Shown here one piece after another: positions 1 to 64,000 of a stretch of DNA of 64,000 nucleotides; within the stretch, counting starts at the first letter, position 1, and every line of letters starts with the position of its first letter. A program made the translations under genes and the position numbers. This DNA is from Patescibacteria group bacterium (GTDB lineage: Bacteria > Patescibacteriota > WWE3 > UBA101185 > UBA10185). Location of the stretch: the NCBI GenBank assembly GCA_018825365.1, contig JAHJEV010000003.1:387669-451668 (forward strand), read 5' to 3'. The notes under the pieces were generated by a model. It saw only the letters and a program-made list of their open reading frames with translations. It did not search any database and was not told the DNA's origin.

Positions 1-29
1 TCATATACTCGGAATATATCCCGAATGGA

Positions 30-770
30 CTAAAGGTTCAAGGAATTATTTGTCTGCACATTTCGTAAAGCAACAAGTGCTTTCTCCATAAATTCTTCAT
101 TCATTGACCACCCACTGCCTATGCATTCATGGATAACACCTTCTAAAGACTTACCCAAAGTCTTCCTGGCCACTTCCAACTTACTATCCCAAGAATTAAT
201 TTTTGGTGAAATACTTCCGATTGGTTCTACAACGGGGGCGAATTCCGCCATCAAAGCATAAGTTATACCCTCATCAAGAAGACCAGCATCTGCATTTTCT
301 TTATTTTCAAAACCATGGGATTCAATATACCGGGCAAACTTACTGTGTGGTTTAGAGTCAAGAAGGACATGTGTACTTTCGTGCAAAGCTGTGGAAGCTT
401 GTACAGCACAGAATATATCTCTAGCCTGCTTTTTGCTGACACTTATATTCATCTCAGAAAGCGATTTAGATAATATTTCGTCAATTCCAGCTTTTAAACC
501 AGGGGTATATACCGTAACCTCTATGCCACTTTCGTCCTCCACACACTCTCCGCTTCCTAACTTTCCATTTTTTAAGTTAACCGATATATCTTTGGATGTT
601 GCGGTTTGGGAGGAGTACGATCCAAGGAAATTTTTTATTTTGCAAAGGTTTTCAACAACCTTTTCTTTTTCAAGCTCCTTGCTGGTATAAAAGACTTCGT
701 CCACATCAGCCGGTTCCCTTTTGTCCTCAACACGTATCTGCATTTCGGGAGGATCGTCTAAGGTAGTCAT
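30..770 (-). CDS. Zincin-like metallopeptidase (HExxH ... EGxxY, Peptidase_MA_2-like); C-terminus lies near the window start
   Basis: 246-aa ORF with HESTH motif and downstream LDEGITYAL (Glu as third zinc ligand). Paralogous in motif layout to ORF 2121..2747. Confidence 0.5.
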   Translation of the reverse strand: MTTLDDPPEMQIRVEDKREPADVDEVFYTSKELEKEKVVENLCKIKNFLGSYSSQTATSKDISVNLKNGKLGSGECVEDESGIEVTVYTPGLKAGIDEILSKSLSEMNISVSKKQARDIFCAVQASTALHESTHVLLDSKPHSKFARYIESHGFENKENADAGLLDEGITYALMAEFAPVVEPIGSISPKINSWDSKLEVARKTLGKSLEGVIHECIGSGWSMNEEFMEKALVALRNVQTNNSLNL

Positions 771-976
771 TTCTCAAAAGTTATCGCCTGAACAGGACAC
801 TTTTGGGCTGCGTCCTCAAGTTTTTCATCTTCTACATTTTCAGCGCCTTGTTTTACAAATGATTTTGCTTTGGATTCGTCGAAACCAAAGGCATCCGGTA
901 CAACCACTCCGCAGGCTCCGCAGCCGATACATTTTTCCTGGTCAAGATTTACTTTTTTAATTTTCTTTTCCTGCAT
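767..976 (-). CDS. Small 4Fe-4S ferredoxin
   Basis: 69 aa with CIGCGACGVVVP ... KCPVQAI (CxxCxxC...CP cluster-binding pattern). Confidence 0.6.
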   Translation of the reverse strand: MQEKKIKKVNLDQEKCIGCGACGVVVPDAFGFDESKAKSFVKQGAENVEDEKLEDAAQKCPVQAITFEK

Positions 977-1045
977 ATCTATATTTTACCAATTTTAAAG
1001 CGGAAATATAAGGATTTTGGTGGTAAAATGCTATTTGTTAACCAT

Positions 1046-1119
1046 TGGGGGATCGTCTAAAGGTAGGACGTCGCGCCCTGAACGCGATAATTGGGGTTCG
1101 AGTCCCTGTCCCCCAGCCA
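1046..1119 (+). tRNA. tRNA-Gln (anticodon CUG) with unusual C at position 33
   Basis: Manually folded cloverleaf. Acceptor TGGGGGA/TCCCCCA, D-stem GTCT/GGAC, anticodon stem TCGCG/CGCGA with loop CCCTGAA (CTG at 34-36). T-arm TGGGG-TTCGAGT-CCCTG, discriminator G, encoded CCA. Confidence 0.6.
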
Positions 1120-1199
1120 GAACGGGCACCCTATGCGTCCCGCTTCCCTCGAATACACTACAACAGCTTGATAAAAACCCTATTGAAAATCTCTTAGTT

Positions 1200-1232
1200 C
1201 GAACCAAAATGAGCCTTTGGTGGCTTGATATA
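1200..1232 (+). promoter_or_regulatory. Extended -10 promoter (TGaTATAAT) directly upstream of ATG 1241, implying a leaderless or near-leaderless transcript
   Basis: Sequence cttgaTATAATactcatATG. TGnTATAAT lies 10 nt before the start codon and there is no SD. Confidence 0.35.
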
Positions 1233-1240
1233 ATACTCAT

Positions 1241-1972
1241 ATGAAGTTAAAGTCACTTGAAAATTTTGATGAATCAATAAATAAAACCCTGAATTTATAT
1301 AGACTTGTAAACCAAAATATTAACTTTACAAAGGGCTTTATAGAGTATTTTGGGATTGAAAAACTATCAGCTCAAGAAGATAGAAAACGCGCTGAAGGTT
1401 ACAAAAATATTCTTAATATGGAGATTCCAAATGAGAACCTCGAATATTTTTCTGAAATATCTTTTGTTGCAATGTTCTCAAACTTCGAATTATTCCAAGT
1501 AGACTTACTAAAAGAGCTCTGGACCAAATATTCTAAATCCTTTGATACAAATACTGGTTATACTTACAACGAAATTAAAGATTTTACAAGTATAAAGAAA
1601 TTTAGAGACTATATTATTGATAAAGAGGCAAATAGTAAGTCCATTAATATAGCTGACTGGGGAAAATACTTGGAAAATACATTCAAAATAACTCCTTTTG
1701 AAACAAAAAGAGGAAATTTATTAGACGGGATTATCCATATGGGACAGATACGGGATGCGTTAATGCATTCAGGAGGTAAAGTGAGCTCGATACTACTTTC
1801 AAAACTAAAAAAGTATAATTATGAAGGTGAAAAATATAACATAGGAGATCAATTTCTGAAAAAATGGACCTACGACAAAATATTTATCATTCAAGCAGGC
1901 TTACTCAAAGAAGTGCATAACAACATACAAAAATGGGCATCCGTGAAGAATAAACCATACGAAAGTTCTTGA
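1241..1972 (+). CDS. Hypothetical protein (first gene of the accessory island downstream of tRNA-Gln)
   Basis: 243-aa ORF, AT-rich, no recognisable motif. Its stop codon overlaps repeat copy a. Confidence 0.5.
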   Translation: MKLKSLENFDESINKTLNLYRLVNQNINFTKGFIEYFGIEKLSAQEDRKRAEGYKNILNMEIPNENLEYFSEISFVAMFSNFELFQVDLLKELWTKYSKSFDTNTGYTYNEIKDFTSIKKFRDYIIDKEANSKSINIADWGKYLENTFKITPFETKRGNLLDGIIHMGQIRDALMHSGGKVSSILLSKLKKYNYEGEKYNIGDQFLKKWTYDKIFIIQAGLLKEVHNNIQKWASVKNKPYESS

Positions 1973-1990
1973 CCGACATGATCAGCCAAT
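1965..1990 (+). repeat. Short island repeat copy a (GTTCTTGACCGACATGATCAGCCAAT)
   Basis: Member of the 7-copy family GTTCTAGACC-N7-CTCAGCCA. A TTGAATGTTC fragment follows at 2013..2022. Confidence 0.7.
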
Positions 1991-2120
1991 CGGGACGGCT
2001 AAGGCTGCCATCTTGAATGTTCAATTTTCTTTATTATCTAGCTTTAGAATTTCATACTATATAAATGGATGACATAAAATGGGGTTAATGCAAGGTGTGT
2101 CACTCGTTACCTTTAACGAA

Positions 2121-2747
2121 TTAAAGTAGCTTATTAATTTCGGTGTAAGAAAGCTCGACTCCGAATATTTCAGTAAAAATTTTATCTACATCCTCTGAAT
2201 TTTTGTTGCCACGTAATTTCCTAATAAAAACCAAAAGCTTGTCCTTTCCAAATTTGTTGATTAAACACCCTATAACGAAACCCGCCTCCTTGTATATTTT
2301 GGCGTCTGTTTTATCGTAGTAGTCCAAGAAAGTTGTAAATTTTGTAGGTCTCTGCTTGTAACGAGCCAATTGGTTTGAAAGATAGATGCTTAGGCCTTCT
2401 GTAAGCCATCTTGGATTATCTGTAGCCGTTAAACTCTTGTAAAAATAGTGAATAACCTCATGCTTAATAAGCCTGGAATACTCATCATCAGTGTATTTAT
2501 GATTGCTCTCCTTTTCATAGTTATTAGGGTTTAGTAAGAATATATATTTACCATTGCCCCAACCCACGACCCATGCTTCGGTTTTAGTACCGTAGGCATA
2601 ATCAATACATTCTCTATCATCTATTAAACAAAATTTTGGTTCATTGTATGGTTTTTTGACATCAAAGAAGCTTTCCACTTCGGAAAGACCCTTCAAACAT
2701 AGTTGTTCTATTTTTTGATCATCTAATTTAGAAACTTTTAATATCAT
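2121..2747 (-). CDS. Zincin-like metallopeptidase (HEVIH ... WLTEGLSIY; Peptidase_MA_2-like)
   Basis: 208 aa with HExxH plus downstream EGxxxY. Sits directly downstream on the same strand of the Cys-rich peptide and the rSAM gene. Confidence 0.55.
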   Translation of the reverse strand: MILKVSKLDDQKIEQLCLKGLSEVESFFDVKKPYNEPKFCLIDDRECIDYAYGTKTEAWVVGWGNGKYIFLLNPNNYEKESNHKYTDDEYSRLIKHEVIHYFYKSLTATDNPRWLTEGLSIYLSNQLARYKQRPTKFTTFLDYYDKTDAKIYKEAGFVIGCLINKFGKDKLLVFIRKLRGNKNSEDVDKIFTEIFGVELSYTEINKLL

Positions 2748-2823
2748 ATTATTTTAAAGAAAGATGGTACCTTCGGTGATTGTTGTTAGCATTCACAGAA
2801 GGTACCTAATTCGTACAGACACA

Positions 2824-2955
2824 TTACTGATCGTCAGTAGGCCCATTGTTGGTGTCATTGCACATGGTGTCACAGGGCGGATCTTGGCCAGGGCCATACA
2901 ACTCGTCACAATCACAACTCGCCTGCACATCAAGAGCTACCAAACCGAGTGCCAT
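2824..2955 (-). CDS. Candidate RiPP precursor peptide, 43 aa, Cys/Asp-rich (MALGLVALDVQASCDCDELYGPGQDPPCDTMCNDTNNGPTDDQ)
   Basis: Hand-translated from the minus strand. AGGAGGTGA lies 6 nt upstream of the ATG and 25 nt after the rSAM stop. Four Cys, each followed by Asp/Asn. Not in the supplied ORF track, which shows only an antisense 93-aa ORF here. Confidence 0.5.
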   Translation of the reverse strand: MALGLVALDVQASCDCDELYGPGQDPPCDTMCNDTNNGPTDDQ

Positions 2956-2977
2956 TGTACTCACCTCCTTCCGGTTT

Positions 2978-4288
2978 CTAGACTTGTTCGACAATATGTC
3001 TCGTTATTAAAATGCTCATCGTTTCAAGTGCGTCAGACTCAGTAGCATTATAAGCTTGCGCTATCTGCTTGGCAGTTACTCCCTTCTCATTTAACGTTGA
3101 TTTTAGTATAGCATGAAGGGTTGAGTCTATTGCCTGCCAGTTGGCCGAGCTTCGATAAGCAATATAACCAAAATCCTCCTTGCGGAACCTTACCGAGGAC
3201 AATAACCTAATTACTGCACTTGCTGGAAATAGCTCGGGTTTGGCTACAAATCGTTGCGCAACTGGTTTTGAACCCAAACAGTAGGGATCACTACCAGATA
3301 GGTTTGTCCCTGCATTTAGTGACTCTATTCGGCATCCCGCACTACAAAACTTTGGATACTCTCGACACTCAACTGCACATGCTGCGGGTATGAGACTTCC
3401 ATCTCTCCACATACCCATATTCTGCCATGCCCCCAAAAGCCCGATTTCAATAGCATTCCCATAGGATATCGGGGCATGAGAACAAGGACGAATAGCTCCG
3501 TCAAACCCGAGAGTACAGCTGGTTCTGGCAGCAGAACAATGCCTGTCTCCAAACTCAGCGCGAGTTTCGTCATCTGGAAACAAACAAGCCGGGTATGGCT
3601 CCAATGAAGCTACCTGAATGCCAAAATCCCTCTTCAACCTTACAAGCTCCCTAAACATCTGCTGAATTTGCTGAGTCAAGAGCGAATACCCACTAAAGTC
3701 CTTGCAATTGAAGGGTTTGGATACTTTTGTTGCACAAAATGCCTGCGCGCCCAATTCGTAGGCCAATTTCCCGGTTTCGTAGATGGTATGGAAATTCTTT
3801 TGGGAAATAACCATGTTTACCGACACCCGAAAGCCATTTGCTATCGCAAGCCTAATGCCTGCAACAGTTCGACGATAGGCACCTTTCGTCTGGGCGATAT
3901 TATCGTTTAAAGTTGGATCAGCAGACATTAAAGAAGTTAGTATCGCTCTGATACCTAGTTGCCTCAGTAAAGAAATCATGCGTTTGTTCATTAGAGCTAG
4001 ATTTGTGTTAATGCTTATACGAACCCCGGCATCTTTCAAGGCAAGTAGCTCTGGCATAAGCTGTTCCAACACACCCAACGGTTCTCCACCAGTAAGAGTT
4101 ACGTGAAATACCTTGCTGTTGATTATCTCCTGTGCAGATTTGTTATGGACTTCCAGTTGTTTTGCACTAAGAGTCCGTTTTGGTCGCTTACCCCTACGCC
4201 AGTAGTTGTAGCAATGCACACAATTGTACGTGCACCACGGCGTAAGCTCCCATTGCACATCCAATGGTGCAGATAGTCTTGTGTACAC
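2978..4288 (-). CDS. Radical SAM/SPASM-domain peptide-modifying enzyme with C-terminal PqqD-like (RRE-like) domain
   Basis: CTYNCVHC (CxxxCxxC) near the N-terminus. Cys-rich SPASM region (CSAARTSC...CSHAP...CAVECREYPKFCSAGCR). C-terminal ~90 aa resembles the PqqD winged helix (YIAYRSSANWQAIDSTLHAIL...VTAKQIAQAYNATESDALETMSILITRHIV). GC content is much higher than the flanks. Confidence 0.85.
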   Translation of the reverse strand: MYTRLSAPLDVQWELTPWCTYNCVHCYNYWRRGKRPKRTLSAKQLEVHNKSAQEIINSKVFHVTLTGGEPLGVLEQLMPELLALKDAGVRISINTNLALMNKRMISLLRQLGIRAILTSLMSADPTLNDNIAQTKGAYRRTVAGIRLAIANGFRVSVNMVISQKNFHTIYETGKLAYELGAQAFCATKVSKPFNCKDFSGYSLLTQQIQQMFRELVRLKRDFGIQVASLEPYPACLFPDDETRAEFGDRHCSAARTSCTLGFDGAIRPCSHAPISYGNAIEIGLLGAWQNMGMWRDGSLIPAACAVECREYPKFCSAGCRIESLNAGTNLSGSDPYCLGSKPVAQRFVAKPELFPASAVIRLLSSVRFRKEDFGYIAYRSSANWQAIDSTLHAILKSTLNEKGVTAKQIAQAYNATESDALETMSILITRHIVEQV

Positions 4289-4378
4289 GTTTCACCTCCA
4301 TATTTAGGCTGATTATTTGATTAACAAAGTTCTTCGGGACAAATATAGAATAAATGATACAAAAAGTCAAGTTATTTG

Positions 4379-4537
4379 GCGTCATTGATACTTAAAAGGC
4401 AGTAAATGACAACCAACATTGCATAATATACCCAAGAGAATAAAACGAGACACTGAAACTGCCCTTTTTATAGTGTCTCATTTGTCTCATTTACATCCTG
4501 GAGAGTAAAATAGTTCTGAACCCGTATGCTCAGCCAG
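4379..4537 (+). repeat. Long island repeat copy 1 (~158 bp, ~90% identical to 9441..9597), ending in short-repeat copy b (4513..4537)
   Basis: Direct alignment by eye. Contains a TGcaTAATAT extended-10-like element and the hairpin GAGACACT-N17-AGTGTCTC (4447..4479). Lies upstream of ORF 4666. Confidence 0.7.
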
Positions 4538-4665
4538 TGAGATGAAAGCCGTGTATGTCCATTTATGTCACACAATGTTTACACTACCCCCGTATGCATT
4601 AGGATAGAGATTTAACCTCGGAGATGATATTCTAAAGTGGACGAAAATGTGTTTAAAAATTCATT

Positions 4666-5247
4666 ATGAAGCTTAATATATTTATAAAGTCGCTTGTGCT
4701 GAATGATTGTATTTTTTGGTTTTCAAACTATCTATTTCTTTCTATTGCAAGTATCCATATTTCAAAAAATATGGACAACGGTTCTACGCTAACTGCGGGC
4801 GTGTCTTTTGGAACATATTTCTTATTCAGGGGAATCACTGACCTGGTAAGCCCCCATCTTCACAAGAAACTTAGCACTAAAAACAAAGTTATTACTCTCA
4901 TTTTGTGTGTTTGTGCAGTATCCGCTGCCTTTTTCCTACTTTCATTTGTCAACAACGCCTATCTTGCAATCGTACTATTCGCAGCTATAGGTATCAGCCT
5001 AGGGATTTATAATCCCATCAAATATGCAGTTTTTTCTCTGCACTTGGATAAAAGTAAAGAGGAAAAAGAGTGGGGGCTAATGGATGGTGTTGGATTAATA
5101 AGTATCGCCCTCGCATCTTACCTTGGAAGTTATTTAGCGGAGAAAATTGGATTTGTTTACCTTCTAAGGATCTCCAGTCTTGGTTTTTTGCTTTCTACGC
5201 TTCCACTATTATTAAGGATACCGAGCTTACGCAAATATATATTTTAG
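4666..5247 (+). CDS. Membrane protein resembling the C-terminal half of an MFS transporter (possibly truncated)
   Basis: 193 aa with ~6 predicted TM helices. No N-terminal half is present. Confidence 0.4.
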   Translation: MKLNIFIKSLVLNDCIFWFSNYLFLSIASIHISKNMDNGSTLTAGVSFGTYFLFRGITDLVSPHLHKKLSTKNKVITLILCVCAVSAAFFLLSFVNNAYLAIVLFAAIGISLGIYNPIKYAVFSLHLDKSKEEKEWGLMDGVGLISIALASYLGSYLAEKIGFVYLLRISSLGFLLSTLPLLLRIPSLRKYIF

Positions 5248-5303
5248 CGACCGTGCAGAAATATTGGATCCTGGGCTGGGCCGTTAAGCCTGGGGAATAT
5301 AAT

Positions 5304-5329
5304 GGTTCTAGACCGACATGCTCAACCAG
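5304..5329 (+). repeat. Short island repeat copy c (GGTTCTAGACCGACATGCTCAACCAG)
   Basis: Family member lying between the ORF 4666 stop and the methyltransferase start. Confidence 0.7.
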
Positions 5330-5336
5330 TAAAAAT

Positions 5337-5933
5337 ATGTTAATGAATAAAATAGATATATTGTTAATAAATACCCCATTTAGAAAGTGGCTCTTAGATC
5401 GTGCTACCAAGAAGTACTATTTTGAGTATTTTCATGAATTGAAGGAGAAGACAGTTTTGGAAATAGGATGTGGAAGCGGTGGAGGGACGGAACTTATTCT
5501 AGAATATTTTTCCCCGCAACAAATAATTGCTACTGATCTTGATCCAAGATTAATTTCTCTGGCTAAAAGAAATGTTAAAAACAAAAAGGTTACTTTTGAA
5601 AAGGCTGACGCAACGAAGCTAACCTATGAGAATGAGGGGTTTGATGCAGTCTTTGATTACGGTGTAATTCATCATATTCCTTTGCCAGAATGGAAAAAAT
5701 GTTTAAACGAGACATATAGAGTGTTAAAACCGGGTGGAAAATTATTTGTATGGGATTTATCAATTGAATTTTTCAATACCGTTTATGGGAGAATAATCAA
5801 ATTCTTTAGTGTACATCCATACAGTAAGATGTATAGAAAACAAGAATTCGTGAATTACCTAAACTCAATAGGTTTTAAAATTATCAAAAGGGCTGAAGGA
5901 CCGAGGTACTTTGTTGTTATCGCAAAAAAGTAG
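5337..5933 (+). CDS. Class I SAM-dependent methyltransferase
   Basis: VLEIGCGSGGG motif I and an acidic motif II (ATDLD). Start set at ATG 5337 (MLMNKIDIL...). The longer track ORF from 5070 would read through repeat copy c. Confidence 0.7.
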   Translation: MLMNKIDILLINTPFRKWLLDRATKKYYFEYFHELKEKTVLEIGCGSGGGTELILEYFSPQQIIATDLDPRLISLAKRNVKNKKVTFEKADATKLTYENEGFDAVFDYGVIHHIPLPEWKKCLNETYRVLKPGGKLFVWDLSIEFFNTVYGRIIKFFSVHPYSKMYRKQEFVNYLNSIGFKIIKRAEGPRYFVVIAKK

Positions 5934-6006
5934 AAATTATGAGATTAACCCAATTCTTATAGTAGATCGCTATTGCATGATTAGCGTTTAGTTATAATGA
6001 TTGAAT

Positions 6007-6034
6007 GGTTCTAGACCGACATGCTCAGCCAACC
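6007..6034 (+). repeat. Short island repeat copy d (GGTTCTAGACCGACATGCTCAGCCAACC), preceded by TTGAATG
   Basis: Family member after the methyltransferase stop, flanked by a GGTT/AACC inverted repeat. Confidence 0.7.
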
Positions 6035-6140
6035 AGCTTTCATAGCAACATTAACTCAGTAGTTCGTAGGTATGGGTGGAACTCCACAAAATAAAAGGGC
6101 TTGCTTTGGTAACAAACCCTTTTGGACTATAGCGAAACCG

Positions 6141-6371
6141 TTAAATGTGATGAACTGGCTCTTCTTTACAAAGCTTATGTACAAAGCAAGACACATTTGG
6201 ATACTTAGTATCCAGCTGCTCGAACAAAAGCTTTAAGTCAACTCCAGAAGCCACAAAAGTTCCGTCTACATAGGCAACATAAGTGCCTTCCAGCAACTCC
6301 CCCAAAAGGCGATCTTTATCCTTCTCGTAAGCTTGCCAATTAACATCCGGTTTATTTGGTTTATTGGCCAT
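6141..6371 (-). CDS. Hypothetical small protein
   Basis: 76-aa ORF preceded by aaggagactgaaaATG. Confidence 0.4.
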   Translation of the reverse strand: MANKPNKPDVNWQAYEKDKDRLLGELLEGTYVAYVDGTFVASGVDLKLLFEQLDTKYPNVSCFVHKLCKEEPVHHI

Positions 6372-6482
6372 TTTCAGTCTCCTTCTTTTAGATTTTCTGG
6401 ATTATAGCACTTTCATAGAAGTTCCATATCTAATACTTAATACGAATTAACTAGAGTCAGTCAAAAAGTTCAAATAGCGTAC

Positions 6483-7601
6483 GTGACTGCCAGCCATTTT
6501 TCAACAAAGTTTTTTGCTACAATTAAGAAAACTATTATGAAGATTAAAGATTGGCATTTAATAGGCTTATCAGTATTTATATTCTTCTTAGATTTACTCA
6601 CATTAGGAAATCGTCAAGTTATTGATAATCAAGTAACTAATAAGATTGCTTTTGTTATTGCGTTACTGTGTGTTTTTACTTTTCTGTTTGGCATCATAAA
6701 AACTGTACGCAATATTTTTTCACATAGGAAAGTTGTAGATAAAATAAAAATAGAGCAGGAGGAAAAGCAGGGAAGTAGAGCAACCGGGGTAGAGATACGC
6801 CTTCGTAAACTTGTTGGAGTACTACTGATAGTGAGTGTTTCTCCATTGCTTTTATTCGGCCCATATATTATTTTGGGATTACCCAATCTTTTTTTAGCCT
6901 TATATCTGTTGTTAAACCGCCGATATCATCTTCTTTTTGATGGTTTACTTGTTTTCATTGGATGCGTAGGTTTCTATCTAAATAATTTAACTTTATATAA
7001 AAAAATAGAACTGTCTGTTTGTCCTGGATTAATCAATATCAATGAAATTCTTATAGTAAATGTTATCCCAGGATTAATCACATCTCTTTTTTTACTGGCT
7101 CCGTTATTCCTTTTTGTGGGAGACATTATTGCTCGATTGAAACTCGCGCACAAAGAAAGGTTATGTGTTATTTCCTTAATAACTATTGTTCTAGCGTTAC
7201 TTTTTCTTCCCTTTTTACATACTCCGAGAGTTGCTTTAGGAGAAGCAACAGGCGGTGGAACGGGCGGTGGAAAAGGTGGTCTACAACATTTTTCTGCATG
7301 GAATACTCAATTTCTCATGTCATATGATCAAACCTTAAAGTCTTATATATTCACTGCTCAAATGCCCAATCAAGACAGCAACAATTCCTCTTCAATAACT
7401 AACATCTGTGTTGATGGTAACCTTATCTCGATTACTAAAGAAAATGACATGTTACAGGTAGACAATGGGGTAATTTCCGATGGAAAAATTTCGGTAGCTC
7501 CCGGACAGACGGCTACTATTAAACTGGTTTCTCAAAAACCCTTCTATGTGGTTTCTTTATTTGAAGGAATATTTCATTATTTAAATAGCTTTCTTAAATA
7601 A
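6483..7601 (+). CDS. Hypothetical polytopic membrane protein with Gly-rich segment (GEATGGGTGGGKGG)
   Basis: 372-aa ORF with multiple hydrophobic helices. Start uncertain: GTG 6483 or ATG 6537. Confidence 0.45.
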   Translation: MTASHFSTKFFATIKKTIMKIKDWHLIGLSVFIFFLDLLTLGNRQVIDNQVTNKIAFVIALLCVFTFLFGIIKTVRNIFSHRKVVDKIKIEQEEKQGSRATGVEIRLRKLVGVLLIVSVSPLLLFGPYIILGLPNLFLALYLLLNRRYHLLFDGLLVFIGCVGFYLNNLTLYKKIELSVCPGLININEILIVNVIPGLITSLFLLAPLFLFVGDIIARLKLAHKERLCVISLITIVLALLFLPFLHTPRVALGEATGGGTGGGKGGLQHFSAWNTQFLMSYDQTLKSYIFTAQMPNQDSNNSSSITNICVDGNLISITKENDMLQVDNGVISDGKISVAPGQTATIKLVSQKPFYVVSLFEGIFHYLNSFLK

Positions 7602-7612
7602 GTTAAAACGTA

Positions 7613-7660
7613 GAGACTCTCAGCTGGTTCTAGACCCGTATATTCAGCCAGAAAGGTCTC
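7613..7660 (+). repeat. Short island repeat copy e (core GGTTCTAGACCCGTATATTCAGCCAG, 7626..7651) with flanking imperfect inverted repeat GAGACTCTCAGCTGG / CCAGAAAGGTCTC
   Basis: Family member immediately after the ORF 6483..7601 stop. Confidence 0.7.
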
Positions 7661-8254
7661 TTGTTTCTCCACCGATATGTATCTTATACTAACTATGTGG
7701 TAAGCGAGATTATTCCAGTGGAACCAATAGAAGTATTAGCATCTTTTTTGGTATCTAACAATGTTATTGGATTTGTAAATGAGCATAAATCATTTAATGG
7801 TGCCACGCTCCAGCGTTATATAAAACAACAATATGATTTCTATAATAAATTGCCCAAAACAATTTTAGAAGCAAGGGTACACGATAAAAATAGGCTGAGT
7901 AGAATATTTAAGCACAGGTGGTTTTTACAAATAGTACCGTTAAAGTATATAGGGGTATGGCCGGGTGTTGGAGATTTACCTAAAGAATGGAGTGCTTTTT
8001 CTGTGCTTGACATTAGCAAACGTCTAGAGGGTACAAACAAAACCCTCCATTCAGTTCAAAAAATATATTCTATGATTCCATACATTAATGAAATACTTTA
8101 TCTATTACCCCCAATTCTTGTTATGGGTAGTGAGATACGAGATATAAACAATAACCAACTAATGCCATTTGATGCAGACGATGGCTCTCACAGGTGTATA
8201 GCTGCTGCTTTAAACGGCGTGGAAGAAGTTAAATGCTATGTCGGACTATCCTAA
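7661..8254 (+). CDS. Hypothetical protein with ParB/Srx/DGQHR-like motif (FDADDGSHRCIAAALNG)
   Basis: 197-aa ORF. The DGSHR..AA motif resembles the ParB-like nuclease and DndB DGQHR signature. Confidence 0.4.
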   Translation: MFLHRYVSYTNYVVSEIIPVEPIEVLASFLVSNNVIGFVNEHKSFNGATLQRYIKQQYDFYNKLPKTILEARVHDKNRLSRIFKHRWFLQIVPLKYIGVWPGVGDLPKEWSAFSVLDISKRLEGTNKTLHSVQKIYSMIPYINEILYLLPPILVMGSEIRDINNNQLMPFDADDGSHRCIAAALNGVEEVKCYVGLS

Positions 8255-8316
8255 TCAGATCTAATATAAATTTATTAATTAGATACACTCCGATGCCTAA
8301 GTTATAATATCAAAGT

Positions 8317-9369
8317 ATGGTAACTACTAACGACCAAAGCGAATCCAATAAAGTGCAACGTAAAACGTATGTTGAGCATCACGGTAAGGTCGCTGAGGCA
8401 GGTGATAGATTTAAACACGTTATGGCAATAGCACTGGATCCAATATCTAAATATGAAAACGGCATTATTCGCTGCATTACTAGCCGACAAGGGAATGTAG
8501 AAATAGGCGGTTACATAGACCGAAGCGAACTTCACACAATTAAAGGCAACTCCCTTGAGCACTTTATCATTGGGGAAAGATTAAAAATGCGTAACGAAGA
8601 CGAAATCATTAAACAGGTCGGTGGGGAAGACCTGGATTTCATAGGACTTGAAGACCCAGACATTTTTATTGACGAACATACTGGTCTTACACATATATAC
8701 TTCACAATGCCCTTCTTGAGCAAAAAAGAGAATATGAGCTTGGTGAATCTTGGACATGCTGTTGGCAATGACCTAAATTCCCTTGAAATGACATTGCCTG
8801 TTCTTACAGCAGAGTATAAAACAAATGCATGCGCAAAGGAGGTTTCTATATCCCCACTCAATAGACTGGGGGTTAGAAATAACCTTATAGAGTCAAGCGC
8901 CTATGAAGAGGGTATTTGGTATTCCACAGTGAGAATTGCAATAGCAAAAGACTTAGGTAAATCATGGGAGTTTGGAGAAACTGTATTCCATCCAAACGAG
9001 CACAAGATTCCATGGATTGCCGGCCACGCTTCCCCAGGGCCACTTTTACCCAAAACATTTATTGATCTTGGCAAAGGAAGGATGCTTGGCATTATAAACG
9101 GACGCGAGGCTAACCAGATTATCGGTAAGAACATTAAATATGGAATGTTCTCAGTTGGACTTTTTGTTTATGATTATGAGAATGGAAAAATCGAATGGGT
9201 ATCACCAAAACCCCTAATCCAGGATAGCCTGGCAAAAACTATCACATTCGCCAGTCAGTTCATAGAAACAAATAAAGGCATGGGAATTCTGTATGCCCAT
9301 GTTGATGACTCTTTCGTGCGTGCTTACACTTTGTATGCAGAGGGTATCAGGTCATTACTACCATTTTAA
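8317..9369 (+). CDS. Hypothetical protein
   Basis: 350-aa ORF with no motif I can name confidently. A beta-propeller-like glycosidase is possible but unsupported. Confidence 0.45.
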   Translation: MVTTNDQSESNKVQRKTYVEHHGKVAEAGDRFKHVMAIALDPISKYENGIIRCITSRQGNVEIGGYIDRSELHTIKGNSLEHFIIGERLKMRNEDEIIKQVGGEDLDFIGLEDPDIFIDEHTGLTHIYFTMPFLSKKENMSLVNLGHAVGNDLNSLEMTLPVLTAEYKTNACAKEVSISPLNRLGVRNNLIESSAYEEGIWYSTVRIAIAKDLGKSWEFGETVFHPNEHKIPWIAGHASPGPLLPKTFIDLGKGRMLGIINGREANQIIGKNIKYGMFSVGLFVYDYENGKIEWVSPKPLIQDSLAKTITFASQFIETNKGMGILYAHVDDSFVRAYTLYAEGIRSLLPF

Positions 9370-9440
9370 TACTCAAATAAGTGTTTAAGTTAACCCTAGC
9401 CAAAGAAAACTACATCTAGTTAACAGATAGACAAAAACTA

Positions 9441-9597
9441 GCGTCATTGATACTTAAAGACAATAAATAACAACTAACATTGCATAATATATCCTAGAGA
9501 ATAAAATGAGACACTGAAACTACCCTTTTATACTGTCTCGCTTGTCTCATTTACATCCTGGAGAATAAGAAGGTTCTAAACCCGTATGCTCGGCCAA
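9441..9597 (+). repeat. Long island repeat copy 2 (~157 bp), ending in short-repeat copy f (9572..9597)
   Basis: ~90% identical to 4379..4537, with the same hairpin and promoter-like element. Lies upstream of ORF 9640. Confidence 0.7.
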
Positions 9598-9639
9598 TTA
9601 AAAATTAAGAAATGTAATTTTTTGTTGTATTATTAGAAT

Positions 9640-10134
9640 ATGAAAGTTCCTAAAGTATTGAAGTTCTCTGGATTATTTATCATTTTATTTTTGGTCATTT
9701 TTTATGCTTCCACTCTTGTCGCTTACCGATATGGTGCAAAATGTCATTGCTATGGATTCAAAACCAACGGCTTGTGTTTGGGTATAAATACGGTATGTAC
9801 AGGGTTGGGACCAGCTTTGCATGTAAATTTTAATAACAATATGACTGAAAACTGTAATTCCCAAAAAGACGCGAATACTTTAACTATAGATTTTGCTCAA
9901 TGTAAAAATTGTGAAGAAATAATTTACGTCGGTTTTGGCTCAACAACGTATGAGATGTATAAATCTCAAGATGATAATTACTGCACAATGCAATATGGAG
10001 GGGAAATCGAAAATCCTAATTGGAAAGGTGATTTGAACACCACATGTACAGTTCCAAGAAACATTGGAATCAAAACCTTTAATATTACCAACTATGGTGT
10101 GGATTTTTCATCTCTAGCGGCATATTGTAAATAG
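9640..10134 (+). CDS. Secreted cysteine-rich protein (N-terminal signal/TM helix)
   Basis: 164 aa. Hydrophobic N-terminus followed by 13 Cys spread through a polar domain. Confidence 0.5.
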   Translation: MKVPKVLKFSGLFIILFLVIFYASTLVAYRYGAKCHCYGFKTNGLCLGINTVCTGLGPALHVNFNNNMTENCNSQKDANTLTIDFAQCKNCEEIIYVGFGSTTYEMYKSQDDNYCTMQYGGEIENPNWKGDLNTTCTVPRNIGIKTFNITNYGVDFSSLAAYCK

Positions 10135-10137
10135 CTA

Positions 10138-10163
10138 GTTCTAGACCTATATACTCAGCCAAG
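10138..10163 (+). repeat. Short island repeat copy g (GTTCTAGACCTATATACTCAGCCAAG)
   Basis: Family member beginning 3 nt after the TAG of ORF 9640..10134. Last copy seen in the window. Confidence 0.7.
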
Positions 10164-10324
10164 AAAAACGAGAGGTATATTAAACTCTAGTCCTTACTTT
10201 TGGCGTTGACAAAAAGTTTCAAAAGTTGCATATTACTTTGTGCGAATTTTTACGAATTTCTCAAACGACCATAATGTCTTATCCTCTTCAGTAATAAATT
10301 CATCTAAACTAAGAAACAATTCCT

Positions 10325-10840
10325 TTGTTAAAAATACAACCGCCTAAGTATGAGTACTGCCCATTTTGTAAGACTAAATTATTAGCTAAAGTTGACGACG
10401 ACCGTTCAAGAAAATACTGCCCTTCTTGCGGTTGGATATACTATCCTCAGGTTTTTGACTCTGTAGCAGCAATAATAATAAAAAATAATAAAATGCTGTT
10501 AGTTGAAAGGGGTCGAGAACCATATAAAAACACGTGGATGTTTCCCGGCGGGTTTGTTGAATATGGAGAACATCCTGAAGAAACATTGAGACGGGAGGTG
10601 AAAGAAGAAACAGGTTTGAAAGCGGAAAAAATTTCCTTTTTCAAAATAGTTCAATCAGTGGATGATCCCAGAGCACCGGGAAATCTCATTTTTTTCTACC
10701 AAGTCAAACCATATGAAGGATCGATAAAAACTGACGAAAAAGAAAACGTTGCTGTGAATTGGTTTTCTTTAGACCGGTTACCAAAAATTGGATGGAAATC
10801 TCACAAATATATTATAAAGGCGTTAAAAAAAGACAAATGA
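10325..10840 (+). CDS. NUDIX hydrolase with N-terminal zinc ribbon
   Basis: Nudix box GGFVEYGEHPEETLRREVKEETG. N-terminal CPFC...CPSC ribbon. Confidence 0.8.
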   Translation: MLKIQPPKYEYCPFCKTKLLAKVDDDRSRKYCPSCGWIYYPQVFDSVAAIIIKNNKMLLVERGREPYKNTWMFPGGFVEYGEHPEETLRREVKEETGLKAEKISFFKIVQSVDDPRAPGNLIFFYQVKPYEGSIKTDEKENVAVNWFSLDRLPKIGWKSHKYIIKALKKDK

Positions 10841-12261
10841 AAAGGACAACCATGTTAAAAAAATATGATTGTATTATAGTGGGCGCAGGACCAGCAGGTA
10901 TTTTTGCTGCTTTAGAATTTGCGAAACACACCAAACTTAAGATTTTGTTACTAGAAAAAGGAAATGTTCTCGAAAAGCGAATGTGCCAAACAGCTAAAAA
11001 TGGTGGGGTCTGTGTCAATTGCAAGATCTGCGATAATACCAAGGGCTGGGGTGGCGGAGGTGCCCTTTCAGATGGAAAACTAAATGTGGCTACAACTACA
11101 ATTGGAGTTAGAATGCTGGACTATATGTCAAAACCGGATTTCACCCGCTTGGTTAAGGTTGCAGATGAGCTTTGGGTAAGGTTTGGAGCTCCGGAAAATC
11201 TTTTTGGAATTGATAATACTGAGATTAGAAAGATAAAAAAACTTTGTACTAAAGCAAAACTAGATTTTAAGGTTAGCCCGATAAGACATATAGGAACGGG
11301 CAGGAGTTTTGACGTTCTTAACAATATGTATGAGGCGTTAAAATCAAAAATAGAAATTAAGTTTAATTCAGAGGTTGAAGAGATACTTGTTGATGATAAT
11401 AAAACAGTAGGGGTAAAACTAAAAAACTCCAAAAAATATTTTGCTGATAATGTTATTGTTGCTCCAGGAAGAGAAGGCAGCACGTGGTTTGCAGATGAGT
11501 GCAAAAGACTTGAACTAGATAAAGTGGTACACCCAGTTGAATTGGGTGTCAGAGTAGAAGTTCCTTCTGAAGTAATGAAAAGACTTACCGATGTTTTGTA
11601 TGAAGCAAAAATCTCATATGAGGGAAAAACATTTAATGACTTTGTTAGAACATTTTGTATGTGTCCAAACGGTTTCGTGGCACGAGAGCGGGTTAATGTT
11701 GGTGGCTCCAGTATTATTAGCGCAAACGGGCACAGTTTCAGTGACCGAAAATCAGAAAACACAAACTTTGCAATTTTAGTAAGAAGTAATTTTACCGCCC
11801 CATTCAAAGAGCCTAACCTTTACGGGACTTATGTTACCGGGCTATCCAATTTAATTTCCAGCGGTGTCTTGGTTCAAAGGTTAGGTGACCTTTTGGCCGG
11901 AAGAAGATCTACCCCAGAAAGAATAAAGAAAGGTCTAGTTAAACCTACACTAACCGATGCCGATCCTGGAGATTTGGCCTTTGCTCTCCCCTACAGGCAC
12001 TTAGTGAATATCATGGAAATGCTAAGGGCGTTGGATAAAGTTACACCTGGGGTATTTTCTTTTGATACTCTACTTTATGGAACTGAAGTTAAATTCTTCT
12101 CTTCTGGACCTGTGTTCAAGAAATTTTTAGAAACACAAATAAATAACTTGTATGCTTGCGGTGATGGAGTGGGTGTCAGTTCTAATCTTGTACATGCCTC
12201 TGTTTCGGGATTGTTAGTTGCAGAATATATAGTTAATAAAATTAAAGAGAAAGGAAAATAA
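10837..12261 (+). CDS. FAD-dependent oxidoreductase (COG2509-like)
   Basis: IIVGAGPAGIFAA dinucleotide-binding motif. Start ATG overlaps the NUDIX stop (ATGA). Confidence 0.75.
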   Translation: MKRTTMLKKYDCIIVGAGPAGIFAALEFAKHTKLKILLLEKGNVLEKRMCQTAKNGGVCVNCKICDNTKGWGGGGALSDGKLNVATTTIGVRMLDYMSKPDFTRLVKVADELWVRFGAPENLFGIDNTEIRKIKKLCTKAKLDFKVSPIRHIGTGRSFDVLNNMYEALKSKIEIKFNSEVEEILVDDNKTVGVKLKNSKKYFADNVIVAPGREGSTWFADECKRLELDKVVHPVELGVRVEVPSEVMKRLTDVLYEAKISYEGKTFNDFVRTFCMCPNGFVARERVNVGGSSIISANGHSFSDRKSENTNFAILVRSNFTAPFKEPNLYGTYVTGLSNLISSGVLVQRLGDLLAGRRSTPERIKKGLVKPTLTDADPGDLAFALPYRHLVNIMEMLRALDKVTPGVFSFDTLLYGTEVKFFSSGPVFKKFLETQINNLYACGDGVGVSSNLVHASVSGLLVAEYIVNKIKEKGK

Positions 12262-12263
12262 CT

Positions 12264-13547
12264 ATGCCAGGAGTAGTTGTCTTAGGATCTCAATGGGGAG
12301 ATGAGGGTAAGGGAAGGCTTGTTGATTATTTGGCCAAAAAGGCTAGTTACGTTTGCAGGTTTAGCGGAGGAAATAATGCCGGTCACACAGTTGTGTACAA
12401 AGGAAAACAGTATCTTTTTACTATTCTTCCTTCAGGAGTTTTGTCAGAAAAAAAACTTGTCATAGCTGCCGGTGTATGCTTTGATCCGGAGGTTCTCATT
12501 TCAGAAATTGATATGGTAGAAAAGGCGGGAATAAAGGTAAAACTACTCATTGATCCGAGGGCTCATATTGTTATGCCCTATCACAGACAGCGTGATACGG
12601 CCAACGAGGCAAGAAGAGGTAAAACCGCAGTTGGTAGTGTGGGTTTTGGTGTTGGATATTGTTTTGTAGATAGAGCAAGAAGAGAAAATTTACGATTTGA
12701 GGACATCATTATACCAACTCTTGCCAAAAAGAAATTAGATTATTTTTTCCCCTCTAAAAAAGAGACGCTAGAAAAGATCTATGGTGTTACACCCTTACCT
12801 AAAGAAGAAATTTTAAAGAGGATTTTAAAATTTGGTAAAAAACTTAGACCTTACTTATGTGATGTTTCTTTAGAATTAGGTAAGGCGCTGGAAAAAGGCG
12901 AAACAGTATTATTTGAGGGAAGCCAGGGCGTTATGTTAGATGTTAATTTTGGAACGTACCCTTACGCTACAGGGTCCCATATTATTTCGGGCTATGTTTT
13001 TACTTCTGTTGGGTTACCGCCACAAAACCTAAAGGTCATTGGCGTTGTAAAATCCTTTAGCTCTAGAGCAGATACGGGTGCAGGTCCTCTACCAACAGAA
13101 ATATCAACGGCACGGGGGGCAGGAAAACATATTTTATATAAAGGTCATGAGTTTGAGGAGTTCCTAAATATTCCGGTAAGACCAAGAAGAATAGGCTGGC
13201 TGGATTTGCCAATGTTAAGGTATGCTCATCAATTGAATAAGTTTTCGGAGTTAGCTCTTACTCATGCTGATACTATGATGGGACTAAAGGAAATACTTGT
13301 CTGCACCCACTACGAAATAAAAAAGAAAAAGTATCTGTATCCACAGTTTCCGGGAATAACGGAAAATGTAAAACCGATATACAAAAGGTTTCCTGGTTGG
13401 CAATTTGAGGTTAGTAAAATTAAGAGGTATTCCGATTTGCCCGGGGAACTAAAATCCTACATTGAATTTATTGAAAAGGAGACCGACACCCCAATAAGAT
13501 ATATTTCCTTGGGTGCAGAACGGGAATCTCTAATCGAGAAAAGGTAA
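12264..13547 (+). CDS. purA: Adenylosuccinate synthetase
   Basis: N-terminal VVLGSQWGDEGKGRLVDYL...GGNNAGHTVV, diagnostic of AdSS. Confidence 0.9.
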   Translation: MPGVVVLGSQWGDEGKGRLVDYLAKKASYVCRFSGGNNAGHTVVYKGKQYLFTILPSGVLSEKKLVIAAGVCFDPEVLISEIDMVEKAGIKVKLLIDPRAHIVMPYHRQRDTANEARRGKTAVGSVGFGVGYCFVDRARRENLRFEDIIIPTLAKKKLDYFFPSKKETLEKIYGVTPLPKEEILKRILKFGKKLRPYLCDVSLELGKALEKGETVLFEGSQGVMLDVNFGTYPYATGSHIISGYVFTSVGLPPQNLKVIGVVKSFSSRADTGAGPLPTEISTARGAGKHILYKGHEFEEFLNIPVRPRRIGWLDLPMLRYAHQLNKFSELALTHADTMMGLKEILVCTHYEIKKKKYLYPQFPGITENVKPIYKRFPGWQFEVSKIKRYSDLPGELKSYIEFIEKETDTPIRYISLGAERESLIEKR

Positions 13548-13679
13548 TCAACAATAAATCTCAACTTCGGAGACATTCGTTATAGGACACCTGTGTTCCA
13601 GTCTTTTATTTTCATCCTGGAAAAGGAACCCCATATATAAATTCTAGCATTTGATATACTACAAACGTTAACAGCTGCT

Positions 13680-14651
13680 ATGTCAAATTTTTGGAAAAAA
13701 TTATCAAAACCATTTACCGCATTGGCCCCAATGGATGGGGTTACGGATTTTGTATTCAGAGAAATAGTTTGCGAAATTGCAAAGCCTGATGTTTTGTTTA
13801 CCGAATTTACCCCAACGGATGCGATTGTTTCAAAAGGCTACAACAGAGTTATCGGAAATCTTAAATACTCAGAAAAACAGCGTCTGATAGTTGCCCAGAT
13901 ATGGGGAATTCATCCTGAAAATTTTTATAAAACTGCAAAACTTTGCAAAAACTTAAAATTTGATGGAATAGACATAAACATGGGCTGCCCGGACAAGAAT
14001 GTTGTAAAAATTGGATCCGGAGCGGCGTTAATAAATAATAAAAAACTGGCGGAGGAAATTATTAAAGCTACTAAAAAGGGGGCAGGAAACATTCCGGTAA
14101 GTGTAAAAACAAGAATAGGGTTCGCCGAAGTAGTCACTGAGAATTGGATTTCTTTTTTACTTAAACAAGATATAGACGCAATATCAATTCACGGAAGAAC
14201 AGCAAAAGAAATGTCAAAAGGCCGGGCTGACTGGGATGAAATTGCTAAGACCGTAAAACTAAGAGACACTCTGTCTCCAAAAACCGTGATTATAGGAAAC
14301 GGAGATGTCTTAAGTTACAAAGAAGTGTTGGAGAAATCGGAAAAATACGGGGTCGATGGAGTAATGATAGGAAGAGGAATATTCTCTAATCCTTGGATAT
14401 TTGAAAAAACACAAAATCCCCTTTCTCATTCAACTGAAGAGCATCTTAGACTTCTCACAAAACATACAAAGCTATTTTGTGATACTTACCGTAATGAGAA
14501 AGACTTCAATACCATGAAAAAGTTTTTCAAGATTTATGTAAGATCATTCAGAGGGGCAGGAAAAATAAAGAAACAGTTAATGGAATGCAAGAATCACGAA
14601 GATGTTGAAAGAGTGGTTCTACCTTATCTCAGTAACCTCACCACGCCTTAA
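13680..14651 (+). CDS. dus: tRNA-dihydrouridine synthase
   Basis: ALAPMDGVTDFVFR...CPDKNVVK...GNGDV motifs of the Dus family. Confidence 0.85.
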   Translation: MSNFWKKLSKPFTALAPMDGVTDFVFREIVCEIAKPDVLFTEFTPTDAIVSKGYNRVIGNLKYSEKQRLIVAQIWGIHPENFYKTAKLCKNLKFDGIDINMGCPDKNVVKIGSGAALINNKKLAEEIIKATKKGAGNIPVSVKTRIGFAEVVTENWISFLLKQDIDAISIHGRTAKEMSKGRADWDEIAKTVKLRDTLSPKTVIIGNGDVLSYKEVLEKSEKYGVDGVMIGRGIFSNPWIFEKTQNPLSHSTEEHLRLLTKHTKLFCDTYRNEKDFNTMKKFFKIYVRSFRGAGKIKKQLMECKNHEDVERVVLPYLSNLTTP

Positions 14652-14813
14652 CCTGTAAATAATTATCAGGCGCCTACTAAACTTCAGAATTGGGTTTTTT
14701 AATCCAAACGGTACCGAAAATGACTGTGGAGATGATGATCTAAACGATTTATCACAGATTTATAACAAATAGAAAAATGGCTGTTGTCTTGCCTATTGTG
14801 ATATACTGGGTCA

Positions 14814-15515
14814 ATGAAAAAAACAAATATCAACATTAAAGCTATTTTTTCCAAAATTAAGACTTTCTTCGTGAGAATTAATCCTTTTAAAAAGAGTGGA
14901 AACACGTCTCTTACATCCATGAAAAATTACATCGTTAAAAACAAACTGCTTGTAGGAGGAATTGCAGCAGTAGCAGTCGCATTCCTAGGTGGCTACTACA
15001 TCAAAAGCCTTTTTATCGCTGCAACGGTAAACGGGTCTCCGATATCAAGAATGAAAATCATTAAGGAACTTGAAAAAAGAGGCGGTGCTTCAACCCTTGA
15101 AAGTATAGTTACCGAAAAACTAATAAAGCAGGAAGCTGCAAGAAGGCGTATTTCAGTAACTAATGAGGAAATCGACTCAGCAATCGCAAATATTGAAGTT
15201 AGCCTTAAAAGCCAGTCACAAGACTTAAAATCAGCACTTGCTTTACAGGGAATGACCTTAAACGATCTTAAAAATCAGATAACTTTACAAAAACTGGTCG
15301 AGAAACTACTGGCCGACAAAGTCACTGTGACGGACGAGGAAATAACGAAATACATCACCGACAATAAAATCTCGCTTCCCGAGGGAACAGATCAAGAAAA
15401 CACAAGGTCAATCATCAAACAGCAAATCACTCAGGAAAAATTGGGGCAGGAAATACAATCCCTGCTAGATGACTTGAAAAAGGCTGCGAAAATTAACATA
15501 TTTGTCAAGTACTAA
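14814..15515 (+). CDS. Membrane-anchored SurA-N-terminal-domain chaperone-like protein (no PPIase domain)
   Basis: TM helix followed by a SurA_N-like helical domain. Start may be at the internal Met at 14919. Confidence 0.5.
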   Translation: MKKTNINIKAIFSKIKTFFVRINPFKKSGNTSLTSMKNYIVKNKLLVGGIAAVAVAFLGGYYIKSLFIAATVNGSPISRMKIIKELEKRGGASTLESIVTEKLIKQEAARRRISVTNEEIDSAIANIEVSLKSQSQDLKSALALQGMTLNDLKNQITLQKLVEKLLADKVTVTDEEITKYITDNKISLPEGTDQENTRSIIKQQITQEKLGQEIQSLLDDLKKAAKINIFVKY

Positions 15516-15550
15516 TCGTAAAAGTCATCAAAATCTAATATACTTTAACT

Positions 15551-16117
15551 ATGCTGCTCAAATTCACAAGATCTATAGATGAGATGCTACCTCTTTTGAT
15601 GAATGGAAAGGAAGTCAAAAGTAAGGATCCCGTCTATTGGGTCTTCTCCAATGTTTCAAAAAAATGGGAGCACGCAACCCTCATCTGTCCGGGAGACTTT
15701 GGAGGAGAGTTTCCTAAAACATTCGGACACTACCACACCACAGACTCAATTGAAAAATACAAGGTTTTATATGGGCAGGGAATCATAATTATGCAAAAAA
15801 GAAAGTTCATAGATGATGATTGGGTACCAGACCAAATCGAAAAAGTCTATTTTGTTGAGTTTCTCTCGGGAGATGAAATAAATATACCGCCGGAATGGGG
15901 CCATTCCTGTTCAAATATAGGTGCGGAGCCTTTATTGTTACTTGACGATTGGAAGGGAGAAGAGGATTACGAACCGATTAAGAAGTTGGGCGGTCTAGCT
16001 TACTTTTTGGTAAACAAAGATGGTAAAGCGGAATTTGTTCCTAACAAGAACTACAAAGATCTTCCAAAACCGGAGTGGATAACGGCCTCTGATTTTAATA
16101 AACTATCGTGTGAGTAA
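15551..16117 (+). CDS. Cupin-type glucose-6-phosphate isomerase (cPGI)-like protein
   Basis: Matches both cPGI signature motifs: TLICPGDFGGEFPKTFGHYH...EKY (TX3PX3GXEX3TXGHXH..EXY) and PPEWGHSCSN (PPX3HX3N). Confidence 0.55.
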   Translation: MLLKFTRSIDEMLPLLMNGKEVKSKDPVYWVFSNVSKKWEHATLICPGDFGGEFPKTFGHYHTTDSIEKYKVLYGQGIIIMQKRKFIDDDWVPDQIEKVYFVEFLSGDEINIPPEWGHSCSNIGAEPLLLLDDWKGEEDYEPIKKLGGLAYFLVNKDGKAEFVPNKNYKDLPKPEWITASDFNKLSCE

Positions 16118-16165
16118 GCTTTTCCAGGATTTGATTTGTAACTTTTGGTATAATGAATAGACTTT

Positions 16166-16864
16166 ATGTCAAAAATCGAAGAAAACAAAACCTCGCTCCC
16201 CAACCACATATCCATAATAATGGACGGTAACAGAAGATGGGCCAAAAAGCGCGGTCTTCCTGGAGCTGAGGGGCATAGACAGGGTTCTATTGCTTTTGAA
16301 TCTTTAATGGATTACGCACAAAAAATAGGTTTAAAGTGTTTATCCGCTTGGGCATTCTCCACAGAAAACTGGAAAAGGTCAAAAGAAGAAATAGATTATC
16401 TATTCTCGTTAGTAAGAAAGAAGATGGAAAAGTGGAAAAAGAAATTCATTAAGGAAAAGATCCATTTCCACCATATTGGAAGAAAAGACAGGCTTCCAGA
16501 AGATATTAGAAAGGTTTTGGAGGAAACGGAGGAGGCAACAAAGGATTTTGACGGTTTCATTGTTGCATTGGCCGTTGATTACGGCGGACACGATGAACTT
16601 ACAAGAACCATTAAAAAACTTGTTGATGAAAAGATCGAAATTACACCGGAAAACATCGAAAATAATTTAGATACAGCGGGGCTTCCTAAAATTGATCTAA
16701 TAATAAGAACTGGCGGGGAAAAAAGACTGAGTGGGTATATGCCTTGGCAAAGTGAGTGTGCAGAACTTTACTTCTCAGACACATATTTCCCAGATTTTAA
16801 ACCAAAACATCTGGATGAGGCGATAAAAGACTTCAACTCTAGGGAAAGAAGATTTGGAAAATAG
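16166..16864 (+). CDS. uppS: Isoprenyl transferase / undecaprenyl-diphosphate synthase
   Basis: HISIIMDGNRRWAKKRG and ...RTGGEKRLSGY motifs. Confidence 0.9.
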   Translation: MSKIEENKTSLPNHISIIMDGNRRWAKKRGLPGAEGHRQGSIAFESLMDYAQKIGLKCLSAWAFSTENWKRSKEEIDYLFSLVRKKMEKWKKKFIKEKIHFHHIGRKDRLPEDIRKVLEETEEATKDFDGFIVALAVDYGGHDELTRTIKKLVDEKIEITPENIENNLDTAGLPKIDLIIRTGGEKRLSGYMPWQSECAELYFSDTYFPDFKPKHLDEAIKDFNSRERRFGK

Positions 16865-17020
16865 TTAAAACATCCTAAAACTCAGCTTATACGGTGCATT
16901 TTCTTCTTGGTTCTTTTTATTTTCTTATTCATTTGTCGGCTGTTTCTCTTTTTGTTTCTTGGCATATCGTAGATATTCTGCCATAAATACCAAATTAATC
17001 AAGGCTTCTTGTGATAAAAT

Positions 17021-17662
17021 TTGTTCGTGAGAGTCGTTACCGGAAACAAAATTGAAGAGATAAATAAGCAAAAATTCCAAGAAATGACTGGTGGTTACTC
17101 CCGTGTTGAAATTGATTTGGGTACCGGAGATGGAAGGTTTGTTTATAAAAATGCCCTCTTAAGAAAAGACACCCTTTTTATTGGGGTTGACCCGGCGGAA
17201 AAACAATTGGAAATTTATTCAAAAAAAGCTGCAAAAGAAAAGGTTCAAAATTTAATTTATGTAGTATCTTCCTTTGAGATGCTACCAAGCGAGCTTAGAG
17301 AAACTGCGGATAAAATATACGTGAGCTTTCCATGGGGTACCTTGCTCGAAAACATTGTTAAACCAACAAAGGGTGGCTTAGATAAACTTCTGGAGTTATT
17401 AAAAGAAAAAGGAGAACTAGAAATAATTTTGGGGTACGCGCAGGAACTTGAACCGTCAGAAACAAAAAGATTAAACCTTCCCCCAATTCACTTAGGTTTA
17501 ATAAACGATATTATAGTTCCGGCTTTTGAGGACAGATCCTTTCATGCAAAAGAATTTTACGAAATGAGCAAAGAACAGCTTGGGGGTGTAGAAACCACAT
17601 GGGCAAAAAAGCTTAGATTTGGCAGGGACAGGAAAATCTACAAACTAGTATTCTCCAAGTAA
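17021..17662 (+). CDS. KamB/NpmA-family 16S rRNA (adenine1408-N1)-methyltransferase homolog
   Basis: Motifs VEIDLGTGDGRFVYK, FIGVDP, SFPWGTLLE and C-terminal TWAKKLRFGRDRK, matching my recollection of NpmA/KamB. TTG start with an extended -10 (TGaTAAAAT) immediately upstream. Confidence 0.5.
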   Translation: MFVRVVTGNKIEEINKQKFQEMTGGYSRVEIDLGTGDGRFVYKNALLRKDTLFIGVDPAEKQLEIYSKKAAKEKVQNLIYVVSSFEMLPSELRETADKIYVSFPWGTLLENIVKPTKGGLDKLLELLKEKGELEIILGYAQELEPSETKRLNLPPIHLGLINDIIVPAFEDRSFHAKEFYEMSKEQLGGVETTWAKKLRFGRDRKIYKLVFSK

Positions 17663-17668
17663 CTCCCA

Positions 17669-17866
17669 TTACCTTATTAATAATAAAAATATCGCAACTG
17701 CAACAACACCTATGATTAGTATTTTAATTATTGGTTTCTTCCAACTTAATTTCACCGGGGATGTTTCTTTCGGAGCCTCTACTATTGGTTCTTCAGCAAC
17801 TGGTGTAGCAACCGGAGCTTCCGGAACTTGCGGCATCGGAACGTTTTTTTCTTCCAATTTAATCAC
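17669..17866 (-). CDS. Small Pro/Glu-rich membrane-anchored protein
   Basis: AGGAGG SD, then GTG/TTG start. C-terminal TM helix IIKILIIGVVAVAIFLLLI. Confidence 0.35.
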   Translation of the reverse strand: MIKLEEKNVPMPQVPEAPVATPVAEEPIVEAPKETSPVKLSWKKPIIKILIIGVVAVAIFLLLIR

Positions 17867-17959
17867 CTCCTATTTAATGCTATCACTTTTGAAAATCCAT
17901 TACTATTAATGTATCATCTCAGTACTATAAGAAAATATATCGCATAGAAGGAGGCGAAA

Positions 17960-18316
17960 ATGACCCACAAGTTTTTGATTTCAATCGATACCTGTCAAGG
18001 ACTCCGGTATGATCAACTCACAACTTACCTTTATGAAAACGGGTTAGTAAAGAACTTGGTACAGGGAAATGTGTCCCAAGATGGATCGGAGGGAACGGTT
18101 TATGCCTATGTAAGTAACAAACAGAGATTTCTGGCTTACTTAAACAGACGGAAATTAAACCGAACCGCCGATGACCCAAGGGAGATGATCAGAAGTTTCC
18201 ACTACGAAGGGAGAATATATGTTCGCCCTCCGGATGACGAAGAGATAAAGACTAGTCAAAATCTGAAAAGAATGAGGAAACGAACCAACGTATCTGGGAA
18301 TGGTGTAAAATTCTAA
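17960..18316 (+). CDS. Hypothetical protein
   Basis: 118-aa ORF preceded by gaaggaggcgaaaATG. Confidence 0.45.
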   Translation: MTHKFLISIDTCQGLRYDQLTTYLYENGLVKNLVQGNVSQDGSEGTVYAYVSNKQRFLAYLNRRKLNRTADDPREMIRSFHYEGRIYVRPPDDEEIKTSQNLKRMRKRTNVSGNGVKF

Positions 18317-18416
18317 CAACCTACCTACAACAACCACTTTTGGATAACAGAGGTGGCTGTTCTTTTTCTCTAAACATCTAAAGGGTGATAAAATACAAAA
18401 GTACAAAGGCATTTAT

Positions 18417-18492
18417 CGGGGTGTGGCGCAGTTGGTAGCGCGCACGTATGGGGTGCGTGAGGTCGCAGGTTCGAGCCCTGTCACCCCGACCA
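18417..18492 (+). tRNA. tRNA-Pro (anticodon GGG)
   Basis: Manually folded. Acceptor CGGGGTG/CACCCCG, D-stem GCGC/GCGC, anticodon loop ATGGGGT, T-loop TTCGAGC, encoded CCA. Confidence 0.8.
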
Positions 18493-18538
18493 AAGATTCT
18501 TGGGGAGTTTTAACTATTAGTGTTATTGATTTATTATC

Positions 18539-19375
18539 TTACTTAATCCCGAGTGCCGCGTTGATCACAGGCTCCATAGCATCGTAACCGTACGCCCCGG
18601 CAAAGTTTGTGGTATTTATATAAAATCCCGGCGTCCCATTCACCCCTACACTAGAAGCTAAGCCCATATCCGCAGTCAACTGGCTATCATACTTTCCGCT
18701 ATCGAGACAAGATTTCATGTTACTTGCGTTAATTACGGAGCCTAAAAAGTCAGCCAATACACCGGACTGAGTCTTATCATTTTTCACAGTATTATTCATC
18801 AGATTATATCCGGTATTGCTCATAATAAGATCATTCACCTCCCAAAATTTTCGCATTTCAAATGCGCAGTACAAGGCTTTCATCCCCATTTCCCCACTCC
18901 CATGCCCTGGGAAATAAATTAACGCAAACGATGCTTTACCCTGATCGACTAGTTTTCTTATTTCTGGAACCGGGGCTAGATATGTTCCACCATCCTCTAC
19001 CAACTTAAACTGACCTGTGTTAAGTTCTTTATTCTTTCCCCCGGCAATCTGGCAATAAGGACAGCTAGGATCTGATACTTCAAGGATAACCAACTTTCCG
19101 TTAGCATCTCCAAACTTTATCGCAGCTTTATTAATGGCATCTTTTATCTGGGCGAGTTCTATTTTTGGTTGTTGCGGTTGTTGATTTGCGCCAGTAGTAG
19201 TTTCGGTACCTTGCGCACTCTTGCCGACGTTTTTTTCCAACATTTGTACCTTGGTCAAAAGCGACCCTATTACAAAAGCTGCAACAACAAGCACTATAAC
19301 TAAAGCTATTTGAACAATTTGATTATTTAAGATTGAAGATATCTTTTTACTTGAGCTGTGTTTTTCCATAAGCAC
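18539..19375 (-). CDS. DsbA-family thiol:disulfide oxidoreductase with N-terminal TM anchor
   Basis: CPYC active-site motif in a thioredoxin-like domain. Confidence 0.7.
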   Translation of the reverse strand: MLMEKHSSSKKISSILNNQIVQIALVIVLVVAAFVIGSLLTKVQMLEKNVGKSAQGTETTTGANQQPQQPKIELAQIKDAINKAAIKFGDANGKLVILEVSDPSCPYCQIAGGKNKELNTGQFKLVEDGGTYLAPVPEIRKLVDQGKASFALIYFPGHGSGEMGMKALYCAFEMRKFWEVNDLIMSNTGYNLMNNTVKNDKTQSGVLADFLGSVINASNMKSCLDSGKYDSQLTADMGLASSVGVNGTPGFYINTTNFAGAYGYDAMEPVINAALGIK

Positions 19376-19445
19376 TCCTTAAATTTGTTATTGCGAAATG
19401 ATATCCTTATTTTCTGCGAGTCGCAACTTTTAAATCTTGAAAAAA

Positions 19446-20414
19446 TTATTCTATGACTTCTCTGACCATGTAGGTTTTTCTTCCGGATGACTCAAAGTAT
19501 GTTCTTATCATAAGCTCCCCCAGCATACCCAACATCATCGATTGAACTCCAACTATTATAAGTAAAACCGAGAGAGTTAAAAGGGGTCTGTTTCCAATAC
19601 TGTGACCAAGCAACTTTAAAACCAAAAGATATATCCCAGCCAACCCACCAACTCCAGAAATCATCGCCCCGGTAAATCCGAAAAGTCTTCCCGGCATAGC
19701 TTTAAACGGCTTTCTTGCGTAATAAAGCAGGAAAAAAAGGGTCATAATATCAAGCATTACTTTAAATGTTCTTTTGTGGTCTTTATAATAAGAAACCCCG
19801 AAATCCCTGTCTTTAAAATCAACATCAAATTCAGTCATTTTCGCACCGAACACACTCACATAATCAGGTATGAACCTATGCATTTCTCCATATAATCTTA
19901 GGTTTTTAACAATTTCTCTTCTGAAACCCTTCATTCCGGAACCTCTGTCTTTCATGTGAACTCCGGAAATTTTTCCGATAATAAAATTGGCGAGGCCGCT
20001 TTGTTTTGCTCTTCCGCTTTTTCCCGCACTCCATCTTTGAGCTCTATTTGTGTTTACAAAATCGTATCCTTCATCCAAAAGGTCGATTATTTTATTTATA
20101 TTTTCAAGCGGGGTCTCCAAATCTGCAGATACTGTGATTACATAATCTCCGGCGGCTATATCAAAACCTGCCGCATAGGCGCAGCTCTGACCAAAATTAG
20201 TCATTAGGTTTACTCCTCTTACCTCGAGGTGGGTGTTTGCATATTTCCTAATGACCTTCCAAGTACCATCTTTACTGCCGTCGTCCACCACAATAATTTC
20301 AAACACATACCTGTGGTTTTGGATAAGCTTAAATAATTCATCTAAGGTTCTATTAATATTTTCTTCCTCGTTGTAACAAGGAATTATTATCGATACAAGT
20401 CTATTTTTTTCCAT
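19446..20414 (-). CDS. GT2 family glycosyltransferase (polyprenyl-phosphate sugar transferase-like) with C-terminal TM helices
   Basis: SIIIPCYNEE...VVDDGSKD...DADL motifs of GT-A family 2. Confidence 0.8.
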   Translation of the reverse strand: MEKNRLVSIIIPCYNEEENINRTLDELFKLIQNHRYVFEIIVVDDGSKDGTWKVIRKYANTHLEVRGVNLMTNFGQSCAYAAGFDIAAGDYVITVSADLETPLENINKIIDLLDEGYDFVNTNRAQRWSAGKSGRAKQSGLANFIIGKISGVHMKDRGSGMKGFRREIVKNLRLYGEMHRFIPDYVSVFGAKMTEFDVDFKDRDFGVSYYKDHKRTFKVMLDIMTLFFLLYYARKPFKAMPGRLFGFTGAMISGVGGLAGIYLLVLKLLGHSIGNRPLLTLSVLLIIVGVQSMMLGMLGELMIRTYFESSGRKTYMVREVIE

Positions 20415-21346
20415 ATTTTTTCCTTAAACCAATCGACCTCTTTCTTAAGGCCATCTTGAGGCTTCGTAGTTGGATTATACCCCAAAATCTCCCTTGCTTT
20501 TTCGATAGTTGCCCGTGTCTCCAGCTGATCGCCCTGTCTTGGCGGCTTAATATCGTATATGGCCTTTTTACCCAAATAATCCTCAATTATTTTAATTCCC
20601 TCGCCTGTTGTAATTGCGCTATCAAGTCCAAGGTTAAATATCTCACCTATACACTTATTAATATTATTAAGAATCGAGACATAACCATCAATCATATCTC
20701 CTATGTATGTATAACTCCTCAAGTGCTTTTCACTTCCTTCATAAAATGGGAAAGGAACATCATTTAGAATTGAGTTGATAACTTTCGGATAGAGTTTATC
20801 CGGTCTTTCCCTCTCACCATATACAGAAAACGGTCTTACTGAGCACACTGGAAATTTTTTATCCCTTTGATAAGCAAGTATAAGCTGCTCTGCAGCGAGT
20901 TTTGTAACACCGTAGTAAGAGGTTGGTTTGGGAGGGGTATTTTCATCATCCATAGCGTGTACCCCATAAACCGAAGATGTGGATGTGTTTACGAAAATTC
21001 TAAGATCCGGAATATTCTTTAAAGCCTGATACAAATTTTCTGTTGCGTTAATATTGTTTTTAATAAAACTATCAAGAGGAACATCCGCTGATATTCCGGG
21101 CTGTGCAGCAAAATGAAAAACCGCCCCAACACCTTCCAGCACGTCATCTATCTTATCTGTTACTAAATCAAGTTCGTGAACTCTTATTCTCTGTTTTTCA
21201 AGATCTAAAGCGTTAAGCTTTTTCAAATCTACGCAGTAATAAGGACTAAAATTATCAATTCCAACGACTTCGTGTCCAAGTGAGTGTAACCTTTCGGAAA
21301 GATGGAAACCTATAAATCCTGCTGCACCAGTTACAAGTATCTTCAT
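20387..21346 (-). CDS. NAD-dependent epimerase/dehydratase (SDR)
   Basis: MKILVTGAAGFIGFHL Rossmann motif and YGVTKLAAE catalytic YxxxK. Confidence 0.8.
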   Translation of the reverse strand: MKILVTGAAGFIGFHLSERLHSLGHEVVGIDNFSPYYCVDLKKLNALDLEKQRIRVHELDLVTDKIDDVLEGVGAVFHFAAQPGISADVPLDSFIKNNINATENLYQALKNIPDLRIFVNTSTSSVYGVHAMDDENTPPKPTSYYGVTKLAAEQLILAYQRDKKFPVCSVRPFSVYGERERPDKLYPKVINSILNDVPFPFYEGSEKHLRSYTYIGDMIDGYVSILNNINKCIGEIFNLGLDSAITTGEGIKIIEDYLGKKAIYDIKPPRQGDQLETRATIEKAREILGYNPTTKPQDGLKKEVDWFKEKIWKKIDLYR

Positions 21347-21474
21347 ATCTATTTATTTTAACAGAATTTACATCACGTTTTTGTCACTCCATACCGAAAA
21401 AAATCAAGAGAGAAAAAAGTAAACCCCCTTCTATTTCTAAAAGAGGGTTTTTGGCGTGGAGACCAACTTGTTAA

Positions 21475-21750
21475 CTATTTGGTATCGAGGCCGTTTTTTC
21501 TTATAAACAACTTTTCTTTTCCTTTCAAGTCAATAACCCCAAACAGTAGGGCAATAATGATGGTGGTAAACAGACACAGTACAATGAAGAAAAGTATACC
21601 GCCAACAAGAACTGCAATGCTGTCGTTGTAAGAAACTCGGCTAAGAGCGGTTAAGACAATTGCTGCTCCAAAACACCACACAATTGTTGATAAAAGAAAG
21701 CTTGCCACGAGTTTTCCTTTATCGATTTTGGGATTTAAAGTCCATCTCAT
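21475..21750 (-). CDS. Small membrane protein
   Basis: 91-aa ORF with two hydrophobic helices. Confidence 0.3.
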   Translation of the reverse strand: MRWTLNPKIDKGKLVASFLLSTIVWCFGAAIVLTALSRVSYNDSIAVLVGGILFFIVLCLFTTIIIALLFGVIDLKGKEKLFIRKNGLDTK

Positions 21751-21852
21751 AACTCTCTCCTTTTTGAATGGTCCAACTTCGAATATCAGTGTGATTATCG
21801 CCTAAAAAGCTAAAATAATCAACCATAGCCTCTTAATGTGTAATACCTTGAC

Positions 21853-22236
21853 TCAGGACTTTTTCTGTGGAAGTACTTGACAAGATTTACTAATATTAGG
21901 CTCCCCACCATATTCAGGATAATCAAGGTTCTCTAAAGATTTTTTCCCATTAAACCAATTCAAAATATTTGAAATGGTAACACCGATTTTCAAACCTGTG
22001 AAAGAACCGGGCCCTAGATTCGGAATAAATTCAGAAACATCCCCGACCTTTATTTTTTCCTTTTTCAAAAAATCCCGAATCGTCCCAACAATATCGATAT
22101 TTCCACTCTTTTTCTGCAAAACTTTCTCTTCACCATCAGTTACCTTGGTTAACCTCACCTCTTTTTCATCTCTTTTGGAGGAGTCTATATAAATTTTATA
22201 TTCTGATTTTTCTGCTGTTTTCATCGACATATTCAA
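21853..22236 (-). CDS. tsaB: Truncated TsaB-like t6A biosynthesis protein (N-terminal domain only)
   Basis: NLGPGSFTGLKIGV motif. 127 aa versus ~220 aa typical. Immediately downstream of tsaE. Confidence 0.55.
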   Translation of the reverse strand: MNMSMKTAEKSEYKIYIDSSKRDEKEVRLTKVTDGEEKVLQKKSGNIDIVGTIRDFLKKEKIKVGDVSEFIPNLGPGSFTGLKIGVTISNILNWFNGKKSLENLDYPEYGGEPNISKSCQVLPQKKS

Positions 22237-22594
22237 AATAAATTCTAATTGTATTTTCAGGTAATAGATTCTCTGCTAACTCCGGCCACTCAATTATCAT
22301 GATAGAATTTTCATCTTCAATCATCTCCTTTATGCCCAGGTCCCCAACCTCTTTTTCCGAAATTATTCTATACAAGTCAATGTGATTTACATGCCCGTAT
22401 TTCCTGGCGATTACAAACGTTGGACTCTGAACCCTATTTTTTAAACCTAAACTCTCAACCAAATATCTCGTAAAGGTAGTTTTACCACTACCCAAATCAC
22501 CATATAAAGCTAGTGTGTCCCCCAATTTTGTCTTTTCTGCTATTTCAGAAGCAAGTTTTTTAGTTTCTTCGGTAGAGTGGGTAATAATTTCCAT
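22196..22594 (-). CDS. tsaE: tRNA threonylcarbamoyladenosine biosynthesis ATPase TsaE
   Basis: GDLGSGKTTFTR Walker A and SPTFVIARKY motifs. Confidence 0.8.
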   Translation of the reverse strand: MEIITHSTEETKKLASEIAEKTKLGDTLALYGDLGSGKTTFTRYLVESLGLKNRVQSPTFVIARKYGHVNHIDLYRIISEKEVGDLGIKEMIEDENSIMIIEWPELAENLLPENTIRIYFEYVDENSRKIRI

Positions 22595-22911
22595 AAAAGT
22601 ATTCCCGAAATAATTGCACCAAGAGTATCTACACCAAGATCAAAAATGCTGCAAGATCTACCGAGTATTGTTAACTGATGTAGCTCATCGAAAACCGCAT
22701 AAGATACCGTCATAACAATGGAAAGAGGTATGTCTTTCGTTGCTTTAAAAAAAGCAATGCAAAGAATTATGAAAAGTATAAAGTGACCTGATATCTCCGA
22801 GGGCTCATTCCCAACTATTGATCTGTTTACCGCCTCTCCATTAATCGAGGAGAGAGCGTAGATGAGAAGCATTACAAATATTGCAGGTATCCAGTTTCTT
22901 AAAATCTTCAC
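22540..22911 (-). CDS. VanZ-family membrane protein
   Basis: YAVFDELHQLTILGRSCSIFDLGVDTLG, characteristic of VanZ-like proteins. Confidence 0.55.
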   Translation of the reverse strand: MKILRNWIPAIFVMLLIYALSSINGEAVNRSIVGNEPSEISGHFILFIILCIAFFKATKDIPLSIVMTVSYAVFDELHQLTILGRSCSIFDLGVDTLGAIISGILLWKLLPTLPKKLKNLLLK

Positions 22912-23572
22912 TTATTGATTGTATCATTTCCTTTTTATTCTTAGGCTTTTGAGATAAGAAGCCAAAAATAGCAGCCGCAAGAAATAAACCAATACTAAAA
23001 TATAAGTAGAGTTTCTTTGGAATATTTTCTATAAATCCCAGGTATGAGCTTTTGTAGCTTTGTGATGTTTCCATAACTTCAAAAACCTCGTTATTCTTTT
23101 CTTTTGTTGTATCTTCATAGTTTGAAAGGCTATAATTTATTTCCTCCACGTATCCATCATAGATTTTTTCGCCCCAAATATTTTTCTTGGGCGTAAAATA
23201 AGTTTTTCCATCTCTCAAACTTTCTATTTCAAACCAAAGATAAGTTTTATTAACATTTAAATTTTGGAGTCTAATAAGCATGTTCTCAGATATTTTCGGC
23301 AAATAATCCGTAGAAGAGAAACTTCCCGCCCACTCCTTATTCTCAGGATTAAATATCTCTACAGTTCCGTTTCCTGTCAAAGGCTTGACCACAAAATCTT
23401 TATTTTCATAACCAGAAAAAAGATAGGAAAAGTAAACTTCAGTTTCGGTGTTTTCTGGAACTAAATATTCCTTTAAAGAGAAGTCGAAATTAGTAAACAA
23501 AGCATAAGAGACACTAACTAAATAAAATAGGACAACAAAAAAGATAAATGTTTTAAAAAATATTGTTCTCAC
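22841..23572 (-). CDS. Hypothetical protein with N-terminal TM anchor
   Basis: 243-aa ORF, hydrophobic N-terminus. Confidence 0.4.
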   Translation of the reverse strand: MRTIFFKTFIFFVVLFYLVSVSYALFTNFDFSLKEYLVPENTETEVYFSYLFSGYENKDFVVKPLTGNGTVEIFNPENKEWAGSFSSTDYLPKISENMLIRLQNLNVNKTYLWFEIESLRDGKTYFTPKKNIWGEKIYDGYVEEINYSLSNYEDTTKEKNNEVFEVMETSQSYKSSYLGFIENIPKKLYLYFSIGLFLAAAIFGFLSQKPKNKKEMIQSISEDFKKLDTCNICNASHLRSLLD

Positions 23573-23636
23573 ACAGAGTTATTTTTACCGAAGGTAGGTA
23601 AGAAACAAGATATTAAAATCTACTAAGAATGGAAAT

Positions 23637-24878
23637 TTATCTTAAATGCCAATAAACAGTCATGTAGCCGCCACTATGGAATATGAAGACACCGTTTCCT
23701 CCATCGCCCATGCAGTTTCTACAAAAATAAGCTTTTCCGCCTGCAACAGCATAAACTATTGATCCGACCTTTCCGTACATATCATACGCGGGGTGAGCTT
23801 TCCCACCATAATATATCGAAGACCAGCAGGTGTCTCCAAAACCCTGAGAAATCGTTGGGCTGCTAAGCGGCCACCTCCAGCTTCCCTCCCCCACTGTTTT
23901 ATTTGTTGCAGAACTACAACCAGTATTCCAATACACTGTTTTTTTCTCAAGTTTCTTTGCAGGATCAACATAATTTGAGTAATACCAATCCCACCCCTCT
24001 ATATCTTTAAATGACGAATACTTATAAACACCGAAATGTACGTGATCCCCAAAAGAATATCCCGTGTTACCCTGAATCCCGATAGCATCTCCAGCTTTAA
24101 CATCTTTGGATTTTTCATTTTTTAGTACTGCAACAGCCCTGGTAATTTGCAAAAGCTCTTTTCTTGCATCCTCCAGTCTCTTTTGAAATTTCGCCTCATC
24201 GTTTTGTGTCTGCTCAAGTAAAGCTTCTTTAACATTTTTTTGATCTTCTAAAGATGCTCTATATGAATCAAGGTTTGCCTTCTCAACCTCAAGCTGTCTC
24301 TTTAGAGTTTCCTGTTCTTGTTTTGATTCCTGAAAAAGTCTTTTCTGTTCTTCAAAATTTCTCTTGGATTTATCCATATCCTTAATCATCTTATCGTCGT
24401 TTATCTCCATCACCTTTAGATACTCTGACTTTTTTACAAGTTGGTTCAAAGTATCACTTCCAAAAAGAATCATCAAAAACGAATCATCCTTCTCCTTGTA
24501 TCTTTCTCTCATTCTTGAGCCTAAAACGCTTCTTTGATGGTCTATTGATTTCTCCAATTTATCTATTCTTTGAGCCAAATCACTAATATCCCCTGCAAGT
24601 TTCTGGATCTTTTGTTCTGTCTTTTGAATATTGGCAATTGAGTTTTGAATTTTATACTGTGTAAGAGATATCTGTCCGTCCATATAAGAAATCTCGTTCT
24701 GAAGGGTAACCTCCTTACCGCGAAGGTCGCTTAATACCTTCTCCAAACAAGAAACTTTAAGCTCGGGATTGGAAATGCTATCGCATTTACTCGCTGCAAT
24801 AACTGGGGTGACAAAAACTGATAAAATCAGCACAAAAGACGCAATAAAAGCACAGATAAAAAGGCTTTTAATCCTCAT
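23637..24878 (-). CDS. M23 family peptidase with long coiled-coil (EnvC-like murein hydrolase activator)
   Basis: N-terminal signal, ~250-aa coiled coil. C-terminal M23 motifs (GIQGNTGYSFGDHVHFGV). Confidence 0.8.
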   Translation of the reverse strand: MRIKSLFICAFIASFVLILSVFVTPVIAASKCDSISNPELKVSCLEKVLSDLRGKEVTLQNEISYMDGQISLTQYKIQNSIANIQKTEQKIQKLAGDISDLAQRIDKLEKSIDHQRSVLGSRMRERYKEKDDSFLMILFGSDTLNQLVKKSEYLKVMEINDDKMIKDMDKSKRNFEEQKRLFQESKQEQETLKRQLEVEKANLDSYRASLEDQKNVKEALLEQTQNDEAKFQKRLEDARKELLQITRAVAVLKNEKSKDVKAGDAIGIQGNTGYSFGDHVHFGVYKYSSFKDIEGWDWYYSNYVDPAKKLEKKTVYWNTGCSSATNKTVGEGSWRWPLSSPTISQGFGDTCWSSIYYGGKAHPAYDMYGKVGSIVYAVAGGKAYFCRNCMGDGGNGVFIFHSGGYMTVYWHLR

Positions 24879-24882
24879 ATAT

Positions 24883-25791
24883 TTAGTATTTCAAATACTT
24901 TTTGATTGCTGTTTTGCTTCCGAAGTATCCAAGCAAAAACCCGGATAAGAGGAGGATAAAAGCAAGAATTGTATTAAAAATTATCGGGTTTATAAAAAAT
25001 CCTGGGATAAAACCAATAGCCAAACCTTTCGAGAATATTCCCCATCTATCTATACCTACTCCCAAAAGTATGATTACACCAGAGGCCGCAGCTGCCGAAA
25101 CCATGCTAAAAAATACTCCTTCGTACATGAACGGGTCCCTAACATACGAATCGGAAGCACCCACAAGCTTCATTATTTCAAGCTCCTTTCCCCTAGCGTT
25201 AATAGATGTTCTTAATGCGGAAATAATAACCGAGTACGAAATCAGGAAAAATGAAACCACTAGAATAAAACCGACTATATAAACTGCCCTGCTGGTTGAA
25301 GCAAATCTTGAGACAACATCTTTGTAAAACCTAACCTCCTCAACCCCCTCCTGTGATTTATATTCATTTGTCAGCTTGTCCAAATTTCCGATGTTTTTGG
25401 CCTTCACTTCAAGACTGGCGGGCAAGATGCTTGCAGAAATTGATTCCAACAAAACCGGCTCATCCTTGTTTATCTCTTTGAAAATTCTTAAAGCCTCCTC
25501 TTTTGAAACGTAAGTTACAGACGCAACCCTGGCGTCATTCCCTATGTTTGCCTTCAAAGGCAGTATCTTGTCCTCACCAAAATCATCTTTGAAAAAAATT
25601 GTTATCTGCGCCTGATCTTCCAAGTATCTCAAAGCCGTCTGGGAGATTACAACGACATCTATGAAAATCCCCAGCAATAAAAAGGTAATTCCCATCAAGA
25701 GAAAGTTAGATACGCTCATTAATTTCTCTTTCTGAAGATGTCTTCGTAGATTTTCCCAAAATTTCGGCATTTTTGATGGTTTTTTAGACAC
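24883..25791 (-). CDS. ftsX: Cell division permease FtsX
   Basis: 4-TM FtsX topology. Start reassigned to GTG 25791 (AAGGAGGAaagtatcGTG), overlapping the ftsE stop by 8 nt. Confidence 0.8.
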   Translation of the reverse strand: MSKKPSKMPKFWENLRRHLQKEKLMSVSNFLLMGITFLLLGIFIDVVVISQTALRYLEDQAQITIFFKDDFGEDKILPLKANIGNDARVASVTYVSKEEALRIFKEINKDEPVLLESISASILPASLEVKAKNIGNLDKLTNEYKSQEGVEEVRFYKDVVSRFASTSRAVYIVGFILVVSFFLISYSVIISALRTSINARGKELEIMKLVGASDSYVRDPFMYEGVFFSMVSAAAASGVIILLGVGIDRWGIFSKGLAIGFIPGFFINPIIFNTILAFILLLSGFLLGYFGSKTAIKKYLKY

Positions 25792-26470
25792 GATACTTTC
25801 CTCCTTCTTGATCTGAAGTAATTTTACCTTCCTCAATCCTAATAACTCTTTTTTTGAGGGAGTCAACAATTCTTTCATCATGGGTTGCCATAATAACCGT
25901 AGTCCCAAGTGAATTAATCTTTTCTAAAATCTCAACTACTCCATCAGAGGAATCAGGATCAATCATTCCGGTTGCCTCATCGGCTACCAAAACATCCGGC
26001 TCGTGAGCCAAAGCTCTTGCAATTGCGACTCTTTGCTTTTCTCCACCGGAAAGCTGACTTGGAAAATAGTCTTTCTGATTTGTCAAACCTACCAAACTTA
26101 GAATGTTTGGGATAATATTTTTTATTTCCTCTTTATTAGTACCAACAACCTCCAAAGCCACAGCAACATTATCGTAAACAGTTTTTGAATCCAAAAGCTT
26201 GTAATCCTGGAAAACAACCCCGATTTTTCTTCTTAGATCAGGAACTTCCTCATGTGGAATATCCGAAACACTCTCGCCATTAAATTTAATTTCGCCGTCT
26301 GTTGGTCTTTCTTCTCCTATTAAAAGGCATACAATTGTTGATTTACCGGCTCCTGAAGGACCCACAATAAAAACGAATTCCCCACTATTAACATTGAACG
26401 AAACGCCATCCAAAACTTTTATGCCGGGGATATATTCCTTCGATACTTTCAAAAACTCAATCTGATGCAT
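25784..26470 (-). CDS. ftsE: Cell division ATP-binding protein FtsE
   Basis: GPSGAGKST Walker A, LSGGEKQRVAIARAL signature, Walker B. Confidence 0.9.
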   Translation of the reverse strand: MHQIEFLKVSKEYIPGIKVLDGVSFNVNSGEFVFIVGPSGAGKSTIVCLLIGEERPTDGEIKFNGESVSDIPHEEVPDLRRKIGVVFQDYKLLDSKTVYDNVAVALEVVGTNKEEIKNIIPNILSLVGLTNQKDYFPSQLSGGEKQRVAIARALAHEPDVLVADEATGMIDPDSSDGVVEILEKINSLGTTVIMATHDERIVDSLKKRVIRIEEGKITSDQEGGKYRV

Positions 26471-26891
26471 TTTTTATCACTACCTCCGAAACATCAATTA
26501 CATCCGTTTTTCCATCCTGCATTTTTGAAACACGCCCATAAATTCTAACATTCAAATTTTCAGCCAATGACAATTTTTGATCGTTTGCTCTTAAAAAATA
26601 AAGGGTCTTCCCGCTGGAGTCGTTTAGTGAATAAGAAACATTTTCAAGGGGATAGAGCTCTGGATTTGAATATAAAACCTTACCCTCGTAATACTTTCGT
26701 TCCTCAGCTGGCGCTGTTACTTGGGTTTGGTTATTGCTTTTTTCATCTTTATTTAACCTTCGATTTATAAAATAACCACCAAGAACTCCAATAAGGGTAA
26801 AGGAGATGAATACAAAGGCGAGTACGATTAATAATTTTCTGCCTTTTAGCTCTTCGGTTTTGGCATAAAGGCGTTTAAGCAGGTCTAACAT
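26457..26891 (-). CDS. Hypothetical membrane-anchored protein
   Basis: 144-aa ORF with N-terminal TM helix. Confidence 0.4.
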   Translation of the reverse strand: MLDLLKRLYAKTEELKGRKLLIVLAFVFISFTLIGVLGGYFINRRLNKDEKSNNQTQVTAPAEERKYYEGKVLYSNPELYPLENVSYSLNDSSGKTLYFLRANDQKLSLAENLNVRIYGRVSKMQDGKTDVIDVSEVVIKNASD

Positions 26892-26917
26892 AGTTAAGTC
26901 TATTATATATCAGAAGA

Positions 26918-27328
26918 TTGGATATGTATAAACCAATAAAATTTGTTACAAAAATAAATTATAAGGATTTTTCTACTTATTACTTATATTGCAAACCACT
27001 AAAAACTCTTCTTCCTGTGGAAACATCTGAAGATAAACCATTTCCTTCCAGTACAAATACTCTTAAAAGGTTAATTAATGCGTTAGGAGGAAAAATTAAA
27101 TACCTAAAGATATACAGGTATGATCAGAGTAACTTCTATACCTATCTGAATGTTGAGAAGTCCGGAAGTTCTTATGATGTGAATATAAGTTTTAAAGATG
27201 GGATGGATGTGGTGAGGGATTCATGCATTCCGATATATGCTGAAGAAAAAATTCTCACAAACTTTGGGTTTGAAGTAACAGAAGAATTAGTTAAAAAAGC
27301 TTTGACAGAAAACGAAAACTATTTATAA
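26918..27328 (+). CDS. Hypothetical protein
   Basis: 136-aa ORF. Confidence 0.4.
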   Translation: MDMYKPIKFVTKINYKDFSTYYLYCKPLKTLLPVETSEDKPFPSSTNTLKRLINALGGKIKYLKIYRYDQSNFYTYLNVEKSGSSYDVNISFKDGMDVVRDSCIPIYAEEKILTNFGFEVTEELVKKALTENENYL

Positions 27329-28392
27329 AGATATTTTGTGATGTTGACGTTGTGCTCAACGAGAGTCTTTGCATAATGAGTCACACCAGATGTATCGGTT
27401 AAATAAAAATAGTAAGGTGTTGGCTGAGGCTCAACAACAGCCTTTAGTGAGGAAAGACTGACACTTGAAATCGGGGTCGGAGGGAGTCCAGCCTTTTCTC
27501 TCGTATTGTAAGGACTGTCAACCTTTAACTCCTCTGAAGTTAAATCATTCGGCCACCAATTAAGCTCCAGATACTGCTCCAAAGTTGGTATGCAATATCC
27601 GTTTCCTTTACACAGCCTTGTTAATGAAACTGCATATTGAACAGTAGCGTCTGCGTCGAGTTTTACCCCCTCCCTAAGCCTTTTTATCAAAATTCCCGCA
27701 ACGATGGGTCTGTCCGCTTCACTGCTTACCTCTCTTTCAACAATCGAGGCCAACGTAACTAATTGTTCTTTATTAAATCTGGACTTTCTGATGTTTTCTT
27801 CAGTCAAAACCTCGGCCGTTTTTTGATCAAATGTGTCTTTCAATAATTTGACCAACTCTTCTTCATTACTATCTTTGTTTATAAAATAAGTATCCGGGAA
27901 AAGATAACCTTCAAGCCCGGAAGCCGCATTTACAAAAGATGGGTAATCAATTTTTGGAAGCCTTTTTGTTGCGAGTCTTGCAAATTCCTCAGCTCGCCAA
28001 CCTTCGATAAAGGTAACGGTTATATCATTTGTCCCGTGACTTAGCTGCTTAACTAATTCAACTAAGGGGGTTCCAGCCTTTATGGTATATGTTCCTGCCT
28101 GAATACTTAATTCTGATCTGTTTAAAAATACGTGCAAAACGAACAAAAATGGCGAATTAATCGCGCCTCTATCTCCAAGCGTACTGGCAATTTCAAAAAC
28201 GCTATTCCCGCTTCCAATTTCAACTGTTATCTCCTTGTCTGTTTGAGAAGGTCGGTTAATTGCGACATTGTAGTAAAAAAAGAAAAGGGTTGGGACGATT
28301 ACAAGAAAAAAGAAAAGTAGCCATGTCAGTATAATTCTTTTCTTTTTGGGAGTTAGAACATGATATTTTGTGGGATCTAGCTCATCAACCAT
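27319..28392 (-). CDS. mltG: Endolytic murein transglycosylase MltG (YceG-like)
   Basis: N-terminal TM helix and the YceG core, including the GLPPTPI motif. Confidence 0.85.
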   Translation of the reverse strand: MVDELDPTKYHVLTPKKKRIILTWLLFFFLVIVPTLFFFYYNVAINRPSQTDKEITVEIGSGNSVFEIASTLGDRGAINSPFLFVLHVFLNRSELSIQAGTYTIKAGTPLVELVKQLSHGTNDITVTFIEGWRAEEFARLATKRLPKIDYPSFVNAASGLEGYLFPDTYFINKDSNEEELVKLLKDTFDQKTAEVLTEENIRKSRFNKEQLVTLASIVEREVSSEADRPIVAGILIKRLREGVKLDADATVQYAVSLTRLCKGNGYCIPTLEQYLELNWWPNDLTSEELKVDSPYNTREKAGLPPTPISSVSLSSLKAVVEPQPTPYYFYLTDTSGVTHYAKTLVEHNVNITKYLYK

Positions 28393-28571
28393 GCAGTTAT
28401 TTTAACATAGACCGGCCGTTTCTCGATACTTATTTAGTATAGATTTATAACGAGCAGTATAGCTATAAAAGATGGTTCGATGGGGTATTTACAAAGCTTA
28501 TCAATTCTCGACTCCTCGCATTTGAGCTTATGCGAACTGTTAAGATACTAGTGTTTGTTTAGTTTTGTGTG

Positions 28572-28610
28572 AGAAAAAATAGAACCCCTTGATGTAAATC
28601 GCAGGGTTCT
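28572..28610 (-). terminator. Rho-independent terminator for gene 28630..29013
   Basis: On the minus strand: AGAACCC-loop-GGGTTCT followed by ATTTTTTCTC. Confidence 0.45.
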
Positions 28611-28629
28611 TTCAAATAGAGCATTTTGG

Positions 28630-29013
28630 CTACATGAGTTGCTCGGCCCACCTGATTTTTTCTTCAGTTGCCATCAGCCAAAAGCCTTCTGGTAGTATGG
28701 GCCACACATCCACGTTATCGCCCCATTCAATACTGTGGTTGGTTGCGAATCGTCTCCAGGCCTTTGCGAGATAGATAGCCCATCGTCTTAGTCTATCTTG
28801 GCGTTCGGAAGATGTGCTTCCTACTGCAAAAATCTGCATGGCAGTCATGTTGCTTGTGCTGCTCAGTCTGATATGAAGCACAGCGACTTGCCCGTTGTTG
28901 ACATCACCAAGAGCATCAGCGGTTGCCTGTCGAAGAGCTGGACCAAGTTCGTCCATAAACTTATCGATAAGTTCGCTCGCTACCCCGGTAGTAAAAAGAA
29001 GAACATTTGGCAT
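28630..29013 (-). CDS. GC-rich hypothetical protein, possibly tautomerase-superfamily-like (Pro after initiator Met)
   Basis: 127 aa starting MPNV. ~50% GC against a ~36% background. Has its own SD (AAGGAG) and terminator. Confidence 0.45.
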   Translation of the reverse strand: MPNVLLFTTGVASELIDKFMDELGPALRQATADALGDVNNGQVAVLHIRLSSTSNMTAMQIFAVGSTSSERQDRLRRWAIYLAKAWRRFATNHSIEWGDNVDVWPILPEGFWLMATEEKIRWAEQLM

Positions 29014-29126
29014 CTCTCACTCCTTTGAAAATGATCTTATGGATTGTAATTAGGATGATTATATTACAAACGCAGAGTTTCGTCAAATACTACAGGGTAG
29101 TATAATCGCCCGTTTTGTGGTAGAAT

Positions 29127-29452
29127 TCATGCTACAGGAAGCTGGCTGATTGCTGTGCGAAAGCATAGAGGAAAGTCCAGACTGCAAAGAGCAAGGGAAC
29201 GGAGGGTAACCCCCGACGTGTAAACGCTGGTGCTAAACAAACGAAAGTTTGTTTAGACAGAAGGTGAATCAACATCTTCTGAGAGCAACAGAGACGAGCT
29301 TTTTCCGTTAGCTTAAGCATGGAAAAAGAGTGAAACGGGCAATCCCACCCTGCAGAAACCCACGAACGTACCGTTTTAAGCCTGCTCGGCAAGGTATAAA
29401 GATGGGGCGTAGATAGATAATCGGCTAAAACAAAATCTGGCTTACGGGCTTC
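29127..29452 (+). ncRNA. rnpB: RNase P RNA
   Basis: GGAAGCUGG...GAGGAAAGUCCAGACUGCA ... ACAAAAUCUGGCUUACGGGCUUCC. P1 pairing GGAAGC/GCUUCC. Conserved P4-region blocks are present. Confidence 0.75.
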
Positions 29453-29465
29453 CTGTGCCCAAAAA

Positions 29466-30455
29466 TTACTTGGATAATCCCAAATATCTTTTAAGAATTA
29501 TAGTTCCGATCATCGTCACCGGCATTGCGCATATCGCTCCAACGATACCAAAAAAGTGGCTTCCCACCAAAAGCGCGATTAAAACCATCAGAGGTCTAAA
29601 ACCTGACACCCTTCCCATAACTTTAGGTACCAATATATTATTTTCAAGCTGTTGAATAAGTATAAACAAAACAACCACCCCAATTCCTTTTATCGGAGAT
29701 TCCGTAAAACCAACTATTCCGGCAAGTATCCCTGAAATAACAGGACCAATCATCGGAATTGCCTCTGCGATACCGGCAACAATTGCCAAAGCTACAAAAT
29801 ACTTTATTCCCAAAATTGCCAAACCTACAAAACTAGCAAGACCAATTACAAGCATGAGCAAAAGCTCCCCCCTCACCCAAGCTCCAACACTTTTTTCGAT
29901 CTCCTCAAATGTTTCCTCTACTGTTTCTTCCATCTTATCCGGGAAAATACCAATAAAATTCTTTTTAATATTTAGCCAATCCAAAGACATATAGATTGAA
30001 ATAATTATTAAACTTATAAAAGCCGCCACGTTTGTAAAAACAGAAACTGTTGCCGACAAAATTCCGGTTGTAACTTTAGAGGCTTGGGGGATTAACTCAG
30101 AAAAGTTAAGTTCCAGGTTTCCGGGTAAAGTTATGTTTCTCATAATTGAAGAAAGGTTCACAATCATTTTTTGAGATTCAGAAACTACCGGTGGGACAAT
30201 AAAAGTCACAACACCAATTAAAATTGCAGTCAATATAAGGTAAGAAATTATTACAGCGGCACCTCTTGATAAGGGTTTGTTAAAAAGAGTCAGCCTCGTA
30301 AAATATTTAACAGCCGATTCCATTGATATGACAATCAAAGTGGCTATAAAAAGAATCCCTATTATGGGGCCAAGTTTATAAATAACATAAATACCCAATA
30401 AAGCTAGCAGAGTTACAAATATCGTCTTTACGGATATAACAATCTCTTTATTCAT
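29466..30455 (-). CDS. AI-2E family transporter (UPF0118/PerM-like)
   Basis: 329-aa, ~8-TM protein with the typical AI-2E architecture and length. Confidence 0.75.
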   Translation of the reverse strand: MNKEIVISVKTIFVTLLALLGIYVIYKLGPIIGILFIATLIVISMESAVKYFTRLTLFNKPLSRGAAVIISYLILTAILIGVVTFIVPPVVSESQKMIVNLSSIMRNITLPGNLELNFSELIPQASKVTTGILSATVSVFTNVAAFISLIIISIYMSLDWLNIKKNFIGIFPDKMEETVEETFEEIEKSVGAWVRGELLLMLVIGLASFVGLAILGIKYFVALAIVAGIAEAIPMIGPVISGILAGIVGFTESPIKGIGVVVLFILIQQLENNILVPKVMGRVSGFRPLMVLIALLVGSHFFGIVGAICAMPVTMIGTIILKRYLGLSK

Positions 30456-31391
30456 TTAACTTAGTTCTCCTTCAACTTTATTGTATATTATTTTCCAGCA
30501 GTCGTCTTTGGAAATGTCCACCCAAAATATGTCTTTGTTTTTTTTGAAATACGTCATCTGTCTCTTTATATATTTGTGGACATCGTACTTAGATTTTTGA
30601 ATTGCTTCCCCCTCGGTTGTTTTTCCTTCTACAAACTGTATGGTTGATTTGTAAACCAGCCCATGCATTTTTGGGGAACTTCCGTACCCCAGTTTTATTA
30701 AATTCTTCACTTCCTCAATAATCCCACACTTCCATATTTTTTCTACCCATAAATCCGACCTTTTATATAAAAATCCTCTCGGAGCATTTAATCCAATGTA
30801 GAGAAAATCACAATTTTTAAGATAGGGGAGAGCGGCTTCATTTATTTCCTTGGAAATTTCCCTTTCAATAGCTCTTACCAGACGAATTTTATTATTTTTG
30901 TCTATTTTATTAAAAGCTTCCGGACTGAGTTTAGACAACTTCTCCTTTAAATCTTCTAAACTCATTAAATTCAAGGATTCTCTTAATTCCAAGTCAGGCT
31001 TTACTTTCGAAGGTTTAACTTTTCCAGTGAAAAGATCAATATAAAAACCTGTTCCCCCTACCAAAAATACATTTTTGTCGGACTTTAAAATTTCTTTGGT
31101 CTTTTTTAAAGCAAAAAGCGCGAAATCATATCCAGAAAAAAACGTGTTCAAAGCTGTAAGGTCGTATCCCCAAACCCTTATTCCGTCTAACACCCAGCTT
31201 TCGTTTCCCCTCTCGACATTAATATCGTGATCGATAGGAAATTTACCTGTTCCAATATCCATACCTTTGTAAATCTGTCTTGAATCAGCTGAGATTATTT
31301 CTCCGTTGTACTTCTTGCATAAATCCAAAGCCAAAGAAGTTTTTCCTGAAGATGTGGGACCTAAAATTATAAAAACCTTACTTTTTTTCAT
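30456..31391 (-). CDS. miaA: tRNA dimethylallyltransferase
   Basis: ILGPTSSGKTSLALDL P-loop and ISADSRQIYKGMDIGTGK. Confidence 0.85.
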   Translation of the reverse strand: MKKSKVFIILGPTSSGKTSLALDLCKKYNGEIISADSRQIYKGMDIGTGKFPIDHDINVERGNESWVLDGIRVWGYDLTALNTFFSGYDFALFALKKTKEILKSDKNVFLVGGTGFYIDLFTGKVKPSKVKPDLELRESLNLMSLEDLKEKLSKLSPEAFNKIDKNNKIRLVRAIEREISKEINEAALPYLKNCDFLYIGLNAPRGFLYKRSDLWVEKIWKCGIIEEVKNLIKLGYGSSPKMHGLVYKSTIQFVEGKTTEGEAIQKSKYDVHKYIKRQMTYFKKNKDIFWVDISKDDCWKIIYNKVEGELS

Positions 31392-32589
31392 TTTTCGATT
31401 GTTTCCAAACTTTTGTTAAGTATGAGTGCCTTCTTTTTTTCTCAAGTAAAGGTACGTCATCTTTTAGCGTCATTTGAGCAACAGTACCCTTTCTTGGAGA
31501 ATACATTGCAATAAAAGCAACCGCAAATTTGGCTTTCCTTACAAGTTTTACTGTATCCATAAATTGCTTTTTTGTTTCTCCCGGAAACCCAACTATTAGG
31601 TCCGTTCCTATTTCAACCCTCGGCTTTGCTTTTCTTATTCTTTTTACCAAATCTAAAAACTCCTCGGCGGTGTATCTCCTGTTCATCGCCTTAAGAATTT
31701 CATTATTCCCGGACTGAACTGCAATGTGAATATAATTTGAAATCTTTGAAAGCGTTATCGCTTCAACAAGATCGTTTGTGAAATCAAAAGGATTTGAAGA
31801 TATAAAATCTATTTTTTCTAAACCTTCAATCTTGTGTAGCTCCCTTAATAATCCGGCGAATGGAAGTTTTTGACTGTTTCCAAGTCTAATTTTTGCTTTT
31901 TCACTTTTACTCAAACTCCAGGAGTTCACATTTTGACCACAAAGCGTGATTTCATTCTTCCCGTTTTTGACCAAACACTTTATTTCCTGCAAAATTTCTT
32001 TTTTGCTTCGGGAAACTTCCCCGCCTCTTGAATAGGGGACAACACAATAGCTACAAAAGTTATCACATCCAAAAGAAACATTCACAAAAGCATGGTTCTT
32101 ATCGTTTTTTTTCCTCTCAACTTTACCGGTACTTATTTTCTTTACTCTTTTCATTAAGTTATTCTCCTTTAAAGCCTTAAGTAACCCGGAAACATCACTT
32201 GGAGCAAAATAACCATTAAAATTTCGCGTTTTTCTTTGAAGATCTTCTATTTGGTATCTTTTCCTATTACCCAGTGCGCTACCGACAATACAACCCGTCA
32301 ATAAAACGCACGATCTTTTTCTTTTTTCTCTATCAAACTGATTAATTATCTTTCCTATCCCATAAACCTTATCCTCACTTTTTTGTCTTACCGAGCAGGA
32401 ATTAACAATAAACAGATCTACTTTCTTCAACACATAGTTGATCTCCTCGACCTCATTTTTAAATTTCGGTAATTTAAGTTCTACAAAACCCAAATCCTCA
32501 AGTAAACCCGCGATTAGACCTGAGTCCGCCTCATTTGCGTAACATCCGAAAGTTTTAATGAAATAGGTTTTGGAAATGGAACTTAACAT
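31378..32589 (-). CDS. miaB: Radical SAM methylthiotransferase (MiaB-like)
   Basis: N-terminal MTTase domain Cys (TFGCYANEAD, CSVR), radical SAM CDNFCSYC, TRAM-like C-terminus. Adjacent to miaA. Confidence 0.75.
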   Translation of the reverse strand: MLSSISKTYFIKTFGCYANEADSGLIAGLLEDLGFVELKLPKFKNEVEEINYVLKKVDLFIVNSCSVRQKSEDKVYGIGKIINQFDREKRKRSCVLLTGCIVGSALGNRKRYQIEDLQRKTRNFNGYFAPSDVSGLLKALKENNLMKRVKKISTGKVERKKNDKNHAFVNVSFGCDNFCSYCVVPYSRGGEVSRSKKEILQEIKCLVKNGKNEITLCGQNVNSWSLSKSEKAKIRLGNSQKLPFAGLLRELHKIEGLEKIDFISSNPFDFTNDLVEAITLSKISNYIHIAVQSGNNEILKAMNRRYTAEEFLDLVKRIRKAKPRVEIGTDLIVGFPGETKKQFMDTVKLVRKAKFAVAFIAMYSPRKGTVAQMTLKDDVPLLEKKRRHSYLTKVWKQSKNEKK

Positions 32590-32594
32590 GAAAA

Positions 32595-32945
32595 TTAACT
32601 AATTAATGAACCGTTTTTGGCCTTCTTTTTTGGCACAATTAGAATGATTTTTCCGTCATACTCTACAGCTAAAATCATCCCCTCAGACTCAAGCCCTATC
32701 ATCTTTCTTGGCCCTATATTAATAACAAATGCCGCCTGTTTGCCTATTAAACTTTTGGGCTTAAACCACTGCTTAATGCCTGAGAGTATCTGTCTTTTCC
32801 CAAGATCCCCAAAATCAACTTGAAGTTTAATAAGTTTCTCGGAGTCTTCAACATTTTCGGCCGATACAATAGTCCCAATTCTCATATCAACTTTTGCAAA
32901 ATCTTCAAATTTTATCTGCGGTTTTAACCCGATATTAGCGTTCAT
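32595..32945 (-). CDS. tRNA-binding domain protein (CsaA/EMAP-like OB fold)
   Basis: KVDMRIGTIVSAE...KLIKLQVDFG pattern of the MetRS C-terminal-like tRNA-binding domain. Confidence 0.7.
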   Translation of the reverse strand: MNANIGLKPQIKFEDFAKVDMRIGTIVSAENVEDSEKLIKLQVDFGDLGKRQILSGIKQWFKPKSLIGKQAAFVINIGPRKMIGLESEGMILAVEYDGKIILIVPKKKAKNGSLIS

Positions 32946-32950
32946 ACGGT

Positions 32951-32985
32951 TGACTATACCGCAATTATTCTATAAACTCCACCTG
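32951..32985 (+). promoter_or_regulatory. Candidate sigma70-type promoter for rpmH-rnpA-yidD-yidC
   Basis: TTGACT - 15/17 nt - TATAAA/TAAACT upstream of a GGAGG SD. Confidence 0.35.
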
Positions 32986-33003
32986 TACATTTGGAGGTAA
33001 AAA

Positions 33004-33162
33004 ATGGCAAAAACATTTAGAACATACCAGCCTAAGAAAAGAAAAAGAGCCAAAACTCATGGCTTTAGAAAAAGGATGTCCACACCCGGTGGCAAAAATG
33101 TTATTAAAAGACGAATGGCAAAAGGTAGAAAGAAACTATCTGTTGTTTCAAAGTCAAAGTAG
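33004..33162 (+). CDS. rpmH: 50S ribosomal protein L34
   Basis: [25 protein letters not shown]... Not in the ORF track (below its length cutoff); hand-translated. Confidence 0.9.
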
Positions 33163-33179
33163 TTTCTGCTCAATTTACA

Positions 33180-33530
33180 ATGCTCAAAAAAGAAAATCGT
33201 CTCTCTTCCAATTTTGAATTTAACATAGCAAGAAAATATGGAACCCATGTCGAAGGAGATTTCTCACATATTTATTTTGTAACACCGAAAAATTACGAAG
33301 GACCGACAAAAGTTGGGGTTGTTGTTTCAAACAAGTTACATAAAAACGCGGTAGTTAGAAATAGAATTAAAAGATTATACAGAGAGGCAGTTAGGAATAG
33401 TTTTGATAAGATAAACAAAGGAAACCTGTGGGTCGCAATTCATCCGAAGTTTAACTCACAAGATAAGACTTATGAAGAAATTAATGCTGACTTTAATAAG
33501 ATTCTACAAAAAGCATCTTTCTCCAATTAA
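33180..33530 (+). CDS. rnpA: Ribonuclease P protein component
   Basis: KRLSSNFEF... and RNRIKRLYRE (RNR motif) directly after rpmH. Confidence 0.85.
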   Translation: MLKKENRLSSNFEFNIARKYGTHVEGDFSHIYFVTPKNYEGPTKVGVVVSNKLHKNAVVRNRIKRLYREAVRNSFDKINKGNLWVAIHPKFNSQDKTYEEINADFNKILQKASFSN

Positions 33531-33687
33531 TTTTGGGTTGGATATTTGTAGATACAAACCAAGCTGCGCCGATTACACATACCAAGCTATCGAAAAATAT
33601 GGGGCACTAAGGGGTGGTTGGATGGGTTTCAAAAGAGTGTTAGGATGTAATCCGTTTTCCAAAGGAGGCAACGATCCTGTAAAATAA
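33472..33687 (+). CDS. yidD: Membrane protein insertion efficiency factor YidD
   Basis: CRYKPSCADY...GALRGGWMGFKRVLGCNPFSKGGNDPV, classic YidD. Confidence 0.8.
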   Translation: MKKLMLTLIRFYKKHLSPINFGLDICRYKPSCADYTYQAIEKYGALRGGWMGFKRVLGCNPFSKGGNDPVK

Positions 33688-33702
33688 CAGAATCTAAAAA
33701 CT

Positions 33703-34476
33703 ATGTGGAATATCGTTCTAGTTAATCCAATATTAAACTTGCTAGTAGCCTTGTACAGAGGCGTTGGGAACCTTGGTATTGCCATAATTATTTTCACAAT
33801 TATTGTGAAGTTTGCAATGATTCCTTTAACAATCCCGTCAATAAAAATGGCAAAAAAGCAAAGGGACATCCAACCGGAACTTGACAAATTAAAAAAGAAA
33901 TTCAGTTACGACAAGAAAAAACTCGCTGAAGAGCAGATGCTTCTTTTCAAAAGACACGGAATAAATCCCACGTCCGGATGCATAACAACCATTATTACAT
34001 TTGTTTTCATGATTGCTATATACAACGTCATATCAATGTTTACTATGGCAAAGGATATCCAACTTATTAACGCCAGACTTTATTTCCCCTCATTTATATT
34101 TGGTGCGGGCGAGACAATTAACACATCATTTTTACACCTAAATCTTACAAAACCAGATCCTTTTATTATTGTTACTATTCTTGCAGTACTTACACAATTT
34201 ATTGCAACAAAAATGATGATGCCCTTCTCCCAAGTTGCCGATAAAGCAGTTAAAAAAACTCCCGGCCATGCCGACGACATAGCTCAAGCAATGCAAAAGC
34301 AAAACTTATACATAATGCCGATAATGTTTTTCGTATTCGGACTTACTCTACCCTCCGGTGTCATGCTTTACATTTTGTTCTCAACTATTTTCCAAATTGT
34401 TCAGACATACATGTTTTCAGGCTGGGGAGGATTAAAACCCTGGCTAATTAAATTAAAATTTTTTAAAAGGGAATGA
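33703..34476 (+). CDS. yidC: Membrane protein insertase YidC (short Oxa1-type)
   Basis: Conserved first TM and IPLTIPSIKMAKKQRDIQPE...LFKRHGINP core. Confidence 0.85.
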   Translation: MWNIVLVNPILNLLVALYRGVGNLGIAIIIFTIIVKFAMIPLTIPSIKMAKKQRDIQPELDKLKKKFSYDKKKLAEEQMLLFKRHGINPTSGCITTIITFVFMIAIYNVISMFTMAKDIQLINARLYFPSFIFGAGETINTSFLHLNLTKPDPFIIVTILAVLTQFIATKMMMPFSQVADKAVKKTPGHADDIAQAMQKQNLYIMPIMFFVFGLTLPSGVMLYILFSTIFQIVQTYMFSGWGGLKPWLIKLKFFKRE

Positions 34477-34958
34477 AGCATATGGATATTAAAGAGGTAA
34501 TCGAAACAAATCTTAAGAAAATATTTTCTCTTATCGGTATAAAACCCGAGTATTCAATCGAATCGGACGAAGAAGGTGTGTACAATGTGAAAATCTCAGG
34601 TGACAACCTAAATTTCCTAATCGGATTTAGGGGACAGTCTCTTGAGGCTCTTCAAACTCTTTTAAAATTAATAGTTTTTAGAAAAACCGAACAACAAATA
34701 GTTCTTTCAGTAGACATAAACAGCTACAAGAATCAAAAAAGTGAAAGGTTGCAGGAAATGGCAAGAGGTTTTATAGATAAAGTTAGATTTTTTGAGAAAG
34801 AAATTGAACTTCCAGTTATGAACCCCTGGGAAAGAAGACAAATTCACGTGTTTGTTGCTGAATACGAAGACGTAATTTCAGAAAGCACCGGAGAAGGTGA
34901 AAGTAGAAGGGTAGTTTTAAAGCCTAACAAGGTTGGTTCCAAAAAGAAGGAAAAATGA
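34473..34958 (+). CDS. jag: Jag/KhpB RNA-binding protein (KH + R3H domains)
   Basis: GFRGQSLEALQ (KH-like) and ELPVMNPWERRQIHVFV (R3H). Follows yidC. Confidence 0.75.
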   Translation: MKHMDIKEVIETNLKKIFSLIGIKPEYSIESDEEGVYNVKISGDNLNFLIGFRGQSLEALQTLLKLIVFRKTEQQIVLSVDINSYKNQKSERLQEMARGFIDKVRFFEKEIELPVMNPWERRQIHVFVAEYEDVISESTGEGESRRVVLKPNKVGSKKKEK

Positions 34959-36061
34959 AATTTTCTTGCTTACAGGAAAACTTATCAAAGGGACTTCAAA
35001 CAGTAATGCATGCCGTTCCTGCTAAAAGTTCGTTGCCGATTTTATCCAATGTTTTGATCTCAACTGATAACGGAAGACTTAAACTTGCGTCCACAAATCT
35101 GGAAACCGCAATCAGCACTTTTGTTGGTGCTTCAGTAGATGAGGAAGGATCAACCACAATACCCGCAAGGCTCCTGAAAGATTTTATAACTAACCTTTCC
35201 CCGGGAAAAATTAACGCACAGGTTAAGGATGAGATTCTCATCATCACCTCAAAAAACACTAAATCAAAATTTAATGGGAGTAGCGCCCACGACTTCCCGG
35301 AATTACCGACATTTCCAAAGAAATCAAAAGGTTTGGAACTTGATCCAACAACGTTAAACGAAGCTATGTCACTGGTTGCTTTTGCATCCGGAATCGACTC
35401 CAGCAGACCTATTTTTACCGGTATTTCTGTCACATTCTCAAAAGGTAAATTAACCCTTGCCGCAACAGACGGTTTCAGACTCTCAGAAAAAATAGTTACA
35501 ATTAAATCCAATGCCGAGGATTTTTCTGTAGTTCTTCCAGCAAAAACACTTTCTGAAGTCTCTAAAATATTTTCGTCATCTTCAGAACCAATTCAATTTG
35601 CTCTAAACCAAGATGAGAACCTAGCATTATTCAAATCTGAGGATACTTTAATCGCAACAAGAATACTTGATGGCCAATACCCCGATTACAAGAAAATAAT
35701 CCCAACGGAACATGTCGTTAAAGCCGATTTTAATACGATAGATTTCTTCGAGGCTGTGAGGCTTACAGATATTTTTGCCAAAGAGGGAAACAATACTATA
35801 AAGGTTCGATTTGACCCCGAAGGAAAGATAAAAATCACATCATTATCCGAAGAAACAGGTCAACACGAGAGCGTTTTCTCTGCCGAAATAGAGGGAGAGC
35901 TTGTTGAAATCGCATTTAACTCGAAATACCTGTTAGATTTTTTAACAAACATCAAATCTGAAAAGATTGAATTTCTGTCTAATGGAAATGTATCACCATG
36001 TTTGTTCGAACCTGACAAGCAAAAGAACTTCATACATATAATAATGCCGATGCAAATTTAA
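34955..36061 (+). CDS. dnaN: DNA polymerase III beta sliding clamp
   Basis: MKFSCLQENLSKGLQTV...LPILSNVLI N-terminus and three-domain length. Confidence 0.85.
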   Translation: MKFSCLQENLSKGLQTVMHAVPAKSSLPILSNVLISTDNGRLKLASTNLETAISTFVGASVDEEGSTTIPARLLKDFITNLSPGKINAQVKDEILIITSKNTKSKFNGSSAHDFPELPTFPKKSKGLELDPTTLNEAMSLVAFASGIDSSRPIFTGISVTFSKGKLTLAATDGFRLSEKIVTIKSNAEDFSVVLPAKTLSEVSKIFSSSSEPIQFALNQDENLALFKSEDTLIATRILDGQYPDYKKIIPTEHVVKADFNTIDFFEAVRLTDIFAKEGNNTIKVRFDPEGKIKITSLSEETGQHESVFSAEIEGELVEIAFNSKYLLDFLTNIKSEKIEFLSNGNVSPCLFEPDKQKNFIHIIMPMQI

Positions 36062-36075
36062 CTTTCTGAGGGATT

Positions 36076-38466
36076 TTATCTTAAATCCAAGTCTCCGCTT
36101 TTTCGCAGTGGGTTCGTTTGTGGTGTGTTTGGTTTTTGAGTTGTGTTGTTTTGAGGAATTGGTGGTTTAAGTTGAGTAGAAACCGGATTTGGCTTTTGCG
36201 GCTGGGTCCTTTGTTGATTTTGATTTGTTTTTTGTTGCGGTCTTTGTCTTCTCATCTCCTCAACAGAATCCAATATATCTCCGGCCGAAGGCATTTTGTT
36301 AATATAATCCTCATCGTCGTTATCTACCTTTTTAAGGTTTACCGTTTTGTTAACAACCATAGGTTTTTGTTCAACTTTAGGAGGAGGTGTCTGTTGAATT
36401 TGCGGTTTGGGTTGCGGAGTAGTTTGGACAACAGGCTTTACCTCCGGTTTTCCTTCTGGCCTAACCTCCGGTTTCACAACCGGAAGCGCTATTTCTTTTT
36501 TAGGCTCCTCAGGAAGCTTTGGTTTTACGATAAATTCTGGTTTCACCACACCACTTTTATCAAAAGTTGTATACGTATCCATACTTTCCGGAGCCTTGTA
36601 AGGCTTATACACGGGTCTTTGTGTACCTTGGTTTGGAAGCTTTGCTTGCTGAGTTTCTCTTTCTTTCCTAAGCCTTAAAATCTCCTCAGGATTTGTAGTA
36701 ATCAATTTATTTTCCGCATCAGAGGCCATAACTTTTATAGCTACGTGGTTTGCGCCCGCAAAAAATAGGCCTTCTCCAACTCCTGCCCCAAGAAGAAATC
36801 TTTTTTCTCCCTCTGATAAGTAAAAGGTCTCCACAACTTTATCTATTGCGGCAGGGTGCTGTTTTAAAAGCATTTGAATTGACGAGTTTGTAACAATAGC
36901 TTTCCCATATTCGGAAGTTAAGAAATCATCAACATCTTGAGAAATAGTTGTAAGACCTAAATAATATTTTCTAGCTCTTTTTGCTATTCCATAAATAAAC
37001 CTCGCGCTATCCGGGTTTTGCATCAGATACCAAGCCTCCTCGACAATAAGTATTCTTTTTCTTAAATCTCTTCGAATAGTTGTCCAAACAAAATCCAAAA
37101 TCATGTAAAAAGCAATTGGTCTTAAAGCTTCTTCAAGATTCTTGGTTGAGAAAACAGTCATTCTGCTGGTCAGATTAATATTTGATTGAGAATCAAATAT
37201 TCCGGTCATAGATCCTTTGATGAATCTTTCAAGCCTTTCGGCCATGCCTCTTGCTTCTGATTCCTCTGCCCCGAGAAGCACTTTATACAAATCTTCCATT
37301 ACCGGAGGCTCTTTCGTGGCCTGCGTTTCGGGATCAGCAGTAATTCCCTTTATTCTATAAGTTTCTATTAAAGCCCTATCCAACAAAGCCTCTTCTGTGG
37401 CGTTTAGACCCCCAAGCATTAATTTCAAAAGAGTAATAAGCGAAATAAGTTTTTGCCCAAGCTCGTTTTCTCCTTCAACCGCAATGCCTGATAAATCAAA
37501 TGGGTTTATTTTATTTTTTGAGTTAGCAGAAAAATCAATATAATTCCCCCCGACCACAGAACACAATTCTCGATACTCCTCCTCTGGATCGATAATCAGT
37601 ATCTCTGCTCCGAAAATTAGCATTCTGAGTGCTTCCAACTTTACGTAGTAAGATTTTCCTGCACCGGATTTCGCGAAAACAACTTCATTTGCATTCTCAA
37701 GGGAGAACCTGTCAAAAATAACCAAAGACCCATTGTGTCTGTTGATTCCATACATTACCCCCTCCTCCATTGTTAGATCCGAAGATGTAAATGGAAAGGT
37801 AGTCGCTAAGCTCGTCGTGTCCATGTTTCTCGTGATGAGAAGCTTATCGCAACCAGTTGGGACGGAGGACTGAAAGGCATCTTCCATTTGTAAGGAAGCC
37901 GTCTTTGAAATAAGCAGGAGCGAGGCCAGTGTTGATTCTAATTTGGCGGAAATATTGTCTAATTCCTCAAGGGAAGCGGCGGGAATTGTTATATAAAAGG
38001 AAAACTGGAAATATTTTTCTACTCCCTTTACCAACTGTTCCTGCAAGGCATTTGCGTCCTCAAGAGCGGCCTGAACGACGGGGTCTGTAATCTTTCCCTT
38101 CTCCTGATTGGACATCGTCGTCGCCTCAAGCTCCGTTATCTTTCTTCTTAAATCATCAAGTATAACTTTTGATTTGACCGGGTAATAAAACATGGACATC
38201 AAAAGTGTATGTTCAAAATTAATTATTGGCGAAAGCCAATTGGCTCCAACAAATCTCGGATACCCTGAAACGAACATGGTTCTGTAATACATGTTTCCAA
38301 TTTTTAAGTTGTTGAAGTCAACTTCAATAGCAGAAGGTGCAATAATATCTCTAACATTTAACATTCCCTCAGCGAGAATCTGAGGAGGAGTCTTCTCCCC
38401 GGGAACTTCTTTTTGATTCGAAGCGCTGGATTTTTTATTAAATATCGTAAAAATATTAAATGCCAT
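36076..38466 (-). CDS. VirB4/TraC-like type IV secretion ATPase with ~180-aa Pro/Gln-rich C-terminal tail
   Basis: FAKSGAGKSYYVK Walker A, ILIVEEAW Walker B region, VirB4-like length. C-terminus is low-complexity (KPEVRPEGKPEVKP...TQPQKPNP). Confidence 0.8.
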   Translation of the reverse strand: MAFNIFTIFNKKSSASNQKEVPGEKTPPQILAEGMLNVRDIIAPSAIEVDFNNLKIGNMYYRTMFVSGYPRFVGANWLSPIINFEHTLLMSMFYYPVKSKVILDDLRRKITELEATTMSNQEKGKITDPVVQAALEDANALQEQLVKGVEKYFQFSFYITIPAASLEELDNISAKLESTLASLLLISKTASLQMEDAFQSSVPTGCDKLLITRNMDTTSLATTFPFTSSDLTMEEGVMYGINRHNGSLVIFDRFSLENANEVVFAKSGAGKSYYVKLEALRMLIFGAEILIIDPEEEYRELCSVVGGNYIDFSANSKNKINPFDLSGIAVEGENELGQKLISLITLLKLMLGGLNATEEALLDRALIETYRIKGITADPETQATKEPPVMEDLYKVLLGAEESEARGMAERLERFIKGSMTGIFDSQSNINLTSRMTVFSTKNLEEALRPIAFYMILDFVWTTIRRDLRKRILIVEEAWYLMQNPDSARFIYGIAKRARKYYLGLTTISQDVDDFLTSEYGKAIVTNSSIQMLLKQHPAAIDKVVETFYLSEGEKRFLLGAGVGEGLFFAGANHVAIKVMASDAENKLITTNPEEILRLRKERETQQAKLPNQGTQRPVYKPYKAPESMDTYTTFDKSGVVKPEFIVKPKLPEEPKKEIALPVVKPEVRPEGKPEVKPVVQTTPQPKPQIQQTPPPKVEQKPMVVNKTVNLKKVDNDDEDYINKMPSAGDILDSVEEMRRQRPQQKTNQNQQRTQPQKPNPVSTQLKPPIPQNNTTQKPNTPQTNPLRKSGDLDLR

Positions 38467-38475
38467 GTTTTAGTC

Positions 38476-39177
38476 TCACTCCTCAATAATCGCTGGATTA
38501 ACAATCGCAGTTTTATAATCGTCTATATTTGTACGAATTCTCTGCCCATGAACAGTGCTTGGATTGTAGATATCGAAATAAAGTTCGACCAACTCTTGAG
38601 TAGTCAGTTGCTTAGTTTTTATACCAATTCTATTGAATTCCTTTATTATGTGATCAACCTTCGGTCCTATTTCTATCTTTCCAGATTGCAGGGCTTTTTC
38701 GACATCGACATTTATTCTCTTGTTGTGGGATCCGGTTAATCTCATCACCCAATCAAAAGCTTTTGATCCTTCCTGACCAACTATCGGTGAGCCTGAGGGA
38801 ACAACAACGTAAAACTTTTTATCCAAAACTTCATTAACTTTTATTACTTCCTGAACGAATTTTCTATATGCCTCAGCTTGGTGTTTAAGTAAAGGATCCG
38901 TAAGTTTGCTTTCAACCTTCCTAACTTTGTCAACATATTTTGAAATATCAAGTTTTCTTGACCTAATTACGATCTGAATAGGAAAAGTTATCGAATTTAG
39001 AAGCATGGAAAATGCCGCTATTATGGCATCTTGCTCAATCTCAGATAAAAGATCAAAATTTACTGCCGTAGTTTGAACAACAGAGCATATAATTCCGTTT
39101 TTGAGAATTACGTAATTATCTTTAATATCTTGAATGTCTAAATGATCCTGAGTTGTAAATTTATTCTGGGCGGGCAT
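38476..39177 (-). CDS. Hypothetical protein in VirB4-like operon
   Basis: 233-aa soluble ORF immediately upstream of and co-directional with the VirB4-like gene. Confidence 0.4.
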   Translation of the reverse strand: MPAQNKFTTQDHLDIQDIKDNYVILKNGIICSVVQTTAVNFDLLSEIEQDAIIAAFSMLLNSITFPIQIVIRSRKLDISKYVDKVRKVESKLTDPLLKHQAEAYRKFVQEVIKVNEVLDKKFYVVVPSGSPIVGQEGSKAFDWVMRLTGSHNKRINVDVEKALQSGKIEIGPKVDHIIKEFNRIGIKTKQLTTQELVELYFDIYNPSTVHGQRIRTNIDDYKTAIVNPAIIEE

Positions 39178-39179
39178 TG

Positions 39180-40787
39180 TTATCTACCAATCATTTCTAA
39201 AGGAGGCAATACTTCTCCTTTAACTTCTACAGGAATTATATCAAACGTTAGGTTTGTTTTATTGGACGGACTTATCTCAACTGTGTAAGTTCCATTTGTA
39301 AGGGGGGTTGAGATGACGAATTGCCCCATCGTATTAGTTTTTAGGGCTCTTACTGCCTCTCCCCTTTTGTTTTTTACTATGATTAGAAAATCACTTAGAA
39401 ACTTATCTTTAGAATCCTTGACAATACCACTTACAACATTAGGGACTTTCGTTAAAGGTTGAACATAACTATACTGAGAAACACCCCCCGATGTAGTGGT
39501 TTTTTGTTCTTCTAATTTCTGTCTAAGTTCCTCAACCTGTTTTCTTAACTCCGTGTAGCTTGAGGCCAACTTTTCTTTCTGAACTCCCAATCGTTTTAAA
39601 AGCTGTTCTTGGTTTGAAGTTTCCAAAGACATAGATTTTCCTCTTTGTATTTGAAGCGTAAGCCTCTCAATTTCTTTGGCCAGATCTTCATTTTGAGTCC
39701 TTAACTTACTAACAGTTTCCTCTGCAACTTCCCCAACCTGCTGCTCGTTATCAACCTTAATTTCAGTTGGTGAACTAGCACTAAACGAACGGGCAACTTT
39801 ACTTTTAGCAACCACCAAACCCTCTTCTTGCTTAATTTTGTCTAAGAGTTCCTTCAGTTTCTCAGCCTTCACCTTCACATCTTCCTCATCTTGTAAGTCC
39901 TGGGACGTACTCAAAACTCTTTCGCCTCTAATTGGAAGTATCAATTCCCCTTGGGACGGGGTAAGGTTTGTAAATTTTCTACCAGAGTGCATATCCGGAG
40001 TCATGGGCTCGTAAGTGTAAAGACCGCGCTGTGGTGTAAATCTTTCCGGAAGAATAAATGTATCTTTTTGTACCGCGGGCGTAATCTCAGTAACTTCTTT
40101 TACTCCTGCTTTTTCTTGCTTTAGAGGCTCTTCCTTCCCCTCGACAACCACACCTACATTCTTTACCTCTTTTGGTTTTTCTTGTATTAACGGGGTTACG
40201 GAGGATTCGGGCAGAGTTTCTACCACAATAGTAGAAGGCTCCTCTACCAACACCCCAACCTGCGAGCTCCTGGAAGCTGTGGGGGCACTTGGGTAGGCTA
40301 GCCTTACTTTCATTAAATACTCTCTTTCGGGAATATCAAGAGGATCCTCTTTTTCTTGTTCGTCTTGAATTTTCAGATACTCTTCAAGTTTTCTTCTGCT
40401 TGAGGTAGGTGCCAATGTGATCATTTCTTGTCTTACCACGGCAAGACTGTCGTAAATGAATGCCGTGGGGAGCTGGGGTTTTTTCATCCAAATTCTTTGG
40501 GTGGGGTGGTTTACCGCCCTAACAAAGTTTACTATCCACTCATCAAGTCCCCTCTCCTCAATAGGTACAAACGCCAAACCCAAAGCCAAAAGTGCAAGGA
40601 AAACAACAAACGGCCACTTAAAAATCCCTATTACTACAACACTAGCAAGATACGCAGCCAATCCAAAGGTAAAAAGATAAGCGAATTGCCGCATTGTTAG
40701 ATCGCCAATTAGCTTAAATTGAACATCCATTACATTTTGCGGTACTGGGTGTTGTTTATTTGACTGAGGCATATCGGGCATGGGCAT
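39180..40787 (-). CDS. Membrane protein (2 TM) with coiled-coil and C-terminal carboxypeptidase-regulatory-like beta-sandwich
   Basis: N-terminal hairpin TM pair, central Glu/Lys-rich coiled-coil. C-terminus IVKNKRGEAVRALKTN...TYTVEISP resembles a CarboxypepD_reg fold. Confidence 0.45.
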   Translation of the reverse strand: MPMPDMPQSNKQHPVPQNVMDVQFKLIGDLTMRQFAYLFTFGLAAYLASVVVIGIFKWPFVVFLALLALGLAFVPIEERGLDEWIVNFVRAVNHPTQRIWMKKPQLPTAFIYDSLAVVRQEMITLAPTSSRRKLEEYLKIQDEQEKEDPLDIPEREYLMKVRLAYPSAPTASRSSQVGVLVEEPSTIVVETLPESSVTPLIQEKPKEVKNVGVVVEGKEEPLKQEKAGVKEVTEITPAVQKDTFILPERFTPQRGLYTYEPMTPDMHSGRKFTNLTPSQGELILPIRGERVLSTSQDLQDEEDVKVKAEKLKELLDKIKQEEGLVVAKSKVARSFSASSPTEIKVDNEQQVGEVAEETVSKLRTQNEDLAKEIERLTLQIQRGKSMSLETSNQEQLLKRLGVQKEKLASSYTELRKQVEELRQKLEEQKTTTSGGVSQYSYVQPLTKVPNVVSGIVKDSKDKFLSDFLIIVKNKRGEAVRALKTNTMGQFVISTPLTNGTYTVEISPSNKTNLTFDIIPVEVKGEVLPPLEMIGR

Positions 40788-40843
40788 ATTAACTTAGATT
40801 ATATGGCCCAGTGGGTAATTCGGCAAGATAAGGTGAATTCAGA

Positions 40844-43800
40844 CTACCTCAAAAGAACAAGGAAACTCAAATCCTTCTGGAAAATCCCCCTGCTTTCCAA
40901 CAGCTTACCACTTTCGCTTAAGGAACTGCTTTTTGCCTCCACAATGGTACCAAAGGGTGGGCTAAAGGAAAAAACATAAGCGTCAGATCCGGTTCCTGCC
41001 TGTTTTTGCCATACGAGACTATATTGATTCTGATCCTTAGTAATTGAAAGGTTTACCGGAAGATCGTAACTTAAAATAAGCCTAACACTCTCCCCGGGAT
41101 TTATCTTGAAACTCGTCTCAAAGGAGTTATAAGCTCCCTCCTTAGAAACTGTAATCCCCTTAAAAATATCGCTTTCTACACCACCGTTATAAGAAATCTT
41201 TGCTCCCGTAAGTTTAGAGCCGTTTTGGGTTATTGCCCTGACATAATCTGTGTAGGGGCCCCCCGGCCAAGCGTTATCATCGGCAGTGTGTTTATAATCA
41301 AGGTATAAATTAGCTCTAAGCAACCCGTCCCTGGTCAACGCACTTACTTCATAAGTCATTTTGTTCTCAACATAATAATTTGCTTTCGTACCGCCAAGAT
41401 TGGCATTTACTATAAAAAGATAATCTCCGGGTGTATCTACCAAGCTTCCATCCCAGCGTTTTTCCTTCAAAAGTTTGTCCACAACGTTATTAGTGAAATA
41501 AATCATTAAGTGTCTTTCATCAAGGGACTTTCCTATCTGAGAAAGGAGTGGGGAGTAACTCTCACTTTTCAAAGCAAACAATCTCTCCATAAGTTTGCTT
41601 CCAAGTATAGTAAGGAATGATTTTTTGTCAGAAGACCCTTCTTTGTAGTCAAACCCGCTGTAGTACTGAGCTCTCTCATAAAAATTTTCTGCGCTAATGT
41701 CTTCGTTGTAAGATGCAAGATACAAAGGTCCTGTGACTTTTAAGAGACTTTTTACAAAATCCAAATCAACGGCAAGATAACCATTTATTGTTTCTCCGGT
41801 GATTTTGAAGTAGAGATCGTCAAAAGCTTTGGTAGATTTTGGAAAATCTGGATCCCAATTTGAATTCCTTAAATAAAGCACGTTCTCTTTTAGGAAGTTC
41901 TTAATCTGCTCTGGGGGCGTAACAGCTATTTTTCTCAAATCTATCTGTCCGTCGGGGTTGTAAATATCATCAATAACGAAATTTTTTATTTTTCCCTTAT
42001 CCAATGTTAAAACACCATACGAACCTATAAAGCCACCCGTCGGTCTCATTTCACTTGAGTTTTGAAACCAAAAAACATATTTTTTCTCGCTGTCTATTCC
42101 CAATATCTGGGGTAATTCGGAAATTAGTGTATAGCCAGAGTCAAACAACTCTCTTGCAAGAGCGGTGGCTTTTTCGTATTCAGATAGCTTTGTTATTATT
42201 TTTTCCGGGAATAAGCTTTTGTCAACCCCTGAAAAATCCGCCTCGGCTAAACTCAGGTGATTTTTTGCTTCGGAAATCCCAAATTTTGCCTCAATAAAAG
42301 AATCAGCATTTAAAACCTCCTGGGTATCCGGCCTTAAAACGCCAAGCGTGTTTTCTAAAGGTTTAATTGCAACAGAGGCAGAATACAAAGATCGGGAAAA
42401 AGATTCCGTAGAGCCTAAAAGTTTATCGTAAGAAGAAAGATAGTTGGTTTTCTTCGTTATTGAAAACACCCACCCAACTCTTCTAAGTGATTTTCTAGCA
42501 CTATTAAAACCGTCCGCTGCCAAAAGCGCCTCTTTTTTTAATGACAGCGAGTCCATTTTGGATACCGCAACTTTAGCTTTTTCAAGCGACAACACAGCCC
42601 TCTGAGAACTGAACAAAAAGCTTAGTACCGGAAAAGCTATAAACACAAGTGCCGCAGCAACAATAACGGCAAGTACACTGGGTACATATCCGAAATCTCC
42701 TTTTAATCTGTATTTAAAACTTCTTAACTTGTCTTCCAAACCACTGAAGATGTTTTTCTTGCCTATTTGGGTTACTTCATTTTTGACTTCCTTTCTCAAC
42801 ACCTTAATTGGCGACTCTTTGTACTTTCTAAAAAAATTCACAGGTTCTTTCAATTTCTTCTCTGATGCCTTCTCTTTTTCCCGAACTATTCCTTGAAGAG
42901 AAGTCACCTTTTCCTTGCTTTCTTTTGTACTTTCTTTGATTTTTTCCTCAACAAGTTTTATCGGTTTAAAAGCATGGGTATTTACTGAGTAACCAAAATC
43001 CTCAAGTGTTCTTATAACTCCCTCTTTTAGTCCAACTTTCGACTTCCAACCCAAATCTTTCAGGTTAAATGTATCCGGGGATTTCAACTGCTGTTTAAAA
43101 TCTGTAATTCCCGGTTTAAACTGAACAGAAAGCTTTGCGTCAGCTAAACTTTTAATCATGTAGGCGATCTCTAAAGCTGAGACCGGGTCTTTTGGTATAA
43201 GAGAGTAGATATTTCCTTTTGTTTTCGAATTAAATTGAGCTTTCACTAACCCGGAAACTACATCTGAAACGTAAAGATAGTACTCTTTCTCCGTTCCCTC
43301 CCCATATATCTCAATCGAAGATCCATCCAATACATTTTTTATAAATCCACCCAAAAATCCGCTAGATGATAGATCCATTCTTGGACCATAGACTTCCGGG
43401 ATTCTAACAATCCTCACATCAGCACCGTGAGTTTTAAAATATTCCCAAACAACCGCCTCTGCAAAACGTTTGGCTTCAATTAAACTAAATTTGTTTTCTT
43501 CGCTGGGTGTGATCCCAAAGTATTTATCAAGATAAAGTTGGGACATCCTTCCTTGATACACATCAATTGTTGAGACCAAAAGGAATTTTGCAGATGATCT
43601 TCTTGCCAAATCCAAAAGATTCTTGGTTCCCAAAGAGTTTGTAAAAAGAGATTCGAGATTTAAATAATCCTTGCTGTACAAATATTCCTCTACTCCGGCA
43701 AGGTGAAAAATATAATCCACACTTTCAATTTCTGGCGGGATTCCCTCATTAATATCTACATCGTACAAAGCAAATTTTTTATTGGATAAAAGATCCTTAA

Positions 43801-43960
43801 CGTGTATTTTTTTGCCGGTTTGGAAGTTATCCAAAACGATAACTCTGGCGTTGTTATCAAGCAAAGCCTCTGCCAAATGGGATCCTATAAATCCAGCTCC
43901 ACCAGAGATAAGTATGGTGGGAACCAGAGCAGATTTTGTTATTACTTGTTTTTTTGGCAT
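40844..43960 (-). CDS. Fusion protein: N-terminal SDR/UDP-sugar decarboxylase-like domain + TM helix + ~600-aa extracytoplasmic domain of unknown function
   Basis: ILISGGAGFIGSHLAEAL Rossmann motif. Expected YxxxK region reads IEAKRFAE (no Tyr). TM around residue 430. Long C-terminal domain without recognisable motifs. Confidence 0.6.
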   Translation of the reverse strand: MPKKQVITKSALVPTILISGGAGFIGSHLAEALLDNNARVIVLDNFQTGKKIHVKDLLSNKKFALYDVDINEGIPPEIESVDYIFHLAGVEEYLYSKDYLNLESLFTNSLGTKNLLDLARRSSAKFLLVSTIDVYQGRMSQLYLDKYFGITPSEENKFSLIEAKRFAEAVVWEYFKTHGADVRIVRIPEVYGPRMDLSSSGFLGGFIKNVLDGSSIEIYGEGTEKEYYLYVSDVVSGLVKAQFNSKTKGNIYSLIPKDPVSALEIAYMIKSLADAKLSVQFKPGITDFKQQLKSPDTFNLKDLGWKSKVGLKEGVIRTLEDFGYSVNTHAFKPIKLVEEKIKESTKESKEKVTSLQGIVREKEKASEKKLKEPVNFFRKYKESPIKVLRKEVKNEVTQIGKKNIFSGLEDKLRSFKYRLKGDFGYVPSVLAVIVAAALVFIAFPVLSFLFSSQRAVLSLEKAKVAVSKMDSLSLKKEALLAADGFNSARKSLRRVGWVFSITKKTNYLSSYDKLLGSTESFSRSLYSASVAIKPLENTLGVLRPDTQEVLNADSFIEAKFGISEAKNHLSLAEADFSGVDKSLFPEKIITKLSEYEKATALARELFDSGYTLISELPQILGIDSEKKYVFWFQNSSEMRPTGGFIGSYGVLTLDKGKIKNFVIDDIYNPDGQIDLRKIAVTPPEQIKNFLKENVLYLRNSNWDPDFPKSTKAFDDLYFKITGETINGYLAVDLDFVKSLLKVTGPLYLASYNEDISAENFYERAQYYSGFDYKEGSSDKKSFLTILGSKLMERLFALKSESYSPLLSQIGKSLDERHLMIYFTNNVVDKLLKEKRWDGSLVDTPGDYLFIVNANLGGTKANYYVENKMTYEVSALTRDGLLRANLYLDYKHTADDNAWPGGPYTDYVRAITQNGSKLTGAKISYNGGVESDIFKGITVSKEGAYNSFETSFKINPGESVRLILSYDLPVNLSITKDQNQYSLVWQKQAGTGSDAYVFSFSPPFGTIVEAKSSSLSESGKLLESRGIFQKDLSFLVLLR

Positions 43961-44065
43961 TTTGGGCAGCTGAGATACAGCCTCTCAGATATGTTTTACT
44001 ACTTGATTATATTAGATTTTGTAACGCTTTAACACAATAATTTGCTGGTATAATTCATTTTAAAT

Positions 44066-44671
44066 ATGGAAATAAAAGATGTATACAAAAAATTAATTAG
44101 GCATAGGACAAATTTAATGCTTTCTCTACTTGCCGGAGCACTTTTAGGAATTATTTTCTACTTGCTACCTTCCAAATATGTTGCTTCCGGATCATTTTTT
44201 GTTAACAGAAAAACCAGTGCTGAGAACAGTTTCTTCACATATGAGGGGTATTACGGCCAGCAAACGGCTCTTTCTTACACAAACTCAATTCTTTCTTTGA
44301 TGGAAAGTGTTGATGTTAAAAAAATGGTTCTGGAATCAAACAAAATGCCGTTAAATAACAAAAATATAAACATGTTAAACAAAATTGTAAGCGTGAAAAA
44401 AACAGGACCTCAGATCATATACCTAACTGTTAAAGGCAAAACCTACGAAGAGGCAAAAAGGCTCTGGAACAGCGTCTCCAATGTGACGGTAGCTGCGGCA
44501 TACGAAATAAACAGAAATGGGGATAAAAACCTGTCGATTGCTCCGATATCACCACAACCCTTGGTTGGTCTACCTTATAAATCAATTTATTTATATGGAG
44601 TTGTTGGAATACTAATATCTTTTACGTTAGCTTCGTTTTTTATCTGCTTGAAAGAGTATTTTAAAAACTAG
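44066..44671 (+). CDS. Wzz/PCP-like chain-length determinant family protein
   Basis: Two TM helices (N- and C-terminal) bracketing a periplasmic domain. Adjacent to glycan genes. Confidence 0.45.
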   Translation: MEIKDVYKKLIRHRTNLMLSLLAGALLGIIFYLLPSKYVASGSFFVNRKTSAENSFFTYEGYYGQQTALSYTNSILSLMESVDVKKMVLESNKMPLNNKNINMLNKIVSVKKTGPQIIYLTVKGKTYEEAKRLWNSVSNVTVAAAYEINRNGDKNLSIAPISPQPLVGLPYKSIYLYGVVGILISFTLASFFICLKEYFKN

Positions 44672-44676
44672 TTAAT

Positions 44677-45108
44677 ATGAAACTGATTCTTTACACAGAC
44701 GGCGGGGCCAGGGGAAACCCGGGACCCGGAGCAATAGGGGTAGTTATAAAAAACCTCAAGGGTGAGGTAGTAAAAGAAATTGGAAAAAATATTGGAAAAT
44801 CTACAAATAATGAAGCTGAGTACAAAGCGATAATAGCAGGACTTGAATCGTGTCTTGAAAAAGGTGCTTCGGAGTTGGAATGCTACCTGGACAGTCAGCT
44901 CGTCGTCAGTCAATTGAAAGGAGAATTTAAAGTCAAAAATACAAAATTAAAGAATCTATGGGCGCAGACAAAAAATATCGAGAAAAATTTTAAAGAAGTT
45001 TTATACATCCACATTCCAAGAGAGAAAAATCATCTTGCGGACAAAATTGTAAACGAAGTACTGGATTCAAATAACTATTATGACCTTTGTAAAACTAACC
45101 CCCTGTAG
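44677..45108 (+). CDS. rnhA: Ribonuclease HI
   Basis: YTDGGARGNPGPG, NNEAEYKAI and DSQLVV catalytic-residue context. Confidence 0.8.
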   Translation: MKLILYTDGGARGNPGPGAIGVVIKNLKGEVVKEIGKNIGKSTNNEAEYKAIIAGLESCLEKGASELECYLDSQLVVSQLKGEFKVKNTKLKNLWAQTKNIEKNFKEVLYIHIPREKNHLADKIVNEVLDSNNYYDLCKTNPL

Positions 45109-45948
45109 AAACGCTGTACTAAAAACCCTTTCCTACAGCGGAGTTTTCAAGTACCCACTTAGTTACTATCAACTATGCAACTATCTCATTTCACCAAACT
45201 GGTTCAGCGGAAAACAGATAAGAAAAGAGGTGAGAGATTTAATAAGTGAAAAGGTTATTGGCGAGAAGAATGGTAGGTATTTTTTATCATCGATAGAAAC
45301 AGTAGATGTCGAGAAAAGAATTAGGGAAACCGAACTTTCCTTAAAGAGAAACGGAAAAGTATTTGGAACGTTACAGAAGATACCGTGGATAAAAATGGTT
45401 TCTATTACCGGATCCGCGGCAAATTATAATAACGAAAGAAATTCTGATTTGGACCTTCTTTTCGTAACGGCAAAGAATAGAGTTTGGCTTACAAGGGGTT
45501 TTGTATTTTTAGTTTTAAAATTAATGAAAAAGCTTCCACAAAATCCCGCGACAAGAGAGATATGTCCAAATATTTTTATGGACGAAAGTAGTATGTCTTG
45601 GACGAAGAAAAAAAGAAATTTGTATGTGGCTCAAAATATAGTCTCGATGCAGCCATTAATAAATAAGGAGGGGATGTATTTTAGATTCGTAGACTCAAAT
45701 AGATGGATAAAGGGCTATTACAACAACTTTAAAATTATCCCTACAAATAAATTAAACGCTTCCCCGCTCTCGGGAAGTCCGTTAGTAAATATAGTCGAAG
45801 AAATCGCTATGAAAATGCAGATATTTTATATGAAAAATAAAATGACAAATGAAGTGGCAAATAGAAATCTAATTCACTTCAAGAAAAACGACAACAGCAG
45901 TTGGATACTAGCAAAATACAAAAGTATATTTAGAAAATACAGATCAGC

Positions 45949-45955
<7 letters not shown>
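45080..45955 (+). CDS. Nucleotidyltransferase-fold protein (Pol-beta superfamily-like GS...DxD motif)
   Basis: ITGSAANYNNERNSDLDLLF matches the GS-X9-13-DxD minimal nucleotidyltransferase signature. Confidence 0.4.
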
Positions 45956-47577
<1,622 letters not shown>

Positions 47578-47592
47578 ATTTATTCCTCCAAT

Positions 47593-47898
47593 TTAACTTT
47601 CAATTATTGCCAAAATATCTTCTTCCTTAACGAGAAGCAGTTCTTTTCCTTCAATTTTTATCTCTATCCCTCCCCATTTTTTAAACATAACTATATCTCC
47701 CGCCTTAACATTCATGGGCACAATATTCCCACCGTCATCCCTTTTTCCAGAACCTGTTGCCAAAACTTTTCCTTCCTGTGGTTTTTCTTTTGCAGTGTCG
47801 GGAATAACAATTCCTGACGGAAGTTTAGTCTCACCTTGCAAAGGTTCAACTAATAAATAATCGGCCAGTGGTTTTATTTTATTTATAGATGCAGTCAT
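47593..47898 (-). CDS. groS: Co-chaperonin GroES
   Basis: IKPLADYLLVEP...EKPQEGKVLATG pattern, immediately upstream of groL. Confidence 0.9.
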   Translation of the reverse strand: MTASINKIKPLADYLLVEPLQGETKLPSGIVIPDTAKEKPQEGKVLATGSGKRDDGGNIVPMNVKAGDIVMFKKWGGIEIKIEGKELLLVKEEDILAIIES

Positions 47899-47944
47899 AA
47901 AAGCTCCTTTAAAATAGATAATTTAATATAAATTTCTTGATATA

Positions 47945-49768
47945 TCAAGACCTGAAACGGGCGTAAACTCTCATTTTTCCCTCACCTATTTTTTCCTGTT
48001 TGTACACCTCAATTTCTTTCAGTTCTCCGGTATTTTTTGCATGCGGGCCCCCGCAAAACTCCTTACTCACTGCCAAATTTAAGTCATCCCCAACATAATA
48101 TACTTTTACTTGATCCGGATATTGTTCTCCGGGAAGATAGTGAGCTCCTGATTTAATAGCATCGTCCTTTGACATTATACTGCAACTAACCGAAAGGTTT
48201 TGCTTAATAACATCATTCACAAGATTAACAACCTTTCCAAGTTCTTCTTCGGAGAGTTTGTCTGAGTGCGGAAAATCAAATCTCAAGCGCTCTGATGTAA
48301 TATTAGACCCTATCTGTTTTACATGGTCACCCAAAACTTCTCTCAGAGCCATAACAAGAAGATGGGTTGCGGTGTGATATTTAACGACTAGCTCACTTTG
48401 ATCGGCAAGACCTCCTTTAAACCTCTTTTCCGCCCCAGCTCTTGAGGTAGTCTGATGCGAAGTTACTAACTTTGACACATCTTCACAAATCTTATCTGAA
48501 AGTTCTTTTGAAATTCCTACTTTCTCATTTAAATCATCAAGAAACATTTCAAGGGGGTAACCATTTGATTGGTACAGATCAAACGCAATCTTTGCACTTT
48601 CTAAAACCTCCAACTCACCAACAATTATTTTTTTATCAACGCTTCCCATCCCTTTCTCAATCTTTTTTAAAGCAACTACCTGTCCGTCCACCAATGCTTT
48701 ATCATATTTTTCCTCCTCAAGCCTGAGATATTTTTCAATAAAACCTTGGTTTTGAACCAACTCCGGGTAATCCGTTGAGCATTCCTTTACAATAATTTTG
48801 GATAGGTCAACAAGGAACGGTTTTTCTATATGCAGGAGTTTTCCGTATCTTATTGCTCTTCTTATTAATCTTCGTAAAACATAGCCCTGGTCTGAGTTTG
48901 AGGGAGCGATACATTTTTGGTCTCCCAAGATAAAGGTTGCTGCTCTTGCATGATCGACTACTATTCGTAATGATTTCTCATCCTTTTTCTTTGACAATTT
49001 TCTGATTTTGTCTGCCAGTACTTTAAGCTCCTTAATGTCAAAAACATTGCTTTTCTTGCTCAAAACTGCAGTAGTTCTTTCTACGCCCATTCCGGTATCA
49101 ACATTTCTTTGTTTAAGTTGAATATATTTCCCATCCCTTGTTTTTTCGTACTGCATAAAAACGTTGTTCCAAACCTCGACCCAGCCTTCTTTGTTATCGG
49201 CCGTAACCAAATCGGGGGGATCCCCCTTTCCTGTCCACACAAATATTTCCGAATCTGGTCCACAAGGTCCTGTTTCACCAACCGGTCCCCACCAATTATC
49301 TTTCTTTCCAAGGAAATAAATTCTCTTTTCGTCTATTCCTAAAGATTTCCAGATCCCTGCTGTCTCATTGTCCCTTGGGGCATCACTATCTCCCGCAAAA
49401 CAACTCACTGCTAGCTTTTTGACAGGAATTTTCAATTCCTTTGTTAAAAATTCAAAACTCCAAGAAATTGATTCTTTTTTCCAATAGTCTCCTAAAGACC
49501 AATTACCCAACATCTCAAAAAACGTCAAATGAACATCATCACCAACCTCATCTATGTCATCTGTCCTGATACATTTTTGAAAATTTACTAGTCTTTCTCC
49601 AGAAGAGTGCTTTTCTCCCAGTAAAAATGGAATAAGTGGATGCATACCCGCTGTTGTAAAAAGTACAGTTGGATCATTTTCCGGAACAAGAGAAGAGGAA
49701 GGAATCACAATGTGTCCCTTATCTTTAAAAAACTTTATGTATTTTTCTTTTAGTTCATGCGTTGTCAT
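47945..49768 (-). CDS. alaS: Alanine--tRNA ligase, short form lacking the C-Ala domain
   Basis: N-terminal class II catalytic motifs (FTTAGMHP), editing-domain HTATHLL and CGGPH. 607 aa versus ~870 aa typical. Confidence 0.85.
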   Translation of the reverse strand: MTTHELKEKYIKFFKDKGHIVIPSSSLVPENDPTVLFTTAGMHPLIPFLLGEKHSSGERLVNFQKCIRTDDIDEVGDDVHLTFFEMLGNWSLGDYWKKESISWSFEFLTKELKIPVKKLAVSCFAGDSDAPRDNETAGIWKSLGIDEKRIYFLGKKDNWWGPVGETGPCGPDSEIFVWTGKGDPPDLVTADNKEGWVEVWNNVFMQYEKTRDGKYIQLKQRNVDTGMGVERTTAVLSKKSNVFDIKELKVLADKIRKLSKKKDEKSLRIVVDHARAATFILGDQKCIAPSNSDQGYVLRRLIRRAIRYGKLLHIEKPFLVDLSKIIVKECSTDYPELVQNQGFIEKYLRLEEEKYDKALVDGQVVALKKIEKGMGSVDKKIIVGELEVLESAKIAFDLYQSNGYPLEMFLDDLNEKVGISKELSDKICEDVSKLVTSHQTTSRAGAEKRFKGGLADQSELVVKYHTATHLLVMALREVLGDHVKQIGSNITSERLRFDFPHSDKLSEEELGKVVNLVNDVIKQNLSVSCSIMSKDDAIKSGAHYLPGEQYPDQVKVYYVGDDLNLAVSKEFCGGPHAKNTGELKEIEVYKQEKIGEGKMRVYARFRS

Positions 49769-49772
49769 TTTA

Positions 49773-49847
49773 TGGAGGCCCGGGCGGGAATCGAACCCGC
49801 GTATAAGGGTTTTGCAGACCCTCGCCTTACCACTTGGCTACCAGGCC
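49773..49847 (-). tRNA. tRNA-Cys (anticodon GCA)
   Basis: Manually folded. Acceptor GGCCTGG/CCGGGCC, anticodon loop CTGCAAA, T-loop TTCGATT, discriminator U, encoded CCA. Confidence 0.8.
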
Positions 49848-49917
49848 ACATCAACGTTTATCGACGCAGCGTGATATTGCTATTTTACCATTATCATGGT
49901 AATTTAGGTATTGAGAA

Positions 49918-51090
49918 ATGGCAGTATCTACTATAAGAACAAACAAAAACTCATTTTCAACTGCTCTTATATACTTTTTAGGTATATTGGGTATCGCTTT
50001 GATTGTGTTTTTCGCAGGGGGTTTAATCACCGGGGGTTTTGGGGGGAGGGCTGCTTTGTCTGTTCAAGTTACAAATGACACCGCCCAGGTTCTCCTTAAT
50101 GGGAAAGTTCTTGGGGACACCCCGCTTGAATCTAAAAATGTTAAGTCCGGAACAAACACAATAATTGTAAAAAGCGACACCCAGCAATATCAAACTTCAA
50201 TAAAATTTCTTCCAGCTAAAAAAGATGTCAGTTTTGCAGTTGGTATAGTAAGGGACTTGGGGGTTTCAGATCTTTTCTCTTCCGGTCAAGAATTTTGGTT
50301 TGACAAAGGAAGTCCTCAGGACACTCTAAAAATTATCTCGGAACCATCTGGAGCTACAGTTTATATAGATGGGTCAGAAATTGGAAAAACCCCGTTTTCA
50401 TCTTCGGCCATCACGACAGGAGACTATGAAATAAAAATCGCATTAGCTGGATATGAGACGCAAATTGCAAGAATAAGTATTCAAAAAGGATACACATTAA
50501 ACGGATCGATAAAAATGTTTCCATATCCGATTTCCCCAACTGTAACAGCTTTTGAGGGATCTCCAAATCTTTATAATGGAACTCTTGATAATCTCAACGT
50601 AACTTCAGACACCCAATCTTGGGTTAAAGGACTTTTATACTGGAACCAGACGAGAGGAATAAACATCGACAATGTTGGTTTAAATAAAGAAAAGGTTTTT
50701 GATTATTACATTGATTACAAAGGAAACATTTTTGATGCTGATGGAACCATTCTTGCAACAGCCCAAACTTTAGAAAAACTAAAAGGAGCGAAAAGAGGTT
50801 TGTATCTTGGAAGAACTTCCGACGGAATCGGACTTACAAAAGAAGCAAAGGATGCATTAGAGACCCTCTCCCAAATAGGATTATCTTCCAAAACTGCGAC
50901 TGTGAAAGATACCGGAACCGGTTGGTTAAGAGTAAGAAGTATTGGGGGTCTTAATGGAACTGAAATTGCAAGGGTAACCTCAGGTGCAACATATCAGGTA
51001 CTGGAACTGGGCACGGGATGGGTAAAAATAAAAGTATCAGATACCATTGAGGGTTGGGTTTCAGCGGATTACGTTACCTTATCTGAATGA
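49918..51090 (+). CDS. PEGA-domain protein with C-terminal bacterial SH3 domain and N-terminal TM anchor
   Basis: PEGA repeats (SEPSGATVYIDGSEIGKTP...YEIKIALAGYET) and SH3b-like WLRVRS...WVSADYV. Confidence 0.6.
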   Translation: MAVSTIRTNKNSFSTALIYFLGILGIALIVFFAGGLITGGFGGRAALSVQVTNDTAQVLLNGKVLGDTPLESKNVKSGTNTIIVKSDTQQYQTSIKFLPAKKDVSFAVGIVRDLGVSDLFSSGQEFWFDKGSPQDTLKIISEPSGATVYIDGSEIGKTPFSSSAITTGDYEIKIALAGYETQIARISIQKGYTLNGSIKMFPYPISPTVTAFEGSPNLYNGTLDNLNVTSDTQSWVKGLLYWNQTRGINIDNVGLNKEKVFDYYIDYKGNIFDADGTILATAQTLEKLKGAKRGLYLGRTSDGIGLTKEAKDALETLSQIGLSSKTATVKDTGTGWLRVRSIGGLNGTEIARVTSGATYQVLELGTGWVKIKVSDTIEGWVSADYVTLSE

Positions 51091-51672
51091 TTCATACCAG
51101 TCTAAAAGATCTGGTCTTAATTCCATAATTCTTTGAACACTTTCACTGTATTCCCTCACTAGACCTAATTTTCTCTCATATTTTGCAACCGAAGCGATAA
51201 CTCCGGCATCATTCCAAAATCTTTTCTTGTTGAACTCCAAAAATTCTTTTGTCACTTCAAGATATTTTGAATCTGTATTGTTCTGGAATGTTTCCAAGTT
51301 TATATCTTTTAATGCAAGAAGGTAATATAGAGGAAATATGTTTCTGATTGTAACCAAATTGTTCTCATTTAGAAAATAAGCTTTTTCAAGGTCGGCTAGT
51401 ATCTTTTCTTTTATCTGTGATTTGATAGATAGATCCTTAACATACAAAAACTTTATTAAGTATACTTTTGCCCTTCCTTTATAATAATTTGGCTCGAGTG
51501 GGTTTTGACTCACTGCCTTTTCAGAAAGATTTACTGCAGATTCCAAATAATTCCCATTTAGCAGTGCTTGTGATCTTTTGTAATTTATATCTGCAAAAAA
51601 AATCCTAATAAAAATCACACACACCAATATATAAACGGACCATATAAAGATAAGTAAGACTTTTTTTGTCAT
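51079..51672 (-). CDS. TPR-like repeat protein with N-terminal TM helix
   Basis: Start placed at MTKKVLLIF (ATGA overlap with upstream gene). Helical repeats with conserved Y/A/L positions. Confidence 0.4.
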   Translation of the reverse strand: MTKKVLLIFIWSVYILVCVIFIRIFFADINYKRSQALLNGNYLESAVNLSEKAVSQNPLEPNYYKGRAKVYLIKFLYVKDLSIKSQIKEKILADLEKAYFLNENNLVTIRNIFPLYYLLALKDINLETFQNNTDSKYLEVTKEFLEFNKKRFWNDAGVIASVAKYERKLGLVREYSESVQRIMELRPDLLDWYESFR

Positions 51673-52973
51673 ACGTCGCAGTAGGCAACAAAAATCCAAA
51701 ACAACAAAGCTGTTGCTACAACCGGCCAGCCGAAAATATTGGTCACTGCAAATGCAACAAGCGCCGGGCAAACAAAATAATGAGAGCTTAACGCAGACTT
51801 AAGAATTAATACGACATAAAGAAAAAGAGCAAAAATTCCACACTCTGACCATATCTCTAAGTAATAATTATGCGGCTTATTAAGAACGAAGTCCCATTCC
51901 GAAGAATAATTTAACTCCTTACCTCTAAAAGGTTGGTAAGCGTATGGAAAGGTCTCTGGGCCCGTACCTATGAGCATATTTTTAGCCGATGATTTAATAA
52001 GAAGGAAAGTACTTCTCCACAATTCTTTTCTTATATATCCAGGATCGGATATCTTGTAACTTTCCCCCGCTGCGTAAACCCTCTGCACAAAAGAAAACAA
52101 CTTTTTAACATCAAAAATCGCATCGTTCACCCTGGGTTTGAATATCCCCATATTAGTAGAAATAACACCAATAGAAAAAATTCCTATTATCAAAATTCTC
52201 AAGAAAGCTTTTCTATCAAGTACTTCCTTTGCTGCGAAAAACAAAACAAAAGTGACTAGACCTACGGCCAAACCCAGAAAACCAGAAAGGGAATAGGTTA
52301 GCCAAAAACAAAAGAATCCTAAACAAAAAATGAAAACCCAAGTCAGGGATATTTTCGTCTTTTCGCAAAGTCCAAAATACAGAGAAACAGGAAGAAGAAC
52401 AGCAAGATATTGCGCCAACCAGTTTGGCTGTCCTAAAGTCGAGAAAACTCTTTCAACGGGAATGTGGGGCCAAATAAAAGTAATTCCAAATTTTTGAGAT
52501 ATTCCAGCTATAGAAATCGGAATGATTGTCAAAAGAGAGACCTTTAATATCTTTATAAAATCTTCCTTTCTAATCTTGTTTACAGCCACAAAATAAAGAC
52601 CGAAGTAAACTATATAAGAAATAAGTCCGTCGTTAAATCTGGTGTAGTAACCAAAGACAGATGTGTATATATCGGACGACAAAATTGTTGAAATTATTAC
52701 TAACGCTAAAAATAAAGCTACTACCGAGGAGATTTTCTTCAGTTTAAAACGATGAATAACTAAGTCAGTAAAAAAGAAAGCAATGATGAAAAACCCAAGT
52801 ATATAGACGAAAAACATTTTTGGAAATTCATATAGCTCATTTGCTTCGGAAATTGTTATCAGAGGAGTTAAAAACACAAGAATCGAAAACAGTACCAGGT
52901 AGATATTTTCCCCAAAAAATGACCAAAGAAAAGATTTTCTCGCAGCTTCCTTCATTGACTCTATTAACCCCAT
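51669..52973 (-). CDS. O-antigen ligase/Wzy_C-like polytopic membrane protein
   Basis: ~11 TM helices with a large loop near the C-terminal third, typical of the Wzy_C family. Confidence 0.55.
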   Translation of the reverse strand: MGLIESMKEAARKSFLWSFFGENIYLVLFSILVFLTPLITISEANELYEFPKMFFVYILGFFIIAFFFTDLVIHRFKLKKISSVVALFLALVIISTILSSDIYTSVFGYYTRFNDGLISYIVYFGLYFVAVNKIRKEDFIKILKVSLLTIIPISIAGISQKFGITFIWPHIPVERVFSTLGQPNWLAQYLAVLLPVSLYFGLCEKTKISLTWVFIFCLGFFCFWLTYSLSGFLGLAVGLVTFVLFFAAKEVLDRKAFLRILIIGIFSIGVISTNMGIFKPRVNDAIFDVKKLFSFVQRVYAAGESYKISDPGYIRKELWRSTFLLIKSSAKNMLIGTGPETFPYAYQPFRGKELNYSSEWDFVLNKPHNYYLEIWSECGIFALFLYVVLILKSALSSHYFVCPALVAFAVTNIFGWPVVATALLFWIFVAYCDV

Positions 52974-53056
52974 GGTAGTAATATTTTATCAGTCCTGCTC
53001 AATGTTTGCCTAACTAAAAGCTTATTCATGAAACAAAAAGCAGAGATGTCAAACTG

Positions 53057-53635
53057 ATGTTATCTAAAGTACTAGTCAAACTCATAGATCGAGCAATCGT
53101 ACCGGCCATTTTGCTTCTTGCCACAAGAGTAGTTTCTATTGTATTGATAAGTAGATATTTAGGTCTCCCCGTAAAAATCTCCAAGTCTGGTTTTGTATTT
53201 GAATCCTATGCAGATTTTGTTAAGGTGAACTCCTACTCAACACTGGCAATGATCGTTATTTTGATTCTGGGACTTATTTATATCTTACTAAAGTCCTTGG
53301 CATTCCACGATAGCCACATTAAGCCCTCCCTTTCAGCAAAAGTGTTTAGTCTTAAAATTCAACATTTAATTCAAGGCTCGTTTCACCTTTATTCCGAAGC
53401 AGCAATTTGGCTTTCCTATGCTTATCTTTTACTTCTCTTCTCGGGAATAATGCTTGTTTCGAAACTTCTTTATAATTGGGTTTTTTATATGGCTGCCGGT
53501 GTGACTTTAGTGTCCACAATTCTTTTCATACTTGATGTAGAAGAGGAGATAAAAATAAAAGGGTTGGATAAAGGCGAAAGTGAATACGAGTACGATGAGG
53601 ATAAAGAGTTATTATGTAAGGAGGAACTTGAATGA
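53057..53635 (+). CDS. Hypothetical membrane protein
   Basis: 192 aa, 4 hydrophobic helices, acidic C-terminus. Confidence 0.35.
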   Translation: MLSKVLVKLIDRAIVPAILLLATRVVSIVLISRYLGLPVKISKSGFVFESYADFVKVNSYSTLAMIVILILGLIYILLKSLAFHDSHIKPSLSAKVFSLKIQHLIQGSFHLYSEAAIWLSYAYLLLLFSGIMLVSKLLYNWVFYMAAGVTLVSTILFILDVEEEIKIKGLDKGESEYEYDEDKELLCKEELE

Positions 53636-53892
53636 AAAACCTTATAAAAATAACCTTCAACTCTTTGCTTCTTGTTATTCTTCTTAGTGTAATATTTTTA
53701 CCGATTGGAATGATGTCTTTAATAAATTATGACGAAAAACAGGTTGTTCTCTCCACCAAAGATACGAGAACTCAGATCCAAGAACCGTTGGATGCACTTC
53801 CAGGATCTGTACCCAAAGAGGTAGAGGAGATAATAATGAAACTGGAAGGCGCTTATCAGCAAATCACATCTTCGACACAGCCAAAAGAGTAA
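53632..53892 (+). CDS. Small membrane protein
   Basis: 86-aa ORF overlapping the previous stop (ATGA). Confidence 0.3.
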   Translation: MKNLIKITFNSLLLVILLSVIFLPIGMMSLINYDEKQVVLSTKDTRTQIQEPLDALPGSVPKEVEEIIMKLEGAYQQITSSTQPKE

Positions 53893-54837
53893 TTAACCTA
53901 GATCCGGTATTAAATACATCACACTAAACGCGATTATTCCCCACAAAACTACGGATAATAGAAGTGGGATATCGGTTAAAAGTGCTCTTTCCGGAGACTC
54001 TCCCTCATTTTTCTCGTAAATTACATACAGGTATCTGGCTATTCCATAAATTACAACCGGAATTGTTAACATCATTAACTTCGGACTTTTTAAAACCGAA
54101 GGTAAAAAGGAGGTCAACTTTCTGCTTACAAGTGAAGGAGAAATCATAAAAGAAAAAAGCGAATAACTCAAGATGGTGTAAGATGCTGACATTGAAATCA
54201 TCGAATCCAACAACGCATCGGGATAATGTCTTAAAGTTTTTCTTGTTCCGGCATCCCCACCTCCAGAAAACGCTGCAAGGATAGTTTTTTCAGATCTTCT
54301 TTTTCCAAAGGCAAGCAACATTGAGATGCCGATAGTCGTTAAAGCTAGCCACGAAGAAACAGAGGTTCCCGAGGCAAAACCACCAGCAAATACTCTTAGT
54401 ACAAAACCCGAAGCGACTATCAAAGAGTCCATTATTATCACATTTCTAAAATAGAAAGAGTATCCGAGCTGCAAGATGACGTAAACAACAAGCATTATAG
54501 AAAAATACGAATCTAAATATAGGAAAGAGAAAACTATAGAACCCAGTATCAAAACTATAGAAATCATTGAGGCTAAACCAATCGGCAACTTACCTGAAGC
54601 TATTGCCCTGTTTTTCTTTATTGGGTGAAATCGGTCACTAGGGGCGTCAACAATATCATTTAAAAAATAGGCGCCGGATGAGACTACACAAAAAACTAAG
54701 AAAGCTTTCGTTGTAACCGAAAATGTATCCCCTAAAAACAATCTTCCGGCAAAAATCGGGGCGGCAAAAAGACTAAGGTTTTTCAACCACTGTCTGGGTC
54801 TTGCTGTTCTGATAATGTGGTAAAGATTAGTAATCAC
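53893..54837 (-). CDS. UbiA-family prenyltransferase (decaprenyl-phosphate phosphoribosyltransferase-like)
   Basis: RPRQWLKN...YFLNDIVDAPSDRFHPIKKNRAIASG, the DPPR-synthase-type motif. Confidence 0.7.
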   Translation of the reverse strand: MITNLYHIIRTARPRQWLKNLSLFAAPIFAGRLFLGDTFSVTTKAFLVFCVVSSGAYFLNDIVDAPSDRFHPIKKNRAIASGKLPIGLASMISIVLILGSIVFSFLYLDSYFSIMLVVYVILQLGYSFYFRNVIIMDSLIVASGFVLRVFAGGFASGTSVSSWLALTTIGISMLLAFGKRRSEKTILAAFSGGGDAGTRKTLRHYPDALLDSMISMSASYTILSYSLFSFMISPSLVSRKLTSFLPSVLKSPKLMMLTIPVVIYGIARYLYVIYEKNEGESPERALLTDIPLLLSVVLWGIIAFSVMYLIPDLG

Positions 54838-54870
54838 TACCTCTGATGATATCTGTTTTTGCTTACTTTC

Positions 54871-55539
54871 TCAACAATCGATTCTATATCCAAATCCCCT
54901 AACTGTGCGAATAAGTTTCTTTCCGATAAGTTTTAAGAATCTCCCCCGCAAACTTTTAATATGAACCTCTACGGTGTTACTAAAAACATAAATCCCTTTT
55001 TCCCAAACATGCTCCAAAATTTCTTCTTTCGACACAACTCTTTTTCTATTAATTACTAGGTACTCCAAAAGATCAAACTCCTTTCTTCTTAAACGAAGAA
55101 CTTTTCCCTTGACTAAAACCTGTTTTTGACGGCAATCAACTTCCAGCTTTCCAATTTTTAGTACACACCCATCGACCACCGAATTGTTTCGTCTAGTTAA
55201 AGCTCTTACTTGAGCTTTAATCTCCAATATATTAATTGGTTTTTGTAAATTTACATCAGCCCCCGCATCCAAACTCATAGCTTTACTACTTAGTTCGCAA
55301 CTATCATGAAGGAAAATTATAGGAGTTTTAATATCCGCATCTCTGGTTAGTCTGCAAATCTCAACACCGTCCATATCAGGAAGGGTAGCGTCAACCACCA
55401 TTACATCATAGTCGTTAATCTGAGATAAATATGTACCCTCAACCCCACTGTAAGCCACATCAACAATATAATCCTTCTCCACTTCAGTGAGTACATCCTC
55501 AAGCAACTCTTTATCATCTTCTACCAAAAGTATCCGCAT
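54871..55539 (-). CDS. OmpR-family response regulator (orphan)
   Basis: Receiver domain (MRILLVEDD...VVDATLPDMDG) plus winged-helix C-terminus (RTVRGFGYRI). Confidence 0.8.
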   Translation of the reverse strand: MRILLVEDDKELLEDVLTEVEKDYIVDVAYSGVEGTYLSQINDYDVMVVDATLPDMDGVEICRLTRDADIKTPIIFLHDSCELSSKAMSLDAGADVNLQKPINILEIKAQVRALTRRNNSVVDGCVLKIGKLEVDCRQKQVLVKGKVLRLRRKEFDLLEYLVINRKRVVSKEEILEHVWEKGIYVFSNTVEVHIKSLRGRFLKLIGKKLIRTVRGFGYRIDC

Positions 55540-55618
55540 CTTTATCTAAAAAATACTACATCTATTATCTAATTAAATATTAAATGAAAATTAAATTTTA
55601 GGAAAGTTACTGGGAGTA

Positions 55619-57139
55619 TTAATTTTTAATGGGCGTGGTAAAACCAGTCTCTTCCTTCTTTTTTCTTACAATGCTCACGTTCAAAAGGATGATTAAAAAC
55701 ATAACTATCCCGGCAATAATGAACATAAGTTTAAAGACGTCTTTTTCAGGAGTCAAAAGACCAATCAAACCAAACACGGCTGTCGCGCTCCAATAAAAAA
55801 GAGCCACTTTACTGGTACTCCATCCCCTATTTAAAAGGATGTGATGCAAGTGACCCCTATCACCTTTAAATGGATTTTTCTTCTGAACCAATCTTCTTAC
55901 AACTGTTACAAAGGCGTCCAAAAAAGGAATCAGAATGATAAGTACTGAAACTGCAATCTTAGCTTTAGCAAGAATTGCCAAACTTGCAATAACTAAACCC
56001 GCAGACACCGCACCAAACCCCCACATAATTTGGGAGGGGTGCCAATTAAACCTTACAGACCCAAAAGAAGCTCCAGCACTTATTGCAGCTAGTATAGCAA
56101 TTTGCATGTGAAGTGGCTGCAGGTCGTTAAATCTAAGAGCTAAAATAGCAATTAAAATGGAGGCCACTCCCACAATTCCTGCATACTGGCCGTCAACTCC
56201 GTTTGACCAAGACAAAACGTTCATAAGCCAAACAACCCAAACTGCTGTGAGAATAACCGGAACTACCGCCAGTACTCCGGATCCAATCGAAATTTGGAGA
56301 ACATTTAAATTAACCATTCCGCCAAAAGGATTACTCACTGTATTTATAGCCACACCTGAAAAAACAACCGGAAGAACGGATAAGAATAATAAAAATAATC
56401 TCAGAGCGGGATTTTCAAGTGCCCTATAACTTGATGAAGGATGTGTATTTTGATAATCGTCTATAATACCCAAAACCGCAACCATTAATACCGAAAGATA
56501 AAAACCCAAAAATTCTTTTGGAAATCCAATAAATAAAAATGCGGAGAGCAAAAATACAAGTGAATAAACAAACCCACCTCCTCTTGCTGAGGGTGCCTGC
56601 AAAATCATTCCCGGATGATCGTGAATCTGAGGATTGGTGATTAATTTCTTCCTTTGGGCGTAATCTATAAAATAGGGCATTATGAGAAACATCAAAAGGA
56701 AAGCGGTAACGGCATAAGGAACAAGTCCGATGTAAAGTGGATTTATGAAAGGCTTAAAAGGAAGTGAAGCCACCTGAATTATTCTGAAAGAAGACGCTGC
56801 CAAAACCAAATTACTGGAAAGCACGAACATCCAAACAATGTCTTCAAAAAATTGAATGTAGTACTTGTTTAACAACACAAATAAAAGCCCGACAAAGCTT
56901 ATCGCCAGCATCATCAGAGGGATAAGAAAAATACTAAATTTAGGCGCAAGCTGATAATCTCCCCAGGTCTTTGTATACCAAAAAGGTATCTCGGAGTTTA
57001 TATACCTATATCTAAATAAAATATACAAAAAAGAAAATATCGAAAGAAAAACAGCCAGTAGAAACCTAGATATAGTTTTATCTTTAAGTTTCACACTTAT
57101 GTAATCGACAATTTTTTTAATTTTCTTATTTTGTCTCAT
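55619..57139 (-). CDS. MraY/WecA-family (GT4) polyprenyl-phosphate sugar-1-phosphate transferase with extended N-terminal membrane domain
   Basis: LGIIDDYQ and NVLSWSNGVDGQ (NxxNxxDGxDG-like) motifs. 506 aa with many TM helices. Confidence 0.55.
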   Translation of the reverse strand: MRQNKKIKKIVDYISVKLKDKTISRFLLAVFLSIFSFLYILFRYRYINSEIPFWYTKTWGDYQLAPKFSIFLIPLMMLAISFVGLLFVLLNKYYIQFFEDIVWMFVLSSNLVLAASSFRIIQVASLPFKPFINPLYIGLVPYAVTAFLLMFLIMPYFIDYAQRKKLITNPQIHDHPGMILQAPSARGGGFVYSLVFLLSAFLFIGFPKEFLGFYLSVLMVAVLGIIDDYQNTHPSSSYRALENPALRLFLLFLSVLPVVFSGVAINTVSNPFGGMVNLNVLQISIGSGVLAVVPVILTAVWVVWLMNVLSWSNGVDGQYAGIVGVASILIAILALRFNDLQPLHMQIAILAAISAGASFGSVRFNWHPSQIMWGFGAVSAGLVIASLAILAKAKIAVSVLIILIPFLDAFVTVVRRLVQKKNPFKGDRGHLHHILLNRGWSTSKVALFYWSATAVFGLIGLLTPEKDVFKLMFIIAGIVMFLIILLNVSIVRKKKEETGFTTPIKN

Positions 57140-58680
57140 CTTACTTTGGTCGTATGATACAGTCTCTTAAATTTTTTACCTAACAGCATCATTGTTTGCG
57201 CTTGTAACCACGGCAAAAAAGAAAAGGTTAACAGATTAAGCATTATAAGAGGGCTTTCCAAGTATGTGGCCATTCTTCTAAACAGGGACCATTCCTTCGG
57301 AGGAGGACTTGAAAACTTTTTCTTGAAAAAAGTACCGGGAATCATAAACACAAGGGTCAAAGTTAGAATTGTACTCATTATCTTCGGAAGACTGTATGCA
57401 AAACTTGATTGCTTAACCAAGGGGTTTACAAGTGTAACAATTCCAAAACCGAAGGTTATTAAAAAAACCGAGTTCACAAGAAAAACCCTTTCTTTCAAGT
57501 GTCTAATCATCCAGCTAAGTTTTTTAGACGATTTTATTTCTCTGTGCTTCAGAAATCCCTTAACGGAAAGTGGGAAATCCACAACTCCCCAACCCCATCT
57601 TAAAAGCTGTTTATACAAACTCCTATATGAATCTGAGTAGGACTTTCCTTCGACTGCATCGGCTGAGTATGGGATGTAATAAGGGACACCGTCAAATTCT
57701 CCTTTTCTTACAAAAAACGCTCTCCAGAAAAAAATCGTGTCGTCCGCTCCCAGAGCAACATCAAAATAATCGGCGTCGATCAAAGTTTTAAGGGAAACTG
57801 AAAAAGCGGAGAATGTTTTCCTGACGCTACCTTTTGAAACGGCCCAATCAGAAATAACTCCAACAGTTGTGGAGTTGGCCTCAATTCTCATCATGAAAGG
57901 AACTCTCCATAAGTTGTTATCAAAAAGAGGAACCGCAGAGGAATAGAAATGATTATCCCTTCTATCTGTAGTCAAATAAAGGTGGGTGAATCGTGCGATA
58001 TACTGCTTGTCCAAAACGTGGTCTGAATCGAAGTTACTGAAAGTATAGTTTCTGATATTTTCTCCGAGTTTGTTTAGTTCTTCAACAGCATGTGAACATC
58101 CCCAGTGTCTATTTGCCCCACCATCCCCTATCGCCTCGCCTGGAATTCCTACCGGATGAATAAAAAACATTAACTTACAAAGTTGCTTTTCCCTCTCACC
58201 AATTATTTTTCTTATCCTATCTATAGTATCTACAGCCCACTTTTCTTCGGCCGTAAAAACCAAAATAATTTGAGAAGTTGGGAATGTTTGGTCGAAAATA
58301 CTATCAATACAATCAGTTAAAACGGGGTCGGGTTCATTCACAACCGGAATAACAATTAAATGTCTAACCTCATTTAATGATGGGGGAAGGGTTTCTTTGT
58401 CTGGAAGTTCCTCAAAGTTAAGTTTCTGACACTGAAGATACCAGTTAGTCGCCATCTCTTCCTTGTACCTGCTATACCCAACAAAAAGACCAATGGAATG
58501 TCTAAATGCAAGATAAGACCAATAAACAGTAAGAAATGTTAAAAGATAAACCATTGCCTGAGGATAAAAAATGCCAAGCCACACCGGGGATGTTAGAAAT
58601 GCCCAAGTCGTGATACCCAGCAGTATCTCCAAAAATCTGTGCACAAACCGATCGTTTTTTTCGATAAATGATTTCATCAT
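57136..58680 (-). CDS. Membrane-embedded GT2 glycosyltransferase (processive synthase-like)
   Basis: N-terminal TMs, GT-A core (VIPVVNEPD...FDSDHV), C-terminal TMs. Confidence 0.6.
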   Translation of the reverse strand: MMKSFIEKNDRFVHRFLEILLGITTWAFLTSPVWLGIFYPQAMVYLLTFLTVYWSYLAFRHSIGLFVGYSRYKEEMATNWYLQCQKLNFEELPDKETLPPSLNEVRHLIVIPVVNEPDPVLTDCIDSIFDQTFPTSQIILVFTAEEKWAVDTIDRIRKIIGEREKQLCKLMFFIHPVGIPGEAIGDGGANRHWGCSHAVEELNKLGENIRNYTFSNFDSDHVLDKQYIARFTHLYLTTDRRDNHFYSSAVPLFDNNLWRVPFMMRIEANSTTVGVISDWAVSKGSVRKTFSAFSVSLKTLIDADYFDVALGADDTIFFWRAFFVRKGEFDGVPYYIPYSADAVEGKSYSDSYRSLYKQLLRWGWGVVDFPLSVKGFLKHREIKSSKKLSWMIRHLKERVFLVNSVFLITFGFGIVTLVNPLVKQSSFAYSLPKIMSTILTLTLVFMIPGTFFKKKFSSPPPKEWSLFRRMATYLESPLIMLNLLTFSFLPWLQAQTMMLLGKKFKRLYHTTKVR

Positions 58681-59453
58681 ATTTTAAAAAGTTTGCAGGT
58701 GTTCTGATATGAACATTCGCTTACCTCGTCTAAAGTTTTTTGCTTTACCTGTGCGACTTTTTCAGCCACAATTTTAACATATTTTGGGTAATTTATCTCA
58801 CCTCGAAGGCTTTGTGGAGGTAAATACGGAGCGTCTGTTTCTAAAAGAAACTTATCCATTGGAATATTTTTTACTACTTCTAAAAGCTGTTCCTTTTTCG
58901 GATATGTAATTATGTTTGTGAAAGAAATACAAAAACCAAGATCCAAAATCATTTGAGCGTAGTCCCAATCAGATGTGAAACAGTGCATCACTCCACTAAG
59001 CCCCTTTTCTGAATACTTTTTAAGAAGTGCATATACCTCCTCGTTCCCATTTCTGTTATGAATAATCACGGGAAGTTTATTTTCTAATGCAAGATTAAGA
59101 TGCATTTCGAGAAGTTCAACTTGTTTATCAAGCGTTCTCCCGTTTTCCCATAACGGCATCTCGATCCCAGTTTCACCAATAGCAACTACCCTTTTTGAAC
59201 TTTTAAGATTTTCTTCAAGGGATTTTTTAAGATCTGAAAGGGAAATTTCTATATTTTCGTGGGGGTAAATACCAACAGAACAAAATATCTTTTCTGATTT
59301 TCCAGAAGCTTCAATGGCTTTTTTATTTTCTTCTATTGAAGTTCCTACGATAATAAACTTCTCAACTCCGAATTTTTTTGCATCTTTAATAATTTCTTCG
59401 ATACTTTCCTTATATTTTTCGTGAACAAGATGACAATGGGAATCTATAAGCAT
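58677..59453 (-). CDS. tatD: TatD-family metal-dependent DNase/hydrolase
   Basis: MLIDSHCHL...and TIM-barrel His/Asp/Glu pattern (ETDAPYL). Confidence 0.85.
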   Translation of the reverse strand: MLIDSHCHLVHEKYKESIEEIIKDAKKFGVEKFIIVGTSIEENKKAIEASGKSEKIFCSVGIYPHENIEISLSDLKKSLEENLKSSKRVVAIGETGIEMPLWENGRTLDKQVELLEMHLNLALENKLPVIIHNRNGNEEVYALLKKYSEKGLSGVMHCFTSDWDYAQMILDLGFCISFTNIITYPKKEQLLEVVKNIPMDKFLLETDAPYLPPQSLRGEINYPKYVKIVAEKVAQVKQKTLDEVSECSYQNTCKLFKI

Positions 59454-59516
59454 GGTAACTTAAATGATATCACGCAAGGAATTAGTACTAAAAAAGGGCA
59501 CTCCCAACAGTGTGTG

Positions 59517-59560
59517 GTGTAAAAAATAAAAAGCCAGGCTCTTTGCGAAAGTCTGGCTTT
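59517..59560 (-). terminator. Rho-independent terminator for gene 59589..59993
   Basis: Minus strand: AAAGCCAG-loop-CTGGCTTT followed by TTTTATTTTTT. Confidence 0.5.
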
Positions 59561-59588
59561 CTTCTTCTTACGAAGGTTTCTCATTAAG

Positions 59589-59993
59589 TTAACTGCTGTA
59601 TTTTTTGACCAACTCGGCAGCAGCTTTTTCTAGCTCAGGCGTTACCGGTGTGCCAAGTGCGGATTGATGCCACGTTTTGCTACGGTGGTACTCACACATT
59701 TCCTCATGTTTTTGCATTCTTTCGCGAACAACCTCTGGAAGATCATTCGAACTGGGACCGGCTATTACCAGCAACGAGTACTCTTCGCAACTTACCCCAA
59801 TGTCAATTTGTAGTTTGGGTAGATGTTGCAGGTCGCGGTTTCGAAGAGCAGTGGCTAATTTGAACTCGTCGCTAGATCGAAACGCCACTTGCTCATCTAG
59901 GGTCAAGTCTCGCATCATTTCCTCGTGCGTTTGACCACGTTCCTCGGGCGTGTGATCGCAAGACCACCTTCCACATACAGGACATAAAGACAT
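59589..59993 (-). CDS. GC-rich hypothetical protein with N-terminal zinc-ribbon-like CPVCGRWSCDH
   Basis: Start set at ATG after AAGGAGGTAGTG. ~50% GC against an AT-rich background. Own terminator. Confidence 0.45.
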   Translation of the reverse strand: MSLCPVCGRWSCDHTPEERGQTHEEMMRDLTLDEQVAFRSSDEFKLATALRNRDLQHLPKLQIDIGVSCEEYSLLVIAGPSSNDLPEVVRERMQKHEEMCEYHRSKTWHQSALGTPVTPELEKAAAELVKKYSS

Positions 59994-60070
59994 CACTACC
60001 TCCTTTTCTGGTTTGATGGGTTGATTGTACAACAAGATTTGCGAGGGTGCAAACACTACAGGTTTATAAG

Positions 60071-61960
60071 TTATTTTATCAGATCTTTAAACTCATCCCC
60101 ATCAATTGTCTCTTTTTCAAGTAATTTCTCAGAAATCTTATCCAAAGCGGCTCTTTTTTCATTTAAAATCCTCTTTGCTTCGGCAAAGCAACCACTCATT
60201 ATTTTTTCTATCTGAGCATCAATTTTTGCGGACATATCATCGCTTAGTTGCGCACTTGCTCCAAACTCTTTGGCAAGCCAAGAAAACTCACTCTTTGATT
60301 CGTAATAAATAGGGCCAAGTGAGCTCATTCCATATTCTGCAACCATTTTTCTGGCAAGCTCTGTCGCTCTTCTGATGTCATCTGCTGCTCCGATAGTCAT
60401 TTCGTTAAAAACAATTTCTTCAGCAGCCCTTCCCCCAAGCATTGTAGTTATAAACGAAATTATTCTTGTCTTAGTCTCCTGATATCTATCCCTCTCCGGA
60501 GGAAGATCGGTGTGGCCTAAAGTCTGACCTCTGGCCACAATGGAAACTCTTTGAACGGCATCCATATCTTTAACATTTGCGGCAACCAAAGCATGCCCAG
60601 CTTCGTGGTACGCGGTCATTCTTTTTTCCTCTTCAGATTGAAGTGTTTTTCTTTCCGAACCTATGGTGACTTTAAGTGCGGCCTCTTCGAGATCAGCCTC
60701 GGTCAAGCTGTCTCTGCCTTCCCTTGCCGTAAGAATCGCTGCTTCATTCAGCATGTTTTCTATATCAGCGCCGCTAAACCCAACAGTTTTTCTGGCAATC
60801 TTTTCAACTGAAACGTCCTTATCAATTGGTTTACCTTTCATATGTATCTTTACAATTTCCTCCCGGTCTTTGAGATCCGGAAGGGGAATACTAATTCTTC
60901 TATCAAACCTTCCCGGTCTTATCAAAGCTGAATCCAACATATCGGGTCTGTTGGTTGCAGCAAGAACAATAACGTTGGTTCTGATATCAAACCCGTCCAT
61001 TTCAATAAGTATCTGATTTAAGGTTTGCTCTCTTTCATCATGCCCGCCGCCAATTCCCATTCCTCTTTCTCTTCCAATTGCGTCAATCTCATCGATAAAA
61101 ATTATGCTTGGCTGGTGTTCTCTTGCCATATTAAACAAATCTCTTGCTCTTGAGGATCCAACCCCAACAAGCATTTCCATAAATTCACTTCCCGCAACAC
61201 TGAAAAACGGGACTCCTGCCTCACCGGCTATTGCTCTTGCTAGCAAGGTCTTTCCCACACCAGAAGGTCCAACTAACAAAACGCCTTTAGGAATTCTTGC
61301 CCCAAGCTTTCGATATTTATCAGGAAACTTCAAGAAATCCACAACTTCCATCATTTCTCTTTTTGCCTCTACACATCCGGCAACATCGTTGAAAGTTACT
61401 TTCTGCTGACCTTTCATAAAAACCTTAGCACGCGATTTTCCAAAAGACATTATTTCCCCACCTTGGCCTCTCATTTGTTTGACCAGGAAAAACAATATTA
61501 ATAGTGGAAACCCAAACATAAGTATAGGTGAAAGAACATCCATGAAAGCAACTTTGTGAACTATCTCAAGTTTCCCAGCAATCTTGCTTCTGTCCACGCT
61601 ATTGTTGCTTAATATTTGATCAAAGCTGATGTCACTCTCTTTTTTGGCAAAGACTTTGGTTCCGTCCCTCATTAAAATGTCGATCCTGTCTCCGTTGACA
61701 GTGACATCCTGAACCTTACTCTCATTTATAAGGGTTACGAATTTGTTAATTGGAATTTCCTCACTGGTTAAATTTACATTTCCAAAAGAACTGGTAAGAA
61801 AATACATTGCTACTGCCAAAAAGACATAAAAGAAAATATTATTTAAAAGATTGGGTTTTTTAACTTGGATAACTATCTTTTTGGGCATTTTAAATCCCAG
61901 TTTATTAGAATTTTTCTTGCCGTTTTTTGTATTTTCTTTTTTATTATTTTCCTGTGCCAT
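60071..61960 (-). CDS. ftsH: ATP-dependent zinc metalloprotease FtsH
   Basis: GPSGVGKTLLARAIAGEA Walker A, SRF motif, HEAGHAL zinc site. Confidence 0.9.
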   Translation of the reverse strand: MAQENNKKENTKNGKKNSNKLGFKMPKKIVIQVKKPNLLNNIFFYVFLAVAMYFLTSSFGNVNLTSEEIPINKFVTLINESKVQDVTVNGDRIDILMRDGTKVFAKKESDISFDQILSNNSVDRSKIAGKLEIVHKVAFMDVLSPILMFGFPLLILFFLVKQMRGQGGEIMSFGKSRAKVFMKGQQKVTFNDVAGCVEAKREMMEVVDFLKFPDKYRKLGARIPKGVLLVGPSGVGKTLLARAIAGEAGVPFFSVAGSEFMEMLVGVGSSRARDLFNMAREHQPSIIFIDEIDAIGRERGMGIGGGHDEREQTLNQILIEMDGFDIRTNVIVLAATNRPDMLDSALIRPGRFDRRISIPLPDLKDREEIVKIHMKGKPIDKDVSVEKIARKTVGFSGADIENMLNEAAILTAREGRDSLTEADLEEAALKVTIGSERKTLQSEEEKRMTAYHEAGHALVAANVKDMDAVQRVSIVARGQTLGHTDLPPERDRYQETKTRIISFITTMLGGRAAEEIVFNEMTIGAADDIRRATELARKMVAEYGMSSLGPIYYESKSEFSWLAKEFGASAQLSDDMSAKIDAQIEKIMSGCFAEAKRILNEKRAALDKISEKLLEKETIDGDEFKDLIK

Positions 61961-61998
61961 TAGTTTTATGAGTATACCCTAAAAAGGGGAAAACTTTC

Positions 61999-62073
61999 TG
62001 GTGCCAACGGGTGGAGTTGGACCACCGACCTAGCGCTTATGAAACGCCCGCTCTACCGCTGAGCTACGTTGGC
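61999..62073 (-). tRNA. tRNA-Met (CAU), elongator-type (or Ile2 if lysidinylated), with atypical T-loop TCCAACT
   Basis: Manually folded. G1-C72 acceptor GCCAACG/CGTTGGC, anticodon loop TTCATAA, no 3xGC anticodon stem. Encoded CCA. Confidence 0.65.
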
Positions 62074-62168
62074 ATACCAAACACAAACATTACTACAAGG
62101 GGATTATACAATATAGAAACATTTAGGAAACAGTTATAATAATTACGGCAATTACTTAAGATAAAATT

Positions 62169-63062
62169 ATGATTAACCCATCAGAAATACACACAGCACT
62201 GAACGAAAATATAGATAAGCTTAAAGATACAACAGAGGGTATTTTTATTTTAGGAGATGTGCAAACAAAAAGCTTAACACAGATCTTGAAAGAAAGCGTA
62301 GAGGATAAGCAGTTACACAGACGTGAAATCCTATCTTTTGGGCTAAGCCTTATATACAATGGATTACCAAACTCTACCAAGAAAATTTTGCAAGAACAGG
62401 CACTTGAGAAAACGCCGTTAGATATTCCAAAAATTAATGAATACCGAGTTATGGAAAGGTTGGGGTCCGGTGGAATGAATATAGTATATTTTTTCTCACC
62501 ACACGAAGGAAAATCATTTTCTGTAGGACTGAAAAGAAGAGGTTTTGATACCGAAAAAGAAGCGGGAAAATTTGCTAAAGCTCAAAAAACTGAATATGAA
62601 TATTTTAGAGACATGTACAAGGACGTCCCCAATCTGATACCAGAGGAAAACCAAGTCTTGTATAGAAATTACAAGAATGAAATATCTCTAATGTTTGTAA
62701 GAAAGTACGTTCCCGAACCGCTAAGGGATTTTTTTAAGATACCAAGAGAAGAACTTGAAAATATAATTATTAGCAATCGTGAGTTTAGAGACCAGCTACT
62801 AAAGTTTGCAACTATATCTCTGGAAAACAGTGACACTATTTTAAACGAGGAATTGGATATACTTGGGGATAAAAACCTAGCGGTAACGGGTGAGAAAGGT
62901 AAAGAAAAACTTATTCTGCTTGACCCGCATACTATACTTGCTAAGAAACCGGAAATTAGATCAAGAATAGAAAATAGGCTTAATCAATTAAAAGAAATGT
63001 TGATTGAAAGTAGCTTAAACATAACCGTACCAATCAGACTGGATCAACTAGAGAGAGTTTAG
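62169..63062 (+). CDS. Hypothetical protein with protein-kinase-like glycine loop (RLGSGGMNIVY...SVGLKRR)
   Basis: GxGxxG-V motif followed ~14 aa later by a Lys in a VAxK-like context. No clear HRD/DFG motif. Confidence 0.4.
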   Translation: MINPSEIHTALNENIDKLKDTTEGIFILGDVQTKSLTQILKESVEDKQLHRREILSFGLSLIYNGLPNSTKKILQEQALEKTPLDIPKINEYRVMERLGSGGMNIVYFFSPHEGKSFSVGLKRRGFDTEKEAGKFAKAQKTEYEYFRDMYKDVPNLIPEENQVLYRNYKNEISLMFVRKYVPEPLRDFFKIPREELENIIISNREFRDQLLKFATISLENSDTILNEELDILGDKNLAVTGEKGKEKLILLDPHTILAKKPEIRSRIENRLNQLKEMLIESSLNITVPIRLDQLERV

Positions 63063-63075
63063 ATTAAATAATTTT

Positions 63076-63149
63076 TGGTTGCGGGACCTGGACTCGAACC
63101 AGGACCCCCGGATTATGAGCCCGGTGAGGTGCCATTCCTCCATCCCGCG
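63076..63149 (-). tRNA. Initiator tRNA-fMet (CAU)
   Basis: C1xA72 acceptor mismatch (CGCGGGA / TCCCGCA) and an anticodon stem with G29-C41, G30-C40, G31-U39. Loop CTCATAA, T-loop TTCGAGT, encoded CCA. Confidence 0.7.
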
Positions 63150-63210
63150 TTATTGCCTTCATATTCTACCAAATTAAGGGAATATTTCAAAATAGCCTAT
63201 TAAACAAGGG

Positions 63211-63591
63211 TTAGAAAAAAAGCTTGTACCAAGCGTACCAGTTAGCATCTTTTAAACTGTTTTCTTTCTTCTCACTCCTATCCTGCGTACCCAAAACTCC
63301 GCTTGAAAATACATTTTTTCCACTATCTACAACAACATACACCTGCTCTCCCGGTTTTATCATATTCAGGTCGTTCCTGGCTTTTTCCTCAATATAAGCA
63401 TCAGTTTTTTTGTACTCTATATCGGAATTTAAATCCTCAACCTGCTTTATCATCCCTGCCACCTCTTTTTGGACGTCATCAAGCCTCTCTTTGCTCTTCA
63501 GAATATTAAAGGTAGACCTGATAAATCCCACAGATAAAGCAAAAAATAAGGCTGTTAAGAGGATGTATTTAAACTGCTTCAGTTTGGACAT
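63211..63591 (-). CDS. FtsB/DivIC-like septum formation initiator (TM + coiled coil)
   Basis: Start placed at MSKLKQFKYILLTALFFAL. Single TM followed by a leucine-zipper-like coiled coil. Confidence 0.45.
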   Translation of the reverse strand: MSKLKQFKYILLTALFFALSVGFIRSTFNILKSKERLDDVQKEVAGMIKQVEDLNSDIEYKKTDAYIEEKARNDLNMIKPGEQVYVVVDSGKNVFSSGVLGTQDRSEKKENSLKDANWYAWYKLFF

Positions 63592-63725
63592 TACCTTGAT
63601 AATAGGCAATATATTGACACATTTCAACCTGTTTGATACTCTACCCCATAGAAATTTGCGTTTAACCTTATTTTTGGTATAATGGCGCATGAGCAGGGGT
63701 TCTCCCCACAAGGGAAAATACTATT

Positions 63726-64000
63726 ATGAAACTAGAAATAACTCATAAAAAATTCGTAGATCAGCTTAAATCCGAAGGAAAATCGGAGGCAACTGTTGTT
63801 GCATACAACAAGGATATTGAACAAATTGTCACGTTTGTTGCAAAAGATGGTGTTTTAGATGTTGAAGATTTAAAAATCGAAAATCTTCAAGCATTCATGA
63901 ACAGCCTTGTTGAGCAAAACTACACACCAAAATCAATTTCTAGAAAAACAAATGCTGCAAGAACTTTTATTAAATACCTAACAAAAGAAGGTTACATAAA
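63726..64000 (+). CDS. Tyrosine recombinase XerC/XerD-like, N-terminal core-binding domain (3' partial at window end)
   Basis: SEATVVAYNKDIEQ...PKSISRKTNAARTFIKYL resembles the phage-integrase SAM-like N-domain. Confidence 0.55.
   Translation, partial: MKLEITHKKFVDQLKSEGKSEATVVAYNKDIEQIVTFVAKDGVLDVEDLKIENLQAFMNSLVEQNYTPKSISRKTNAARTFIKYLTKEGYI

What the first reader, a model, noticed from the sequence alone, without database searches (positions are those of the whole stretch)
17021..17662. Homolog of aminoglycoside-resistance 16S rRNA m1A1408 methyltransferases (KamB/NpmA family)
Motifs VEIDLGTGDGRFVYK, FIGVDP, SFPWGTLLE and C-terminal WAKKLRFGRDRK closely parallel what I recall of NpmA/KamB. 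It may be a housekeeping rRNA methyltransferase, or confer intrinsic pan-aminoglycoside resistance. It appears to start at TTG with an extended -10 immediately upstream (leaderless).
Basis: partly seen in the sequence, partly recalled or inferred. Interest (0 to 1): 0.55.

Follow-up and report, generated by a model that had tools for sequence, protein, structure and literature searches.

The report
CPR-lineage NpmA/Kam-type rRNA methyltransferase gene
This gene encodes a clear member of the enzyme family that methylates one adenine (A1408) of the small ribosomal RNA and thereby blocks aminoglycoside antibiotics. Here it is a long-resident chromosomal gene of an uncultured ultra-small (CPR/WWE3-like) bacterium rather than a mobile resistance gene, so it is a well-supported but largely ordinary new member of a known family.

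Summary
The ORF is real and the family assignment is correct.
- **Family match.** Pfam NpmA (PF24675) scores 177 bits against a cut-off of 60. The best solved relatives are 7JLZ ([quoted passage not shown], E 6e-60) and NpmA (E 5e-38). TrmB scores only E 6e-3.
- **Structure.** An AlphaFold model (pLDDT 92) superposes on NpmA at TM 0.91.
- **Residues.** Nearly all functionally defined NpmA residues are conserved: D30, D55, E84, F101, W103, E142, W192 and R202.
The start is almost certainly GTG 17027 (211 aa), not TTG 17021. The right Pfam family is PF24675, not PF07091.
- **Leaderless idea holds.** TGaTAAAAT (17012-17020) ends exactly 6 nt before the GTG. In 50 CPR orthologue loci, 31 share this geometry and only 2 have a Shine-Dalgarno-like motif.
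- **Not mobile.** The gene is native in base composition (GC 0.374), under purifying selection (omega 0.18) and syntenic (SurA_N-GPI-UppS-NpmA-like). It was present next to UppS in 8 of 8 relatives sampled without regard to it, and has no plasmid or phage relatives.
- **Untested.** Activity and resistance were not tested here. A 2026 preprint found no MIC change for a WWE3 homologue in E. coli.
- **Verdict.** New member of a known kind, moderate-to-low interest.

The parts
17027..17662 (+). Coding sequence (GTG start, 211 aa plus stop) of a Kam/NpmA-family SAM-dependent 16S rRNA (adenine1408-N1) methyltransferase homologue
   Evidence: ORF. Pfam NpmA 177 bits. PDB 7JLZ E 5.7e-60 and NpmA E 5e-38. 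Start position from homologue N-termini. AF2 model pLDDT 92.1 with TM 0.91 to NpmA 3MTE.
17021..17026 (+). In-frame TTG-TTC upstream of the real start.
   Evidence: Read from the sequence. The TTG is not kept in frame in orthologues such as L003, L004 and L008. Gene calls of identical and 98% identical proteins start at the GTG/ATG two codons later.
17012..17020 (+). Extended -10 promoter element TGaTAAAAT. It ends 6 nt before GTG 17027, which predicts a leaderless mRNA whose first base is the G of the start codon
   Evidence: Sequence. Ungapped alignment with TGaTATTAT / TATCAT boxes of orthologues. TANNNT ends exactly 6 nt before the start codon in 31 of 50 CPR loci and 5-8 nt before it in 40 of 50; an SD-like 4-mer is present in only 2 of 50. 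The simple sigma-70 scan, which demands a -35 hexamer, did not list it.
16882..16965 (-). Neighbouring, divergently oriented conserved mini-ORF of 27 aa, very basic (MPRNKKRNSRQMNKKIKRTKKKMHRIS). Function unknown; it shares the compact promoter region with the methyltransferase gene
   Evidence: Frame-specific conservation across the orthologous intergenic regions, seen in 14 loci and also in L162. No Pfam, NCBIfam, PDB or Rfam match.
16973..17002 (-). Putative promoter of the mini-ORF: -35 TTGATT (17002-16997), 18-nt spacer, -10 GAATAT (16978-16973), then 7 nt to ATG 16965
   Evidence: Read from the sequence. The -35 and -10 blocks include columns that are invariant across 14 sequences (the window plus 13 loci) whose flanking proteins are only about 50-60% identical. 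Inference only; no transcript data.

Best explanation
Window 17027-17662 encodes a 211-aa class I SAM-dependent methyltransferase of the Kam/NpmA family. It belongs to a clade that is specific to Patescibacteria (CPR) and is best represented in candidate division WWE3.

Inferred mechanism, by homology to the NpmA-30S complex:
- The enzyme acts on the assembled 30S subunit and docks through its basic beta2/3 linker (K66, K67, K70, K72).
- It flips A1408 out of helix 44 into a channel between W103 and W192, with F101 also contacting the base.
- R202, supported by E142, holds the flipped nucleotide's phosphate.
- The methyl group of SAM is transferred to N1 of A1408. SAM is bound by D30, G32-T33-G34, D55-P56, E84, T105-L106 and T190.

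m1A1408 sterically blocks kanamycin-, neomycin- and apramycin-type aminoglycosides, so the organism's ribosomes would be intrinsically refractory to them.

The gene is not a mobile acquisition. It is a vertically inherited backbone gene of the lineage, usually downstream of SurA_N-like, GPI and UppS genes. It is apparently expressed from an extended -10 promoter as a leaderless mRNA starting at the GTG.

Shown here: family membership, fold, residue conservation, synteny, purifying selection and promoter geometry. Inferred: the actual methylation of A1408, constitutive expression and the resistance phenotype.
For: - **Sequence and profile.** Pfam NpmA 177 bits against a gathering score of 60, near full length. 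The NCBIfam NpmA, NpmB, KamB and WarA models are the top four hits. The PDB hits are 7JLZ 5.7e-60, NpmA 5e-38, NpmB1 1e-28, Kmr 8e-25, CacKam 5e-19 and KamB 6.5e-17.
- **Fold.** The AF2 model has pLDDT 92.1 and pTM 0.89, with the N-terminal beta-hairpin (strands 2-5 and 8-11). Its only low-confidence stretch is 181-200, the beta6/7 linker known to be mobile. The top 19 Foldseek PDB hits are all Kam-family chains, with TM 0.91 to NpmA 3MTE.
- **Residues.** In the first alignment (29 sequences including NpmA and 7JLZ), D30, G32, T33, G34, G36, P102, W103, W192 and R202 are invariant, and D55, E84 and E142 are at least 90% conserved. The second alignment (73 sequences) agrees for all of these. 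They map to NpmA D30, D55, E88, P106/W107, E146, W197 and R207, whose roles are described in PMC4705659 and PMC12340973.
- **Native, selected gene.** GC is 0.374 and GC3 0.34, against 0.384+-0.023 and 0.353+-0.032 for other genes of the window. Omega is 0.18 against the 90%-identical orthologue. The gene is single-copy in the window.
- **Synteny.** SurA_N-GPI-UppS-NpmA-like order is conserved in many loci with only 43-52% NpmA-like identity. A PF24675 gene lay 0.15-4.7 kb downstream of UppS in 8 of 8 UppS orthologues chosen without regard to it.
- **Clade.** 55 CPR sequences separate cleanly from 21 non-CPR sequences, including NpmA, in an NJ tree.
- **Mobility.** No relatives were found in 72,556 plasmid or 50,697 phage records.
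- **Promoter and leaderless geometry.**
Against: - No activity data exist for this protein.
- A 2026 bioRxiv preprint (10.64898/2026.07.13.738296) expressed a codon-optimised WWE3 npmA-like gene from pET-22b in E. coli BL21(DE3). It saw no change in amikacin, kanamycin, tobramycin or gentamicin MIC. The sections I read report no check of protein expression or solubility, nor of rRNA methylation. Apramycin and neomycin were not tested, and the accession labels of the two constructs are swapped in the text. I therefore treat this negative result as weak.
- NpmA R153, a direct 16S contact, aligns with L149 here, although the adjacent R148 is invariant in the CPR clade. NpmA N38, a SAM methionine contact, is F38 here.
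- The host's own 16S rRNA is not in the window or in any fetched locus, so the presence of A1408 in its helix 44 could not be read.
- CPR bacteria are thought to be fermentative, with poor aminoglycoside uptake. This weakens drug resistance as the selective reason.
Confidence: 0.75

Rival explanations
1. Same chemistry, different purpose. The enzyme makes m1A1408, or modifies a nearby helix 44 base, as a constitutive housekeeping modification that tunes the reduced CPR ribosome. Aminoglycoside insensitivity would then be a by-product, not the selected function.
For: - The gene is lineage-wide, syntenic and under purifying selection.
- It has a simple constitutive-looking promoter and no regulator nearby.
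- RNA-modification neighbours occur nearby: Dus upstream in L001 and TruB divergently adjacent in L165, L168 and L169.
- CPR ribosomes are unusual: they lack uL30, and WWE3 lacks bL9 (PMC9297842).
- CPR bacteria may take up aminoglycosides poorly.
Against: - In the literature read here, m1A1408 is described only as a resistance modification; I know of no bacterium in which it is a housekeeping mark.
- Expression of Kam/NpmA enzymes is reported to interfere with endogenous decoding-centre methylation and to affect host fitness (titles and abstracts of PMC3923132 and PMC12406665).
- The data here cannot tell this reading apart from intrinsic resistance.
Confidence: 0.35
2. Retargeted or non-rRNA methyltransferase. 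The CPR clade keeps the Kam fold but acts on a different substrate, such as another RNA, DNA within a restriction-modification context, or a small molecule. This is what the 2026 preprint suggests for CPR 'resistance-like' methyltransferases.
For: - No MIC change was seen for a WWE3 homologue in E. coli.
- The equivalent of NpmA R153 is not conserved, and N38 is replaced by F38.
- The CPR clade is separate from all characterised enzymes.
Against: - Every residue known to handle the flipped A1408 (two Trp, R207, E146) and the basic docking linker is conserved, most of them invariant across the clade. That pattern is hard to explain for another substrate.
- No restriction enzyme or DNA-methylase partner lies in the neighbourhood.
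- The depositors titled the CPR-clade structure 7JLZ a '30S ribosomal A1408 methyltransferase'.
Confidence: 0.12
3. Recently acquired mobile aminoglycoside-resistance gene, the clinical NpmA scenario.
For: The family includes mobile members such as npmA and npmA2 on ICE/Tn elements (PMC12271512). A tRNA-Pro gene lies 0.75 kb downstream, and tRNA genes are common integration sites.
Against: - GC and GC3 are native.
- Synteny is conserved down to about 45% protein identity.
- The CPR clade is monophyletic in the NJ tree.
- There are no plasmid or phage relatives.
- No integrase or transposase lies within about 8 kb upstream or 6 kb downstream.
- Identity to NpmA is only about 34-38%.
Confidence: 0.03
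4. A TrmB-type tRNA (m7G46) methyltransferase or generic class I methyltransferase mis-read as Kam-like.
For: There are weak hits to Methyltransf_4/TrmB over residues 30-104 only: Pfam 31.7 bits and TIGR00091 31 bits.
Against: TIGR00091's cut-off is 112.65. The PDB TrmB hit has E 6e-3 against 6e-60 for the Kam family. TM to TrmB is 0.67 against 0.91 to NpmA. The match covers only the shared SAM-binding half.
Confidence: 0.01

Closest known systems
UncKam, PDB 7JLZ ('30S ribosomal A1408 methyltransferase from an uncultured bacterium', released 2021)
   Same: It belongs to the same CPR-specific clade and has the same length class (about 211 aa). It is the best PDB sequence hit (E 5.7e-60, about 45% identity). 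It has the same motifs: DLGTGDGR, PWG-LL and TW-KKL-FG--R. Its sequence is 100% identical to a gene in a CPR MAG (L018) and 76% identical to a WWE3 genome gene (L028).
   Different: It is only about 45% identical to the window protein and comes from a different sub-lineage. I found no publication describing its activity in the searchable library.
NpmA (E. coli ARS3 / Clostridioides; PDB 3MTE, 3P2E, 4OX9), the acquired pan-aminoglycoside-resistance m1A1408 methyltransferase
   Same: Same fold (TM 0.91, rmsd 2.3 A over 215 columns). The residues D30, D55, E88, F105, W107, E146, W197 and R207 and most of the basic beta2/3 linker are conserved.
   Different: - Identity is about 34%.
- NpmA has a 4-residue insertion in the beta2/3 linker (KPSKGG).
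- R153 aligns with L149, and N38 with F38.
- NpmA is carried on mobile elements and groups with Bacillota homologues, whereas this gene is a chromosomal lineage gene.
- It scores far below the NCBIfam NpmA allele-level cut-off: 127 bits against 470.
KamB / Kmr / CacKam / NpmB1 / WarA (producer-type and other Kam-family enzymes)
   Same: Same family model and fold, with PDB E-values from 1e-28 to 6.5e-17 and TM 0.74-0.88. The SAM pocket and the two Trp residues are conserved.
   Different: Identity is 23-32%. Those enzymes come from Actinobacteria, Myxobacteria or clinical isolates and have demonstrated resistance phenotypes. This protein scores below their NCBIfam cut-offs: NpmB 100 against 460, KamB 80 against 350 and WarA 79 against 305.
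WWE3 'npmA-like' gene tested in bioRxiv 10.64898/2026.07.13.738296
   Same: It is a CPR (WWE3) Kam-family homologue annotated 16S rRNA (adenine(1408)-N(1))-methyltransferase, and belongs to the same group of genes as the one in this window.
   Different: It gave no MIC change in E. coli, and the authors interpreted this as a non-resistance role.

Membership tests
Kam/NpmA family, 16S rRNA (adenine1408-N1)-methyltransferase (Pfam PF24675) | Full-length significant match to the family profile | tested here: met
   177.1 bits against a gathering score of 60, E 3.8e-52, residues 4-209 matched to model positions 1-210 of 214.
Kam/NpmA family | Class I SAM-methyltransferase core extended by an N-terminal beta-hairpin and by beta5/6 and beta6/7 linkers | tested here: met
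   The AF2 model (pLDDT 92.1) has strands 2-5 and 8-11 before the core and a flexible 181-200 segment. TM is 0.91 to NpmA, 0.88 to KamB and 0.80 to 7JLZ, and the top 19 PDB hits are all from the family. This rests on a predicted structure, not a solved one.
Kam/NpmA family | SAM-binding residues: GxGxG motif and the two universally conserved Asp (NpmA D30, D55), plus E88 | tested here: met
   G32-T33-G34-D35-G36, D30, D55 and E84 are present. D30 and the Gly residues are invariant, and D55 and E84 are at least 90% conserved, in a 29-sequence and a 73-sequence alignment. Roles are from PMC4705659.
Kam/NpmA family | Two universally conserved Trp lining the A1408 channel (NpmA W107 and W197) | tested here: met
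   W103 and W192 are invariant in both alignments. PMC12340973 states that these Trp are universally conserved in the family.
Kam/NpmA family | beta6/7-linker Arg that holds the flipped A1408 phosphate (NpmA R207) and its supporting Glu (E146) | tested here: met
   R202 is invariant and E142 is at least 90% conserved. Roles are from PMC4705659.
Kam/NpmA family | Positively charged beta2/3 linker that docks on the 16S tertiary surface (NpmA K66, K67, K70, K71) | tested here: met
   K66, K67 and K70 are retained. K71 is replaced by E71, with K72 next to it. The consensus of the clade is YSKKAxRKK.
Kam/NpmA family | beta5/6-linker Arg contacting 16S rRNA (NpmA R153) | tested here: inconclusive
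   It aligns with L149. The adjacent R148 is invariant in the CPR clade. This linker is poorly conserved across the family.
Kam/NpmA family | Catalyses N1 methylation of A1408 in intact 30S subunits | not testable with these tools
   This needs an in vitro methylation assay or an RT-stop assay.
Kam/NpmA family | Confers high-level kanamycin, apramycin and neomycin resistance when expressed | not testable with these tools
   The only related datum is a preprint reporting no MIC change for a WWE3 homologue in E. coli. The sections I read report no expression control.
Named AMR alleles NpmA / NpmB / KamB / WarA (NCBIfam NF000030, NF040634, NF000363, NF051863) | Score at or above the curated cut-off of the allele or equivalog model | tested here: not met
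   126.9 against 470, 100.3 against 460, 80.3 against 350 and 79.4 against 305. The protein is a family member but not any of these named determinants.
TrmB, tRNA (guanine46-N7) methyltransferase (PF02390 / TIGR00091) | Full-length match above the equivalog cut-off | tested here: not met
   TIGR00091 scores 31 bits against 112.65. The Pfam match covers only residues 30-104. PDB TrmB gives E 6e-3 and TM 0.67.
   PF07091 is not among the Pfam hits at E up to 1. That PF07091 is the G1405 family is from my own knowledge.

The most novel reading that the evidence does not exclude
In candidate division WWE3 and related CPR bacteria, a Kam/NpmA-type enzyme is a core, vertically inherited gene that is constitutively expressed from a leaderless transcript. 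On this reading, a whole deep bacterial lineage carries m1A1408, otherwise known only as an acquired or producer self-resistance mark, as a standing feature of its ribosomes. The lineage would be an ancient environmental reservoir of this pan-aminoglycoside resistance mechanism. The gene may also be functionally linked to the conserved 27-aa basic peptide encoded divergently next to it.
Probability: 0.4. Interest if true: 0.6.

Novelty: new member of a known kind. Interest (0 to 1): 0.3.

Why it matters
m1A1408 methyltransferases defeat almost all clinically used aminoglycosides, including apramycin. Knowing where the family lives in nature therefore matters for tracing the origin of resistance genes. 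This window shows that an uncultured CPR lineage carries such a gene as a stable chromosomal trait, not as cargo. That raises a biological question that could be answered: are the ribosomes of these ultra-small episymbionts constitutively A1408-methylated, and if so, why? It could be protection from antibiotic-producing neighbours or hosts, or tuning of a reduced ribosome. The family, its CPR members and even a crystal structure of a CPR member are already on record, so the gene is not a discovery in itself. The added value is the evidence on synteny, presence across relatives and promoter geometry, plus the corrected start codon.

Tried and rejected
- **UppS scan of metagenome contigs.** I scanned metagenome contigs with a UppS alignment to sample the lineage without regard to NpmA. 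Only one lineage locus (L082) was recovered, and it did carry the gene. I replaced this with 8 UppS-anchored look-ups.
- **Host A1408.** I looked for a 16S rRNA gene so that A1408 could be read. None is in the window, and no 1392-1406 motif occurs in 1.65 Mb of fetched loci.
- **The 27-aa basic mini-ORF.** No hit in NCBIfam, Pfam or PDB with a single sequence or a profile, and none in Rfam for the region. A resemblance to tiny basic ribosomal proteins such as bS22 is only a recollection and is not claimed.
- **Literature on 7JLZ/UncKam.** Nothing relevant was found. The Witek & Conn 2014 family-expansion paper and the Dunkle 2014 NpmA-30S paper are not held.
- **Sigma-70 and terminator scan.** It did not flag the extended -10, because it requires a -35 hexamer, and it found no terminator after the gene.
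- **Plasmid and phage searches.** No match.
- **Recent-HGT and TrmB readings.** Both rejected on the evidence given under rival explanations.
Full report
**Observation.** The + strand carries an ORF from TTG 17021 to the stop at 17660-17662 (213 aa). The window has a uniform GC of about 37% and no rRNA gene, and it carries five tRNA genes. About 13.6 kb of it (9522-23089) is 99.4% identical to a JGI metagenome contig, L001, Ga0180009_10004993.

**What the protein is.** Pfam gives PF24675 'NpmA, 16S rRNA (adenine(1408)-N(1))-methyltransferase' at 177 bits against a gathering score of 60, covering almost the whole protein and model. Generic SAM-methyltransferase domains and TrmB's Methyltransf_4 match only residues 30-136 at 18-32 bits.

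The four best NCBIfam models are NpmA, NpmB, KamB and WarA. All score far below their allele-level cut-offs: 127 against 470, 100 against 460, 80 against 350 and 79 against 305. TrmB's TIGR00091 scores 31 bits against 112.65.

Against PDB sequences the order is as follows:
- 7JLZ, E 5.7e-60
- NpmA (3MTE, 3P2E, 4OX9), E about 5e-38
- NpmB1 (7EHF), E 1e-28
- Kmr, E 8e-25
- CacKam, E 5e-19
- KamB, E 6.5e-17
- TrmB, only E 6e-3

An AlphaFold2 model built on 73 homologues has pLDDT 92.1 and pTM 0.89. It shows the N-terminal beta-hairpin. Its only weak stretch is residues 181-200, which is the beta6/7 linker known to be mobile or disordered in free Kam enzymes. Foldseek against the PDB returns Kam-family chains only in the top 19. 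TM is 0.91 to NpmA 3MTE and 0.88 to KamB, and TrmB follows at 0.67.

**Functional residues.** I number from GTG 17027. The alignment with NpmA has no gaps up to residue 72. NpmA residues map as follows:

| NpmA | This protein | Note |
|---|---|---|
| D30 | D30 | |
| T33-G34 | T33-G34 | |
| D55-P56 | D55-P56 | |
| E88 | E84 | |
| F105-P106-W107 | F101-P102-W103 | |
| T109-L110 | T105-L106 | |
| E146 | E142 | |
| S195 | T190 | |
| W197 | W192 | |
| R207 | R202 | |
| K66, K67, K70 | K66, K67, K70 | basic beta2/3 linker retained |
| K71 | E71 | K72 lies next to it |
| R153 | L149 | R148 is adjacent and invariant in the clade |
| N38 | F38 | |

D30, G32, T33, G34, G36, P102, W103, W192 and R202 are invariant in both the 29- and the 73-sequence alignments. 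The roles of these residues come from PMC4705659 and PMC12340973. They cover SAM binding, stacking of the flipped A1408 between the two universally conserved Trp, and the phosphate clamp by R207 supported by E146. This pattern is what an enzyme still handling a flipped A1408 would keep.

**Start codon and expression signals.** All close and distant homologues begin M-[R/K/I/L]-x-[V/I]-x-G at the position of GTG 17027. The identical JGI gene call is 211 aa and starts 'VRVVTG'.

Immediately upstream lies TGaTAAAAT (17012-17020), an extended -10 box. Exactly 6 nt separate it from the GTG, so with standard promoter geometry the G of the start codon is position +1.

Comparative data make this more than a pattern match. 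In 50 CPR orthologue loci a TANNNT hexamer ends exactly 6 nt before the start codon in 31, and 5-8 nt before it in 40. Sixteen of those 40 have the TG extension, and only 2 of the 50 have a Shine-Dalgarno-like 4-mer. Among non-CPR homologues, 5 of 7 have one.

The TTG would sit in the untranscribed -6 to -1 spacer. The same geometry appears at 15 of 59 long ORFs in the window, against 9 with SD-like motifs. It therefore looks like a habit of this genome rather than a peculiarity of this gene. No intrinsic terminator was detected after the gene.

**Genomic and evolutionary context.** The closest relatives are almost all Patescibacteria (CPR) MAGs, many labelled candidate division WWE3. At least 487 species-representative genomes encode a relative.

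Within the CPR set the order SurA_N-like, cupin-type GPI, UppS, NpmA-like recurs even where the methyltransferases are only 43-52% identical. UppS and GPI are about 60% identical in the same pairs.

To ask whether the gene is accessory, I took eight UppS orthologues (56-65% identity) on long contigs. None of their contigs had shown up among the top 120 methyltransferase hits, and I looked at what lay beside them. All eight had a PF24675 gene 0.15-4.7 kb downstream. Sometimes other genes were inserted between them, and three times TruB was divergently adjacent.

Other evidence points the same way:
- Gene GC (0.374) and GC3 (0.34) match the window's other genes.
- Nei-Gojobori omega against the 90%-identical orthologue is 0.18.
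- A neighbour-joining tree separates all 55 CPR sequences from all 21 non-CPR sequences by one branch. NpmA sits next to Bacillota homologues at 42-46% identity.
- No relative exists in the plasmid or phage collections.
- No mobile-element genes lie nearby.

The gene is therefore a long-resident, selected chromosomal gene of the lineage, not recent cargo.

**What is already known.** PDB 7JLZ is titled 'Crystal structure of 30S ribosomal A1408 methyltransferase from an uncultured bacterium (UncKam)'. Its sequence is 100% identical to a gene in a CPR MAG (L018) and 76% identical to one in a WWE3 genome (L028). It is about 45% identical to the window protein. I found no paper on it in the searchable library.

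JGI already annotates many clade members as 16S rRNA (adenine(1408)-N(1))-methyltransferase. Maatouk et al. 2021 (PMC8651080) catalogued abundant rRNA-methyltransferase-type 'resistance-like' genes in CPR genomes.

A July 2026 preprint (10.64898/2026.07.13.738296) expressed a WWE3 npmA-like gene in E. coli BL21(DE3) and saw no MIC change for amikacin, kanamycin, tobramycin or gentamicin. The authors argued for non-resistance roles. In the sections I read there is no check of expression or solubility and no methylation assay. Apramycin and neomycin were not tested, and the construct labels are swapped. I therefore treat the result as a caution rather than a refutation.

**Mechanism and rivals.** The best-supported reading (about 0.75) is an active m1A1408 methyltransferase acting on assembled 30S subunits exactly as NpmA does. 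It would give the organism's ribosomes intrinsic insensitivity to kanamycin-, neomycin- and apramycin-type drugs.

Why the lineage keeps it is open. One possibility is protection from aminoglycoside producers in its habitat or among its hosts. The other is a housekeeping role on a reduced ribosome. The two are not mutually exclusive, and I give the housekeeping reading about 0.35.

A retargeted enzyme with another substrate (about 0.12) is disfavoured by the invariant A1408-handling residues. Recent horizontal acquisition (0.03) and a TrmB-like identity (0.01) are effectively excluded.

**Side observation.** The 162-nt spacer between uppS and the methyltransferase gene is far better conserved than the flanking proteins. 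It contains a 27-aa, lysine- and arginine-rich ORF on the minus strand (16882-16965; consensus MPRRKKRNLKQMNKKIKRTKKKMHRVS). The conservation is frame-specific across at least 15 loci. The ORF has its own conserved -35/-10 pair ending 7 nt before its ATG. It has no match in Pfam, NCBIfam, PDB or Rfam. Its function is unknown.

**Verdict.** This is a new, uncharacterised member of a known family, in a clade that already has annotated members and a solved structure. Interest is moderate to low (0.3). It would rise if native CPR ribosomes were shown to carry m1A1408 constitutively.

Noticed in passing
window 16882-16965 (- strand): A conserved 27-aa, extremely basic mini-ORF (MPRNKKRNSRQMNKKIKRTKKKMHRIS) lies between uppS and the methyltransferase gene and is transcribed divergently. 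Its frame-specific conservation was seen in at least 15 CPR loci. It has no match in Pfam, NCBIfam, PDB or Rfam and is too short for most gene callers. It could be an unannotated small ribosome- or RNA-associated protein; this is speculation.
   Followed up: partly
window 16966-17026: This is a compact divergent promoter region. The mini-ORF has TTGATT-18 nt-GAATAT-7 nt-ATG on the minus strand, and the methyltransferase has TGaTAAAAT-6 nt-GTG on the plus strand. Several columns in these blocks are invariant across the 14 aligned sequences (the window plus 13 loci) although the flanking proteins are only 50-60% identical.
   Followed up: partly
whole window (59 ORFs of 120 aa or more): A -10-like hexamer lies 5-8 nt before the first start codon at 15 of 59 long ORFs, for example at 14814, 15551, 8317 and 9640. 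SD-like motifs occur at only 9 of 59. This suggests that leaderless initiation is common in this genome. The estimate is crude because start codons were not curated.
   Followed up: partly
L165 7295-8128, L168 9259-10014, L169 10577-11380: In several WWE3 relatives the tRNA pseudouridine synthase gene truB sits immediately upstream of the NpmA-like gene and divergent from it. In the window lineage a Dus (dihydrouridine synthase) gene lies about 2.4 kb upstream (window 13680-14651). RNA-modification genes thus recur as neighbours.
   Followed up: no
L018 1517-2146; L028 8004-8633: The protein crystallised as PDB 7JLZ ('UncKam', uncultured bacterium) is 100% identical to a gene in a CPR MAG (CAZEAL010000168.1) and 76% identical to one in WWE3 bacterium RIFCSPHIGHO2_02_FULL_38_14. 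The solved structure therefore represents this CPR clade.
   Followed up: yes
L057-L081: Kam-family homologues at 32-40% identity also occur in many soil Acidobacteriota (Pyrinomonadaceae), Chloroflexota, Actinomycetota and Bacillota genomes. NpmA itself is closest to Bacillota genes (L061 46%, L059 Anaerobacterium chartisolvens 44%), which fits a Gram-positive origin for npmA.
   Followed up: partly
window 18417-18492: tRNA-Pro(GGG) lies 0.75 kb downstream of the gene. It is 95-96% identical to tRNA genes found in the same neighbourhood in distant relatives (L015, L024, L030), so it is part of the conserved backbone rather than an integration scar.
   Followed up: partly
window 17669-17866 (-) and 17960-18316 (+): Two small ORFs without family assignment lie just downstream: a 65-aa ORF with a hydrophobic C-terminal stretch and a 118-aa ORF. 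The 65-aa ORF is conserved in L002 (83%) and L050 (55%), and a 64-aa gene occupies the same position in L162 and L163.
   Followed up: no
bioRxiv 10.64898/2026.07.13.738296, Methods: The accession strings of the two tested CPR genes ('npmA' and 'grm') appear to be swapped between the WWE3 and Parcubacteria assemblies. This makes it unclear which construct is which in the reported negative MIC results.
   Followed up: no

What the first reader, a model, noticed from the sequence alone, without database searches (positions are those of the whole stretch)
36076..40787. Minimal VirB4-like ATPase operon with Pro/Gln-rich tail, convergent on dnaN, lacking coupling protein and relaxase
Three co-directional genes: a 2-TM, coiled-coil protein with a C-terminal beta-sandwich (535 aa); a 233-aa soluble protein; and a VirB4-like ATPase whose last ~180 aa are low-complexity Pro/Gln/Lys-rich. 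No VirD4, VirB6 or relaxase is visible within 5 kb, and the ATPase stop is 15 nt from the dnaN stop. This could be a reduced secretion or DNA-uptake apparatus rather than a conjugation system, possibly relevant to an episymbiotic lifestyle.
Basis: partly seen in the sequence, partly recalled or inferred. Interest (0 to 1): 0.6.

Follow-up and report, generated by a model that had tools for sequence, protein, structure and literature searches.

The report
Patescibacterial type IV secretion core genes
Three adjacent genes in a WWE3 (Patescibacteria) chromosome encode the membrane anchor and the two-piece VirB4 motor of a type IV secretion system already published as widespread, relaxase-free and needed for growth on host bacteria in this phylum, so this is a lineage variant of a known system, not a new apparatus.

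Summary
Three co-directional minus-strand genes (535, 233 and 796 aa) lie at the stated coordinates, and 14 nt separate the last stop codon from that of convergent dnaN.

- **535-aa protein:** a PrgI/VirB3-type two-helix membrane anchor, extended by a disordered linker, a coiled coil and a CnaB/transthyretin-like beta-sandwich.
- **233-aa protein:** TrsD-like. It is the detached N-terminal domain of VirB4.
- **796-aa protein:** a CD1110-type VirB4 ATPase lacking that domain, with a disordered tail of about 196 aa.

The homologs that carry source names place the organism in candidate division WWE3. The cassette is conserved across the fetched WWE3 and Microgenomatia loci. It occurs in at least two chromosomal contexts, so the dnaN adjacency is incidental.

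This matches the published Patescibacteria type IV secretion system (PMC12102498; PMC10633639): TrsD and PrgI beside virB4, no relaxase, near dnaN/rnpA, essential in Southlakia epibionticum.

I found three details in none of the papers I read:
- The VirB4 tail carries conserved short motifs.
- The disordered tail sits on VirB4 or on TrsD, never both (36, 17 and 0 of 72 loci).
- No channel, hydrolase or pilin gene was found in the WWE3 loci or anywhere in this window.

Verdict: new member of a known kind, modest interest.

The parts
39180..40787 (-). PrgI/VirB3-like membrane anchor with a long C-terminal extension ('PrgI-long', 535 aa)
   Evidence: Pfam PrgI matches aa 14-98, 31.9 bits against a gathering score of 27. 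The AlphaFold2 model gives the domain layout. 328 close homologs, mostly carrying PF12666 plus PF13620. 1,993 cluster representatives at E<=1e-3. It lies directly upstream of TrsD in nearly all loci with enough flanking DNA.
40494..40748 (-). PrgI domain (aa 14-98), including the two-helix membrane hairpin (aa 32-51 and 57-73, nt 40569-40694)
40278..40562 (-). Highly conserved helical region after the hairpin (aa 76-170). It is the inferred docking surface for TrsD/VirB4.
   Evidence: This stretch holds many invariant columns in the 56-sequence alignment. Helices at 81-93, 115-144 and 154-164. The docking role is an inference from R388 VirB3-VirB4 structures.
39909..40274 (-). Disordered, variable linker (aa 172-293) that contains a conserved peptide, PMTPDMHSGRKF..GELILPIRGERVL (aa 261-296, nt 39900-40007)
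   Evidence: pLDDT below 50. Invariant P264, H267, G269, R270, F272, P277, L284, P285 and G288. BLAST detects it only in WWE3 loci.
39495..39905 (-). Coiled-coil region (aa 295-431)
   Evidence: Helices at 295-322, 347-385 and 391-431, with pLDDT about 81-91 over the last two and in the core of the first.
39183..39455 (-). C-terminal CnaB/transthyretin-like (CarboxypepD_reg) beta-sandwich (aa 445-535)
   Evidence: Pfam CarboxypepD_reg E=4.5e-6, below the gathering score. PF13620 is precomputed on most homologs. pLDDT about 91. Foldseek against PDB: UafA 3is1 E=4.7e-5, carboxypeptidase D, CnaB2 8bdw with target-normalised TM-score 0.68-0.70, SdrD and Gram-positive pilins.
38476..39177 (-). TrsD/TraC-like protein (233 aa), the detached N-terminal domain of VirB4
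   Evidence: NCBIfam: VirB4_plasma model positions 100-233, E=5.9e-13; TrsD/TraD E=9.9e-9. Pfam PF26593 TraC-like is precomputed on all listed homologs, which are 231-235 aa in all but three and 69-100% identical. The top 14 Foldseek PDB hits are all TrwK/VirB4 of R388. It aligns to aa 22-211 of an unsplit 831-aa Bacillus mycoides VirB4.
36667..38466 (-). VirB4 ATPase core (aa 1-600). Walker A is AKSGAGKS (aa 265-272, nt 37651-37674). Walker B is ILIVEE (aa 472-477, nt 37036-37053).
   Evidence: NCBIfam conju_CD1110, 373.3 bits against a cutoff of 325, model positions 183-734 of 752. Pfam P-loop_TraG, AAA_10 and DUF87. PDB 4AG5 E=8e-51. The core is 80-100% identical in the 30 of 120 homologs whose core identity was printed. 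Walker motifs.
36079..36666 (-). Disordered Pro/Lys/Gln-rich VirB4 tail (aa 601-796) with conserved short motifs: YKPY (620-623), YTTFDKSG (632-639), PSAGDILDSV (726-735) and C-terminal GDLDL (791-795)
   Evidence: Composition and charge-hydropathy test. Tail length is 23-343 aa (median about 200) in 120 homologs. Motif counts in 110 tails: 88, 77, 91 and 43, against about 0-3 in shuffled tails. Coordinates.
40798..40826 (-). Promoter-like site (TTGCCG, 17 nt spacer, TATAAT) in the 56-nt gap upstream of the first gene. This is a candidate only.
   Evidence: Consensus scan. The number of such sites in the region is not above the shuffle expectation, so the evidence is weak.

Best explanation
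The three genes encode the cytoplasmic-membrane energizing core of the Patescibacteria-type type IV secretion system (T4SS). This is a chromosomal, vertically inherited descendant of the conjugation machinery of monoderm bacteria (class MPF-FATA). It has lost the DNA-processing parts.

**How I think it works**
- The PrgI/VirB3-like hairpin sits in the membrane.
- Its conserved post-hairpin helices recruit a VirB4 motor that is made from two polypeptides. TrsD supplies the N-terminal, VirB3-binding domain. The 796-aa protein supplies the rest of the N-terminal domain and the P-loop ATPase domain.
- ATP hydrolysis by the assembled, presumably hexameric, motor powers assembly of an envelope structure, transfer of macromolecules between the epibiont and its host cell, or both.
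- The channel, cell-wall hydrolase and pilin components are encoded elsewhere in the genome or are too divergent to recognise.
- The disordered VirB4 tail and the coiled-coil/beta-sandwich arm of the anchor are lineage-specific cytoplasmic appendages. They probably act as docking elements.

**Shown here**
- Family identities of all three proteins.
- The split of VirB4 into two polypeptides.
- Conservation and mobility of the cassette.
- Absence of recognisable conjugation genes in the window.

**Inferred**
- Complex formation between the three proteins.
- Cytoplasmic location of the anchor's arm.
- A role in host interaction, taken from Tn-seq in Southlakia epibionticum.
- Substrate and direction of transfer, both unknown.
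For: **Family identities**
- VirB4: conju_CD1110 above the curated cutoff; next best are the Mycoplasma ICE VirB4 and the TraC and VirB4_CagE models; 4AG5 E=8e-51.
- The best annotated plasmid relatives are Bacillota and Actinomycetota CD1110-type VirB4s at 30-38% identity.
- PrgI is above the Pfam gathering score.
- TrsD-like.

**Split VirB4**
- TrsD and the ATPase map to consecutive, non-overlapping parts of three full-length VirB4 models.
- Joined artificially, they align as one stretch to TIGR00929 positions 19-724 of 792. Scores rise from 99.7 to 111.5 bits for TIGR00929 and from 259 to 302 bits for VirB4_plasma.
- On an unsplit 831-aa Bacillus mycoides VirB4, TrsD covers aa 22-211 and the ATPase covers aa 242-822.
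- The two profiles share no similarity with each other (hhalign probability 0.9%), so TrsD is a complement of this VirB4, not a duplicate of part of it.
- A Pontibacillus plasmid has the same split: a 274-aa TrsD-like gene (E=2.5e-29) directly before a 621-aa VirB4.

**Conservation**
- 8,000 or more VirB4 homologs at E<=1e-20. Those that carry a taxon name are WWE3 or Patescibacteria.
- The same three-gene order is found in all 59 of 83 related loci that hold all three genes, in WWE3 and Microgenomatia.
- Identical ori-proximal synteny in other WWE3 genomes.
- The cassette is intact in a second chromosomal context.

**Not a mobile element**
- GC content is 0.38-0.41, inside the window's range of 0.345-0.414.
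- No relaxase, coupling-protein or integrase family in any scanned ORF; the unscanned ORFs read as housekeeping genes.

**Literature**
- PMC12102498 reports exactly this pattern across the phylum: TrsD is the commonest partner of virB4, PrgI/VirB3 is adjacent, relaxases are nearly absent, and dnaN/dnaA/rnpA/rpmH lie nearby.
- PMC10633639 shows by Tn-seq that the T4SS cluster of S. epibionticum is essential in co-culture and lacks a recognisable coupling protein and relaxase.
Against: - No VirB6-like channel, VirB8-like protein, VirB1-like hydrolase or VirB2-like pilin array was found in the 64-kb window or within 8 kb of the cassette in any WWE3 locus. A complete machine is therefore assumed, not shown.
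- Nothing has been tested in WWE3. The only genetics comes from a different class, Saccharimonadia.
- I did not compute a VirB4 phylogeny, so placement in the published 'Patescibacteria clade' rests on best hits.
- The TrsD match to the curated NCBIfam model is far below its cutoff (35 bits against 200).
- Walker B reads hhhhEE rather than hhhhDE in all 120 homologs. This is probably tolerated, but activity is untested.
- Both AlphaFold2 models are of moderate quality overall (mean pLDDT 64 and 68).
Confidence: 0.8

Rival explanations
1. A truly minimal, self-sufficient three-protein machine. On this reading WWE3 has lost the classical channel, hydrolase and pilins, and the anchor with its long arm plus the split VirB4 do the job alone, possibly something other than secretion.
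For: - The cassette keeps exactly these three genes in two different chromosomal contexts.
- No accessory T4SS gene lies within 8 kb in any WWE3 locus or anywhere in this window.
- The extra appendages (tail, coiled coil, beta-sandwich) could compensate for lost partners.
Against: - A two-helix hairpin cannot form a translocation channel.
- The sister class Microgenomatia and the closest Bacillota relative do carry membrane hydrolases, a large membrane protein and a pilin-like gene next to the same cassette.
- PMC12102498 notes that components are often dispersed and that VirB6 is hard to detect in some classes.
- Only 64 kb of a genome likely to be about 0.5-1 Mb was seen.
Confidence: 0.1
2. 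A DNA-uptake machine analogous to archaeal Ced or Helicobacter ComB.
For: - The VirB4 family powers such importers.
- Patescibacteria lack nucleotide synthesis.
- A 2026 preprint links VirB4 to macromolecule acquisition from hosts.
Against: - CedB scores 29 bits against a cutoff of 700, and CedD 18 bits against 600.
- No ComB-type or Ced partners were found.
- In S. epibionticum, competence requires comEC, and a comEC mutant is viable while the T4SS is essential. The T4SS role is therefore not transformation.
Confidence: 0.07
3. An ordinary conjugative element or ICE, or its decaying remnant.
For: The closest non-Patescibacteria relatives are VirB4 genes of plasmids of Gram-positive bacteria.
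Against: - The VirB4 core is 80-100% identical, and TrsD 69-100% identical, across the WWE3 homologs listed.
- TrsD length is nearly fixed, and there are no frameshifts.
- The locus sits in conserved core synteny (rpmH, rnpA, yidC, jag, dnaN on one side, groEL on the other).
- Base composition is ordinary.
- No relaxase, coupling protein or integrase was found.
Confidence: 0.03

Closest known systems
Patescibacteria-clade T4SS (Quinonero-Coronel et al. 2025, PMC12102498), including the essential SEML1_0006-0019 cluster of Southlakia epibionticum (Wang et al. 2023, PMC10633639)
   Same: - VirB4 of MPF-FATA affinity.
- TrsD and PrgI/VirB3 encoded next to it.
- No relaxase and no coupling protein at the locus.
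- Chromosomal, close to dnaN, rnpA and rpmH.
   Different: - Here no VirB2-like pilin array, VirB6 or hydrolase lies at or near the locus, whereas the Saccharimonadia cluster holds about 14 genes including six pilins.
- The VirB4 carries a disordered tail of about 200 aa with conserved motifs.
- The anchor is 535 aa, with a coiled coil and a beta-sandwich.
- 'WWE3' appears neither in the main text nor in the held part of that paper's supplement.
pGO1/pSK41-type staphylococcal Trs system (TrsC, TrsD, TrsE), the MPF-FATA subclass that has TrsD
   Same: A VirB3-like protein, a TrsD protein related to the VirB4 N-terminus, and VirB4. The homology statements come from PMC12102498. That the three genes are adjacent in that order, and that TrsE is the VirB4, is my own knowledge and was not checked here.
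   Different: - The Trs system is a plasmid-borne conjugation system with a relaxase, the TrsK coupling protein and the TrsG hydrolase.
- The match to the curated TrsD model is weak (35 bits against a cutoff of 200).
Unnamed cluster on the Pontibacillus sp. ALD_SL1 megaplasmid NZ_CP062975.1, the best annotated relative in PLSDB
   Same: - CD1110-family VirB4, 37.8% identical and also short (621 aa).
- Directly preceded by a 274-aa TrsD-like protein (E=2.5e-29) and a 116-aa protein whose N-terminal hydrophobic stretch suggests a small membrane protein.
- The plasmid is typed as non-mobilizable.
   Different: - The Pontibacillus cluster also has a pilin-like gene (Mbov_0395 family), a 779-aa protein and a 1,050-aa M23 endopeptidase in the same cluster.
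- Its small protein has no long arm, and its VirB4 has no tail.
R388 Trw inner-membrane complex (TrwM/VirB3 with TrwK/VirB4; PDB 7O41, 8RTB, 8RTD)
   Same: - The TrsD model matches TrwK/VirB4 chains and nothing else at E below 0.1.
- The anchor has the VirB3-type hairpin.
   Different: - R388 is a diderm conjugative system in which VirB4 is one polypeptide.
- It also has VirB6, VirB8 and VirB10, a coupling protein and a relaxase.

Membership tests
VirB4/TraC-family T4SS ATPase (NCBIfam conju_CD1110; MPF-FATA type) | Whole-protein score above the curated family cutoff | tested here: met
   373.3 bits against a cutoff of 325.
VirB4/TraC-family T4SS ATPase (NCBIfam conju_CD1110; MPF-FATA type) | C-terminal P-loop domain homologous to a solved VirB4, with Walker A and Walker B motifs | tested here: met
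   4AG5 E=8e-51 over aa 229-590. Walker A is AKSGAGKS. Walker B is ILIVEEAW, with Glu in place of the usual Asp in all 120 homologs.
VirB4/TraC-family T4SS ATPase (NCBIfam conju_CD1110; MPF-FATA type) | Complete N-terminal domain on the same polypeptide | tested here: not met
   Model positions 1-182 of CD1110 and 1-213 of TIGR00929 are missing from the 796-aa protein. The upstream 233-aa gene supplies them.
VirB4/TraC-family T4SS ATPase (NCBIfam conju_CD1110; MPF-FATA type) | ATP hydrolysis and hexamer formation | not testable with these tools
   Needs biochemistry.
PrgI / VirB3 family | Pfam PrgI above the gathering score, with a two-helix membrane hairpin | tested here: met
   31.9 bits against 27. 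Helices at 32-51 and 57-73.
PrgI / VirB3 family | Small protein of about 100-130 aa | tested here: not met
   It is 535 aa. About 365 aa of linker, coiled coil and beta-sandwich follow the 170-aa conserved N-terminal region. This architecture is shared by WWE3 and Microgenomatia homologs, which range from about 270 to 800 aa.
PrgI / VirB3 family | Encoded next to virB4 | tested here: met
TrsD/TraD (TraC-like, PF26593) family | Curated NCBIfam TrsD cutoff | tested here: not met
   35.3 bits against 200, E=9.9e-9. It is a remote relative only.
TrsD/TraD (TraC-like, PF26593) family | Homology and fold of the VirB4 N-terminal domain, encoded directly upstream of virB4 | tested here: met
   VirB4_plasma model positions 100-233, E=5.9e-13. 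PF26593 on all listed homologs. Foldseek hits to TrwK. Alignment to aa 22-211 of an unsplit VirB4.
Patescibacteria-type T4SS (PMC12102498) | VirB4 with TrsD and VirB3/PrgI adjacent, no relaxase, chromosomal near dnaN/rnpA | tested here: met
   compared with the description.
Patescibacteria-type T4SS (PMC12102498) | VirB4 falls inside the monophyletic Patescibacteria clade | not tested
   No tree was built. Among the 120 best homologs, all that carry a taxon name are WWE3 or Patescibacteria, apart from one record labelled Saccharimonadales.
Patescibacteria-type T4SS (PMC12102498) | VirB2-like pilin genes or arrays, VirB6 and a cell-wall hydrolase associated with virB4 (frequent but not universal) | tested here: not met
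   None were found in the window or within 8 kb in WWE3 loci. Whether they lie elsewhere in the genome is unknown.
Conjugative T4SS / ICE | Relaxase, type IV coupling protein and integration module | tested here: not met
   No such family in any scanned ORF of the window. The locus sits in conserved core synteny.
Ced/Ted DNA-import systems | CedB- or CedD-type ATPase above the family cutoff | tested here: not met
   CedB 29.4 bits against 700. CedD 18.4 bits against 600.

The most novel reading that the evidence does not exclude
The disordered, motif-bearing tail and the coiled-coil/beta-sandwich arm of the anchor together form a built-in cytoplasmic substrate-recruitment platform. This platform would replace the missing type IV coupling protein, much as the C-terminal tails of DotL and TraD recruit adaptors and substrates. 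The tail sits on VirB4 in WWE3 and on TrsD in part of Microgenomatia. A variant of this reading is that the anchor's hairpin is inverted, so that its coiled coil and CnaB-like domain form an extracellular stalk and adhesin that touches the host.
Probability: 0.15. Interest if true: 0.6.

Novelty: new member of a known kind. Interest (0 to 1): 0.3.

Why it matters
The T4SS of Patescibacteria is one of the few machines shown to be essential for the epibiotic lifestyle of this very large, mostly uncultured group, and what it moves is unknown. This locus adds no new kind of system, but it gives three things:
- A clean WWE3 example in which the core is reduced to a portable three-gene cassette.
- Direct evidence that TrsD plus the short VirB4 equal one canonical VirB4.
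- Three testable handles for finding partners or substrates of a coupling-protein-less T4SS: conserved short motifs in a disordered tail, a tail that sits on either half of the split motor, and a long arm on VirB3.

Tried and rejected
**Searches that found nothing**
- Sequence search of TrsD against PDB: nothing significant (best E=0.25). The fold search worked instead.
- hhalign of the TrsD profile against the VirB4 profile, to test for an internal duplication: no similarity.
- tblastn of the genes that follow virB4 in Microgenomatia (membrane M23/CHAP hydrolases and single-pass proteins) against the window: only chance-level hits, none to these families (the two best, E=2e-5 and 0.003, are short stretches in unrelated genes).
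- Pfam and NCBIfam on 23 unannotated or small ORFs of the window, looking for VirB6, VirB2, coupling protein or relaxase: none.
- Search for arrays of small two-helix ORFs: only one isolated 91-aa ORF.
- Tandem Repeats Finder on the tail: no DNA repeats, so the low complexity is at the protein level only.
- Rfam on the whole window: tRNAs only.

**Weak or inconclusive results**
- Promoter and terminator scan: counts not above chance. One plausibly placed promoter-like site.
- Positive-inside rule for the anchor's topology: charges are balanced on both sides, so it is uninformative.
- Search for WWE3 in the key paper and its held supplement: no mention, but the stored supplement is truncated, so coverage of this class is unclear.

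**Ideas considered and dropped**
- A functional link to dnaN: the cassette also occurs away from dnaN.
- The Epimerase/DUF4012 gene as a system component: its adjacency is not kept outside most WWE3 loci.

Full report
**1. Observation**

They are separated by 2 nt and 9 nt. A GAGGAG Shine-Dalgarno-like sequence for the third gene overlaps the end of the second. dnaN (34955..36061, plus strand; all three beta-clamp Pfam domains) converges on the ATPase gene with 14 nt between the stops. GC content of the region (0.38-0.41) lies within the window's range of 0.345-0.414.

**2. What the three proteins are**

*The 796-aa protein is a genuine VirB4.*
- It passes the curated NCBIfam cutoff for the CD1110 family of VirB4-like conjugal transfer ATPases (373 bits against 325). 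Its next best models are the Mycoplasma ICE VirB4, TraC-F-type and VirB4_CagE.
- It carries Pfam P-loop_TraG, AAA_10 and DUF87.
- It matches the solved VirB4 C-terminal domain of Thermoanaerobacter (4AG5) at E=8e-51.
- FtsK/HerA-type assignments and the Ced importer ATPases are far below their cutoffs.
- Walker A is AKSGAGKS. Walker B is ILIVEEAW, with Glu-Glu in all 120 homologs examined.

*The 535-aa protein begins with a PrgI (VirB3-like) domain above Pfam's gathering score.* AlphaFold2, run with a 56-sequence alignment, gives this layout:
- a helical hairpin at aa 32-51 and 57-73;
- conserved helices up to aa 164;
- a disordered stretch at aa 172-293;
- long helices at 295-322, 347-385 and 391-431;
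- a confident beta-sandwich at aa 445-535.

The best structural matches of the beta-sandwich are CnaB, transthyretin-like and carboxypeptidase-regulatory domains: UafA, CnaB2, SdrD and Gram-positive pilins.

*The 233-aa protein is TrsD-like.*
- It matches positions 100-233 of a full-length VirB4 model (E=5.9e-13) and the TrsD/TraD family weakly.
- All listed homologs carry Pfam PF26593, 'TraC-like'.
- The only structural matches of its moderate-quality model at E below 0.1 are 14 chains of TrwK/VirB4 from the R388 T4SS.

**3. TrsD plus the ATPase equal one VirB4**
- The two proteins map to consecutive, non-overlapping parts of three independent full-length VirB4 models.
- An artificial concatenation aligns as a single stretch to TIGR00929 positions 19-724 of 792, with higher scores than the ATPase alone.
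- On an unsplit 831-aa VirB4 from a Bacillus mycoides plasmid, TrsD covers aa 22-211 and the ATPase covers aa 242-822.
- The TrsD and VirB4 profiles do not resemble each other. TrsD is therefore the missing piece, not a copy.
- The split is stable. TrsD homologs are 231-235 aa in all but three of the 120 listed and 69-100% identical.
- The closest annotated non-Patescibacteria relative, a Pontibacillus megaplasmid, has the same split.

**4. Organism and conservation**
- Among the homologs that carry a source name, most are 'candidate division WWE3' or 'Patescibacteria group'.
- Other WWE3 genomes share the whole neighbourhood: groEL, a 290-aa gene, RNase H, a Wzz-like gene, Epimerase/DUF4012, anchor, TrsD and VirB4, then the convergent block dnaN, jag, yidC, yidD, rnpA and rpmH.
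- I fetched 80 species-level loci from WWE3 and Microgenomatia (Woese-, Curtiss-, Beckwith-, Shapiro-, Gottesman-bacteria and others).
- In these 80 plus three fetched earlier, the order [PrgI domain + beta-sandwich protein], TrsD, VirB4 is found in all 59 loci that hold all three genes. In a few, the anchor is called as two adjacent ORFs.
- In a WWE3 subclade the same cassette follows a 415-aa gene that looks like an aminoacyl-tRNA synthetase and precedes a possible holA (both guessed from their N-terminal sequences only), with no dnaN or DUF4012 nearby. The cassette is therefore the conserved unit, and the convergence on dnaN is contextual.
- The anchor family has 1,993 representatives at 50% clustering.

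**5. Relation to the literature**

This is the system described by Quinonero-Coronel et al. 2025 (PMC12102498):
- VirB4 is present in 2,417 of 3,035 Patescibacteria genomes and forms a clade nested in MPF-FATA.
- PrgI/VirB3 is usually adjacent.
- Relaxases are almost absent.
- dnaN, dnaA, rnpA and rpmH are among the commonest neighbours.

Wang et al. 2023 (PMC10633639) showed by Tn-seq that the T4SS cluster of Southlakia epibionticum is essential in co-culture. They noted the lack of recognisable coupling and relaxase proteins. A 2025 review restates this and adds that comEC, not the T4SS, accounts for competence.

**6. What is specific here**

*(a) Gene content of the locus.*
- In WWE3 the locus holds only the three core genes.
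- In many Microgenomatia loci, 1-5 kb of co-directional genes lie between virB4 and dnaN. They encode large membrane proteins ending in M23 or CHAP peptidoglycan hydrolase domains, and single-pass proteins.
- The Pontibacillus cluster adds a pilin-like gene, a 779-aa protein and an M23 enzyme.
- None of these has a detectable counterpart in this window.

*(b) The VirB4 tail.*
- The tail is a WWE3-wide feature. In 120 homologs it ranges from 23 to 343 aa (median about 200) with variable P/Q/K/E/S/T-rich composition. The core was 80-100% identical in the 30 homologs whose values were printed.
- It is not featureless. Conserved motifs occur in 88, 77, 91 and 43 of 110 tails, against about 0-3 in shuffled tails. 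The sequences are related, so these counts show conservation, not independent events. The motifs are:
  - YKPY;
  - Y-x-T-F-D-x-x-G;
  - P-S-A-x-D-I-L-x-S-V;
  - a C-terminal G-x-[ILF]-x-L.

*(c) The tail sits on one half of the motor or the other.*

| VirB4 tail of 60 aa or more | TrsD extension of 60 aa or more | Loci (of 72 with both genes complete) |
|---|---|---|
| yes | no | 36 |
| no | yes | 17 |
| no | no | 19 |
| yes | yes | 0 |

- The TrsD extensions are P/Q/S/T-rich. Most carry a short amphipathic helix-like motif near the C-terminal end, for example ALKNLQEATAKAA.
- Spearman correlation is -0.82 and Fisher p=1.3e-6.
- These statistics are not corrected for phylogeny, so they are descriptive only.
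- A tail that can sit on either polypeptide fits the view that the two form one complex.

*(d) The long arm on the VirB3-like anchor.* None of the papers I read mentions it.

**7. Topology and mechanism (inference)**
- VirB3 proteins have both termini in the cytoplasm, which is my own knowledge. VirB3-VirB4 fusions exist (cited in PMC12102498), which requires a cytoplasmic VirB3 C-terminus.
- The anchor has only the one hairpin.
- The 95 residues after it are the most conserved part of the protein. This fits binding to the highly conserved cytoplasmic TrsD/VirB4.
- I therefore place the linker, coiled coil and beta-sandwich in the cytoplasm, together with the VirB4 tail. I read them as docking elements.
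- The opposite topology, an external stalk with a CnaB-like tip as in Gram-positive adhesins, cannot be excluded. The charge distribution is uninformative.
- The substrate and direction of transport remain unknown.

**8. Verdict**

The locus is a new (WWE3) member of a known, recently published kind of system. Interest is modest. It rests on the split-motor demonstration, the tail motifs with their either/or placement, and the absence of any recognisable channel component near the cassette in WWE3.

Noticed in passing
window 33004-36061: dnaN directly follows rpmH, rnpA, yidD, yidC and jag on the plus strand. No dnaA-like gene is present anywhere in the 64-kb window. The same arrangement is seen in other WWE3 genomes.
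   Followed up: partly
window 40844-43960 (-): A 1,038-aa fusion of an NAD-dependent sugar epimerase/dehydratase with DUF4012 lies 56 nt upstream of the cassette on the same strand. The adjacency is kept in most WWE3 loci, but not in Beckwithbacteria (L076, L077) or in the WWE3 subclade L016, L017 and L021. It is probably synteny rather than function.
   Followed up: partly
window 36082-36096 (-), VirB4 aa 791-795, and homologous tails: Many VirB4 tails end in a conserved G-x-[ILF]-x-L motif (GDLDLR here). It loosely recalls the beta-clamp-binding pentapeptide QLxLF but lacks the Gln and the aromatic residue. The gene lies next to dnaN, but I did not test this and consider it unlikely.
   Followed up: no
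window 37036-37053 (-), VirB4 aa 472-477: Walker B reads ILIVEE, with Glu where the canonical Asp sits. The Glu-Glu pair is conserved in all 120 homologs examined.
   Followed up: partly
L036, L040, L047, L056, L059, L066, L068, L070, L073 (Microgenomatia loci), between virB4 and dnaN: Co-directional genes follow virB4. They encode large Gly-rich membrane proteins ending in Peptidase_M23 or CHAP domains, and single-pass proteins of 135-365 aa with no family match. They are likely the hydrolase and envelope parts of the same system, and they are absent from WWE3 loci.
   Followed up: partly
window 23637-26470 (-): An M23 peptidase with a PcsB-like coiled coil lies next to ftsX and ftsE. This is a divisome-type hydrolase module, not a T4SS VirB1 analogue.
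   Followed up: partly
window 30-770, 1241-1972, 6483-7601, 8317-9369, 9640-10134, 22841-23572, 28630-29013, 53057-53635, 62169-63062: Nine ORFs of 127-372 aa have no Pfam or NCBIfam match. They include a polytopic 372-aa membrane protein at 6483-7601. GC content is slightly raised at 2-4 kb and 28-30 kb (0.41).
   Followed up: partly
window 21475-21750 (-): An isolated 91-aa ORF has two hydrophobic helices and no family match. It is not part of an array.
   Followed up: partly
record titles of L006, L009, L013, L036, L040, L053, L055 and others: Many public MAG records carrying this Patescibacteria cassette are titled 'uncultured Gammaproteobacteria', 'Candidatus Saccharibacteria', 'Bathyarchaeia' or 'Clostridia'. 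These look like mislabelled submissions. NCBI taxonomy also places candidate division WWE3 outside the 'Patescibacteria group'.
   Followed up: no
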